Below are positions 1 through 64,000 of a stretch of 64,000 bases of DNA, one piece after another. Positions within the stretch are counted from its first letter, which is position 1, and each line of letters starts with the position of its first letter. A program made the position numbers and the translations under genes. Origin of the DNA: Octopus sinensis (Eukaryota); contig NC_043003.1 of assembly GCF_006345805.1 (NCBI RefSeq), forward strand, positions 29,884,001-29,948,000. Direction: 5' to 3'. A model generated the notes under the pieces. It was not told where the DNA came from, did no database searches, and worked only from the letters and a program-made list of their open reading frames with translations.

Positions 1-159
1 TTTGTAGCTAAAGTGTGAGGGTCAACACACACTCCACATCTTAGTATTTTTTCTGAACCAAATTTTTAACTTTTAATTCACCTGAAGAAAATAGTATTTT
101 TCATGATGTGATCAAATTATTCTTCAATAAAAAATGCTTCTGAAACAGCTGTATATTCA

Positions 160-178
160 CACACACACACGCACACCC

Positions 179-213
<35 letters not shown>

Positions 214-287
214 TATTTAATAATATCAGGGCAAGAAAAATTTTAGAATTTTTTACTAGTCAATAATAATATAACGTCTAAATACAC

Positions 288-326
<39 letters not shown>

Positions 327-530
327 CATACATACACACACACACACACATACATATATTGCCCAAAATGGTCATGACTTCTGGGGCTTGACTGATGAAA
401 GAAAGCCAAGAATGACCCATCTTTTTGTTGCCTGTCCTTCTAATTGTTGTTTCTCTTGTCTGCTTATGTATCGTAAATCTCTCCAAATGTATTAATGCCC
501 TCTATTGTGTTTTTGTTCCATTCTTATGTT

Positions 531-573
<43 letters not shown>

Positions 574-615
574 TCATATATATACATACATATACATACA
601 TACATACATACATAC

Positions 616-655
<40 letters not shown>

Positions 656-740
656 GTACGTGTGTGTGTGTGTATGTATGTAATGTATGTATATACACAT
701 ACACACACAAATATATATACATACATATATATATATATAT
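160..740. repeat. (TA)n/(CA)n/(TG)n microsatellite cluster
   Basis: Dinucleotide runs seen directly; they generate the spurious YIYI/HTHT ORFs. Confidence 0.95.
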
Positions 741-748
741 GCTTGCAG

Positions 749-831
749 GTGATTTTTTCAACAGTTGTCTCATATTATTTGAAACTCCATGAGAAAAATA
801 ACTTTGTTGTTATTGGAGATATTCCATCTGG
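749..831 (+). CDS. SLC26: SLC26 coding exon ([28 protein letters not shown])
   Basis: ttgcag acceptor, GG|gtaag donor, 83 nt, VIGDIPSG motif. Confidence 0.9.
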
Positions 832-1234
832 GTAAGATTAAGATTTTAATACTGTATTAAAAATGTTAATTTAATTGTTTCAACATCAGAAATAATTACA
901 ATAAATAGAAATAATTTGATTAAGGAAAAAATATTTAGGTTTAGTTAACTCTAAATATTTCTGTCTTGTTACTCATTATCTGTAGTTAAATTATATCCTT
1001 TGGCATTGCTTGTTGGTCCTTTAGAAACCAGTTTATTATTTAGAAATCATTGTCCTCTTCATCATTGCTTTAACAACATCTACATGCCAAGCAAGGTAAT
1101 ATTTGCTCATGACCACACAAGTTTCTGCACAATATTGGAAATGGACGACACTGCTTATATCACCGAGACACTCATTTGCACAATGTCAAATCAAGTAAAC
1201 ACAAACATGCACACACTCACATGCATGATTACAT

Positions 1235-1292
<58 letters not shown>

Positions 1293-2992
1293 TCATACAC
1301 ATATTTTGTGAAGGGATAGAATATAATATTCAAACAGAAAAAAATGTGTGACTGTATGTACTCATTCATGCACATACTTGATAAATAGTACATTGAATGC
1401 CTTCCCACCACCAAAAAAAAGGAAACAATCATTATTCACAAATGGTTATCATCTGGTAGCATGCACCATGTTTTTGCTAACTATTTTTGGTATATATATA
1501 GTCACCAGCAAACACTGATATCCTTCTGGTAGATCTGCCTTTAACCCAGCAGAACATTCAAGATGTGACAGCTGGAGATAGGCTGAAGACTACACCAATT
1601 TCTGGCTAGTTGCCATTTGAGTTGACTGAAGCTATGGGAAATAAAGTATCCTGCTGAAGGACATAATACACTAACTAATTCAGGAACCGAACCCATGACC
1701 ATGAGCCCAGCATTTTATTCATTATGCCATTTGCCTTCACTGCTCCAGAAAATGTGATAAATTCATCATCATCATCATCATCATCATCGTTTAACGTCCG
1801 CTTTCCATGCTAGCATGGGTTGGACGGTTCAAATTGATTATACAATTATAAAAATGGCCTTTACTGTTACACTACACCCTAGTACACTTTACTGTTACAC
1901 TACATATTGTGGCCTTTACTGTTACACTGTAATCTCCTGTAGCCAAACTAATAAGAGTGGGGTTCAGACAGTACATCAGCCAAGGCCCTGAAAACCAAGG
2001 AGAAAAGGGGGGAAAAAACTGACAACCTTTTTGTATTTTGAAAGGTCCTTTCATTTCTCAGGCACCAAAAGAAATTTTAGGCTACCTTGAAAAATTTCTG
2101 CCTGTGTCCTGAATTGTCATATCATCTGCTTCTGTTATATTGAATGTCTCTACCATAAACACATTGGACTACATCTTAATTTTTGACTGATTCTTAAATC
2201 GTATTCCCCATAATTTCACTCCAATTTCCACTCACTTCAGTTACACCACACCACAGTATAGTTATCATAGTTACAGATAACTACTGTTTTTTTGCCACAA
2301 CACCCTACACTTTTCTCACTTCAGAGACACTCAACACTACATCGGATGCTTACACTGCACACTGCCCTTGCTTAGTCGCATAACATTGAGCTACACACAA
2401 CTTAAGCACATCATACTTTTCCCATTTCAGACACTCAAGGTGACACTCATCTCAGACACACTACACTATGTTTAATTCACTAAGTTCCCAACACCTCTGG
2501 ATTTTTTTTTTAGTCTTATTCCTTCAGATGTTGGATGTTTGCTTTTAAATATTTATTATGACTACTAAGACCTACATCCAAAATTGGTTCCACCTTGACT
2601 CATACCCTAAAACCCTAATTATAACAGTGACTTCTGACCCAACAAATAGCCAAATATTTTCAAACTCTATCAGTTCTAATATTCCTTAAGCTGTTTGTTA
2701 CTATACTTCTATTGAAATACACTACTTCATTTCATGTTTTGAAAATAATGAATTTAATAAAAAAATTCATTATTAAGCAGGTGTTTGCAACATATATTAA
2801 TATAAAATTTTGATAGGTTTTAATTTATATTACTTTAAAGAAGGAAATTTGCACCAAGGTCAGTCTCTTGTGGGTTGGTATCAAAAGGGTGGACATGTAT
2901 TTACTGTTATGTTACCTATTTTTAGTTAAAACTCTATAAAATTTCCTATCTTTTTGATAGATTTTTGTTTCTCCATTTCCTTTGTCTTCCAG

Positions 2993-3140
2993 GTTGCCTA
3001 TGCCAGTTCTGCCTGACATCTCTTACGCTGCAGATTACATTTCTCAGAGTATCATAATTGGTCTTGTAGCCTTTGCTCAGTCAATATCTGTTGCTGTTAT
3101 AATTGCACGGAAAGAAGGCTATGACATAAATGCTAATAAG
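2993..3140 (+). CDS. SLC26: SLC26 coding exon (LPMPVLP...GYDINANK)
   Basis: ttccag acceptor, AAG|gtaagc donor, 148 nt, phase matches previous exon. Confidence 0.93.
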
Positions 3141-3224
3141 GTAAGCTTTTTTCCAATCAGACATCATCTGTGTTACAGGTGGTGTATTAATGGTGAAGCA
3201 CACCAATTGCATTTAAAATATGAA

Positions 3225-4845
3225 TGCTGCTTAGCCCAACTAACTAGGGAGAGTCAGTCTAGACGAGATGCAGTTTGACTTTGTGCCAGGGAAAAGCACC
3301 ACTGATGCTATATTTCTGGGAAGACAGATGCAGGAGAAATACCTAGCCAAAGATAAACCTCTGTACCTGGCTTTTGTTGACATGGAGAAAGACTTTGACA
3401 GGGTGCCCCGATCCTTTATCTGGTGGTCAAATCAGAAACTAGGGATAGATGAGTGGTTAATGAGAGCTGTACAAGCCATATATAGGGATGCTGTCAGTAA
3501 GGTGAGGGTTGGCAATGAAGAATTCCGGTTAGGAGTAGGAGTCCACAAAGGATCAGTCATATCCCCCTCTTATTCATCAAAGTCCTCCAAGCAATAACAG
3601 GAATTCAAGACTGGATGCCCCTGGGAGTTTCTCTATGCTGATAACCTTACTCTAATAGCTGAGTCACTATCAGAACTAAAGGAGAAGTTTCAGGTGTGGA
3701 AGCAAGATCTAGAATCAAAGGACCTTAGAGCCAACCTAGCCAAAACCAAAATCTTAATAAGTAGGAAGGCAGACAAACCACAAATCTCTTCAGGTAGATG
3801 GCCCTGCTCAACCTGTAGAAAAGGCGCAGGTAGAAACTCTATAAGATGTACCTGGTCTATGCTATGGACACATAAGAGGTGCAGCAATATAAAAGGAAGG
3901 CTAACTGGGAAGTAAAGAGAGACTGCATGATACATGTGTGCAAACAGCCATGCTACATGGCAGTGAAACATGGGCTGTGACTGCTGAGGACATGCGTAAA
4001 CTTGCAAGGAATGAAGCTAGTGTGCTCCACTGGATGTGTAATGCCAGTGTGCGTACACAACAGAGTGTAAGCGCCCTGAGAGAAGCATCAGATGTGGTGT
4101 GCAAGAGAGACGACTGTGCTGGTATGGTCATGTGTTGTGTATAGATGATGACAGCTGTATGAAAAAGTGTCACACCCTAGCAGTAGAGGGAACCTGTGGA
4201 AGAGGAAGACCTGGGATAAGGTGCTGAAGCTTGACCTTTGAAAGTTGGGCTTCACCAAGGCAACGACAACTGACCAAGACCTTTGAAGATATGCTGTGCT
4301 TGAGAAGACCTGGCAAGCCAAGTGAGACTGTAAGCGTGGCCTATGCCAGTGCAACACAACCAGCCCATTTAAGAGTACCCTTCAATCATTGGACAATAAA
4401 CTGCACTTGCAAAGACCTGTTGAAGCAAGTGAAGTCGTTGTCATGGCTAATGACAGTACCACTTAATTGGCACATAAAAAGCACCATTTGAGAATGGTAG
4501 ATGCCAGTGCTACCTGACTGGTCCTGTGCCAGTGGCACATAAAAGACACCACTTGAGTGTGATCATTGCCAGTACCACCTGACTGGCCCCTGTGCCAGTG
4601 GCACATTAAAAGCACCATTCAAACGTGGCCGATGCCAATATTGCCTTATGCTGGTGACACATAAAAGCACCCACTGCACTCTCGGAGTGGTTGGTGTTAG
4701 GAAGGACATCCAGCTGTAGAAACATTGCCAGATTGGATTGGAGCCCGGTGCAGCCTTCTGGCTCGCCAACCCTCAGTCAAACTGTCCAACCCATGCCAGC
4801 ATGGAAAACAGATGTTAAACGATGACAATGATGATGATGATTTAA
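3225..4845 (+). mobile_element. degenerate 5'-truncated RTE-clade LINE (RT fragment, 3' UTR, (GAT)n tail)
   Basis: MQFDFVPGKSTTDAIF, AFVDMEKDFDRVP, AMLHGSETWA; same family as the 40794-43987 copy. Confidence 0.9.
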
Positions 4846-6595
4846 ATGTATCCAATGATTAGTCCACTGGTTAGTTAGTGTTAGGAAGGGCATCCAGCCA
4901 TAAAAACTGCCAAAACAGACACAGAAGTTTAGTGCAGTCTTCTGCCTAGCCACTTCCTGTCAAACCATCCAACCCATGCCAGCAGATGTTAAACAATGAT
5001 GATGGTGATGAATCTGAAATCCATTAATTTGGGACCCATTCAGCCAAGAGATCACTGTATTTCATGGCTGGAGTTTGTTGCACATGGCATTCTACATTAT
5101 ATTATTCATCATCATCCTCATCAGCAGCAGCAACAACAACAACAGCAACATCATCATCATTTAATATCCATGTTCCATGTGAGCATAGGCTAGATAGTTC
5201 AACTGGATCTGATAAGCTAGAGGACTGCACTGAGCTCCAATGTATGCTTTGACAGTGTTTTCTATAGCTGGATGCCCTCCCTAATACCAGCTACTTTACA
5301 GAGTGTGCTGGTGCTTTTTCATGGCACAAGTACCAGTAACTCATAAGACAAAAAGCCACTAGACAAAGTGGAGGTGTAGTATTGAGTGAGGTGACTCTAT
5401 GTCAAGTCTTGAGAGGTTAAAGTAGGATAAAGTGACAGGAACAGGTGTCTTGCTGTAGAGGAGAGACATGACTATTCCAGCTTATGTCTGTCTGTCTCTC
5501 TCTCCACCTCTTTCTCTGACACATATATACACTATTAATATATTTGTCTATAACTTCATACTTAATTGTGACATCATTATTAAAAGTTAAATATAGACTG
5601 TTGAGGACAACAGCAAATCTCAATTATTTAAACTGAGAAACTGATTTGCCCTTGGTAAAAATGTGAGTATAACATGAGCTAATAAGGGAAGCATCTTTGC
5701 AGTCAATAAACCTTTTATCAATAGCAGTGAAATCTCACTTGGATTACACTCCAGTCTCTTATAAAAAGGACAGTGGGTAATGTAGCTTAAGATGCATTAT
5801 ATTTGAATATAATATGAAGTGGTCATTACACATTTAATCACAAGCCTGTTAGATCAATAAAGGCTAATGAGAAGTTAAACAACAAGGAAGGCCACATTAA
5901 ATAATGCATTCCTAGATATACTATAAATAAGAGATGAGATGGTCACTTTGATCATAGGTCTATTGGCTCGATCAGGACTGATGTTGAGCTAAACAATAAC
6001 AAAGCAGGGTATATTAAATGACAAAGTCCAAGGGATACTATCTGAATAATATACGAAGTGGTCATGATTGGAATACCATTGCTCATTGGTTTGTTAGATT
6101 AATTGATGTTAGTATTGAGCTAATCAACAACAAAAACAAAAATATAAATTCAATAATATCATCATCATCATCATCAGTGTTTAACATCTGCTTTCTATGC
6201 TGGCATGGATTAGACGGTTTGACATGGAGCTGGCAATCTGGAAGCTGTCCTAGCTCCAATTGTCTGTGGTAGCATGGTTTCTACAGCTGGATGCCCTTCT
6301 TAACACCAACCACTTAGCAATGTGTTCTGGATACTTTGTACATGACACTGGCATGGGTGCATTATACAACACCAGCTTTTATGTGGAAATAGCCACATAG
6401 TCCAATATATGCTTTTTTTTTGCCATGCATCTGTGTAAAAGATGTGATGGTCAATGCTGGAACACTTTAATCATAGGTCTGCTCAATCAGGACTGACTTG
6501 GAGCCAAGGGCCAAACATCAATAACATGTAAACATTACAATCTTCTATTTCTTCTGTTTATGCAAAATATCAGGCTTCTCATAATAATAATAAAT

Positions 6596-7135
6596 GCCCT
6601 AATGTAGTACCAGGCAATGGCTCTCATGGCTTCTGATCTTAACTGGTTGGAAGTGTTATCATGTACATTGTTTTGTCTTGGCATAAAAGATGGGCTACAG
6701 CAAATATTCTGCTCAATACCACAGATTTACTTGTCAGTTGTTTGACCTTAACCAGTTGAGCATGTCCCTTAGTGGCTGATGATATGTACATCTCTGATCA
6801 TGAGTAGAAGTAGCCATATGTTGAAAGGGATTCTTTGGGGTTTGAATAATTCACCTCTGGAAACATGGGCATTTCGTTCAACATCCTTAAACAACCTTTA
6901 TTCAGGGACCTTTTGAGTGGGATGGGTTACTCGACCAGAAGAAAATTCCAACTGGGCCCCACCTGCAAGGTCATGTGTTGTTTATCTTGATATGAGATCA
7001 CCATGTCGCGCACATATGGTTGTGACACATGTGCCTAGTGTACCCTTATCAGACGGGTAGTCATGATGGGTATACTGGGCTTCATATATTTTACCCCAGT
7101 GTCACTTTGATGGCATGCACTGCTCTCTCACTCAA
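6596..7135. repeat. unclassified interspersed element bounded by (TAA)n tracts
   Basis: About 540 bp of higher-GC sequence starting and ending exactly at (AAT)n runs; no ORF recognised. Confidence 0.4.
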
Positions 7136-7335
7136 TAATAATAAAATAATAGTAATGATAATAATAATAATAATCCTTCTATACATAATAATAATCTTTC
7201 TACTATAAGCACAAAGCCTGAAATTTGGGGGAAGAGGACTAGTTGAATACATTGACCCCAGTGTTTTACTGGTGCTTAATATATTGACGTCAAATGGATG
7301 AAAGGCATAGTTGGTCTCAGCGGTATCTGAATTCA

Positions 7336-7372
<37 letters not shown>

Positions 7373-7373
<1 letters not shown>

Positions 7374-7830
7374 GGCAAAAGAATTTGACAAGCTCACAAA
7401 ATATAAAGACCTGCTAGCGAAAGAATTTGACAAGCTCAGAAAGTATAAAGACCCGCTCAATGAAATTGAGAAAATGTGGCATCTCAAGGCAGTTACAATA
7501 CCAGTGATCGTAGGAGCACTAGGAATGATCAAGAAGGGAACCGGAAATTATATGAGAATGATCCCTGGCTTACCATCCCTGCAAGAAGTGCAAAAGATTG
7601 TCTTAACTGGTACATCACACGTATTGAGAAGAGCATTGTTGATGTGAGAACTATTACTACCCATGTATTTTAATTTATCTTTATTTCTATCAAAAAAAAA
7701 AAATGAACGAACTAGTGAGTTTAGTTTAATGGCCTACCAATGTATACTATGAGTTTCTTTGCCCTAGGAGTCGGGAAAACACTCGGCAAGAAATGGAAGC
7801 AAATTTGAAAGAAGAAGAAAAACCCATAAA
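7373..7830 (+). mobile_element. R4/Dong-like non-LTR retrotransposon 3' fragment (end of restriction-like endonuclease)
   Basis: KEFDKLRKYKDP..EIEKMWHLKAVTIPVIVGALG...LTGTSHVLRRAL; flanked on both sides by (TAA)n. Confidence 0.8.
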
Positions 7831-8129
7831 TAATAATAATAATAATAATGATAATAATAAATAATAATAATAATAATCCTTTCAACTATAAACACAAGGC
7901 CTGAAATTTTGGGGAAAGGAAGCTAGTTGATTACATCAATCCCGTTGATCAACTTGTACTTATTTCATTGATTCTGAAAGGATGAAAGTCAAAGCTGACC
8001 TTGGTGGAATTTGAACTCAGAACATAAAGACAAACGATATACAACTAAGTATTTTATCCCACATGCTAATGATTCTGCCTGCTTGCTACCCTAATAATAA
8101 TGATAATAATAAAGACAATAATGATCCGA

Positions 8130-9450
8130 GTTAAATGCACATAATAAGGCGTTAGCTATAAATTCCTTAGCAGTTCCAGTTGTTATTTACAGTTTCAATG
8201 TGTTGGACTAGAATATGAATGAAATAAGGAAGATTGACAGGAAAATCCATAAGCTACTGACTTGCAATAAGATGCATTACTCAGAGGCAGATGCAGATCA
8301 TCTTTACCTTCCCAGAATCCAAAGACGTTGAGGCTTGATCGAATTTTAAATCTCTTACCAAACCACCACTATTGGACAGGCCAAATATCTTGAAACATTT
8401 ATCAACTGGATGCTAAAACTCGTTAAAAACTACAAGAAACATAAGAAGCTTCATTCTGTCATGAAGGAGAGCAAAAAATTTATTGAGTTCATGCATAATG
8501 TCCAGATTGAACAACAGGCAAAGTAAAATGCATTTGAAAAAGACCTCTGCATGGCAAATATGTGGCCCATAGCAAACAAGCCGATGTAGACCAAAAGCAC
8601 ACCCACTAGTGGCTATGGAGCTCAAGGATAAAGGCAGAGGACATAGGCTTTATCTTAGCTGCTCATGATCAGAGATAATTGATGTGGAACTACCAAGCCA
8701 ACATGATGAAAAATGGAGTAGATCCAAAGTCCTGATACCTTTAAGACGAAATTGAAACAGTAGACTATCCAATCTCTGGGTATAAGGTTTTAGCACCAGG
8801 AGAGTATAAATCCAGACACAACATAGTTGGCCAATATCTACACAGGGTAATATGTTGGCATTATAAAATTAAAATTATTGACAAATAGTACAAGCACCAT
8901 CCTGAGGCTGTAACTGAGGGAGAAAATGTAATGATTCTTTGGGACTTTCCAGTACATATAGATCAGACCATTAAAGATAATAAACCAGATATTGTAGTGA
9001 AAGACCAAAACAAAATCTGTTTATTGCTTGATATGAGCATACCTTGTGATCATAATATCTCTGCAAAAGAATTTGATAAGCTCAGAAAATATAAAGATCT
9101 GATTGAAATAAAAATAATGTGGCATCTCAAGACAGTTACAATATCAGTGATTGTAGGAGTAATTGGAATGATCAAAAAGAGAACTGAAAATTATTTGAGG
9201 ATGATTCCTGGCTCACCATCCATGCAAGAAGTGCAAAAATTTGTCTTAATTGGTACATCACACATATTGAGAAGTGCATTGTTGCTGTGAATTTTCTTTT
9301 TCCCCGTATTTTCTTTGTTTTCTTTTTCATTTCTTTTCCTTCTTTCCTCTTTCTTTCTATCACATGACTTTGTAAATAAACAATCTGGTGTGTTTATTTT
9401 AATGGCCTACCAATGTATACAGTGAGTTTCTTTGCCCCAGATATTGGGAA
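8130..9450 (+). mobile_element. older R4/Dong-like LINE 3' fragment
   Basis: ILWDFPVHIDQTIKDNKPDIVV..LLDMSIP RLE motif; 3' UTR shared with the 7373 copy. Confidence 0.8.
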
Positions 9451-9506
9451 GAAGAAGATATATTTACCAGTTTTATACCTGAAGTTTATTGTCTTTTTTT
9501 TTGCAG

Positions 9507-9620
9507 GAGTTAATTGCATATGGGGCTGTCAACATCATATGTCCTATATTTAATTGCTTCACTGCAGCTGGTGCACTTTCCCGTACAACTGTACAGTTTT
9601 CCAGTGGGGGTAAGTCTCAG
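9507..9620 (+). CDS. SLC26: SLC26 coding exon (ELIAYGAVN...[16 protein letters not shown]), TM9-TM10 anion-binding region
   Basis: ttgcag acceptor, CAG|gtaagt donor, 114 nt. Confidence 0.95.
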
Positions 9621-9789
9621 GTAAGTAGACATTACTTTCATTCTTGCAATAATAAGAAACATAACAAAGCAACATATAGCTGTCGCGCCTTAGAATTGAC
9701 AAGGTCACATCAGTGATGGAAATATCCTATTGGATATAAGTTTCTTTTATTTGCTGAGTCTAGTGGAAGGGACAGTGCCCATGGATTTT

Positions 9790-9930
9790 TTACAAACTCT
9801 CCTTGATCATTGAGATTGATGCCATTAATGTTCCTCTTGAACATTTGTAGGTCAATACCTGTGATAAAGATATGAGCTGGGAGAGAATTTCAATGGAAAA
9901 CATCCTGCAGAACAAAGACAAGCATGGTGT
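9790..9930 (-). mobile_element. CR1/Jockey-type LINE ORF2 C-terminal remnant
   Basis: Minus strand reads NSLPAHIFITGIDLQMFKRNINGINL; a similar decayed piece lies at about 10900-11150 on +. Confidence 0.4.
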
Positions 9931-11518
9931 TTAGTACAGGGTTGAAGATGGTGACACATCAAGGATATAAGAAGAGGAGAAATGAATGGGTCAGGAATAC
10001 CTAAATGCTGGTGACCTTAGTCCATCCAGCTCTGAGGAGCAGAGTTATAGTAGTGGCAGGAAAATCAGAGGGAGGAGACAGCATGCTTGTGAATCAGAAG
10101 CTGGGGCATGTTTGTGAGTGACTTTATATCTATCACTCCAGTGGCCTTTTTCTGGATGTGGTGTAGGATGTCTGTGTGTGTGTGTTCAACAACGGCATTG
10201 TTCCAGACATGAGAGTATTACTTCTCAATGAAAGGTACCTACTGACAGATGTCTAATGAAGTTCTGAGGTAAAGTTGTATTATGAGAGATATCTGATCAT
10301 TGCTTTTTTTAATGACAGATGTCTTATGGAAGGTGTTTAATGAGAGATGTCTGTTGATAGCTGTTTTATAAGAGATGTCTGGTGAAAGCTGTTACATAAG
10401 GACAGATGTCTAATGACATTTGATAAAATGACAGCTGTCTAACGATGTTTGATAGAATGACAGATATCTAAAGAATGACAGATGACTAAAGAAGTTTTAT
10501 AAAATGATTTCTATCTGATTCCTATTGTAAATGCATAAATATATTCAAATTAAAAATGTTCAAAGAACATTCTTAATCTGTTCATTAATTCATTGTTAAT
10601 TATCTCATGAAACCAAGGAATTCCAGAATACTTCATACAAATAAATGTTATAATAATTAGCTGAGAATATCGTTGAAATTTCATGGGTTCTGTTTGGTTT
10701 GTTATTATCTATGATTCTCTCACTAAGATCTTTTAAGTTAAGCATTATCAATTTCTTTTGCTTGAACTGTCTAATTATGTCATGAGATAGTGCTGATATA
10801 CACACTGACACTCTATACCACATTCAAAAATGTTATTCAGCTGATTATCAAAGACTCACTAACCAACACACTATAGCCATAAACCCACAGAGAAGCAGTT
10901 TCTTCATTCTGTCCCTTCTACTCTGCTATAATGGCTTCTACTTTTCTGAACTTAAGGTTATGTACCAACTTCACACTAGCTCACTCAGTGCACAACTCTT
11001 TTTCTGTGTCTCACTTCACAAATTCTACACAAAAAAATTTTGCCCATTCCTTCCTTGTCAAAGCTTCCAATTTTCTGGAATTTTCTTCTTATGCTTATTT
11101 TACATATACACATTAACTATCTGATATTCAACCTGAATATCAACCATATTACTCTCCAAAATCTAACTGCAGAAGTTATGGACATCCTCCTTCAACTAAA
11201 TGACAAATAAAAACAAAATATGTTCACATTTTAGAAGTTAGAAATAGGAAGGACATCTGGAAGTAAATTACATTGCCTCAGTAATATACAAATGTCTAAA
11301 TTTGTTTAAAAAGAAACAAACAAAGAATACAATTCATCCATGCAAGAACGGGAAAATGAATGTAAAACAGTAATATATAAAATCCTCTTCTAAGATGCAT
11401 CGTTTCTTTGTAGATACATGGTTCAAAAGTCAAGTTAAACTTTTACAAAAGTTAGGGTTAATATGAAGATGTTTGTGAAAAGTAGATTTCACAACAAATT
11501 GAATTTTCTCATTTCCAG

Positions 11519-11596
11519 ATTGCCAGTCTGTTTGGAAGTTTTTTTGTCTTGCTCATGATTCTAGCTGCTGGACCCCTTCTGAGGCCTCTTCCAAAT
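11519..11596 (+). CDS. SLC26: SLC26 coding exon (IASLFGSFFVLLMILAAGPLLRPLPN)
   Basis: ttccag acceptor, AAT|gtaagt donor, 78 nt. Confidence 0.93.
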
Positions 11597-12549
11597 GTAA
11601 GTTTTACAGTTATTTTTCTCCCAAAACTTGTTCTTTTCTGGACCCTTCTCTCTCACTTTAACCCCTCATCCCATAGTATAAATTTGCCCTCATCTCTACT
11701 GTCATTCTGCTCAGTCAAAAGAGATCCTAGTTTTGCAGACTGCATGGGATTCTCACTAATGCTGGTACCGCAAAGAATGTATCCAGTATATTATGTAAGA
11801 GATTAACATTAGGAAGAGCCTCCAGCTATAGAAACCACACCAGATTAGACATTGGAGCACGATGCACTTCTTGAATTCATTGAATCCTCTCAAACTGTCT
11901 AGCCCATGCTAGCATAGAACATGGACGTTAAATGGTAGTGGTGGTGGTGGTGGTGGAGCAGCAGTGGTGATGGCAACGACAATGATGATGATGATTTCTC
12001 CATGTAAGGTGGCAGATAAGCAGAAACATTAGAATCTACTTTGTGGTATTTATCCTTGCATCTTACATTATGAGTTCAAATTCCATCAGTCATCTGTGCT
12101 GTTCATTCTTCTGAGATCAATGAATATAATTACCGGCCCAGGGAGGTTGAATGGTCTAAATGTTAGAACACTGGAAAAGACACCTTGTGGCATTTGTTCT
12201 GGCTCTTTGTATTCCAAGTTCAAATCTTGTGGCTTTTTTGAGTGGCAGACTTAATCCATCACCTTGATTAACCCCACCACCTGACTTCTTGGATACCTTT
12301 AACAGAAGAATCCATTCTGCTGCAAGCATTCAGGCCAGGTCTCCAGTTTGATGATACCTTTGTCCTTCACCCAATCAGTTTTTTAGGCTTTGTAAAGTGG
12401 GTCATGAGCACCGCTGGAAAAAATATCTGTGATCAAATTATTTTAAATTGCTTTGTGGAACCTTGGGCAACTATCTTCTACTTTAGCCTCAGGCTGGCCA
12501 AAGCTTTGTGAGTGGATTTGGTAACCAAAAATTGAAAGAGTTCAACAAG

Positions 12550-12930
12550 CGCAGGCATGGCTGTGTGGTAAGTAGCTTGCTTCCCAATCACATGGTTCTA
12601 GGTTCAGCCCCACTGTGTGGCATCTTGAGCAAGTGTCTTCCACTATATCCTCAAGCTGACCAAAGCCTTGTGAGTGAATTTGGTAGATGGAAATTGAAAG
12701 AGGCACATCATATGTGTGTGTGTCTTTGTGTCTGTGTTTGTTCCCACCACCATTGTTTGACAACCAGTGTGTTTACATCCCCATAACTTAGCAGTTCAGC
12801 AAAACAGCTGGTGGAATAAGTAACAGGTTTACAAAGAATAAGTTCCGGGGTTGATTTCTTTGACTAAAAGGTGGTACTCCAGCATGGCCAGTCAAATAAC
12901 TGAAACAAGTAAAAGAATAAAAGAATGTAT
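12550..12930 (+). mobile_element. tRNA-derived SINE
   Basis: A-box/B-box-like head (ggctgtgtggtaag...ggttcagcccc), internal (TG)n, A-rich tail; paralogue at 27385. Confidence 0.8.
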
Positions 12931-13269
12931 GTCATCATTATCATCATTTAATGTCCATTGTCCATGCTGGCATGAGTTGGACAGTTTGATAGCTGGCATG
13001 CTGGAAGGCTATGCCAGGCTCCAGTCTGATTTGGTATGGTTTTCTATGGCTGGATGCCCTTCCTAATGCCAACCACTCCAAGAGTGTAATAAGTGCCATT
13101 TGCATGACACTGATATCTGCTATGACTGCGATTTTGCTGGGTTTGATGGGTCTTCTTCTCAAGCACTACATAATGCCAAAAGTCTTGGTCATTGCCTCCA
13201 TGAGGCCCAATGCTTGAAAGGAACTCAGCCACCTTGCTTCTGTGAGATGTGTGTGTGAACATATATATA

Positions 13270-13570
13270 TATATATAGAAGAATACAAAAAATGGAACAA
13301 GAACACAAGAGGTGACAACAAAACATCCAGACAGTTAGATGATACAAAAAAGAGACAAGAATAACAAGGACGGGTCACTCAGAGTTTTCTATCTTCAGTC
13401 AAGTTCTGGATCTTCTCAGCAGTTTTGGCTTGTTATACTTGAGACTGCTCCAATCTTGCCAGCCCAAGAAAAATCTAAGCTAAGAGCACTATATTCTTTG
13501 GAAGAAAGCAACAAAGGTATACAAAAACAAGGACGAAAAAATGGAGAACTGGTACACAAATACAAATGCA
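13270..13570 (+). repeat. unclassified repeat associated with (TA)n, second copy inverted at about 37480-37680
   Basis: Conceptual translations align (GSSQQFWLVILETAPI...LYSLEES vs GSSSQFRLINLEIAPI...LDSLEES). Confidence 0.55.
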
Positions 13571-14164
13571 AATATATATACGCAATTATGGAATTTCACC
13601 TGTCCTTTTGAACCAAGGCCTGAAGAGACTTGTATACATAGATATGAATTGTTTATAAATTAAATAATGTATATAAGTTTAAACAAATTGTTGGCTTTAT
13701 TTGTTTTTTAAATTGGTTATCTTATATTATATTAAAATGTAATATATTGTTAGATTGTCAATTGTATTTCTCTATTTAATTTATTTGTGTGTGTGTGTGT
13801 GTGTATATACATATATATATAAATGCATATCCATGCCAGTGTCATTGATTTACTCTCCACTGTGAAAGGATAGCCAGGCTTCTTGATATGTTATGCAATC
13901 TTTATAAACAAAAGATTTATTAAAATGGTATCATTTTTATTTCCAGTTACTTTCATAAAATATTGCCAAGATGTCTGTTGTTTGATAAACTAAGAGATTA
14001 TTACCCCACTTGGAAACAAGTAGGAGTTGGCAGCTGTTGAAAAACACTGTCTTAATGCACCCTTGTCTGACCCATGCAAGCAAATGGTTAAAATATTGAT
14101 GATATTACTTTTAATTAATATCTTTGCTATAAACTTATTGCAACCATCTTTTTTCTCTTCAAAG

Positions 14165-14260
14165 TGTGTCCTGTCCGCTATCATCCTGGTATCCCTGAAG
14201 TCAATGTTGAAAGAGATCTGTACATTAAAACGATTATGGCGTGTCAGCCCCTGTGACTGT
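14165..14260 (+). CDS. SLC26: SLC26 coding exon (CVLSAIILVSLKSMLKEICTLKRLWRVSPCDC)
   Basis: pyrimidine tract plus aaag acceptor, TGT|gtaagt donor, 96 nt. Confidence 0.92.
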
Positions 14261-15442
14261 GTAAGTGTTTCTTATATCTGCCTTCTAGATCAAAGTAATT
14301 GATTTACAAAATAGCAGTGGAATTCATTCATTTAGACACATGCCTGACCTGCTAGAAATAGCGATCAGTGTTCCCTCAAATCGCACACCTAAATAGGAAG
14401 AACACATTGAACAGTGTGGTCCTAGATAAGACACAATGTAGTTGTGAAAATGAAAAAATGGGTTGGTCATGGTTGGAATGCCTTTGTTCAAAGGCTTGTT
14501 CATAAAGGTTGATCTAAAGCTAAACAACACCTGCAACAACCAAAAATTCACTGACTTACCCCACATACCCTGACTTGCCTCATATTCACAAATACCCTAA
14601 TTTACCCCATATTCACTGACTTATCCTACATACTCCTATTACCACACATTCACTGGTTATACCTTGCATACACTAACTTACCTTCACATACACAGACTTG
14701 CCTGTATGATACAATGGGTTATGGCTGTGCTTCTCAAACTGACCAATACCTTGCCCAATACTATTACCATCAAAATATTATAGAAATTAACCCCATCCAC
14801 CCACACATTCACACTTTTATATTTAGGAGAAGACAAAATAGAGTTTGCATCCAAATAACCCCGTTTTATTAAACATGGCAATTTGTCCATCTTTTTTTTT
14901 TGTCAATCCTCACCCTACCCCCAACATCACACCACTCCTGTGAGAAACACTGGGTTTTGTATGGGACTTATTTTTTATGAAATATGGACACCAAGTTCAT
15001 GTCAACTGTAATTCATTCCGATTCCAATTTGATGTAACTAAGCTAGTTAGATATTTTACTGTATCTAGAGCCACCTTGTCAGCACTATCAATCCCTGGGG
15101 CAAAGTAATGCCCTGGAGTTTGTAGCATTATCTGTTGACTGCAAGCCACAGCATACAGAGACAAGCATGGGAATGTTTGTCTATGCTTGTCTAGACTCAT
15201 GGAAAAACAGGCATTGAATTGGTGTTGATGATGATGATGATTGTTTCTAAGACTACATTGTCCAATGAACCCTTCTTTTTTAAAGATAAGGGATAATTTG
15301 AGGAGAGATTTAGTAGCTATTTGTAACAAAATATGTTCCTTATGAAAGTTCCTTTGTTTGCTGATGGTTGTTGTTACTGTGTTTGAGTAATCATTATCAT
15401 CTTTCATCAAGCTTTACAAGTTTACCAGAAGAGTGGGTACTC

Positions 15443-15483
<41 letters not shown>

Positions 15484-15966
15484 GAGAGAGAGAAATGGCA
15501 AAGGAGGAAAGGAGAGAGTGAGAGAAAAATGAAAGTAAAATTTGGGGAGAAAAGGACAGAGAAAGATAGGACAACAACTAACCAATCTTATTTATTGTTA
15601 TGATTTTTGTGATATCTGACCATCATTAAACCTTTTCAATTTCTAGTGAGCATATTTCATTATTTTAATGTCATGGACACTATTTCTCATATTGTGAAAT
15701 ACATAAAAATAATTTATTTACTTTGGGTTTAATCTGGTTGAAAGGATTGGGTTGCTTTGTTATTTATTCTTTTGTTATTGTATTTGTTTTAATTAATTTC
15801 AGCCTTTTTATTTCAGTTATATATTGAAAATAATGAATAAAATAAAATTATTTTGTCAGGATTAAGCTGCTGTTTGAAACATAAATCAATGTGAAGCTTT
15901 AACGGTGAGGTCTCCAGAAGGTTTTGTCATCTCAGTCATCAAAATATTCCTGTTTTTTCATTGCAG

Positions 15967-16073
15967 TTTATATGGATTGGTACATTTCTAGCAATTATTC
16001 TCACCACCATAGAATTAGGTTTAATTATTGGTATTGGAATTGGAGCTGCTACTGTTCTCATCCGAACACAAAT
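15967..16073 (+). CDS. SLC26: SLC26 coding exon (FIWIGTFLAIILTTIELGLIIGIGIGAATVLIRTQ)
   Basis: ttgcag acceptor, AT|gtgag donor, 107 nt; not in the ORF-track frame, translated by hand. Confidence 0.92.
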
Positions 16074-16692
16074 GTGAGCAAAGTTTTCTCTCTTAGTCTC
16101 CACCACTTGTTCTTTCTCTAGCTGACTTTTATATAACTTGTCATGATAAATAGAGCAAATGTACCAAATGTGATATTTAATTTTTGTTGGTCAAATTCTT
16201 TCTTTCTTTCTTTTTCTCTTTGGTATAACTTAGTTAACCCATTCAAACTGACACTTAATTTATAAGGGTTTAAGACAAATACTTGATACAAATTGTGCTT
16301 TGTGTATGATCTGTATCAAAGAATGAAACATGTTCTTCAGACATATGCAGTCTGTATCATGGGAGATCAAAGGCAGTCATGACTGAATGTGTGTTGTGAA
16401 CTGTATAAACAGCTGGAAATTCCAAAGGTTATCACTTGTGAAAAAAAGTTGGTGCTATGGAATTTGCAGATATGAAAGAAGTGAAGAAAAAAACAATGGA
16501 GTCGTTAAATGCAAGAGTTCCAGCACTGCTTCAGATAGTGGAAAATGCATCTAGACTGATGCATTGCTTCAAATGGAGAATACTTAGAAGGCAATAAAAA
16601 TGTAAACATGTAAAACTAAGTGAATAAAATAATATTGTAAAATTCCAGTTCCTTTGGGGTACCAACTCATACATATACATATATATTTATGA

Positions 16693-17549
16693 AAAGTTGA
16701 ACCTAAGAAGCATCAGATGTAGTGTGCAAGAGAGACGACTGCACAGGTATGGTCATGTGGAAAGAATGGATGAGGATAGCTGTGTGAAAAAGTGCCACAC
16801 CCTAGCGGTTGAGGGAACCTGTGGAAGAGGTAGACCCAGGAAGACCTGGGATGAAGTGGTGAAGCATGACCTTCAAACATTAGGCCCCACTGAGACAATG
16901 ACTAGTGACCAAGACTTTTGGAAATATGCTGTGCTTGAGAAGACCTGGGAAGCCAAATGAGACCATAACCTCATGGCCTATGCCAGGGGTGTAACCAGCC
17001 CACTTATGCATACCTTTCCTTCATTGGACACTAAACTCTGCTTGCAAAGACCTGCTGGGGCAAGTGAAATCGAAATCAAATTCGATGACTGGCATCCATG
17101 CTAGTGGAGCACTAAGAGCACCATCCGAGTGTGATCGTTACCAGAGCAGCTAACTGGCTTCCATGCCAGTGACACGTGAAGAGCACCATTCGAGCGTGAT
17201 TGTTACCAGCATCGCCTTACTGGCACTTGTGCTGGTGGCACATGAAAAAACATTCGAGCAAGGTCATTGCTAGTGCTGCTGGACTGGCTCCTGTACAGGT
17301 GGCATGTAAAAAACCCCATTTAAGTGTGGTGTTTGCCAGTACTGCCTGACTAGCCCTCGTGCCAGTGACACATAAAAGCACCCACTACACTCTTGGAGTG
17401 GTTGGCGTTAGGAAGGGCATCCAGCTGTAGAAACTCTGCCAGATCAAGATTGGAGCCTGGTTCAGCCATCTGGTTCGCCAGTCTTCAGTCAAATCGTCCA
17501 ACCCATGTTAGCATGGAAAGCGGACGTTAAATGATGATGATGATGATGA
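16693..17549 (+). mobile_element. RTE LINE 3' fragment with 3' UTR repeat units and (GAT)n tail
   Basis: RSIRCSVQERRLHRYGHV...GRGRPRKTWDEVV; conserved terminus catggaaagcggacgttaaatgatgat. Confidence 0.9.
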
Positions 17550-19771
17550 TACACACACACACACACACATTTTTATACTTCTATGTGCATGTATATGTGT
17601 GTGCATGGACAGACAACTATAAAAGTTGTAAGATATAAGTGGTCTCTCCCAGATTTTTCAATGTGGTATACCTCAGCCAACATTATACCATTATACTTTA
17701 TACCCTTCCAAATTATTAAGGGCAAATTGAATCACCTTTTAATATTAGTTTTAAAATGTTAAAAAAAGAAACTTTTCAATATAAGATTTTATCTGGTACA
17801 CCTTAAATGTTGTCATTATTCTTGCTAATTCACCAGGTGAGTATAATTGTTGTATCGTATAATTGAAACAACTACTTCTGAAGGTAGCCATGATTATCTA
17901 AATTTATTTTATAGCACGCTGTCTTTAGATTTAAGATTTAAAGCATCAAGTCTTCATTTTGAAGAGGTTAAATAATAAAAAGCTTAGCTCTCATTTACAT
18001 TGTACTGGATTTTTGCTAATTGTTTTTTTAATACCTATGTAGTCACAAGCATAGACACACTCCCAACACTCCTACTCTTAACCAAGTACAAACATCAAAG
18101 GTTAGACAGCAAGAGAGTGAGGTGAGGAGAGCTGCACCAGCAATTAGGCTGGTACTCACAGCTGTATAGCTTGGAGCATATGAAATAAAGTACCTTGCTC
18201 AAGAATACAATGTGTCAGCTGACCCACGAATCAAGCCTATGACCTCATCATATGGAGCCTAGTACCCAAACCACTAGAAGATATACTTTCACTGATAAAA
18301 ACTTTACTGATAGAGATTTAGCTGCTATATTGGTTAAACTGAGTGACTTTAGAGAATTTCCTTCCATAATTCAACTTGTGCATGATATTGTGTTATTAAC
18401 ATTAATGTGGCTCACCTCAACTATCACAAGTAAAGTGTATGTTGGTAGGATGGCCCTATTTTATCAAATTTATAATAACTCATGTAAAGTTTTATTTATT
18501 TATTCAAACCCACAATTAATGTAGTCCCACAATAAAGCATTTTCCCAGTAAAGCCATAATCACAAGAAGTCCTTAACCATCAAAAGCCTTATTTAACTAA
18601 ATAACCAAGTTTCTCCTATGTCAAACTAGTAACCATGTAGCATCAATCGTATAACCATTGAACTGAGTCGCATGATATACTAAACATCAACAAACATACA
18701 ATACTACTATATGAAAGTTTAAATCTTATAATGGTCAAGGGTTACATTTGATTGTAAATTAATGCTTATGGAATCTAGATTGGTTATACCATTGAGATGA
18801 TGTTTCCTGACCATTATCTTGAGGCATTGTTATCATAATTGGTACTTACCTTGTTTGAGGCTTCTACCTCTTTTAATGAATATTTGAAGTTTGTAAGCTG
18901 TACTGCACTTTCAAGCTTGCCACTATAAGGATATTTTGAACTGTAAGGACATTTTGAACATTCTCAAAGTTCAAACTTGGCAAGGAACAAATGATTAATT
19001 CTTATATTACCATATTTCTGTTGAAATTTACTGCCTTTGTCTCAATTAATTTTGAAAGTGGTGTTTGAAACATAAATTAGCATGAAATTTCAATAGAAGA
19101 TTTTTAATTTGCATCACTTTAAAATGGAAACCATTTTAGGCAGTTTGCTATCAAAATAGCTTAAATCAAACCCAATTACTTAGCTGGTTCTTACTTATTT
19201 TATTGACCTAGGTGAGGTGTGAACTCAGAATATGAAGATATGCAAATATTGTAATGCAACTAACACCTCCTGCACCACTTCTAAATGTATTTTTACTGCT
19301 TTGAGCCTTTTCTTCTATGTATGTGCCATTGCAACAGGTGAAGTTGTGATGTTCTGCAATATAGTTGTGGAATCCAATCTTTGTTGTCATTACAATGAGT
19401 CAGATAAAGTAGATTATTGAAGTAAAATAAGGAACTCCATCAGAAAAACATTTAGTGAAGGAAAAGAAGCCATTGTCACATGTTATCTTTTACCTCTAGA
19501 AACCTTAAATGAACTGATTAGTCAAGTTTTTCTGACAAGGAACTGGTAACCTATGTTAAATAGCACATGCAACATGACCATTGGATTAAGTCACATGATA
19601 GAACTAGTATGCAAATGGGCACTGCTATGATAATATGAACTGCATAATAGTGAGAGTGACAGAGGAATGATGTACCTTGCCTAAGGGAACAATGTTATGT
19701 TAGGAACAGGATTTAGATTAAGTTGGTGTTTTTGATATTATAGAACTTTTCTTTTTGTTTTAATACTTTAG

Positions 19772-19841
19772 GGTGCGACCTATCAAATTAGGTACAATTG
19801 AGAGGACTGAAATATTTCGAGATAGAACCAAGTACCAAGTG
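19772..19841 (+). CDS. SLC26: SLC26 coding exon (VRPIKLGTIERTEIFRDRTKYQV)
   Basis: tttag acceptor, GTG|gtatg donor, 70 nt, LG....T.I. linker motif. Confidence 0.9.
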
Positions 19842-19859
19842 GTATGTATATATTATCCT

Positions 19860-20228
19860 CATCATCATCATCATCATCATCGTTTAACGTCTGCTTTCCA
19901 AGCTGGCATGGGTTGGACGGTTCAACTGGGGTCTGGGAAGCCAGAAGGGTGCACCAGGCCCAGTCTGATCTGGCAGTGTTTCTACAGCTGGATGCCCTTC
20001 CTAATGCCAACCACTCCGTGAGTGTAGTGGGTGCTTTTTACGTGCCACCGGCACAGGTGCCTGACAAGGCTGGCAAACGGCCACGGTCGGATGGTGCTTT
20101 TTACATGCCACCGGCATGGGGACCAGACGAAACTGGCAATGGCCACGGTCGGATGGTGCTTTTTACGTGCCACCGGCATGGGGACCAGACAAAGCTGGCA
20201 ATGGCCACGGTCGGATGGTGCTTTACAT
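19860..20228 (-). mobile_element. RTE 3' UTR fragment with three hairpin repeat units
   Basis: (CAT)n followed by gtttaacgtctgctttcca, then reverse copies of the GTGCC..GGCAC unit. Confidence 0.85.
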
Positions 20229-20485
20229 TAATCAGAACTTCTAAATGGAAGCTTCTTGTTGTCATTGTTTCTCTTGTTTCCTGTTTAAAGTCATCAACAT
20301 CATCATTAATGGTTCAATATATTATTTATAAACTATATTATTACTTATGTCTTACCTGTCATAGGATGGATAACTTTATAAGTATAATTTTGCCACCATG
20401 GGTAATATCAGAAAATATGACATACATTCAATAGTTATAATTTAGCTTTTAATAAGTTTCTCGGTGCTCACACAAGAAGATGAAA

Positions 20486-20882
20486 TCTTTATATATAAAA
20501 GAGAGGTTGTGTGCTGTCTGTCTCCTACGATTTAGATTCCTAACTACTCCCACAGTTTGCGGTGCAGTTTAACCAAAACCGGGTATCTTATAGTCGTGAT
20601 TCATATCGAGCCCTTCTGGGTATTAGCGCGTGTCTACGATGAGTCTACGATTTAAAAAAAAATTTACCATCAATTTTCCCCATTTTTAATGCATTTTTGG
20701 CATATATAAGGGAAGTAACTCTCTAAAAATTTATTATTAAATCTCAGAACGTAAAAAGCTACAGTAACACCCCCCCCTTTGTGGTTAGCCATATTGAGAT
20801 GGCTATTATACTTTACATCTCTAAAAATGCTTATATAGTTATTTCCCTTACAAACCCGAGCAACGCCGGGCGATACTGCTAG
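20486..20882 (+). mobile_element. non-autonomous Helitron (~397 bp), copy 1
   Basis: A|TC 5' end, subterminal hairpin cccg-agcaacgc-cggg, CTAG|T 3' end, no TSD; near-identical copy at 54007. Confidence 0.9.
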
Positions 20883-21119
20883 TAAATATTAATTTTCAAA
20901 GCAAAAATATTTATTACCTTAAAATAAAATTAAATATAACAAAGTAAGAAAAAAATTGAAAACAAAAATTACTATCCAAGTTGGAAGTTTACACATATGC
21001 TCCCCTGCCCCCCCCCTTCTGTCTAAATATATACATATTCCCTCTTCTCCTCCTTAGCCTGTCTCTACAATTCTTTCTCTCTCACTATGTGTATGTGTGT
21101 GCATGTGTATATATGTGAG

Positions 21120-21151
<32 letters not shown>

Positions 21152-21629
21152 GTAGCATTCATTTATTCATTGTCTGCCACCAAGCTTAGGATATTCACTC
21201 ATCTTGCACCTCTTATGTTAACTCTCTCTCTCTCTTTCTCTATATGATGATAAAAATAAACTAGGCAACATTTATATCAGCTGTTGTTATATAAAGATTA
21301 TTATAGGCTCATGTAAGTTATTTAAGTAGTTAATACATCATCAGATGAGAGAACTTCAATGTAATTCAATTGACCAGAAATGAAATTATACACTAAAAAC
21401 AAATATCTAGTCTGCCATTTGACAATATAACTTCAAAATTACAAGAATTTGAGTTTAGATCTCTTTCTGGGTTCCCTGTCCAACGATGTTAAAAAATAAC
21501 ATTAGCTGAATATAGACACAGGTACGGCTATACATACACACTCACACACACACACAGACACACGTATAAATGCATATATATATTTATATAAATGCATACA
21601 TACATATGACAGACAGACACACATGGAGT

Positions 21630-21897
21630 GTCTGTGGGGTTACCTTGGGTTTCATGTCCATAAAGCATTAGCTTTATAGCGTTCCTTCAGACCCTAAACC
21701 TGTTGGCCTATGGCCTCTTTAGGAAGTGGCCTCTTTAGAAAATGGAGGATAAGTCTTCATTACTCAGTTTTCTAGAGAGTCCATTTGCTAGAGAGATCAC
21801 TTGCTAGAGAGGCCAAAGGCTAACAGGTTTAGGGTCTGAAAGAATACTGTAAAGCTAAGTACTTTATGGATGTGAAACCCAGGGTAACCCTATAGAC
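21630..21897. mobile_element. fold-back MITE (whole-length imperfect palindrome)
   Basis: gtctgtggggttaccttgggtttcatgtccataaag... mirrors ...ctttatggatgtgaaacccagggtaaccctatagac; arms about 115 bp. Confidence 0.8.
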
Positions 21898-23090
21898 CGG
21901 CCTTATCTATCTTTATCTATATACTCTACTGCTCCATAACTTAGAAGTACTTCTTTTTCAGGTATATGATTTACGGACAACATACACACACACACACATA
22001 CATACACACATATACTTACTTATATACACAATACACACACATACATACATATAGATACATATATACATAATAAACTTACACTTGCACATACACACACATT
22101 CACTCTCTCTTTCTTTGTTTGTATCTTATACATATGCCCTTATCATCATCATCATCATCATCGTTTAACGTCCGTTTTCCGCGATAGCACAGGTTGGACG
22201 GTTCAACTGGGGTCTGGGAAGCCAGGAGGCTGCACCAGGCTCCAGTCTGATCTGGCAGTGTTTCTACAGCTGGATGCCCTTCCTAACGCCAACCACTCCG
22301 CGAGTGTAGTAAAAAATGTGTGTACATATTATATGCAGACCTGAACAAGGAGTATATTTATTAATAGATGTCATAACAATTGAGGGTGTCTCAGTTAGAG
22401 GGAGAAGGACGATGGTGGAATTAGTGCAATCAAGTGAACATCTTTAAAGGCTAAGTGCAAATAAATGAGTGATGTGCTCCAGCATGTCTACAGCCATATG
22501 GCTGAAATGAGTAAAAGAGTAAAAGGATTTACTTCAAGCTTACCAAACCCCAACTGCTACGACAGCTCTGAAATCCCTTATCATTATGTTACAAATTTTT
22601 TATTTATGTCATTTAATCAAGGCAGGAATAGTGGTAGTTCTCAGCATTTTCAGGCGTTTATTCATTGGTCAGATTGATGAGGTTTATGTTTAGTCTAAAC
22701 AATGCAGGTGAAACAAGGAAAATATGAGTAAGGATAGAATATCTGAGCACTACAGCAGGAACTATGAGAGGTGGGAGTAGTGGAGACAATGTATAGGCTA
22801 GAGTAGAGGTAGTACATACCTTGTTAGTTCAGGAAAACAAGAGTTATTGCAGTGTCTTTGTAAGAGGAGTAGAAAAGATATAGAGCACATACATGTGAAT
22901 CAGCAATTGTTGTATGTTAGTGATTGAGTATTTACTAGCCAGCTTGATGATCTTAATGAATATGAACCAGTTTGCTCTTCCCATTTGCTTGTTAGCCTAA
23001 TAACACCCTATTGACAATTATCACACATGAAGAATTAACAATTGAGAATGGAATAGATTCATGTTTTGCTTTGTATTTTTATCTTTACAG

Positions 23091-23231
23091 ACAACACCGC
23101 AGACTCCTGTGATCATTTTATCTTACCCTTCACCATTATATTATGCCAATGTTGAGGTTTTCCAAACCAAAGTTAAAGAGAAATTTGCTGAATTTAATAA
23201 ATTATCAAAGAATAAGTCTGCAGATAACAAT
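23091..23231 (+). CDS. SLC26: SLC26 coding exon, STAS start (TTPQTPVIILSYPSPLYYANVEVF...)
   Basis: ttacag acceptor, AAT|gtaagt donor, 141 nt, PLYYAN motif. Confidence 0.9.
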
Positions 23232-25179
23232 GTAAGTAAAATATCCCATTATCTTTTTTAATGAATAAAGGAATTGCATCTGCAGATAGATAAAGAGATG
23301 TCAGCATTTGTAGACTGATTAAGGAATGATAGCATTTATAGATGCTTGAGAAAATAATATTTATGGATGGATGATGGAATGATAACATAAATGAGGGAAT
23401 AACATTTGTAGATGGTTGAAGAAATACTATTTATAGATCACTAGAGAAAAACTGTCTTACCATAAATGCACAACAAATTAGATTTCAATATGTGTTAAAA
23501 GGGGCAGTAAGTTGGCAGAATTGTTAAAACATCAGAAAAATCTATTGTGGTATTTCTTCAGTCTCTATACCTTATTAGATTATATCACACCAGAGTCAAT
23601 TTTGCCTTTCATCCCTCTGGGCTCAATGAAGATTAGATACCAGTCTCATACACCCCAACTTCTCCCAAAGTTGCTAGCCTTGTGCAATTATGCAATTAGA
23701 AACCAATATGTTTTAAATCATAAGTAGAGGATGTGACTGACTGCTAATGCAAAGCAGTGGAAAATACAAAATAACTTGATGGCATGAGACAATAAGGAAA
23801 TTATTCAAATATATTAGGTTAAGCTTTTTACTTCTTCCCTAAAAGTGATGAGATCAAACCCATCTCCTACTGATAGAGCATTTCCTTAGGGAAAGTTATA
23901 TTACACTACACCAGACTAATATACCAAATACTGATAGTGTACTCTGACCAGATGTTTTACACTTTATACTCTGGCCATTTTTTATCATCATAGCCGAGAA
24001 GTTGTCATGAGAAAGGGCAATCCATACACGTTTTTCTCTAAAATCCAATTTATGCTAACTTCTAGACATAAAAAAGAAACAATGCTTAAATGGGTGGAGG
24101 ATAATAATCCATCATTACACTAAATGTTTTGCTACTATCATAGCAAATAAAAGACTGTGTCAGAAGAAGTTAATAGTGGCTGGTGTCTAAAATTCATGTA
24201 ACAAGGTTTAAAAAGTTTTTTCAAAAGCTAATCTTTAAAGAAAAACTGTTAAAGTTTATAGAGAATAAAGTTTTTCTCTTATTCTTCCCTTTCATCTTTT
24301 ACACATTCTTCAAACTTAAATGCTCAATGTTAAAAAAAATCTAATATCTTTTTTTCATAATAAAGTAAGCTGCTTACTAAATAGCTTGGAGTAGGTGACT
24401 TTTACTAAAAGAAAGCAATTAACATCTACACTGTCTAGAAAATTCTTATAAATTCCATTTTTATCAAAATATGGTTTTCAAGATTTTATCATTGAAGATT
24501 TCAATGATACAATTCAATTACAAAACTAATTTTAATTTTCTTATACTACAAGTATCTGTGTTTGCCCCCCCCCCCCAAACATCACTTGACAACCAATGCT
24601 GGTGTGTTTATGTCCCCGTAAGTGTAAGTTAACAGTTCGGCAATAGAGACCGATAGAATAAGTACTAGGCTTACAAAGAATGAGTTCTGAGGTCAGTTGC
24701 TCAACTAAAGGCAGTGCTCCAGCATGGCCACAGTCAAATGACTGAAACAAGTAAAGAGAGTATCTAATTTTTTTAAATGATGCTGATCCTTTCTTGTAAA
24801 CGACCTGAGGCCATCCCACATTTTATGATACAAATTTTCTGTTGTAAAGTAATCTTATTAAAAAACTTCCATCAAAATTTTGTTTTTATATATGTTCCAA
24901 ATACTAGCTTCATAATTAGAATGTTATTTTACTAAATTCTCTATTATTTAAAAAAAAGTATTCAAAGCAACATATTAAAACAGAAATATGATAAGGAAAG
25001 AGTTAAATCATCTTTAAAATGCTCCCAGCCTTCATACAATATTTCTTGTGTTTTGAGTGACCCCTATCATACATTTTGACAGACCACCCTTCTGTTCTAT
25101 TTTCCAGATACTACCCACCTTATCTTTAACATTATACTTCTTTCAGTTCTTGTTACATCATATCTGTTCTTCTTCATAG

Positions 25180-25284
25180 ATAAGCACTAACTCCACATGT
25201 AAGGAATTAGAGCAATACTATGTAATCATTGACTGTTCTGCTATTTCCTTCATTGATGCAATGGGAGCCAAAGCCTTCAAACAG
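25180..25284 (+). CDS. SLC26: SLC26 coding exon, STAS (ISTNSTCKELEQYYVIIDCSAISFIDAMGAKAFKQ)
   Basis: ttcatag acceptor, CAG|gtgag donor, 105 nt, STAS DxSxxxxxD motif. Confidence 0.88.
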
Positions 25285-25679
25285 GTGAGATATATCTTCT
25301 CTGAGAAAAACAGTTGTTTATATTTATGTAACAGTTGTTGATTTTTTTTTTTGCTGCTGCTGTTGATGTTGCTGCTGCTGCTGTTGTCTTCTTCTTCTTC
25401 CAATCAGGACTTACACCATTAGCCACAAAGAATAATCTCTAATTCAAGCCTACTCTAAGCTACTAAGAATGCGTGTGGCAACTTGAAGATCCACCCACCA
25501 CACGCAATAGACTGGCGGTTGCACAGGCGTGAAAGCTACGTTATTATCCTCATTCCGTAAACAGTGGCTTTTAACGGGTGGAGATCTGAACCATCCTGGG
25601 TTACAGAGGATTCACAATCTAGACTAGGTTCTGAAAGTTTACCACACCATAGTGGGTTACACCATGGTTCCTCTGCTTT

Positions 25680-25880
25680 GTGGCAGAAGTAGGAAGAAAG
25701 AGTGAGAGAAAGTTGTGGTGAAATAGTACAGCGGGGTTCACCACCCCTCCCTGCCGGAGCCTCATGGAGCTTAGGTGTTTTTGCTCAATAAACACTCACA
25801 ATGCCCGGTCTGGGAATCGAAACCACGTACTTGTGAACCCGAGTCTGCTGCCCTAACCACTGGGCCATTGCACCTCCACT
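25680..25880 (-). mobile_element. tRNA-derived SINE (second family)
   Basis: Minus strand begins gtggaggtgcaatggcccagtggttagggcagc...ggtttcgattcccagacc (A and B boxes). Confidence 0.75.
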
Positions 25881-26306
25881 GTTGCTGTTGTTGGTAGAGG
25901 AGGAGGAGGAGGAGGGGGCGGCAGCAGCACAGAGATTAAGTTGTGACAGACTACTAAACAATGAGCCGATGTCTGTGTTTATGTTGCTTTGTTGTTGATC
26001 ACTTGGAAACAGGATGTCGGGAGGGGGGGGGGGTTATGGTAGTAGGTTGTTAGTTACAGTGAAATAGTGTTTGGAGTTATGGTGGTGGGTTGCTAACCAC
26101 AATGAAGTGGTGTGTGTGTCATGGTAGTGGGTTAGTAACTTACACTGAAAAACTTGTCTGTATTATGTTGGTGAATTGCTAACCCTACTGGAACGATGTC
26201 ATGGTCAATATGATTGATAATGGACTCTCAACTTTCTTACATGTTTGTCTTGGCTCTCATTTGACTAGTACTTTGTTTGACCCTATTTAATTCTGCTTTG
26301 TTTCAG

Positions 26307-26361
26307 CTCTTTCTGGATGCCAAACAAGAAAGTGTCTCCTGTTTATTTTCATGTGTAAATG
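26307..26361 (+). CDS. SLC26: SLC26 coding exon (LFLDAKQESVSCLFSCVN)
   Basis: tttcag acceptor, G|gtcagt donor, 55 nt, the typical size for this SLC26 exon. Confidence 0.85.
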
Positions 26362-26581
26362 GTCAGTAACATTTTCATCGAGCTATTATATTCAATATTT
26401 GTTGATCTTGAACTGTTTTGTTAGTAAATTTTAGTTTGTCAATGGCTATCAATTGTTTGTGATGTTTGCTCATCTTAAGGCTGAGAAGGTACAAAGTGGT
26501 TTGTACTGGGCTCATGAACATAAGATTATGTGTTCAATTCGTACACTTTGCAGTGCAGCATCTTCTCAAGGAATTCACTTT

Positions 26582-27337
26582 CATCATCATCATCATCGTT
26601 TAACGTGCGTTTTCCGCGCTAGCACGGGTTGGACGGTTCGACCGGGGTCTGGGAAGCCAGGGGCCGCTCCAGGCTCCAGTCTGATCTGGCAGAGTTTCTA
26701 CGGCTGGATGCCCTTCCTAACACCAACCACTCCGCGAGTGGAGTGGGTGCTTTTTACGTGCCACCTGCACAGGGGCCGGGGGGTCCGGCATCGGTCACGA
26801 CGTTCATGTTCATGTACTTGACTCAACAGAACTCCTCAGGCACAGCAGGACTATCTGGTATCTGGGGTACTTTGAATGGGCAGGGGCTATGTGGAACTGA
26901 TGCAGGAAGCAGCCCGGATCTTTGCAGTCACAGCATATCTCCAGAGATCTCGGTCCTTCGCCATTGCCTCAGTGAGGCCCAATGCTCTGAGGTCATGCTT
27001 GACTACCTCATCCCATGTCTTCCTGGGTCTACCTCTCCCCCTGATACCTTCAACTGTTTGGGAGTGGCACTTCTTCACACATCTCTCTTCATCCATCCGC
27101 AGCACATGACCATACCATCGCAAGCGTCGCTCTTGCACACCACATCTGATGCTTCTTACAGATTGAGCAGGGCCACCTACCCGAGGGGGTGTGTGCTGAG
27201 TACGCCTTGCTGCTTACTATTACCTTGGTTTTTGCTACATTTACTCTAGGGCCCTTTGATTTTAACCCTTGCTTCCACACCCGAAATTTCTTTTCTAGTT
27301 CCGGTAGTGATTCTGCTATGAGAGCTAGGTCATCAGC
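26582..27337 (-). mobile_element. RTE LINE 3' fragment with internal deletions
   Basis: ADDLALIAESLPELEKKF, QERRLRWYGHVLRMDEERCVKK; close to the 40794 copy. Confidence 0.92.
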
Positions 27338-27384
27338 ATGTTTGTATGTATGTATAAAGTGCATTCCTTATATATATATATATA

Positions 27385-27769
27385 TGTGGTAAGTAGCTTG
27401 CTAACCAACCACATGGTTCCGGGTTCAGTCCCACTGCGTGGCATCTTGGGCAAGTGTCTTCTGCTATAGCCCCGGGTCGACCAATGCCTTGTGAGTGGAT
27501 TTGGTTGACGGAAACTGAAAGAAGCCTGTCGTATATATGTATATATATATGTGTATGTGTGTGTGTTTGTCCCCCTAGCATTGCTTGACAACCGATGCTG
27601 GTGTGTTTACGGCCCCGTCTCTTAGTGGTTCGGCAAAAGAGACCGATAGAATAAGTACTGGGCTTACAAAGAATAAGTCCCGGGGTCGATTTGCTTGACT
27701 AAAGGCGGTGCTCCAGCATGGCTGCAGTCAAATGACTGAAACAAGTAAAAAAGAAAAAAAAATAATAAA
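27385..27769 (+). mobile_element. tRNA-derived SINE (same family as 12550)
   Basis: ggttcagtcccactgcgtggcatcttgggcaagtg core; tail gactgaaacaagtaaaaag. Confidence 0.85.
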
Positions 27770-29128
27770 GTGCAGTGGAAAGAGTCAAATACCATCCTGC
27801 TATATAAGAAGAGCGATAGAGAAGATCTAAAGAACTACCGACCCATATGCCTGCTGTCTCACGTGTACAAGCTGTTCACAAAGATAATTCTGAACAGGTT
27901 GTCATGTCATCTCAACGAACAACAACCAAGGGAGCAAGTCAGCTTCCGGAAAAACTACAGCATGATGGACCATATATTTACTCTATAAATTTACTCTAAC
28001 ACAACTGCTTGAGCGAGCGAATAAGTACAAGCTTCTTCTTTGCGTTGCATTTGTAGACTATGAGAAGGCCTTTAACAGCGTCAAAACCAACGCAGTGCTG
28101 AACTTGCTGCAGAGGCAAGGAGTCAAGGCACAATATGTGCAACTGCTCAGAGAGGCAAATTCTGGATGCACCACTGACATAGCTCTGCTGTCATCACCCA
28201 TACGAGTGCCGGTCGAGAAGGGAGTGAAGCAAGGAGATGCGATCTCTCCAAAACTTTTCACCGCATGTCTTGAGCAGATCATCAGAGACATCAACTGGCA
28301 AGGCGGTGCCAACATCAATGGCAAGCTACTCACCCACCTCCGTTTCGCTGATAACATTATAATCATTGCTGAAACCATGGATCAGCTTCAGACCATGCTG
28401 ATGGAGTTCAACATCAAAAGCTCTGCAGTAGGTCTCAAGATGAACCTCAAGAAAACAAAGTTCATGCGGTCCGACAATGTACCAACAGGTCGAATGGTGG
28501 TCGGCAGTGATGAAATAGAGGAGGTAAAGGAATATGTCTACCTGGGACAGGAAGTGAATTATTGCCAAGACATCGAAAAGGAGATCTCGTGGAGAGTAAG
28601 GGCCGGATGGAAGGCGTTTAACAGCATAAAGGATGTGCTCAAGGGAAGGTTGGACAGGACCACACACGCCAACCTCATCAACAGCACAGTTCTACTTGCA
28701 ATGTTATATGGTAGTGAAACATGGCTACAACAAAGAGAGAAGAGCAAGATTGGTAACGGCTCAACGAGCCATGGAGAGGTCAATGCTTGGAATCTCGTTG
28801 AGAGAGCATATCAGTAGCAAGGTCATCAGACAGAAGTCCGGCGTGAGGGATGTCATCGCAGAATATACACACAGCAAGTTTAGATGGGCTGGACACGTCG
28901 CCCTGCTGACCGATAATCAGTGGATCTGCGCAGTTGTCGAGTGGTACTTGCGTGAATGGAAACAATCACTCGGAAGGTCACCATAACGGTGGAATTAAGA
29001 TTTTAGGAAGGCGATTGGGACCACGTGGATGAGGAAGGCATGATCCAGAGAGGAGTGAACAGCATACTGTGACCAGCGGTATCAAATGGACGCCCAACAG
29101 ACTGGTTGGTCAAGGTGATCAAGGTGAT
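27770..29128 (+). mobile_element. 5'-truncated RTE LINE of a second, BovB/RTE1-like family
   Basis: NYRPICLLSHVYKLFTK, GVKQGDAISPKLF, LRFADNI, YVYLGQ, KFRWAGHVA; (caaggtgat)2 tail; frameshifted. Confidence 0.9.
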
Positions 29129-29139
29129 ACATGTATATT

Positions 29140-30064
29140 TATAGGATCATCCCAAAAATAATGCAGTTTTTTCAATTGCATGAATGAAAAGTTGGAGGGG
29201 GACGGGATATACTAACTGCATCAACTTGCTTTAAAAGCAGGTAGTAATTTAACCTTGTCTTTATCCTTTGTGCCAGTTTTGAAGAGTGCAGTTCAATTTC
29301 AAAAGTTATTTTTCCAAAGTTATAATGGAAGCGACAAAGGAGCATAATGGCATATTTTGCTTTCTGAGTTCAATGAAAGCAACAACACAATGGAAAATGT
29401 GAGAAATATTAATACAGTATATGGTAATTGGACAATAAGTGTAAGCCAGTTTCAACGGTGGTTCCAGAAATTCCAAGCCGGAAACTACAGCCTAGAAGTC
29501 AGTCCTCATCCTAGTAGATCTGTAGAGATCAACGTGGATGACCTGCAAACCCTGGTAGAACAAAATCCCATCATAACTGTTGCGGAACTGGCAGAGAACC
29601 TTGGATTTGGTCATTCAACCATTCATCGACACCTGCACAAGAAGAAAAACAACCATCTTTGGTTTGAAGATGAAAGGTTTTCTACCATTAGGATAATGTT
29701 TGGCCACATACAGCAAGGATGACATTCCAAAGGCTGGGGCAGTTTGAATGGGAAACGATGCCCCACCCACCATATTCAACAGACATTGTCCCATCTAATT
29801 ATCATTTATTCTGCAGTCTTCAAAATCATTTGCGTGAAAAAAATAGGAATTCTGTAGACCAGGTCAGAACAGTACAGGAGGAATATTTTTCATCACGGAC
29901 AAGTGAATTTTGGAAGAGGGGCCTTGCAAATCTCCCATATAGATGGAAGAGCATCGATGAAAATGAAGGAGAGTTTTTTTTAGATCAAAAAAGAACTTTG
30001 TTTATCTTAATTTTGAAAAATATAAGTGTAAAAAAAAGACGCATTATTTATGGTATGGCCCGAT
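29140..30064 (+). mobile_element. mariner transposon, internally deleted
   Basis: Imperfect TIRs (ggatcatcccaaaaataatgc / gcattatttatggtatggcc); HTH QRWFQKFQAGNYSLE; HPPYSTDIVPSNYHLF. Confidence 0.88.
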
Positions 30065-30084
30065 ATATATTTGTATATATATAG

Positions 30085-31385
30085 GTACACAATCCTTTAT
30101 CCAGAACCCTTGGGGACAGCTGTGTTCTGAATTTCAGATTTTTCTGGATTTTAGAATAAAAGCCAGCTGCCCTAGGTTGTAAACTAGACGGTAACAAAAG
30201 CACGTGTATATCTGCTCACAATCAATGTGAAAACTAAATAGTTGTAGACTAATATACTGGTAAATGAAATAGTGAGAAAATTAAGATCACAAATAACAAA
30301 ATACATATAGTGGGATAATTTAAAATTAAAATACATGATCCACAAGTACAGGTGTACACATTACCATAATATTTCTGCAGAGAGACACATAAGTATTCAC
30401 ACTAATCTGAATAAAGAAAGACTACAAATGGTATTACAGTTTATTCATATGCAAGAGCCATAAATTGGTTCAAACTAGACTAAATATGCAATTGCAGTTA
30501 AGTTGTAGAACAGGATCTATAAGTGTTACCAACATCGTCATCAGGTTGCAAGCAAACCTCTGATGGTGGGCCAGGAACAGGATTCTCAAGTGATAAAGTA
30601 GCATTATAAGAGAGGGCATTTTTAAACACTTCTTCAAGTGTCCTCTGTCTCATTGACATAGGTTTCTGTCTAAATAATATCTCTTTCATTGAGTAAACTC
30701 CCATAATCTGTTGCTCACTGATAAATGCACCTTGTCCAAAGCCAGCTATTAACTGATCACAAATTTTCACCATAGGAAATTTTTCACCTGTTTTCTCTGT
30801 GTCATCATCACTACTGTCTTCATTCTTATCTGTATTTAACATTATGTCAGCAATTTCCCCATTTCTCAAGGAATGCACAACAGAAATGCTGAAAACATTA
30901 CTTTTCACAAGAACTTCAGCAGGGAGATGTACAGAGCAGTTGTCCAGGAACAATAGAATTTTACAGTTTTCTTCCAGTGTAGCTTATCTGCAGTGAACTC
31001 ATACCACTGATACAAAGTGATTATTGAACCAGTCAGAAAATATTTCTCAGGTTACCCATGCTTTCTTGTTTGTGTAATAATGCACAGGTAAACTAACTAT
31101 ACTTTTCAGACATCTTGGACATTGGTTTTTTCCAATGACTGTCAAATTCACTTTGTGTGTACCTGCAGTATTAACATATTTAAGTTAACCTTTCCTTAGC
31201 ATCCTTAAAACCTGCTAGTACTGTCTCATCTGCCATTGTTAAGGTTTTTCTTGGAACGTACAACCAGTACAAAACTGTTTCATCGACATTGTAAATTTTT
31301 TCAGGAGAAAGGTTTTTTAATCAGATACGATCTTGGGAAATTTGTCTGTGTAATTTTCCCCAACTTCATTATCAGCAGAAACTTT
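30085..31385 (-). mobile_element. pogo/Tigger-like DNA transposon remnant
   Basis: LDNCSVH, KAWVT..FSDWFNNHFV and IYNVDET motifs on the minus strand. Confidence 0.75.
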
Positions 31386-31783
31386 TTCTGGTTTCAAGAT
31401 GAAAGGTGTTCTTCTATCAGGATAATGCTTGTCTACATGCAGTGAGGATGACATTCCAAAGGCTGGAGCAGTTTGAATGGGAAACAATGCCCCACCCATC
31501 ATATTCGCCTATGCATTGCCCCATCTGATTCTTGTTTATTCCACAGTCTTCAAAATCATTTGGACAGAAAAAATATGAATTCTGTAGATGAGGTCAGAAC
31601 AGTACTGGAAGAGTATTTTTTGTGACAGATTAGTGAATTTTGTAAGCGAGGCAAGTCTACCAGATAGATGGAAGAGCATTGTGGAAAATGAAAGAGAGTA
31701 TATTTTAGATTAAAAAAGAACTTTATCTTAATTTTGAAAAATAAAAGTATAAGAAAACTGCATTATTTATGGGATGACTCAAT
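31386..31783 (+). mobile_element. mariner 3' fragment (same family as 29140)
   Basis: Homologous to 29655-30064; ends in the right TIR gcattatttatgggatgac. Confidence 0.8.
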
Positions 31784-32124
31784 ACCTAGATTCTAATGTA
31801 TGTATGTATTCTTTTATTCTTTTCATTTATGTGGACACCACCAGTTTTATCACATTTTCAATGGCCATTCTTATGTGATTGGCTTTTGGAGAAGGAGAAA
31901 GTTTAAAATTTGAGTTTTTTGCCAGGGCTTAACCAGTCTTCAGCAGCTTCACATAGCTGTCTGAATTGAACCTCAAACCCTGTTCAAAGATGCCAGGTAT
32001 CATGATGTCACTTTCACTGAAAACACTCCCAAAGGCCACCTTTTCCCACAAAGTATATATGTAAAATATGGGTGCATTTTATGCAAGAGTGTGTCTTGTA
32101 CATCAGCAAATATGATTAAAAAAA

Positions 32125-32450
32125 ACTGGCACTCCGTTGCTAACAATGACGAGGGTTCCGGTTAATCCAATCAATGCAACAGCTTGCTCGTGAGGTTAAC
32201 ATGCAAGTGGTTGAACACTCCACAGACATGCATACCCCTTCACATACTTCTCAGGGAGATTCGGGGTGACACAGAGTGTGACAAGTCTGGCCCCTTGAAA
32301 TACAGGTACTACTCAATTTTGTCAGCTGAGTGGACTGGAGCAACGTGAAATAAAGTGTCTTGCTCAAGGACACTACACTGCTGAGAATTGAACTCGCAAC
32401 CCTACAATCATGAGCCAAATACTCTAACCACTAAGCCATGTGCCTTCCTT
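32125..32450 (-). mobile_element. tRNA-derived SINE
   Basis: Minus-strand head aaggcacatggcttagtggttagagtatttggctcatgattgtagggttgcgagttcaattctc. Confidence 0.7.
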
Positions 32451-33374
32451 CACATAGCAAATATGATATTTATAATGGAAATTATGTATTGACATTTCAG
32501 ATATATTTAACGATACACTTATTTCATGTGTTATGTAATCACTTACAACACACATATCATTAAATACACTCAGAATACCAATAACTAGTTTCTATCCTTA
32601 TTCAAATTATATAAATATCACCATCATCATTTTACAATTTTCCATGCTTGCATGGGTCAGACATAGTTTATTGAACCAGATTTTCTGCAGTCAGATGCCC
32701 TTCCTGTCTCCAACTCTTACCTGTTTCCAAGTACAGTAATATTTCCCCATGACCTGACATATTTTTCACGGAATATTAGAAATGAATAACACTGCTTTCA
32801 TGACAGGACACTCATTTACAACTACTATATGGTGTCAAGCAAAGGAGACACAAATATACACACACAGGCTTCTTTCAGTTCTTAGTTTGACCTGGTATCT
32901 GGTAACATGAATTGCATTTAAGTAAGCCACTGTGTGTGTGTGTGTGTGGGTGGGCACATGGCCATAAGTGGAAATGTTGATTTTAAGACAGAAATTTACC
33001 TATGCTCTACAATTCTTATTTCCAATCTTGATAGAAGGGTATGGTTACTAACTGATGAATATAATATTAGTTTTTAACAGCTGATATAAAGTCCAACTTG
33101 TGCTACATTCCCATTTAACCCTTTTGTTTTCATTTTCTGCTGAAATACACTACATTTATTTCAATTCAATTTTGAAAATGATAAAGAATTTGGTAAAACA
33201 ACTGTCATTATTGCAGAACTAGAGGTGGTCTCAATTGAGTTAGTACCGAAAGGATTATGGTTTCTAGTAGTTACTAGGGTAAAGCTTTTGAACTCTAACA
33301 TTCCTACACCCACTCCAATAAAATCTGACCATTTACCAAACTATACAAAATTCTATTCTATTTTACTATTTCAG

Positions 33375-33481
33375 ACTCTGTATTATCTGTGTTGAAAGCT
33401 TCTGATGTGTTTGAGACTTTACAGAATTCCCTCTATGTGACAACATACGATGCCCTGATGGCAATTGAACTACAAGATGAG
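33375..33481 (+). CDS. SLC26: SLC26 coding exon, STAS end (DSVLSVLKASDVFETLQNSLYVTTYDALMAIELQDE); may read through to TAA at 33502
   Basis: tttcag acceptor, phase-1 join to previous exon, YxTxxDA motif; weak donor GAG|gttaat. Confidence 0.85.
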
Positions 33482-33764
33482 GTTAATATGGCTTACATTT
33501 AATATTTGTTACAATATTCTCTCAATATTTGATCTCACATTCTCTGTTCTTCACTTTCTCTCATATATATATATATATATAATCCTTATCATCATCATCA
33601 TTTAACATTCGTTGTCCCTGTTGGCATGGGTTGGACGGTTTGACCAGGGCTGGTAAGCTGAGGGGTTTGCACCAGACTCCAATCTGACTTGGCATAGTTT
33701 CTACAGCTGGATGCTCTTCCTAATGCCAACCACTCCAGGAGTGTAATGGGTGCTTTTGCATGCC

Positions 33765-34305
33765 ATTGGCAAGGTGTTGTTATCTGTTTGGTGGGATAGG
33801 AAACGTTTAGTCCACTTTAAACTTTTAAACCCCAACCAAATGATGAGAAAAGAGATCTACTGCAAGCAGCTAGAAGAAAAAGTCAGCACTAGAAGAAAAA
33901 CAACCATCTTTGATTTCAAGACAAATGGTGTTCTTCCATCAAGATAATGCTCAGCCACATACAGTGAGGATGACATTCCAAATGCTGGAGCAGTTTTAAC
34001 GGGAAACAATACCCCATCCACCATATTCGCCAAACATTAACCCATCTGATTCTCATTTATTCCACAGTCTTCAAAATCATGTGGACGAAAAAATATGAGT
34101 TCTGTAAACAAGGTCAGAACAGTACTGGAGGAGTATTTTTTGTCACAGACAAGTGAATTTTGTAAGTGGGGCCTTGCAAGTCTACCTGAAAGATGGAAAA
34201 GCATTGAAGGAGAGTATATTTTAGTTTAAAAAAGAACTTTGTTTATCTTAATTTTGAAAAATAAAAGAAGTATAAAAAAATCTGCATTATTTATGGGATG
34301 ATCAA
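33765..34305 (+). mobile_element. mariner 3' half (same family as 29140)
   Basis: KVLLSVWWD, HQDNAQPH, HPPYSP motifs; right TIR present. Confidence 0.85.
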
Positions 34306-34319
34306 TGTATACGCACACA

Positions 34320-35507
34320 CAAGAATAGGCTGACCAAGATACTCTCATGGAATGTGACCAAATGAGCTTTATTTTTAAACAAAGTCCTCTTGTGGTCTAC
34401 ACACTTCTCCTATCAGTGCTGCATTGCTTGGATCCCATTCATGAAGAAGCTTTCAGCCAGTTACTCAAAAAAGTCACTGACAGTGGATATGATATTATCA
34501 TTACTGTGTTACTGGTTCCTAACCAAGTGTTTTTTGATGTTGGGCAACAGATGATAGTTAGATGGGGCTGGATCAGGAGATTAAGGAGGTTGATCAAACA
34601 GTACAAAGTCATAGTCACACACAGCAGCCACTGAAACCAAGGACTTCTGTGCTGGGCTATTGTCCTCATGGAACAAAACTCCTGTCATCAGTTTTCTTGA
34701 GTTTGGTTTTGGTAACCTTTCATAACTCCCTCAGCATGTCGGCATATTACTCTCCATTGATGGTGTAGCCCTTTCCAAAATAGTCAATAAATGTAATGCC
34801 TTTTACATCCCTGAAAAGTGATGCAATCACCTTCCCTGCAGATTAAACCACCTTGGCCTTCTTTGGAGCAGGTGATCAGGGGTATCATCACTGCATCAAT
34901 TCTCTCTTTGTCTCTGGATCAAAGTGATGAACCTAACACTCATCCTCGTTGAAGAAATGCTCAAAGAAACCAGTTGGGTCTATTTTCTCAATCTTTGTCA
35001 TGCCAAGCTCATTGTGCAGAATATTTTTGACTCTCTCATGGGATATGCTAACAGCATTAGCTGTTTGATTTACAGTCAACTGCCTGTCATCCATCAACAT
35101 GTGGTGAACATGATCAATATTTTCCTCAGTGGTGACAGTTGCTGGACGTCCAGACTTTTGATCTTCTTCGAGACTATCTTTTCTAAATTCAGCTGCCTAC
35201 TTTTGCATTGATGATAAAGCTGGTGTGTCATCCCCTAATGTAGCAAGCATGTCACAATGAATGTTCTTGAGGGCTAAATCTTTTTTCTGCAGGTACTTGA
35301 TAACACCACAATGCCAAATTTTGTCCACTTTCAAAAGAAATCACTGCTAGTTACTTTTTAAGTGCTTTTTGAACAGCCAGATGTTTGCTTACCAGGAAAG
35401 AAACAATGCAGTTATTAATAAGAAGAGTCAAAATTAATGCATGCAAGATTTCACAGCTCTAGTATCACCCCATAGTCAGCCTATGAACTTTTCAGCTCAC
35501 CCTCATA
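34320..35507 (-). mobile_element. decayed mariner of a different family
   Basis: aggctgac / gtcagcct inverted termini; minus-strand PHLTIIC (PSDY.LF-like) and HEDN..AH remnants. Confidence 0.7.
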
Positions 35508-36524
35508 CATTTCTGTACTCTTCGAAGTAAGTTCATATTTCCTCATGACCAGACATGTTTTCACAGAAGATTGGAAACAAAGGACTATGACAATGACACT
35601 CATTTGCAACCATCATGTGATGTCAAGACAAGAAAACTCAAATCCATCATCATCATCATCATTCAATGTCCACTTTTTCATGCTTGCATGGATTAAGCAA
35701 AATTCATTGAGGCAGATTTTTTTCCTATGTCTGAATACCCTCCCCGTCACCAACTCTTACTTGTTTCCAAGCAAGGTAATATTCCCACCATGGCCAGACA
35801 TTGTTTCTCATGAGAGATTGGAAAGGAACAGCATCAGTTGTATGACAGTGATGCTCATTTACAATCATCATATGATGTCAAGACAAAGAAACACACCTGC
35901 ACACACGCGTGCACAAAAACATACGTACAATAGGCTTCTTTCAGTTTCTATCATTGAAATCCATTCACAAAGCTTTGATTAGCCTAAGGCTATTATAGGA
36001 GACACTTACCTAAAGTTCCATACAATAGAACAGAACCCAAAACAATGTGGTTGAGAACCAAACTTCATTACCACACAAAGCCTGCATTCAACATGTCTTC
36101 AGAAAGCTACCAGCTGTGATAATGAGATCATTATCATTTGTTATCAAAGCAGTCTTTTCACTTATCTGTCAGTCTGTTATCCTTTTTCTTCTGTTCTTGC
36201 ATTCTGAGTTTAAATTTCAGGCCTTGTGTCTTTAGTAGAAAGGATTATAATTATTATAAAGGGTAGTAATTTGGAAGAATTGTTAGTTTGTCAAAATCCC
36301 TTACAATATTTGTTCTGGCTTTTTACATTGTGAATTCAAATCCCCAAGGTCTTCCTTACCTTTCATCCCTCTGGGATCAACAAAATATTATACCAGTCAA
36401 ACACTGATGTCAATTCTATCAACTAAATCCTTTCCCTCAAAATTACTGGCCTCATATCTATATATGAAATAAATTTTAGAATTGCCTTGCAAAGTTACTA
36501 TTTTTGATTTTTATTGTCTTACAG

Positions 36525-36533
36525 GATGTATAG
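36525..36533 (+). CDS. possible terminal SLC26 exon (DV-stop) followed by 3' UTR
   Basis: Strong acceptor ttttattgtcttacag, in-phase GAT GTA TAG, AATAAA at about 36894. Confidence 0.45.
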   Translation, partial: DV

Positions 36534-36991
36534 AAGCTCATTTTTCGTAACAGCAATGCGTCTGCGATTTGGAAGTTTTTTCTTTGAAGACCTCTACTCA
36601 TAAATCTAAGGAATACAACTGTTCTCTCCATCTAATGACAAACCAAGAGCTAGAGGACATATTCACATTTATTAACCGTGAAACCAATACACAATGCTTG
36701 AATCACAAAGGAAGAATATTTCATCAAACTTAAATTTTAGAAATATATATACAGAAGATATTTTCTTATTATCTAATCCAAGCACATATATATGTTCTTT
36801 TCTTAATGCATGATGCATATTATTATCTTTAAAAAATACATATTATTCAGGTACATGCCACAAGTGGAAACTCAGGACAGACTGCAAGCCATTAATAAAG
36901 TAAATTGTCAACAAAAGCCTCACAATCTGAAAAAAATATTGACAAAAAATATTTACTTACATTATATATTAAGTGTGTATATGTATGTATG

Positions 36992-37052
<61 letters not shown>

Positions 37053-37067
37053 GAAATTAATTTGTGT

Positions 37068-37287
37068 CATCGTCATCATCATCATTTAACGTCCGCTTTC
37101 CATGCTAGCATGGGTTGGACGATTTGACTGAGGTCTGGCGAACTAGATGGCTGCACCAGACTCCAATCTGAACTCTGCCAGATCAGATCTGGTGCAGCCA
37201 TCTGGTTCGTCAGACCTCAGTCAAATCGTCCAACCAACCCATGCTAGCATGGAAAGCGGACGTTAAATGATGATGATGATGATGATG
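37068..37287. repeat. head-to-head pair of RTE 3' ends forming a long hairpin
   Basis: Left arm catttaacgtccgctttccatgctagcatgggttggacg...ctgcaccaga is the reverse complement of the right arm. Confidence 0.9.
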
Positions 37288-37690
37288 GGAAATTGATTTG
37301 TGTAAAAATCAGTAAGAGTATTCCATCTAATTAGTCTAATATTACTATAAATGCTCCATACTACATGCGTTATATGTGCTACTAATAGTTTCACATACAT
37401 AAGTATATTCATCAGGCACCTAATGAAAGTATATACTTGTGTACGTGAAACTATTAGTAGTACATATAATGCGCTTTCTTCCAAGGAATCTAATGCGCTT
37501 GACTTTCCCTTGGGGGCTGCCCAGATCGGAGCAATCTCAAGATTAATCAGCCGGAATTGCGAAGATGATCCGGTTCTTGACTGATGATTGAGGGCTTCGA
37601 ATGTCCCGTCCGTGTTTTTTGTGTCGTCTTCTAAATGTTTCACGTTCTTGTCCCAGTTTGTATATTTTTTTTACTTTTACATATATATAT

Positions 37691-37737
<47 letters not shown>

Positions 37738-38559
37738 GTGTGTGTGTGTGTGTGTGTATGCATATATATCATATACTTTTTTGTGAAATCTGATGTGTCC
37801 ATGTGTAACATAACTACTGCTTTGGTTCAACTCCCCCCTCTCTCTTCAGTATGTATGGACACAGAAGACAAGAACAATAATATGAATGTGTTCAGTCTGT
37901 CTTCCCCTCCCTCTTTGTTTCTCTGTCTTTTTCTGTATTTATAATGCTTGGTACAAGCAAATACATGTGCTTACAGGTACATATTTATGAATATGACAGC
38001 AGTATAAAATGACTACCTGTCTGTCTGTATGTATGTATTTATGTATGTATATGTATGTGTGTGTACATGTATATGCATGTCTCCTTATATAGAAAAAGGC
38101 AAAGAAGGGTAGAGAGAGATGGGACTAACAAGAAAGAATTCATATATTTTCTTCCAGTATTATAAGCTACTTCTTTTAAAAGATTATGTATCTATCATTA
38201 CTTTTACCTTGAGCTTTCATCCAATACACAAGTTCACACCAGTTTCCTTCATTTAATAATTTCAGAAAACCAATTGAATGATTATTTTCTTACAGTTATT
38301 TTTCTATTCCTCAGCTTCTTCATGGACTAAATTCAGTCTTTAAAGACAATATATCAAAAGATGGCAATGAGTTATATGAAAGTAGATGGCATAAAAAATT
38401 ATATGTATTTTGATCTATTAAATATTTCTTTTATTTCAAAATTGTTTTACCTTTATTCTTTCTTACATAAAAACCAATAATTCAATGAAGCCAAGTATTA
38501 CTTATTCCAGTTATATTCATAGAATAACAGGCCATGCACTAATATATATATATATATCA

Positions 38560-39075
38560 ACATCATCATCATCATCATTTAACATCTGTTTTCCATGCTG
38601 GCATAGGTTGGACGATTTGAATGAGGACTGGCGAACCAGATGTTTGCACCAGGCTCCAATCTGATCTGGCAGAGTTTCTACAGCTGGATGTCCTTCCTAA
38701 CGCCAACCACCCCAAGAGTGTGATGGGTGCTTTTACGTGCCACCGGCACGAGGGCCAGTCTGGCGGTACTAGCAACGGCCACACTCAAATGGTGTTTATT
38801 ACATACCACCTGCACAGGAGTCAGTCCAGCAGCACTGGCAAAAACCTCGCTCGAATGTTTTGTTCACGTACCAGTAAGGCGACGCTGGTAACGATCATGC
38901 TCAAATGGTGCTTTTTACTGCCACCGGCATGGAGGCCAGACAGAGGCTCTGGCAGTGATCCTGCTTAGATGGAGTTGTGAGCACGGGTTCCAGTCATCGA
39001 ATTTGGTTCAATTTCGATTTCACTTGCCCCAACAGGTCTTCGCAAGCAGAGTTTAGTGTCCAATGAAGGAAGGTT
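38560..39075 (-). mobile_element. RTE 3' UTR fragment
   Basis: Reverse complement of the 17015-17549 region, including hairpin units. Confidence 0.85.
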
Positions 39076-39689
39076 TATATATATATATATATCATCATTT
39101 TACATCCACCTCCTTGCTACTGTCATAAGTTGGAAAGTTCGACAAGAGCTAGCAAGCCAAAGGACTGCGCCACGCTCTATAGTCTATTTTGGAATGGTTC
39201 CTATAGCTTTATGCCTTTCCTAATGCCAACCACTTTATAGAGTGTATTGGATGTTTTTTTTATGTGGTACCAGCACCAGGAAGGTCACCAAAAAAACTTG
39301 CAAGATTTGACTCTTCAACTGAGCAGGGAGTAGCATTCAAGGAGGTGGCCTTGTACCAGATGACAAGAGATTAGAGTATGATAGTAGGTGTCTTGTAGGA
39401 GATACATGGTTAATCCAGTTAGAAAAGGAGAGATAGATGGTGAAGATGTGTTGGGGTGTACTTCCAAGTTACTGGGTGAGGTATGTAAGTGAAGTGCTAT
39501 AGATGATTGGATAGGGCGAGGTAAGTGTGCAAGAATATGAAAGAAAAGTGGAAAAAGGTGGATAGGGGAGTGCAGTAAGTGAACACAGATGGAAGAAGTG
39601 AGGATAGGAAAGGGCATAGACATAAATGATGTACCTTTAGGGCTTCGTTTTTACTTGGAAGGATCTTCTCAAGCAATGCAAATCATCAT

Positions 39690-40428
39690 CATCTCAGTCC
39701 TTTGTCAACCCCTCTGTGAGGCCCAACATCTGCAGGTAATTTTTCACTTCATCCCATGTTTTCCTGGTTCTATCTTTTCCTCAGATTCTAATCACATTTA
39801 GCAATTGGCACTTCTTTATGCAGCCATCCTATCCTCATCCACAAGCATCACATAACCAACACAGTTTTCTCTTACACACCACATCTGATGCCTCTTATAC
39901 CCAATTTTTCTCTCAACACTTTTACATGTCATCATATGTGCATGCTAACATTACACATCCAGCAGAGCATGCCTGCTTCATTTCATTCAAACTTTCTCAT
40001 GTCCTCTGTATTCACAGCCCACATTTTCCAATAATACCAACATAAGCATCATACAATCTGCTTTTCATTCTGAGAGAAAGGTCCTTTGCCACCAACAATA
40101 GTAATAGCTCTTGGAACTTACTTCGCCACTTCTGATTCTAGTGACTACTGCTATTAGGCGACTTAGGTAACAGAAAACATCTCCTACCTCCAAAAATGCA
40201 CTTGGGCATTTGAGGGAACCTATTTCCTGTGTATTCTTAGTATTTATTGTTCTTTAACAGCTGTCACACACAAAGACTACTTTCTGTGTTAACCTTCCTG
40301 TGATTCCACTGAACCACTTATGGATTCATAACTTGCAATGGGTGCACAATATAGAATTTCTACCCATGCCTTTACATCAAGTAGAGCCATTTCCCATTTG
40401 TCTGCTTTCTTGCTTACTAGGATTTTGG
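39690..40428 (-). mobile_element. old RTE fragment; part of it is re-duplicated in inverted orientation at 40578-40723
   Basis: Decayed similarity to the RTE RT C-terminal half; arms 40235-40380 and 40578-40723 are reverse complements. Confidence 0.75.
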
Positions 40429-40469
<41 letters not shown>

Positions 40470-40793
40470 TAAAAACAGTAAGATAACAAAAAAAAAGAAA
40501 GAGACCTCAATATTATGTAAATAGAGGAAATTTATCTGTAAAATAATATGTGACAATTATTCAATAGCCAAGATAAATTGATGTAAAAGCATGGGTAGAA
40601 ATTCTATACTATGTACCCATTGCAAGTTATGAATCCATAAGTGATTCAGTGGAATCGCAGGAAGGTTAACACAAAAAGTAGTCTTTATGTGTGACAGCTG
40701 TTCAAGAACAATAAATACTAAGATATATATTTTACAGATATATATATATGTATATATATATATATACACACACAGATATATATATATATACAG

Positions 40794-43700
40794 ATAAAGC
40801 AATTAAGGATATGAAACCGGGTAAAGCCCCCGGCCCATCAGGAATCACTGCTGAGATGCTTAAAACAGCTGGTTATGCGGGCTATGGCCTAGTCACCCGT
40901 ATTGTTAACCAGGTAGTTCATAATGGAGTCATACCCAATGACTGGCGTAGCAGCACCATAGTCAACTGCTACAAGGGTAAGGGTGATGCTCTAGATAGAA
41001 ATAACTACAGGGGTATTAAACTGTTGGATCAGGTGATGAAGACCACAGAGAGGGTCATAACCCATCTCATTAGGGAGAGAATTTGCTTAGATGAGATGCA
41101 GTTCGGTTTTGTGCCAGGTAGAAGCACCACTGATGCTATATTCCTGGTCCGACAACTGCAGGAGAAGTACCTAGCTAAAGATAAACCCCTCTACATAGCT
41201 TTTGTGGACTTGGAGAAAGCCTTTGACAGGGTTCCAGATCCCTTAACTAGTGGTCGATGCGGAAACTGTTGATTGACGAATGGCTAATAAGGGCTGTACA
41301 GGCTCTATACAGAGAGGCTGTCAGCAAGGTTAGGATTGGCAACGAATATAGTGAAGAATTCCGGGTAGAAGTAGGTGTACACCAGGGCTCAGCCCTCAGT
41401 CCCCTTTTATTCATCATAGTCCTCCAGGCAATAACAGAGGAATTCAAAACAGGTTGCCCCTGGGAGCTCCTCTATGCTGATGACCTGGCCCTCATAGCAG
41501 AATCACTACCGGAACTAAAAAAGAAATTTTGGGTGTGGAAACAAGGGTTAGAATCTAAGGGCCTTAGAGTTAATGTAGCGAAGACCAAAGTTATAGTATG
41601 CAGAAAGGCGAACTCAGCACACACCCCATCGGGCAGGTGGCCCTGCTCGAGCTGTAGGAAAGGTGTAGGTAGAAACTCCATAAGATGCACCCAGTGTAAG
41701 CTATGGACGCATAAGAGGTGCAGCAACATCAAAGGGAAATTAACTGATAAGATAGCTTTCACGTGTGGCAGATGCACAGGGACAACAGACACCACAGACA
41801 CTCAAAAAACAGATTCCATCACACTCCAGGGGGAGAAACTAGAAGTAGTTGATAGTTTCCGCTACCTGGGTGACCAAGTTAGTAGTGGGGGTGGATGCTC
41901 AGAGAGTGTCACCACTAGAATACGAATAGCCTGGGCAAAGTTTAGAAAGCTCCTACACCTACTGGCGACAAAGGGTCTCTCACTCAGAGTGAAAGGTAGA
42001 TTGTATGATGCATGTGTGCGAACTGCCATGCTTCACGGCAGTGAAACATGGGCCGTGACTGCAGAGGACATGCGTAGACTTGAAAGAAATGAAGCTAGCA
42101 TGATCCGCTGGATGTGTATTGTCAGTGTGAATGCACGACAGAGTGTAAGCACCCTGAGAGAAATGCTAGGCATAAGAAGCATCAGATGCAGTGTGCAAGA
42201 GCGACGCTTGCGATGGTACGGTCATGTACTGCGGATGGATGAGGAGAGATGTGTGAAGAAGTGCCACTCCCGAACAGTTGAAGGAATCAGGGGGAGAGGT
42301 AGACCCAGGAAGACATGGGATGAGGTAGTCAAGCATGACCTCAGAGCGTTGGGCCTCACTGAGGCAATGGCGAAGGACCGAGATCTCTGGAGATGTGCTG
42401 TGACTACTAAGACCCGGGATGCTCCCGGCACCAGTTCCGCATACCCCCTGCCCATCCAAAGTACCTTGGATCCCAGAACATCTCGCTGTGCTTGAGGAGA
42501 CCTGTCGAGTCAAGTGCATATACATGAACATCGAACCAAATATCAATGGAAACAGTAGCTGTGATACCTGTGCCGGGGACACATAAAAAGCACCATCCGA
42601 ACATGGCCGTTGCCAGTGCAGCCTCGACTGGCTTCTGTGCCGGTGGCACACAAGAAGCACCATCCGAACGTGGCCGATGCCAACCCCGCCTCGAATGGCT
42701 TCTGTGCCGGTGGCACATAAAAAGCACCATCCGAACGTAGCCGATGCCAGCACTGCCCCGATTGGCTTCTGTGCCAGTGGCACATAAAAAGCACCATCCG
42801 AACGTGACCGATGCCAGCACCGCCTCGACTGGCTTGTGCCGGTGGCACATAAAAAGCACCAACCGATCGTAGGATCCCGGAACATCTCGCTGTGCTTGAG
42901 GAGACCTGTTGAGTCAAGTGCATGTACATGAACATCGAATCAAATATCAATGGAAACAGTAGTTGTGATACCTGTGCCGGTGACACATAAAAAGCACCAT
43001 CCGAACGTGGCCGTTGCCAGTGCAGCCTCCACTGGCTTCTGTGCCGGTGGCACATAAAAAGCACCATCCGAACGTGACCGATGCCAACCCTGCCTCGAAT
43101 GGCTTCTGTGCCGGTGGCACATGAACATCGAACCAAATATCAATGGAAACAGTAGTTGTGATACCTGTGCTGGTGACACATAAAAAGCACCATCCGAACG
43201 TGGCCGTTGCCAAAAAAGCACCATCCGAACGTGGCCGTTGCCAGTGCAGCCCCCACTGGCTTCTGTGCCAGTGGCACATAAAAAGCACCATCCGAACGTG
43301 GCCAATGCCAGCACCGCCCCGACTGGCTTCTGTGCCGGTGGCACATAAAAAGCACCATCCAAGCATGGCCGACGCCAGCACCGCCTCGACTGGCTTCTGT
43401 GCCAGTGGCACATAAAAAGCACCAACCGATCGTGGGATCCCGGAACATCTCGCTGTGCTTGAGGAGACCTGTTGAGTCAAGTGCATGTACATGAACATCG
43501 AACCAAATATCAATGGAAACAGTAGTTGTGATACCTGCCGGTGACACATAAAAAGCACCATCCGAACGTGGCCGTTGCCAGTGCAGCCTCCACTGGCCTG
43601 TGCCGGTGGCACATAAAAAGCACCATCCGAACGTGACTGATGCCAACCCTGCCTCGAATGGCTTCTGTGCCGGTGGCTCATAAAAAGCACCATCCGAACG

Positions 43701-43987
43701 TGGCCGATGCCAGCACCACCTTGACTGGCTTCTGTGCCGGTAGCACATAAAAAAAAGCACCAACCGATCGTGGCCGATGCCAAACCCCTCTGGCACCTGT
43801 GCAGGTGACACGTATAAAGCACCCACTACACTCGCGGAGTGGTTGGTGTTAGGAAGGGCATCCAGCTGTAGAAACACTGCCCGATCAGACTGGAGCCTGG
43901 GGCAGCCCCTGGCTCCCCAGACCCCGGTCGAACCGTCCAACCCGTGCTAGCGCGGAAAACGGACGTTAAACGATGATGATGATGATG
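40794..43987 (+). mobile_element. young 5'-truncated RTE LINE: RT domain with inserted PHD finger, one frameshift, expanded 3' UTR, (GAT)n tail
   Basis: KAPGPSGI, NYRGIKLL, VDLEKAFDRV, GVHQGSALSP, LLYADD, FRYLG; frameshift near 41240; possible TSD atatacag (40786-40793 / 43988-43995). Confidence 0.95.
42568..43825 (+). repeat. ~67-bp tandem hairpin array (about 17 units) with higher-order duplication in the RTE 3' UTR
   Basis: Unit tgtgccggtggcacataaaaagcaccatccgaacgtggccgatgcca-var-tggcttc at 42570, 42637, 42704, 42771 and onward; UTR head restarts at 42873, 43121 and 43436. Confidence 0.92.
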
Positions 43988-43992
43988 ATATA

Positions 43993-44345
43993 CAGGGGTT
44001 GGACAAAATAATGGAAAGACCTTAAAATTTCAAACAATCTTATTTTAGTATGGGGTAGGACTGCCTTTGGCATTAGTTACAGCTTGAATTCTATGAGGTA
44101 TGGACTCATACAAAGTTTGAACTGTTTCCAAAGGAATTTTTGTCCATTCTTCAGCTAAAACAGTCTCCAGATCATCACAGAACTTCCTCCATGTTTAACA
44201 GTTGAAAGAAGGCAGTCTGGGTCAAATGCTTCTTTTGGCTGTCTTCACACATATACTCGGCTGGTGGTCGGAAATAGGGTTAAGGATGACTCGTCCGAGA
44301 AAATAACATTCTTCCATTGCATAGGTTTTTTACTCCACTTTAAAT
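43993..44345 (-). mobile_element. Tc1-like transposon fragment
   Basis: TA|CAGGGGTTGGACAAAATAATGGAA terminus; minus strand NVIFSDESS..TVKHGGSSVM and IPHRIQAV..AKGSPTPY-stop. Confidence 0.85.
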
Positions 44346-44351
44346 TCTTTG

Positions 44352-47140
44352 ATCCAAAAAATGTTGCTGTACATATTAATTATATGCTATTGAATAAACT
44401 TCCAGGAGAAATATTCACTTATAACTCAATTAACAGTGTTGTTGATTAGAATAGTGTTAATTACCCCATCGAATTTTTGAACTCACTACAACCTCTAGGT
44501 ACAGCTCCTTACTGTCTTTAGCTGAAAAAAGGGACTCCTACTATGCTATTACATAATTTGTCTCAACCAAAATTATACAATGGTACAAGATTAATTGTGC
44601 ACAAACTCATGAGGAACTGCAGTGAGGCAAATATTTTCACTGGTTGTGGTAAAGGTGGGGCCATCTTCATTCCTCACATACCAGTTATGCTACCTAATGT
44701 CCCATTCCAATTTAAGTGGTAATTTCCTATCCGAGTTTCTTTTGCCATGAGCATTAATAAAAGTCATGATGAAACACTAAAAGTTGCTGGATTGCAACTC
44801 GAACAACCATGCTTTTCACATGGCCAACTGTATGTATGAGGATCACGTGTGGGAGTGAAGCCAAATCATTTTGCTTATGCACCCCAAAATAAAATAAAAA
44901 ACATTGTTCATAAAGAAATATTTACTCTTAATACAACATGAATACTTCAATGTTTAATTTGCCACTACTATCATTACTTTTAAGAATGAGTAAATTACCT
45001 ATTTAAATGAAGTGTATTATATAATTGCCACTGCTATACTGATAAATAAAATAATACATTCAACTTGCTTATTATCATATAATAAACAAACAGAAGTTCA
45101 TATATGAAACTAATCTTTTTCTACTTCAATTATCATATGAAATCAAGGCTTTCAAGAGATCAATCAACTGAACTATTTGCAGAGCAGCTTTTGAAACTCG
45201 GAGTAGAGTTAGTCACAATTGATGAAGAACAGTTTCATACACTCAATCCAATATGTAATTCAACTGATTCTATCGATGGATGTATCTTGGTGGATGAAAT
45301 CTTTCCTAATCTTCTTCATAATTACAACAATACAGATTGGATCTGTGAGCGACCTATCCTAGCTCCAAAAAATGTTGCTGTACATAGCATTAATATGCTG
45401 TTGAATAAACTTCCAAGAGAAATATTCATTTATAACTCAATTGACAGGGTTGTTGATGATTAGGATAGTGTTAACTACCCCATTGAATTTTTGAACTCAC
45501 TACAACCTCTAGGTACAGCTCCTTACTGTCTTTAGCTGAAAAAAGGGACTCCTACTATGCTATTACATAATTTGTCTCAACCAAAATTATACAATGGTAC
45601 AAGATTAATTGTGCACAAACTCATGAGGAACTGCAGTGAGGCAAATATTTTCACTGGTTGTGGTAAAGGTGGGGCCATCTTCATTCCTCACATACCAGTT
45701 ATGCTACCTAATGTCCCATTCCAATTTAAGTGGTAATTTCCTATCCGAGTTTCTTTTGCCATGAGCATTAATAAAAGTCATGATGAAACACTAAAAGTTG
45801 CTGGATTGCAACTCGAACAACCATGCTTTTCACATGGCCAACTGTATGTATGAGGATCACGTGTGGGAGTGAAGCCAAATCATTTTGCTTATGCACCCCA
45901 AAATAAAATAAAAAACATTGTTCATAAGAAATATTTACTCTTAATACAACATGAATACTTCAATGTTTAATTTGCCACTACTATCATTACTTTTAAGAAT
46001 GAGTAAATTACCTATTTAAATGAAGTGTATTATATAATTGCCACTGCTATACTGATAAATAAAATAATACATTCAACTTGCTTATTATCATATAATAAAC
46101 AAACAGAAGTTCATATATGAAACTAATCTTTTTCTACTTCAATTATCATATGAAATCAAGGCTTTCAAGAGATCAATCAACTGAACTATTTGCAGAGCAG
46201 CTTTTGAAACTCGGAGTAGAGTTAGTCACAATTGATGAAGAACAGTTTCATACACTCAATCCAATATGTAATTCAACTGATTCTATCGATGGATGTATCT
46301 TGGTGGATGAAATCTTTCCTAATCTTCTTCATAATTACAACAATACAGATTGGATCTGTGAGCGACCTATCCTAGCTCCAAAAAATGTTGCTGTACATAG
46401 CATTAATATGCTGTTGAATAAACTTCCAAGAGAAATATTCATTTATAACTCAATTGACAGGGTTGTTGATGATTAGGATAGTGTTAACTACCCCATTGAA
46501 TTTTTGAACTCACTACAACCTCTAGGTACAGCTCCTTACTGTCTTTAGCTGAAAAAAGGGACTCCTACTATGCTATTACATAATTTGTCTCAACCAAAAT
46601 TATACAATGGTACAAGATTAATTGTGCACAAACTCATGAGGAACTGCAGTGAGGCAAATATTTTCACTGGTTGTGGTAAAGGTGAGGCCATCTTCATTCC
46701 TCACATACCAGTTATGCTACCTAATGTCCCATTCCAATTTAAGTGGTAATTTCCTATCCGAGTTTCTTTTGCCATGAGCATTAATAAAAGTCAAGATGAA
46801 ACACTAAAAGTTGCTGGATTGCAACTCGAACAACCATGCTTTTCACATGGCCAATGGTATGCAGGAACATTATGTGTGGGAGCAAAAGCAGATCTTTTTG
46901 CTTAAACACTGCAAATAAAACAAAAAACATTGTTTCTAAAGAAATATTCACTCTTCAATAACTTAATTTACCATTACTATCACTACATTCAAGAATGAGT
47001 AACTTACCTATTTAAATGAAGTGTTTTATATAACTGCCATTACTGTATTGATAAATAAAATAACACATACAACTCATCATATAATAAACAAACAGAAGTT
47101 CACGTATGAAATGGATCTTTTTTCTACTTCATTTATTACA
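44352..47140 (+). pseudogene. tandem triplication (~1013-bp period) of a decayed Helitron Pif1-helicase C-terminal fragment
   Basis: RPILAPKN, YPIEFLNSL, LYNGTRL, FAMSINKS, CFSHGQLYV motifs with shared stops; identical ORFs at 45104 and 46117. Confidence 0.9.
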
Positions 47141-47179
47141 TATTTTTCCCTTATAAAAATACACACATATAGGAGGATT

Positions 47180-47572
47180 ATCATCATCATCATTTAACAT
47201 CTGCTTTCCATGCTAGCATGGGTTGGACGATTTGACTGAGGTCTGGCGAACCAGACTCCAATCTGATCTGGCAGAGTTTCTACAGCTGGATGCCCTTCCT
47301 AACACCAACCACTCCAAGAGTATAGTGAGTGCTTTTATGTGCCACTGGCACGAGGGCCAGTTTGGTGGTACTGGCAATGGCCACGCCCAAATGGTGCTTT
47401 TTATGTGCCACCTGCACAGGAGCCAATCCAGCGGTACTGGCGATGACCTTGCTCAAATGTTTCATGTGCCACCAGCACAAGTGCTAGTAAGGTGACGTGG
47501 TAACGATCACGCTTGAATGGTATGTTTAACGTGCCATCGGCACGAAGGCTAGCTTGTTGCTCTGGCAACCAT
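47180..47572 (-). mobile_element. RTE 3' UTR fragment
   Basis: (CAT)n plus ttaacatctgctttccatgctagcatggg and reverse hairpin units. Confidence 0.85.
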
Positions 47573-47593
47573 CTTGTTTTTTAAGAAAATTTC

Positions 47594-49105
47594 AATGGCA
47601 GACCGTCACCACACCCTCATTCCGTCTTTTTCCTTCTTTTTTTTTAAAGAATCGCACATTTTCGGCTACGGAGATTCCGAATCTGTAAAGAAATTTGCAT
47701 TTCAAAATTTATATAAAACAACGCGTTTTAATCGATGGCGAACAATAAAGTTTGAATAAAAGCCTTCTTTGAACTGGTTTATGACATTTTGGTGGTCAGG
47801 AGTTAAAAGTAAACATTAAAGGAAAGACTTCCTGGATCTTTTCGGTTTGAACGGCAGTTTTTTAAAATAATTTCCACGTAATTAAACACTTTTAAACTTC
47901 GTATACTGGTAGAATGTGTTTATAAAACATCTTTTTCTCTTGGCTTTATTGAGAAAATTCTATAGTTTGTAAGATATTTGTTGTTGTTTTTTCTTCAATT
48001 TCTGCAATTTCAACCAATCAATGACGTCTATTGAGGTAAAAAAAAAAAACATTCTGTGCCGTATGAATATGTCCCTCGTTTAAGAAACAGATTGGGTTTA
48101 TTAACATTTGTGAAGAAAAAAAGATACCCTCCCCCCTAACCCTAAAACAGATTGAAATGCAATAGATCGATACTAGGGCCATAATTATGGGTGACAATTT
48201 CATGACACCACTAGAAAAAACTGCCGTTCAAACCGAAAATTTCCTGCTTTAAAATGAGTAGACATAAAAAATTCGGGAACAAGGTTGAGAAGGTTATGAA
48301 AAATGAAGTCGGGGTGGGCTATCAAACAGTAGTTCCGTCTGCCATATAAAAAAAACCGGATTTTGGTCAGTAATCTAACAATTTGTTTCATTTTTTAATT
48401 AAATTTTGACTTGATATAAAAGCTTGACAGATAACTTTCTATTATTTATCTCTATGTTATATTATATATTTATTTTCATTCATTATTTACCTTAAATACG
48501 TGTTGGGTGCTGAAATGTTTCTAGCTTTGGATAACAGAAAATACAGGAGAATCGGTTAATTATGATTTTATTTAACATATTTCCGTCAGATTCACACACT
48601 TGTTGCAGCGGCCCTTCAGTTTTTCTAAGTCCTGTAAGTCGGAAGGTTGGCCTCCAACTAGGCCTTTCGCGACACCCTTAACGTCAAGAACTTTTCAACA
48701 CTCCGTCGTATATCGAGTTTAAAAATAAATTACGGAAATATGGACATTATTCGATATCTCCAAGCGGACATATCAGACGAAAATTAGGTATCTGTTTTCA
48801 ACATTTTACCTCGCCCAGTAAAAAAAGTTTTGAAACTTTTAATTTCCCCGACTACCCGGGACAATATGCCTTTAACTTTTAGGTGGGGGTTACACGTTTA
48901 AAGATACGGAGATTACAATTTTGTAAAAAAATATTTTCCACTTTCGTTTCCTGATCATAAAACGAAAAATACCAAGAAAACACTTTGTTAAAAGGTTTTA
49001 TTTATTTTGGAGATGGATAATGATGTTCAATATTTTCTTAATAGTTTTTTTACAAAAATAAATCCATTCAAATGAAAAAAATGTCCAAGGAAAATTGAAA
49101 ATCAA
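47594..49105. repeat. non-coding block A, direct paralogue of block B (53898-55140 continuing at 59351-59363)
   Basis: Colinear shared text (cacattttcggctacggagattccgaatctgtaaa; ataaagtttgaataaaagccttctttgaactgg; aaacgaaaaataccaagaaaacacttt). Confidence 0.88.
47834..48239. mobile_element. MITE copy 1 (GGATCTTTTCGGTTTGAACGGCAG TIR), right end slightly deleted
   Basis: TIRs seen; absent at the paralogous position in block B (aaacttcctgc at about 54596). Confidence 0.88.
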
Positions 49106-49528
49106 CTTTTTCACAAAGTACATGATGTGTAAACATAATATATTGGTCGCATGGCCTAAAACAGACAGTACCGAGTTCTCAAATTAGATGTCCCTACCGT
49201 ATGGGGAAAGAAAAAGGTTATAGGAGTAAGGGGAAAAAATTAAATGTCAAACATTAAAATTCATCATAAAAAACAAAATTCAGAATCACAATTACCAGAA
49301 TATTAAAAACCTAAGGTGGGAAAAAAAGAAAAACATACCTTTTTCTTTACCCCCCAAAATAGGGACATCTTTTCCGAACCTCACACATAATTATGCAAAT
49401 ACATTTACAATTATTAAGAACAATCCATATCAGAGGCGTAACAAGATGGGAGACACCGGTGCGAAAAGAAACAAGATTTCTCCTCCTGACTTACCATAAG
49501 TATTAAATAAGGCGACAAAGTCAAATGT

Positions 49529-50308
49529 CTACCCCTTTGCTGAATTACCAATAGAATCCTTCCATATCTCATGTTCTCTATACTTTTTGTTTATATCACG
49601 AATTCTTATATTTGACTCGTTTAAATTCTCCGGAATAGTAGTAAGCTTTAGAGCTTTGAGGAAATTCTTTCCATCGGTATGATGGTTTTCCCGACCTTTG
49701 AATAAAACCTCAAGCCTCTTGCGCCAGTCAAACCTATCTACAATTCCTTGTTTCTCATCACTTTCGGGGCAAGGATATTTATGATCGATTATGTAGAAGT
49801 AATAAGGAATTCCTAGCCAACGCGCGACATCCTGAGGTGGAAAGTTATTTTTTTCAAAAAGCTCTCCAATATGTAAAATCATTTCGTTTGTAATTTGAAA
49901 GGGGTCCTTGTACAGTTCCCATTGACAGAAAGTTTTTTCGCGAATTTTGTGGTCATGTTCATTTGGGTAAGTCTTAACCTTGTCTTCCCATGTCCTCCAG
50001 TTTTCGAGCAAATGTCCTATGCTAGTTTCTTCTTTTTCGTTCTTCACGCAAGGTTCGAGCCTTTTCTTGATTTCATCCAAGATACTTTTATCTGAACATT
50101 TACCGCGGGTATCGATGAAAGCAGCGAAGGCGAATACAGGTATTAAACGGACCTTATCAGAGCAGAGAAAGAACTCTTCCATAGTCTTGATAGCAAGAAA
50201 ATCCAAACCAAGTTGGATTGAGACTCTAAAGAGGGACTTAGGGTCAGCCAGTTTCTCAGACATCTTTTGTAAATTTTCATAAGAAAACATACAACTATTG
50301 TTTGCCAT
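49529..50308 (-). CDS. uninterrupted ORF, 259 aa, putative two-death-fold-domain protein
   Basis: 780-nt open frame in AT-rich DNA, start context aaccATGG; homologous to the 61955-63394 ORF; helical L..la..l....a..LG pattern occurs twice; fold is inferred. Confidence 0.7.
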   Translation of the reverse strand: MANNSCMFSYENLQKMSEKLADPKSLFRVSIQLGLDFLAIKTMEEFFLCSDKVRLIPVFAFAAFIDTRGKCSDKSILDEIKKRLEPCVKNEKEETSIGHLLENWRTWEDKVKTYPNEHDHKIREKTFCQWELYKDPFQITNEMILHIGELFEKNNFPPQDVARWLGIPYYFYIIDHKYPCPESDEKQGIVDRFDWRKRLEVLFKGRENHHTDGKNFLKALKLTTIPENLNESNIRIRDINKKYREHEIWKDSIGNSAKG

Positions 50309-51739
50309 GGTTGGAAAAAAAAAATTAAACAAAACTGTGTAGACACCAAGGAAATGATTGACGGTCTGTGCCAGTAAATATCACTCCAGAAAATTTATCA
50401 AATCGAATAAGTTAGATTGTTGGGCTCATCCAGTTGTAAGTGATGAATTTAAATGCTTTTAATAAAATAAAGTTATTCGTTGTAAAAGTGAAAAAGGTGG
50501 CAGTGTGTCTGAAAATATAGAAGAACGAAGACCAGTGAAGAGCATTACTTAAATAGCTGCGAAATGAATCTCGCCAATATTTTTTAGTGATAAACGTTTA
50601 GTATTTACACGACTTCCGTGAATAGAAAACAAAAAAAAAAACTTACGTCATTAAAACAACAAAAATAACTCGTTTCACAAAATATAACCTCCGGAAGCTT
50701 TCGCCTGTGTCCGATATTCTACGGTATGTTCCGGAGTATAACCGCTATTAAAAAAATAGTAGAGGCAGTAAAAAAAAAAGATTTTAAAAGTAACTTTGGA
50801 TGATGACTTGTATTAATGACATATATTTGGCTTTAAACTTAAATAAAAGTAAAATCGAAGTGACATTTCTTGACTAGCCTACATATTTCGGTTAATGTTT
50901 AAAAGCACACCATTTAGATTAACCCATATTTCTAACACATAACCTGCATAAGTGGATATGTATGTAGATGTTAACTGAGTATATATAGCCTGAATATGTC
51001 AATTGGACTTATATAGTCTTATATGCATGCATACATAGAGATTACCTATATCGCTAATGATAGAAGTCAAAAAATACTTCTGTACAACCAAATATTCACA
51101 AATCTACTACAGGCAAGATAGGTCTTACCTCAAATGGGTACTCATATATAAATATTTCCTGTGGATGTTGACTATGTATACTTAACATTAATAGTGTAGC
51201 TACATACTATAGGTATTAAGCTTGTGTTATTTATTCCTTGCTATAATACTCTAATACAGCAAATTTATGGGCATACCTGTGGCGGAGACGAATCCCCCCT
51301 CCTACTTCGTTTTTTAATTTGTTTTTTTTTTTTACGGAAACCCACATTTTCGGCTATTGAAATTCTGATTTTGAAAAAAAATGGCAACTTCAAAATTTCA
51401 ATACCCACTTCATTTTTCACTTTCTTCAGAAACCTTTTTTTTTTTTTTTGGCGAAATACGGAAATTATGATTCTGAAAACAAATTGTTTGTAAAATTTCA
51501 ATTTTACAAAAAAAAAAAAAATTTAATTACCCCCAAACCCCTCTCCTCCCGATTTACGGCCTTCAAGCAGGATACCCACATGCTAGAAATAACAGCCAAA
51601 TCTCACAGATACTCTTATCAGTCTTTGCATTTCCCTTGGATAACATTGGTGGCATGGTGACGGTAGGCTGGAACGCATGGGTGACTGCCGGTCTTCTATA
51701 AACAAATTTGCCCAGACTTGTATCTTGGAGGGGGACTTT

Positions 51740-52178
51740 GGATCTTTTCGGTTTGAACGGCAGTTTTTTAAAATAATTTCCACGTAACTAAACACTTCTA
51801 AACTTCGTATACTGGTAGAATGTGTTTATAAAACATCTTTTTCTCTTGGCTTTATTGAGAAAATTCTATAGTTTGTAAGATATTTGTTGTTTTTAGCACT
51901 ACAACCGAAACTATGCCGTTGTTTTTTTCTTCAATTTCTGAAATTTCAACCAATCAATGACGTCTATTGAGGTAAAAAAACAACATTCTGTGCCGTATGA
52001 ATATGTCCCTCGTTTAAGGAACAGATTGAGTTTATTTACATTTGTGAAGAAAAAAAAGTTACCCTTCCCCCTAACCCTAAAACAGATTGAAATGCAATAG
52101 ATCGATACTAGGGTCATAATTATGGGTGACAATTTCATGACACCGCTAGAAAAACTGCCGTTCAAACCGAAAAGATCT
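51740..52178. mobile_element. MITE copy 2, 8-bp TSD, GG-starting TIR (Merlin-like)
   Basis: gggacttt|GGATCTTTTCGGTTTGAACGGCAG ... CTGCCGTTCAAACCGAAAAGATCT|gggacttt. Confidence 0.9.
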
Positions 52179-52391
52179 GGGACTTTCTAAGTGTAATCTC
52201 ATGGTCATTCATGACCAAAGGAGATTTTTACCCTTTTCTCCTTTTTTCTAGATATCCTCTACAAAAACCTGCACTACCGCACTTCCTTCTCATAGTTTAT
52301 TCCTTTGTTCACTGGCATGAAGCTGACGCCCATTTCACAGGATTTGTAGTTCTGCGAAGTTCATGGATGTTAGATGGGTACTACTTGAGAA

Positions 52392-52686
52392 CAGTGGTCC
52401 CGGTGCGCGCACTCGCGTAGTCGCGCATCCGCGCTAGCTAGTCGTGACTAGTCGATCCTACAACGACTACCTAGCAAAGTAAATAAAACACAAAATAAAT
52501 AATTTTTTAACACAAAATAATTTTTGTTAAACAAAGTAAATAAAACACAAAAACACAAAGTAAGGATCGACTAGTCATGACTAGCTAGCGCGGATGCGTG
52601 AGTGCGCGGATGCGTGAGTGCGCGGATGCGTGAGTGCGCGGATGCGTGAGTGCGCGGATGCGTGAGTGCGCGCACCGGGACTACTG
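52392..52686. mobile_element. CpG-rich MITE-like palindromic element with a 16-bp tandem repeat in the right arm
   Basis: cagtggtcccggtgcgcgcactc / gagtgcgcgcaccgggactactg termini; 5 copies of gcgcggatgcgtgagt; no clear TSD. Confidence 0.75.
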
Positions 52687-52776
52687 TTTCTAGCACGTCT
52701 CACGATAACCCTCCTCGTTTCTTTCTCTCTCTTGCATGTATTGATGTTTTTCAATATTTTTCTTCCCATAAAAACA

Positions 52777-53720
52777 TGTAGCGGACTCTCTCTCTCTCTC
52801 TTTCTCTGTTATATATACATGAATACGGACGTAGTAGATAACAGCTAGCCTTCGGCTACTTGGAACCTGTTGTATCCACTACTCTGATTGGTTGGTATTG
52901 GCGCAGTTTGTCTCTTGCTCTGTTACACGCCAATGTGCAACCCAACCAATCGCAGCTTTCTGATAAGGTCACGTGAGACAGTCTTTTCTAAACCTCAGTT
53001 GCGCCGATTGAATGGTATAAAAAAGCTAGTTTCAACACCGTATTTCATCTTTCGGTTAGTCTAGACCTTCTAAGGTCTAACCACTGACCACAGAGCACAC
53101 AGCCAGTTCCAGCGACAACACCAGCAGCCACATTGGAGACTCAACATTCATCCAACAGCATACAGCAATCTCCATCTCCGTCATCAACATCTCTACATAC
53201 ACCGCAACCAGCAACCGTCGCACAGGTTTTATCTCAACACTGTTCGTGAATTACTTCACCATGGTTAACAGCTAATACAACCTGCGAGATGTGTATCAAG
53301 TAACCGGCACTGCATAGTAGCCACAGTTTCCCGCACGCCTTGTGCCTCAATCGGCTCTGCTTCTTCGCCACAACTTCTTGTTACAGGACTTCAACTATCG
53401 CGTACCTTGACTACGAACTGGTATTTATTCATCCTTGTGTCTGAGCATTCTTCTAGCGGTCCTATTATGGACTCTTTCTATGCTCTGTATTTTAATGCAC
53501 ACACATACACATGATGTATACATGACGGCCTGTCTATTGTTATTATTATATATGTACTTATGACGCACACACAAACACACACGTTAATTTATCAATAAAA
53601 TCTTCTCTTAACATTCTATCGGTTGTGTCGTCTCTTTTCCTTCTGGCACTGATACACATTTATTCTTTTCGCATCTCTTGTAAACGACCGTGCGGTGTAT
53701 TAAAGGAGCTGATAGACGGA
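52777..53720 (+). mobile_element. possible solo LTR / promoter-bearing repeat
   Basis: Starts TGTAGCGG; CCAAT boxes, GGTCACGTGA E-box, TATAAAA at 53016, AATAAA at 53594; right end and TSD not found. Confidence 0.5.
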
Positions 53721-53897
53721 CACTGTCTTTATTTAACGTAAAACAATACGCTTAAATAAGAATATAAGAAATAAACTTGACTTCTCTCACAAACGAGAAT
53801 ACTAAAAATGAACGCGACCCCTCTCAAAAATTAAGTAAAAAGAAAATGGAAAAAATAATCCAGTATCCTTGTCCGGTACCTGATCGATCCGACGGAC

Positions 53898-55140
53898 ATG
53901 GCGGACCATTGCCATACCCCCATTCCACACCCCCTTTTTTAAAAAAAGAAACCCACATTTTCGGCTACGGAGATTCCGAATCTGTAAAAAAATTTACATT
54001 TCAAAATCTATTTATATAAAAGTGAGGTTGTGTGGTGCCTGTCTCCTACGATTTAGATTCCTTACTCCCACATTTTGCGGTGCAGTTTAACCAAAAGCGG
54101 GTATCTTATAGTCGTGATTCATATCGAGCCCTTCTGAGTATTAGCGCGCTTCTACGATGAGTCTACGATTTTAAAAAAAAATTACCATAATTTTTCCGCA
54201 TTTTTAATGCATTTTCGCTCGGTTTATATAAGGGAAGTAACTCTCTAAAAATGTATTATTAAATCTCAGAACGTAAAAAGCTACAGTAACAACCCCCTCG
54301 TTGTGGTTAGCCATATTGAGATGGCTATTATACTTTACATCTCTAAAAATGCTTATATAGTTATTTCCCTTACAAACCCGAGCAACGCCGGGCGATACTG
54401 CTAGTTTAATATAAAACAACGCGTCTTAATCGTTGGACAGCAGTGATTAACCTATTAGATGGCGAGCAATAAAGTTTGAATAAAAGCCTTCTTTGAACTG
54501 GTTTATGACATTTTGCTGGTCGGGAATTAAAAGTAAACATGAACCAATGTATGTGTTAAAATTACTTTAAAAAACCACCCTCGATTCAATGATACAAACT
54601 TCCTGCTTTAAAATAGGTAGACATAAAAAATTCGGGAAGGTTATGAAAAACTAAGTCGGAGGTGGGGCATCAAACAGTAGATCCGTCTGCAATACTAAAA
54701 ACCGGGGTTAATGTTTACAACGGGTCGGATTATTCAAAAGCTTGACAGAAAACTTTCTATTATCAATCTCTACGTTATATTAAATATTTATTTTCATTCA
54801 TTATTTACCTTCAATATGTGTTGGGTACTGAAATGTTTCTAGCTTTGTGTAACAGAAAATACAGGAGAATCGGTTAATTATTCTAAAGTTTTCAAACTTT
54901 TAGTTTCCCCACACACCCGCCTACTTTTAACTTTTATGTGGGGGTTACACATCTAAAGATACAGAGATTACAATCTTGAAAAAAAAAATCCACTTTCATT
55001 TCGTGTTCATAAAACGAAAAATACCAAGAAAACACTTTAATAGCTTTTATTTGTTTTGGAGATGGATACTGATGTTCAATATTTTCTTAAAAGTTTTTTT
55101 ACAAAGATAAATCCGTTCGAACGAAAAAAATGTTAAGGGA
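53898..55140. repeat. non-coding block B, paralogue of block A, interrupted by a Helitron and the Gypsy element
   Basis: Colinear with 47594-49105; homology resumes after the Gypsy (aagtgaaaatcaa). Confidence 0.88.
54007..54404 (+). mobile_element. non-autonomous Helitron, copy 2
   Basis: A|TC...CTAG|T; empty site ttcaaaa|tttatataaaac visible at 47701-47720. Confidence 0.92.
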
Positions 55141-55433
55141 TGTGGGATGACGTCAGCAGCCGGACGTCAGCAGCGGGGTGCGTTGACCGGAAGCTGGGGC
55201 AAGCGGAAGGGGTCAGCTGTCAAGCGTGCGTAGGGGGTGGAAATTGACTTTTCCAACGTGGGTCGTGCTGGGGACAAGACGTGCGAGGACGTCGCTAAAG
55301 GGTTTGGGGCCAGCAGCTGCTATCGTTAGTGTTCGGGTAGGGGCTGTGAGGAAGGACCAGTCATCTCTGGAGGATCTCCGTCACCGCGAAGAGAAGGTAG
55401 GTGCCTCTATATTCAAATCGCACACTCACTACA
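55141..55433 (+). repeat. 5' LTR (293 bp)
   Basis: Identical by eye to the 3' LTR except for one extra 14-bp repeat gacgtcagcagccg. Confidence 0.95.
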
Positions 55434-55445
55434 AGCTATTTCGGC
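55434..55445 (+). promoter_or_regulatory. atypical primer-binding site AGCTATTTCGGC, complementary to the 5' 12 nt of tRNA-Phe
   Basis: Flush with the LTR end; reverse complement GCCGAAATAGCT equals the start of metazoan tRNA-Phe(GAA); no TGG. Confidence 0.75.
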
Positions 55446-55478
55446 AGTTCGTAAACATTCTCATTTTTTTTCAACACG

Positions 55479-56241
55479 ATGTCTGCAAAAATTAGGATCG
55501 CCAGTGACGTCGTCAGACCTTTTAACGGCGAAGGCGATGTAGTGGCCTGGATTCGGAAAATCAGGCTGGTGGCGAGACTGCAGGGCATAAGCGACGTGGC
55601 GAGTCTTATGGCGCTGTATTTGGAAGGGAGTGCGTTGTCGCTTTACCTAGAGATGGATGAAGAGGAACGGCTCTGCGATGAGAATATAGAGCGGCGCTTG
55701 TGTGACGCATACACGGAATGCGAGTACACAGCTTTCGCTAGGCTAGGTGCAATCAGGTGGACGGGAGGCCAGGTGGATGATTTTGCATCGGAAGCTAGAA
55801 GGCTAGCGACTCTGCCGGGTTTGCCGGAGAAGGACTGGAGAGAGCAGCCCGACTGGCGTTCGTGAATGGGTTCCCCGACGATGTAGGGATTCACCTACAA
55901 CGACTGCCCGGGGTCAAAAAGATGCCATTGAGCGAACTTGTAGCTCATGCTCGGCGTTGACGAGACACTCTGGGCGGAAGGCGATAGCGATGGCTGTGAC
56001 GGAGGCGCGTAAAGACGGACGACGTCCCGAGAAAGAGGTACAGAAGCTCACCGTGCAACGAGAGCGGCCGTTCTCAGGACGGTGTTTTAGATGCCAGGGA
56101 CCGCACATGGCGCGGGACTGTACGCAGCCGGGGCCCGTTTGCTATCGATGCAGGTAGACAGGGCACATTGCCCGTGATTGCGGCCAGGGAAACGACCGCG
56201 GGGAAGTTGCTGCCTCTCGAACTTTCCCCTCAAACGAGTAG
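55479..56241 (+). pseudogene. gag: Gypsy gag with two zinc knuckles (two frameshifts, one stop)
   Basis: PFNGEGDVVAWIRK; CFRCQGPHMARDC and CYRCR*TGHIARDC. Confidence 0.88.
56187..56232 (+). promoter_or_regulatory. -1 programmed ribosomal frameshift signal
   Basis: G GGA AAC slippery heptamer in gag phase, pol in the -1 frame, downstream stem ggggaagtt/aactttcccc. Confidence 0.8.
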
Positions 56242-59053
56242 AGGCGCTATTGGAGACGCTGCCATTGATTGACGTGGAGGCCGAGGGGGAGACGTTCGAG
56301 GCCCTTGTGGATACGGGCTGTACGACCACCCTGGTGACTTCGAGGGTGACGAAGGAATGGAACGGGGTGTGTAGTGTCCGGGCGGTCGACGGCAGCGAAA
56401 TCCGTTGCAGAGGCAGCAGCAAGGTAGAGATAGTGGTGCGCGGCGCGACGCTAAGGCTACAGGCAATTGTGGCCGAACGCGTGATAAATGGAGTTGATGT
56501 GGTGATGGGGATGGACGCCATCAACTGCCTCGGTGGCGTCAGTGTTGTGGGAAATGAGGTCACGTTCGGAAGCGTGGGGGCGTCGTGCACTGCGAGTCAG
56601 GATCGCCAGAGGAAGCAGAGCCCCGCGAGGGACTGCGCCGCTTACACCATCGAGGACAAAGACTTTCAGGCGGCGTTCGATGGTCAGCGGTGGACGATAG
56701 AGTGGAAATGGAAGGACGAGCCCCCGACACTGGAGAACAGGGTGAGCTGTTACCAGCATACACTGAAAGGCCACGCCAGGATTGAGTTTGAAGACGAGGT
56801 GGAGAGGTGGATCGAGGAAGGGGTCCTTGTCCCTTGGAAGGAGGAGGTAGCGGGCGGAGTGCTACCCCTGATGGCGGTGGTGCAGCCTACGAAGGGAAAA
56901 GTCAGACCGGTGCTGGACTTCAGGGAGCTAAACCAGCACATATCGTGTCACACGGGAGGTGAGGCGACAGACGTTTGTGGTGAGGCATTACGTAAGTGGA
57001 GACAGTCGACTGAGGCAGCGACGATTGTCGACTTGAGATCGGCATACTTGCAGCTCCATGTGAGCGACAAACTATGGCGATATCAGCTGGTGCGGTACAA
57101 GGGCTGGACGTACTGTCTAACCAGGCTGGGTTTCGGGCTGAATTCCGCTCCGAAGATCATGGCGGCAGTGCTTAGGTCCGTCCTAGGGAAAGACGGCAAG
57201 ATTAGAAAGGCCACCAGCTCCTACATTGACGACATTTTGGTGGACGAAACTGTAGTGCCAGCCGACGAGGTAGTTAGACATCTGGAGAAGTTCGGACTGA
57301 TTGCTAAGCCACCGGAGTCGATTGAAGGGGGAGCCGCGCTGGGGCTGAAGCTGCGAAGAGATAGATCAGGTGAATTGGTGTTCCGGAGAGGAAATGAAAT
57401 CCCAGAGCTGAGTTCCAGCGTCAGCAGGAGAGAGCTGTTCTCGGTGTGTGGGAAGTTGGTCGGTCACTACCCGATCGCTGGATGGCTGCGCACGGCGTGT
57501 AGTTACACCAAGAGATGAGCAGAAGGAGAGAGGTGGGGCGACAAGGTGGGAGAAGGGACGGTGGCGATGATGCAGGAGATCCTAGAGAGGACAAGAGCGG
57601 AAGACCCGGGGGGAACTGGTACGTGCCCAAGACGAAATGCGGGACCGTCAGGTGTGATGCTAGCAGTATAGCGATAGGGGTGGTGTTGGCAATCGAAGGC
57701 ACTGCGGTGGAGGACGCGGCCTGGCTTCGGAAAGCAGATGATTTCAACCACATCAATGTCGCCGAATTAGACGCGCTGCTGAAAGGGGTGAACTTGGCCT
57801 TGAAATGGGGGCTGCGCACGATTGAAATGCGGACGGATTCGGCCACTGTGCTTGGCTGGGTAGGATCGGTGATCACCGGTGACAGGAGAGTGCAGACGAA
57901 AGGTGCTGCGGAGATGTTAGTGAAGCGCGGTCTAGGAGTTCTAGGTGAATTGATCGCCGAATTCGGACTGAAGCTGAACGTGGTTTTCGTGCCTTCGGAG
58001 AAAAACAAGGCGGACGTACTGACCAGGGTGAAAAGGGCGTGGTTGGAAGAACCGGAGGAGGCCCAGAAAGGGATAGCTGCGGCGTGTCGGTTGGATGACT
58101 CTGAACTGAAGAAACTGCACGCTATGCATCACCTGGGTGTGGACAGGACCCTGTATCTGGCAAAAAAAATTGATGCTGACGTCACCAGGAGAAGCGTCCG
58201 GGAGGTGGTCGGGAGCTGCGACAGGTGTCAGTCCATCGACCCTGCTCCGAGTGGGCATGAGCAGGGAAGCCTTTCCGTGGAGCAGAACTGGAAAAGGCTA
58301 GCTGTGGATGTGACACACTACCGTCAGCGAATGTACCTCTCCATGGTCGACTGTGGGCCGGGCCGGCTGGCCATTTGGAGGGAGTTGAGATCAGGCATTG
58401 CTGACGAGATCGTGCAGATCCTGAACGGGATATTTTTAGAGAGAGGTCCCGTGGAAGAACTACTGATGGACAACGGGGCGGCGTTTCGTTCGGAAGCATT
58501 GAGGGTTATGCTTGATCGGTGGAACGTGCGACGCTTGTTCAGAGCAGCGTATAGGCCGGGCGGTAACGGGATCGTGGAGAGGCACCATCGGACAGTCAAG
58601 GCCATAGCGGAAAGAGGGCACATTTCGCCGCTTGAAGCAGTTTTTTGGTACAACTTGTCTCCCCGATCCGGACAAGCTGAGGAATCTGTGCCGCAGAGAG
58701 CTGTGTTCAAATATGAATGGAGGCACCCGAGCAAAGCGCCGGAGGGTCACGAGGAAGAGAAGGGACCCGTTCGCGTGAAAATAGGGGAGGAAGTCTGGGT
58801 CAAGCCACCGAAGGCGCGCTGTACGTCTCAATGGAGCAGAGGAACGGTGACGGCGATCAATTCCAGAAGCAACGTATCCGTAGATGGCACACCACGACAT
58901 GTCTTGGACCTTCGCAGGATTGTTGCTTCGACGGACGATGATTCGGGAGAGGGGGAGAATGAGGAGCCCAGCTTGAGAAGATCTCGACGAGCAAGGCGCT
59001 CTCCCGGTTGGATGGTAGACTACAACATGGAGCGGAGAGATTGTGATCTTTAA
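56187..59053 (+). pseudogene. pol: Gypsy pol (protease, RT, RNase H, integrase), interrupted at about 57516-57610
   Basis: ALVDTG, RPVLDFRELN, YIDDIL, CDASS..AEL..TDS, HHCC, D-D(35)E (VDVT, MDNG, IVER). Confidence 0.93.
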
Positions 59054-59066
59054 GATCAGGGTGGCG

Positions 59067-59345
59067 TGTGGGATGACGTCAGCAGCGGGGTGCGTTGACC
59101 GGAAGCTGGGGCAAGCGGAAGGGGTCAGCTGTCAAGCGTGCGTAGGGGGTGGAAATTGACTTTTCCAACGTGGGTCGTGCTGGGGACAAGACGTGCGAGG
59201 ACGTCGCTAAAGGGTTTGGGGCCAGCAGCTGCTATCGTTAGTGTTCGGGTAGGGGCTGTGAGGAAGGACCAGTCATCTCTGGAGGATCTCCGTCACCGCG
59301 AAGAGAAGGTAGGTGCCTCTATATTCAAATCGCACACTCACTACA
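59067..59345 (+). repeat. 3' LTR (279 bp)
   Basis: Direct repeat of the 5' LTR, preceded by a weak purine tract agggtggcg. Confidence 0.95.
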
Positions 59346-59363
59346 AGGGAAAGTGAAAATCAA

Positions 59364-59848
59364 GTGGGGAGAGGACTTCGGAAAATTCACCAGGTCCGAG
59401 CTTTTCCCTAATAACTTTTAGGAAAATGGGATTTTTTTCAATGAAATTTTATAGAAATACCTTTCAAACGGCATACATTACGAATATAAAGAAATTTGTG
59501 GGGGAATTCTTGAGGTGAGGAGGGCACTTTCGGAAAATTCCCAAGATCCGAATTTTTCCTCGTTCTATTCCGAAATCACATTTAACTATCTACAGATACC
59601 CTAGCGTATGTGTTTAAATCTACCCACTTTCAATCATTTTTAATGTTTTCGCTTCAGTCTTATTTCATTTTCAATTATTTATACGCTCTTTTAACACTTC
59701 ATCGTTATTCTCATTCACTCATTACTTTCTCTGTATCTATCTATCTATATATATATTATATAAATACATATATCATATACATACACAAATATATATGTCA
59801 TGAAGGAAAAACTTGGATCTTGTGAATTTTCCGAAGTCCTCTCCCCAC
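59364..59848. mobile_element. inverted-repeat element (MITE-like), arms about 45 bp
   Basis: gtggggagaggacttcggaaaattcac / gtgaattttccgaagtcctctccccac; a third diverged arm copy at about 59520. Confidence 0.7.
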
Positions 59849-60159
59849 CCTCCCGTTGCTTTGCACGCATTTTTTTTCATATTCGTTTCCTACACATTGT
59901 TTTACACCCATCCCAGTATTTTTTCTTTTTTCTTTTCTTTTTTTTTTATTATTGATTTTCATTTCCGGTTCAAGATATAAACATTAACCAAAAGTTTTTT
60001 AAAAAAATGCATTTTTCAAGGTGAGGTGCGAAACTGCATTAGCCCCATTTCAGTCAAGCTGTTGAAACGTGAAGCTAACGGTTTAAGAAATACTCCTAAT
60101 TGGCAAAATTACAGTATGAGTACCGTTACTGTCACACACACACATACATGCAGACATAC

Positions 60160-61115
60160 ATATACACATACATCGAGTAAAAAATTCCAGTTATCTCTTT
60201 CTTTCACACATACTAACAGAAGCACTTCACTTACACAACATACTGTCTCCCACACCCCATCAAACACACACACACACACACATGTACATCAATGCTTCCC
60301 CTGGACGGTAACTTCAAAAGAACTTCCCTCGTCATACAATCGCTTTCTCTTAGTCTCTTTCGCTCTCATTACTTATGTAAAAAAATTTGGTAATCTTTCG
60401 TTTTAACTCGAAATAATGTAAACACTGAAACGGCCATACATACACACACATAGATACATATACACACACATACATGCATACATACATATACACATACATG
60501 CATACACACGCACGCACTATAAAAACCGAGTAAAAAATTTCAGTTATCTCTCTCTTTCACACATTACTCTCTCTGTCTCTTCACACACACTAACAGAAGC
60601 ACTTCACTTACACAACATACTTTCTGTTTCCCATACCCCATCAAACACACACATGTACATCAATGCTTCCCATGCACGGTAACTTCAAAAGAACTTCCCT
60701 CGTCATACAATCGCTTTCTCTTAGTCTCTTTCGCTCTCATACTTATGTAAAAAAATTTGGTAATCTTTCGTTTTAACTCGAAATAATGTAAACACTGAAA
60801 CGGCCATACATACACACACATAGATACATATACACACACATACATGCATACATACATATACACATACATGCATACACACGCACGCACTATAAAAACCGAG
60901 TAAAAAATTTCAGTTATCTCTCTCTTTCACACATTACTCTCTCTGTCTCTTCACACACACTAACAGAAGCACTTCACTTACACAACATACTTTCTGTTTC
61001 CCATACCCCATCAAACACACACATGTACATCAATGCTTCCCATGCACGGTAACTTCAAAAGAACTTCCCTCGTCATACAATTGCTTTCTCTTAGTCTCTT
61101 TCGCTCTCATTACTT
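60160..61115. repeat. ~370-bp tandem repeat, about 2.6 copies
   Basis: caatgcttccc at 60290, 60661 and 61031; copies nearly identical. Confidence 0.9.
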
Positions 61116-61954
61116 CAAAAGTTCCCGCAAGCCCATATGCAAAAAAATAAAAGTTTTTTTACGGAAATCGACGGAAAAGTATACTAGAACCGTAAGATTG
61201 CCGAATAGGCATTAAATAAAAGAACTAGAAATCTAAACTTAAAATATTTTATTATTTTCAGTACAGAAAATTATCAAATTAATTCAACACTGTTCATGGT
61301 CAATTAATATTTTTGCAGGTGTCAATTGAATAATTGCAAAGAAAAAATGGGAATGAAGGGGGGGGGGGTAGACGAGGAAGTATAGAAACAAAAATATTAC
61401 TTTAGTTTCATAGTGAAATTGATGGAAGAGGAGAATCTGTTGAGTGGATTAGGAAAAAGTGATTTACATAGAGTTGTAATATTAAATGAAGTATAGACGA
61501 TGAAATAGTTGTAATAACTTCAGAATGAGATGCTATAAATTTTTGTGAGTTCAGGTTTGCTGTGATGTAGAACGAGGGAGGGAGGTGATCTACATATATA
61601 TGAGCAACATTATAGTTCAAAGCATATTTTGTCGTTGTAAACGATTCGGATATATGAAATGTTTTTTTTTTTTTTTTTTTTTTTTTTCGTAATGACAGTA
61701 AACATCTATATATTAAAGTAGGGAAATAACGAAAAGCCTAAAGGGAAGAAAGAGAAAGGAAATAATATATAAACTGGAACAGAAATATCAGGGAGGTGAA
61801 AGGCACAAGAATGTAAAAACAGCGGATGAAAAATTATAAATGTATCCGAAACAATTCTTCACAAAATCAAAATTTGTAAAACTAACAAATCGATGCTTAG
61901 TAATCATTTAAAAATAACAGAAAAGACAAAAGGGTGAATAAAAAATTCAAATCC

Positions 61955-63394
61955 CTAAAACATGCTATTGATGCTAGGGCCCTCAATAGCATATACTCTT
62001 GTTGTGACGTATTTACCTTCCTTCTGTATTTCACGGAACTTTGCGAAGCCTTCATAATTCTTGTGGAGCAGATATTGGTCGAGAGTAAGAGCAAATTTCT
62101 CTTCTGGCCACTTGGCTCTCCATATGCATAGGACCCGGAAAGTACGTAGCCAACGGCAGTTGGCAAATTTCCTTTCTAACTCTATATTGTGATCTCTAAG
62201 ACTGTGTAACATATCTCCTTTCCACATGCGATTTGAATCAACGACCCGAATCAGATTAATTAAATATTGATCAGTAAACAGTCTCTCATCATATTGAACG
62301 TTACATTTGGTGTGTGCTGTGAGATTTCGTTTCACCGGTAGAAAACAATTTATAAGTCTGTGTGAGAACAATTGTCTCAGCTTTTCCTCCCAGCTTCTTA
62401 TCTCCTGGTCCTCTTTAGAATCCATGAGATAGCCCTTTACGGTAGAATATATTTTGATTAATTTAAACAAAGGGTATTCGACGAATTTTGGTGTTTCGGT
62501 TGGATATTCAGGAAAACGTTTCTTTTTAGTAGAGCTCTGTTTCTCATCAGAAGTAGAACTCTGTTCATTATCTGGGGAAAGAGTTTCTTGATTTGTCGAT
62601 GTTACTTCATTTTTCTTTGGTGAATTTTCATTTATGATCTTATAAGTGTAGTGTTTAGTTGCATGTTCTTCGAATGCTTTCAGTTTTTCCTCATAATCCC
62701 TTTTTTTCTTTACTCTTGTAAAGTAGTCATCGATATCATCCAAACAGAGAATGTGTTTATAGCGTTCCAATTTAGTTTTCTGCTTTATAATCTCTTCGAA
62801 CAATGCCAAACAATCGCCTTTCCTTTTATTGAACTCCTCTAATAACCATCTCATGAAGTGATCTTCATATTTATCACGAAAAGTACAATCCATAGTGTAT
62901 TCGTAAGTTTCTTTCTTTATACGTGCCTTCAAAGTTTTTTGGGCTCCGCGTGGACAGCCAAATATATTGAAAGGCCATGACGACAGCTTTAAAACTTCTC
63001 GTACTCTTCGGTAAAATCTAAAATCAGTTTCATTTGGATTCAAAGCGAGATAATTACAGATAAATTCGTAAATTGCATCATGAAACATCGAATCTGCCTT
63101 TCTATCGTAATCGATATGAAATATCCCAGTAAAACTATTCACTGCCAGTTCAGAAAATCCAAGCGTATATCCTAATCTAAAAGCAACATCACGATCGTTA
63201 ATGCTGTCTGCCCACTTCCGTATATTTTCGTGCGTGAAGAAACCTTTGTATTCTGTGCAATTCATGGCAATAACAACATCTTCCTGTTCCACAGGACTTT
63301 CCCAAAACTTTATTCGGTATTTTTCCGCATCCTCAAGAGTTGGCCCTTTTGCATTCTCATCGTTTGGCCCAGACCACGTCTCTTGTACTTCCAT
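61955..63394 (-). CDS. uninterrupted ORF, 479 aa, putative N- and C-terminal death-fold domains with a charged coiled-coil linker
   Basis: 1440-nt open frame, start context aaaATGG, upstream acceptor tccctttag; ungapped similarity to the 49529 ORF; TFRVLCIWRAK resembles a death-domain helix; fold is inferred. Confidence 0.78.
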   Translation of the reverse strand: MEVQETWSGPNDENAKGPTLEDAEKYRIKFWESPVEQEDVVIAMNCTEYKGFFTHENIRKWADSINDRDVAFRLGYTLGFSELAVNSFTGIFHIDYDRKADSMFHDAIYEFICNYLALNPNETDFRFYRRVREVLKLSSWPFNIFGCPRGAQKTLKARIKKETYEYTMDCTFRDKYEDHFMRWLLEEFNKRKGDCLALFEEIIKQKTKLERYKHILCLDDIDDYFTRVKKKRDYEEKLKAFEEHATKHYTYKIINENSPKKNEVTSTNQETLSPDNEQSSTSDEKQSSTKKKRFPEYPTETPKFVEYPLFKLIKIYSTVKGYLMDSKEDQEIRSWEEKLRQLFSHRLINCFLPVKRNLTAHTKCNVQYDERLFTDQYLINLIRVVDSNRMWKGDMLHSLRDHNIELERKFANCRWLRTFRVLCIWRAKWPEEKFALTLDQYLLHKNYEGFAKFREIQKEGKYVTTRVYAIEGPSINSMF

Positions 63395-64000
63395 TTTACT
63401 TAGGATTTTTTTAATAATAAAACTTTTCTAAAGGGAGATAACTCACACGCTTTGGGCGTGGAAACAAAGTTTGACCTGACTTAAAGTGTCGAATTTTCTC
63501 AGAAATGCATAGTTTTTTACGAAATTTTGTCGAGGTAAAAGTTACAATTTTGCTGATGGCATTAAAAATCTGGAGGGGAAAAGGTTTCAGATCATTTTCT
63601 TCCACATGGTCATAACTAAACTACATGGTCATAACTACAGCGCAATTCCCCACCACCAACAGCAAATTTGTTTCCTCATAACTTTCTTAAAAACGTATAT
63701 TTTCTAATGAAATTTTGCCGAGATACATTTTCAAAGATATAGATTATAATTATATTAATGGGGAGTTTCGGAATTATATCCTCCATGCAGGTATAACTAT
63801 GGCGCGATTCCCACTTCCACCACCACCACCATTTTCAAGGATACAAATTATAATCACCTGAAATGGCGGACCTGGCGCACAGTTACCCCGCATATTTTCT
63901 TATATAACATATAAACATGTACATCTTTTAGAAAATTGTCATTTTATAACACTTTGCTGGCAAATTTTTAAATTAACATAAACATTTATTTAAGTGAAAG

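Follow-up and report, generated by a model that had tools for sequence, protein, structure and literature searches.

Two transcribed single-coding-exon octopod orphan genes encode putative, strongly diverged death-domain proteins

Within the 64,000-nucleotide stretch of Octopus sinensis DNA analysed here (the window), two intact open reading frames are present on the minus strand, as the initial annotation had reported: ORF1 at 49529-50308, encoding 259 aa, and ORF2 at 61955-63394, encoding 479 aa. Since such open frames are expected by chance at only 4.5e-5 (ORF1) and 8e-13 (ORF2) per window, their length is non-random. Both are genuine genes, conserved and transcribed, and neither belongs, as judged by sequence comparison, to a recognisable family. 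A young LTR retrotransposon with two 273-nt LTRs that are 100% identical lies between them on the plus strand (55163..59347), outside both genes. Protease, RNase H-like and integrase Pfam matches were found in separate frames of this element. The claim that every transposon ORF in the region is broken held for the few elements examined (this one and a LINE, both with split frames), but had to be qualified, as the LTR element retains open frames of 446 and 512 codons. Nesting of the two genes within the adjoining SLC26 gene, whose STAS exon was located at 25216-25332, was considered unlikely.

The sequencing runs carried no record of RNA status, and they were counted as RNA-like on the basis of splice joints in their contigs. 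The ORF1 coding sequence was covered by single contigs of X1, X4, X8, X14 and X15 and piecewise in X7, and that of ORF2 by single contigs of X1, X4 and X7. As these transcript contigs span each coding sequence without a joint, a single coding exon is supported for both genes. Expression was further evident from the spliced 5' UTR of ORF1, in which a 384-nt GT-AG intron (50745..51128, minus strand; joint 50744/51129) links an upstream exon in one X8 contig of depth 174, and a 138-nt GT-AG intron (50509..50646, minus strand; joint 50508/50647) represents a minor form in one X15 contig of depth 7.5. Contig ends at 49025 (X1), 49009 (X8) and 48995 (X14) give a weak hint of a 3' UTR at 48995..49528 on the minus strand, with AATAAA from 49006; the X15 contig extends beyond 48900. 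At the 5' end of ORF2 no splice joint was seen in the contigs. The read depth of X7 falls upstream of 63393, at this same end. An A26 tract located 270 nt past the ORF2 stop was rejected as a retrogene tail, since contigs continue past the tract and it lacks a preceding AATAAA. Despite its transcription, the exact ORF2 protein was absent from a collection of 15 billion proteins.

Homologues were found in octopods only, in agreement with the lineage restriction previously suggested: P0003 and P0004 for ORF1 (92% and 57% identity), and P0005 and P0006 for ORF2 (66% and 37%). The last of these belongs to Argonauta hians, and ORF2 is conserved between Octopus and Argonauta. A word-indexed profile search (protein lengths 141-483) yielded no further homologues of ORF1. 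The idea of a many-copy family was not supported: four protein queries, with the best candidates scored, gave one match each for ORF1 and ORF2 in the genome (G000), and no additional copies were found in 464 kb around the locus. An extra genomic match at E 5.4 was dismissed as a further copy. Checks for a known transposon or viral protein revealed no such relative, and a viral contig (L080) was discarded as a 10-residue pattern match within a helicase-like frame. The main texts of open papers yielded nothing on the four homologue accessions, octopus orphan death-domain genes or divergent invertebrate death folds, and one unrelated paper only on tandem death domains (DDs).

The ungapped 36-residue segment described as shared by the two proteins was reproduced, with 11/36 identical residues and a BLASTP E of 2e-4. 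Its Smith-Waterman score of 62 was reached by 5 of 2000 shuffles, and four further homologue pairs were weaker (36, 154, 400 and 699 of 2000 shuffles reaching the score); the similarity is weak but exceeds chance. The first units of the proteins, D1a in ORF1 (aa 7 to ~113; 49970..50290, minus strand) and D2a in ORF2 (aa 49-166; 62897..63250, minus strand), matched in profile-profile comparison at E 6e-4, with 7 invariant columns across 5 sequences, and the apparent paralogy of the two genes reaches this first domain. Residues 49-138 of D2a form the best-conserved stretch of ORF2 (96% and 51% identity to the homologues). The architecture of ORF1 would likely be DD-linker-DD, with a second unit, D1b (aa 137 to ~245; 49574..49900, minus strand), whose core is 72% identical to P0004 and whose terminal part (aa 211-231) differs between alleles. 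In ORF2, D2a would be followed by a helical, conserved middle region (aa 167-255; 62630..62896; 65% and 24% identity), a flexible S/T/E/K-rich linker whose length varies among homologues in alignment A2 (aa 256-300; 62495..62629), and a possible second DD, D2b (aa 369-455; 62030..62290; 67% and 40% identity), all on the minus strand.

Scores against octopus death-domain profiles were evaluated for 6 segments and 2 profiles with column shuffles, a null model that is lenient when proteins are helical. D1a scored 18.9 and 19.7 (0/100 shuffles each). D1b scored 18.3 and 20.8 (0/100 in local mode, 10/100 in global mode), the 20.8 being the highest local score of the four units and covering 50 columns over helices 1-4. 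D2b scored 13.3 (8/100) and 15.7 (3/100), compared to 14.1 and 17.1 for its reversed control, and the D2a sequence remained at background (9 and 11 of 100). Only background scores were obtained for ORF2 aa 167-255 with death-domain and CARD profiles, and CARD profiles gave scores within shuffles in every unit. Probabilities from hhalign were 0.5-12%, and HMMER gave at most 1.7 bits per stretch against the octopus profile. In Pfam, the 6 whole proteins and 6 segments produced only unrelated weak matches (E >=0.03) and none reached the cut-off of the Death domain family PF00531; nor was the locus among the 16 PF00531 matches in the genome. PDB sequence searches with the proteins and profiles A1, A2 and A3 returned no death fold, the best match being BBS9/PTHB1 (E 0.024). 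The classical death-domain marks, described in PMC8195603 as a Trp in each of helices 2 and 4 plus an RxD starting helix 6, are mostly missing. D1a and D2a have no Trp in helix 2 or 4, with a conserved Phe close by; D2b carries the helix-4 Trp in 3/3 sequences and the helix-2 Trp in 2/3; and no RxD was seen by eye in any unit. Taking together the profile scores and the homology of D1a to D2a, D1a and D1b are likely death domains, and D2b is a possible one.

AlphaFold2 modelled D2a with a pLDDT of 69.5 and a pTM of 0.63, with five confident helices and a sixth at pLDDT 46-53. Members of the death-fold superfamily are six-helix bundles with death-fold topology, and structure matches place the D2a model among them, predicting that D2a folds as a death domain. 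The FADD DD, ~10% identical to D2a, headed the structure search, in which the best Z of 7.1-7.3 fell below the search's own caution line (8, or 13 for helical bundles); PIDD-complex, TRADD death domain and vFLIP entries were also among the matches listed. The limits of D2a had been chosen with a death domain in mind, and the search was run with the best model alone. Foldseek returned nothing at E <=0.001 for this model against PDB and viral structures (best 2.3). For ORF1, the whole-protein AlphaFold2 model (pLDDT 42) matched no death fold and was uninformative, and the ESM Atlas model (pLDDT 0.35) had no usable match. Thus, of the four units initially guessed to be death folds, D2a came through structure prediction, D1a and D1b drew weak support from sequence, and D2b is doubtful.

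The ORF1 allele of X1, X4 and X16 shows 18 coding differences, 11 of which, all amino-acid changing, fall in a block (aa 103-134; 49907..50002, minus strand) comprising the end of D1a and the linker. The linker changes agree with P0003, named O. vulgaris. This linker type was found in X1 and X4 (organism A) and X16, and the window type in X15 (organism A) and X7, X8 and X14 (organism B). K221D was shared by X1 and X4 (A) with X8 and X14 (B), and N230K/E231K by X1 and X4 (A) with one X7 haplotype (B). ORF1 thus likely has unusually divergent alleles common to two species, as seen in 7 runs with coded organism labels, among which X16 is labelled B but A-like. Within one allele, the variable coding blocks are ~6 to 8x more divergent than the non-coding flanks. 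The pN/pS between alleles was 1.25, indistinguishable from 1 (P 0.50), and synonymous differences were raised as well (P 0.03). The contrast between 18 differences in ORF1 and 2 in ORF2 (P 5e-7) was set aside because the runs had been selected by likeness to ORF2.

We give moderate credence to the reading that ORF1 and ORF2 are strongly diverged death-domain proteins without an enzyme part, which would serve immune or cell-death signalling either as adaptors or as competitive decoys; we infer binding, pathway and role from the fold. Such proteins would bind other death domains, and a two-headed one would connect an upstream to a downstream death domain or, alternatively, cap a growing death-domain assembly. 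Old divergent alleles in the linker and domain ends, with conserved cores, would be expected if exposed parts were under diversifying or balancing selection, which may act on ORF1. Some probability, though limited, attaches to scaffolds outside immunity and apoptosis, such as membrane-skeleton, guidance-receptor or nuclear adaptors, with the ORF1 alleles reflecting loose linker constraint plus ancestral polymorphism or introgression. The death domains of Ankyrin G, p84/THOC1 and UNC5H2 tie with or come near FADD among the D2a matches (Z 6.9, 6.7 and 5.8), and the pN/pS near 1, the raised synonymous differences and the unexpanded single copies suit such a role, as does the presence of the ORFs in 6/6 RNA-like runs, which would fit broad expression. 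However, neither protein has an ankyrin, ZU5 or membrane part attached, and loose constraint alone is insufficient for the excess of coding over flanking divergence.

It is quite unlikely that the N-terminal unit alone is a death domain, the remainder being unrelated helical sequence and the genes having one domain in common without having arisen by complete duplication. D2a is the sole unit folded alone, and the second helical units, which exist as first quoted, matched neither each other (D1b-D2b, E 0.17) nor the first units (D1a-D1b, 0.77; D2a-D2b, 0.30) in profile-profile comparison; the reversed control of D2b and the global-mode shuffles of D1b point the same way. The local score of D1b and the helix-4 Trp of D2b nevertheless argue against it. 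That the match reflects a common helical arrangement, in octopod orphans of another fold such as a domesticated mobile element, is very improbable, as the death-fold superfamily holds ranks 1-18 and 43 of the 50 rows listed for D2a, the independent ORF1 sequence scores also favour a death domain, and the genes are single-copy with no transposon or viral relative.

If ORF1 and ORF2 are indeed such adaptors or decoys, the orphan genes of cephalopods include additional death-domain adaptors, more of which a structure-first orphan screen would reveal. According to passages of PMC11463336, mollusc death-signalling inventories were built on BLAST and domain scans, which miss ORF1 and ORF2. A bolder proposal, rather unlikely as it stands, is an octopod death-domain module invisible to sequence searches. 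Its two DD-DD proteins would pair with each other or with the numerous death-domain sensors that the genome encodes, and in one of the two long-term balancing selection would maintain alleles that predate the species. Were the hidden module real, reported losses of lophotrochozoan death adaptors could be detection failures; were the balancing selection real, the allelic gene would become a candidate cephalopod determinant of self/non-self or of pathogen evasion. Through the ORF1 alleles, diversifying selection can be tested directly in an animal that lacks an adaptive immune system. PMC13449251 and PMC12881547 describe trans-species polymorphism, with divergent alleles shared across species, in fungal polymorphic cell-death/NLR genes. 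The products of those genes act as receptors or executors and carry sensor repeats, whereas ORF1 varies in the linkers of a likely adaptor, with species given by coded labels.

Among known systems, FADD (DED-DD), whose DD topped the D2a matches, and CRADD/RAIDD (CARD-DD) are, like the proteins proposed here, small and made of two death folds without an enzyme part, and PMC11463336 reports the two of them from molluscs, a cephalopod among these. Unlike them, the ORFs have no Pfam match and were found in octopods only, and no signal of the N-terminal CARD of CRADD/RAIDD was obtained in their units. Intronless CARD-DD frames of comparable length (217-226 aa) are also present in the octopus genome, and ORF1 matched these at E 0.12 only. 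TRADD and PIDD were not found in lophotrochozoans by sequence searches, according to parts of PMC11463336, so hidden adaptors could fill such roles; unlike these two, the ORFs show no detectable TRADD-N, LRR or ZU5, and no evidence of orthology. The primate CARD-only and pyrin-only proteins (COP, INCA, ICEBERG and POP1-3) and the viral FLIPs, the latter also represented among the D2a matches, are lineage-restricted, death-fold-only competitive regulators resembling the proposed role. POP2 is described as a likely retrogene in portions of PMC3775265 and PMC3056782. These primate and viral regulators stay recognisably close to their parent gene, whereas ORF1 and ORF2 are DD-like with no detectable parent, and ORF2, besides its conservation between Octopus and Argonauta, carries ~250 further residues.

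Both reading frames proposed by the initial annotation are present on the minus strand, ORF1 at 49529-50308 (259 aa) and ORF2 at 61955-63394 (479 aa), and, as the chance expectation of such long frames is 4.5e-5 and 8e-13 per window, respectively, their lengths are not expected by chance. A family of many copies was not supported: in the 2.72-Gb genome, queries with both proteins and with their homologues each matched their own locus only, and no extra copy was found within 464 kb around the window. Relatives of ORF1 were P0003 from Octopus vulgaris (92% identity) and P0004 (57%), and those of ORF2 were P0005 (66%) and P0006 from Argonauta hians (37%), the only two returned for ORF2 when 1.84 billion representatives were scanned in full with HMMER; the exact ORF2 protein was absent from the protein collection searched. 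Conservation maxima coincide with the candidate domains in both proteins, residues 49-138 of ORF2 being 96% and 51% identical to the homologues (tail, 33% and 12%) and residues 137-210 of ORF1 72% identical (tail, 39%). As judged from these alignments, conservation so concentrated is the pattern of purifying selection.

Expression was assessed on contigs from seven of 24 listed sequencing runs, none recorded as RNA, their RNA nature being judged from contig behaviour. Contigs of X1, X4 and X7 spanned both coding regions without a joint, with unique flanking bins near zero, and GT-AG joints of 384 nt (X8) and 138 nt (X15) were detected in the 5' UTR of ORF1. Thus, both ORF1 and ORF2 are transcribed genes and have, as had been claimed, a single coding exon, with splice evidence for ORF1 only. 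ORF1 was covered in all six RNA-like runs (six studies; runs picked with ORF2), and X16 contigs continued beyond the genes, behaving as DNA. Upstream of ORF2, a stretch covered in X1 and X4 (63395-63814, minus strand) contains ten ATGs, and X7 depth drops there from 244 to 6; the 5' end of ORF2 may differ between species or tissues.

To score the units, a death-domain (DD) profile was built from 16 DD matches in the genome, along with a second one in which a near-duplicate was replaced by a further CARD-DD locus, and a CARD profile from 14 CARD loci, the fifteenth of those fetched being left out for its mis-extracted frame. In local hhalign against the two DD profiles, the ORF1 units D1a (aa 7 to ~113) and D1b (aa 137 to ~245) scored 18.9 and 19.7, and 18.3 and 20.8, respectively, values reached by 0/100 shuffles in each case under a null that is lenient for helices. 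The ORF2 units scored 12.2 and 12.4 (D2a, aa 49-166; 9/100 and 11/100 shuffles) and 13.3 and 15.7 (D2b, aa 369-455; 8/100 and 3/100), with 14.1 and up to 17.1 for the reversed D2b control and 15.4 and 19.1 for the CARD-versus-DD control; two middle segments of ORF2 gave background scores. In global mode D1a alone exceeded its own shuffles, and HMMER gave at most 1.7 bits per stretch against DD. The profile test is conservative, since D2a, the structurally supported unit, is yet the weakest by sequence score. D2a is very likely a death domain, D1a quite likely and D1b probably one, and for D2b the case is evenly balanced. Tryptophan and RxD, the classical DD marks in an excerpt of PMC8195603, are mostly missing from these units.

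The 36-residue segment quoted as common to both proteins does hold 11 identities, and its score was reached by 5/2000 shuffles, whereas in four further pairs of homologues the count ranged from 36/2000 to 699/2000; with a BLASTP E of 2e-4 between ORF1 and ORF2, the significance of the segment is modest. Profile-profile comparison matched D1a and D2a (E 6e-4), the five-sequence alignment of the N-terminal units showing 7 invariant positions over ~90 columns. As D1b and D2b did not match each other (E 0.17), the proposed paralogy is supported for the N-terminal unit only.

ORF1 varies between runs, a feature that the initial annotation had not mentioned; the runs carry coded organism labels (X16 is labelled B but resembles A at ORF2). 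Over 1721 nt of the ORF1 region X15 (A) showed no difference from the window, and X8 and X14 (B) differed at 7 and 5 sites. An allele common to X1, X4 (A) and X16 carries indels and 18 coding substitutions, 15 of them amino-acid changing; 17/18 leave the domain cores untouched (P 1e-6), and a stretch of 45 nt contains 8 of them (6/20000 permutations). Its coding sequence differs by 2.3%, compared with 0.3-0.4% in the flanking sequence of these contigs (P 7e-4 and 2e-5). In the linker it has the changes seen in P0003, and one X7 (B) haplotype carries all P0003 changes in aa 214-259. Since X1, X4, X8, X14, X15 and X16 each yielded one ORF1 type as a long contig, alleles fit better than a hidden second copy, although contigs can drop variants. 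This variation calls for a cautious reading: the pN/pS of these alleles is 1.25 (P 0.50), synonymous differences are also raised (P 0.03), the clustered changes can come from a single conversion event, and the organism labels are coded ones.

Death folds interact homotypically and assemble into signalling complexes. A protein with one or two such folds and no enzyme part would either bridge two partners, as FADD and CRADD do, or, as is the case for CARD-only and pyrin-only proteins of primates, block assembly (excerpts of PMC3775265, PMC3056782). It is somewhat favoured that ORF1 and ORF2 would serve, through predicted binding, as adaptors or decoys in signalling for immunity or cell death, and the divergent ORF1 alleles tilt this role toward host defence. 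Candidate partners would be the FADD- and CRADD-like proteins of octopus (excerpt of PMC11463336); MyD88, IRAK and TRAF6 appear in haemocytes (excerpt of PMC4199593). The death fold itself is already known; what is new is a probable DD-DD protein that sequence searches do not see, that was found in octopods only and that has divergent alleles, and no paper on these two proteins was found in a literature search of main texts.

Elsewhere in the genome, a cluster at G000:C14:63.80-63.87 Mb (L053, L056, L071-L073) holds at least five CARD matches, three of its frames being intronless, CRADD-like CARD-DD proteins of 217-226 aa. L077 (G000:C18:47.07 Mb) is a single 406-aa open frame with CARD and caspase-like domains, by its sequence an intronless CARD caspase. 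Its QACR is followed by D; G is usual at this place in caspases.

Between the two genes lies a young LTR retrotransposon (55163-59347, plus strand) whose two 273-nt LTRs are 100% identical, pointing to a very recent insertion; both gag and pol are broken into separate frames, and no clean target-site duplication was apparent at the ends inspected. An SLC26 sulfate-permease gene, with plus-strand exons at L041:4863-5501 (near -15 kb) and window 25216-25332 (~25.2 kb), extends into the window in an orientation convergent to that of ORF1 and ORF2. A C2H2 zinc-finger cluster (G000:C7:29.968-30.148 Mb, L005-L022), made up of at least 12 long ORFs that are each in a single frame, begins ~21 kb upstream of ORF2. 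At 44353-47136, a ~1013-nt block occurs in nearly three head-to-tail copies (95-100% identity), possibly through recent duplication or through an error of assembly; the repeat contains two 119-aa frames that are identical to each other and match no Pfam family. Tandem arrays occupy 42568-43782 (67-nt unit) and 60194-61115 (370-nt unit, 2.5 copies, 95% alike).
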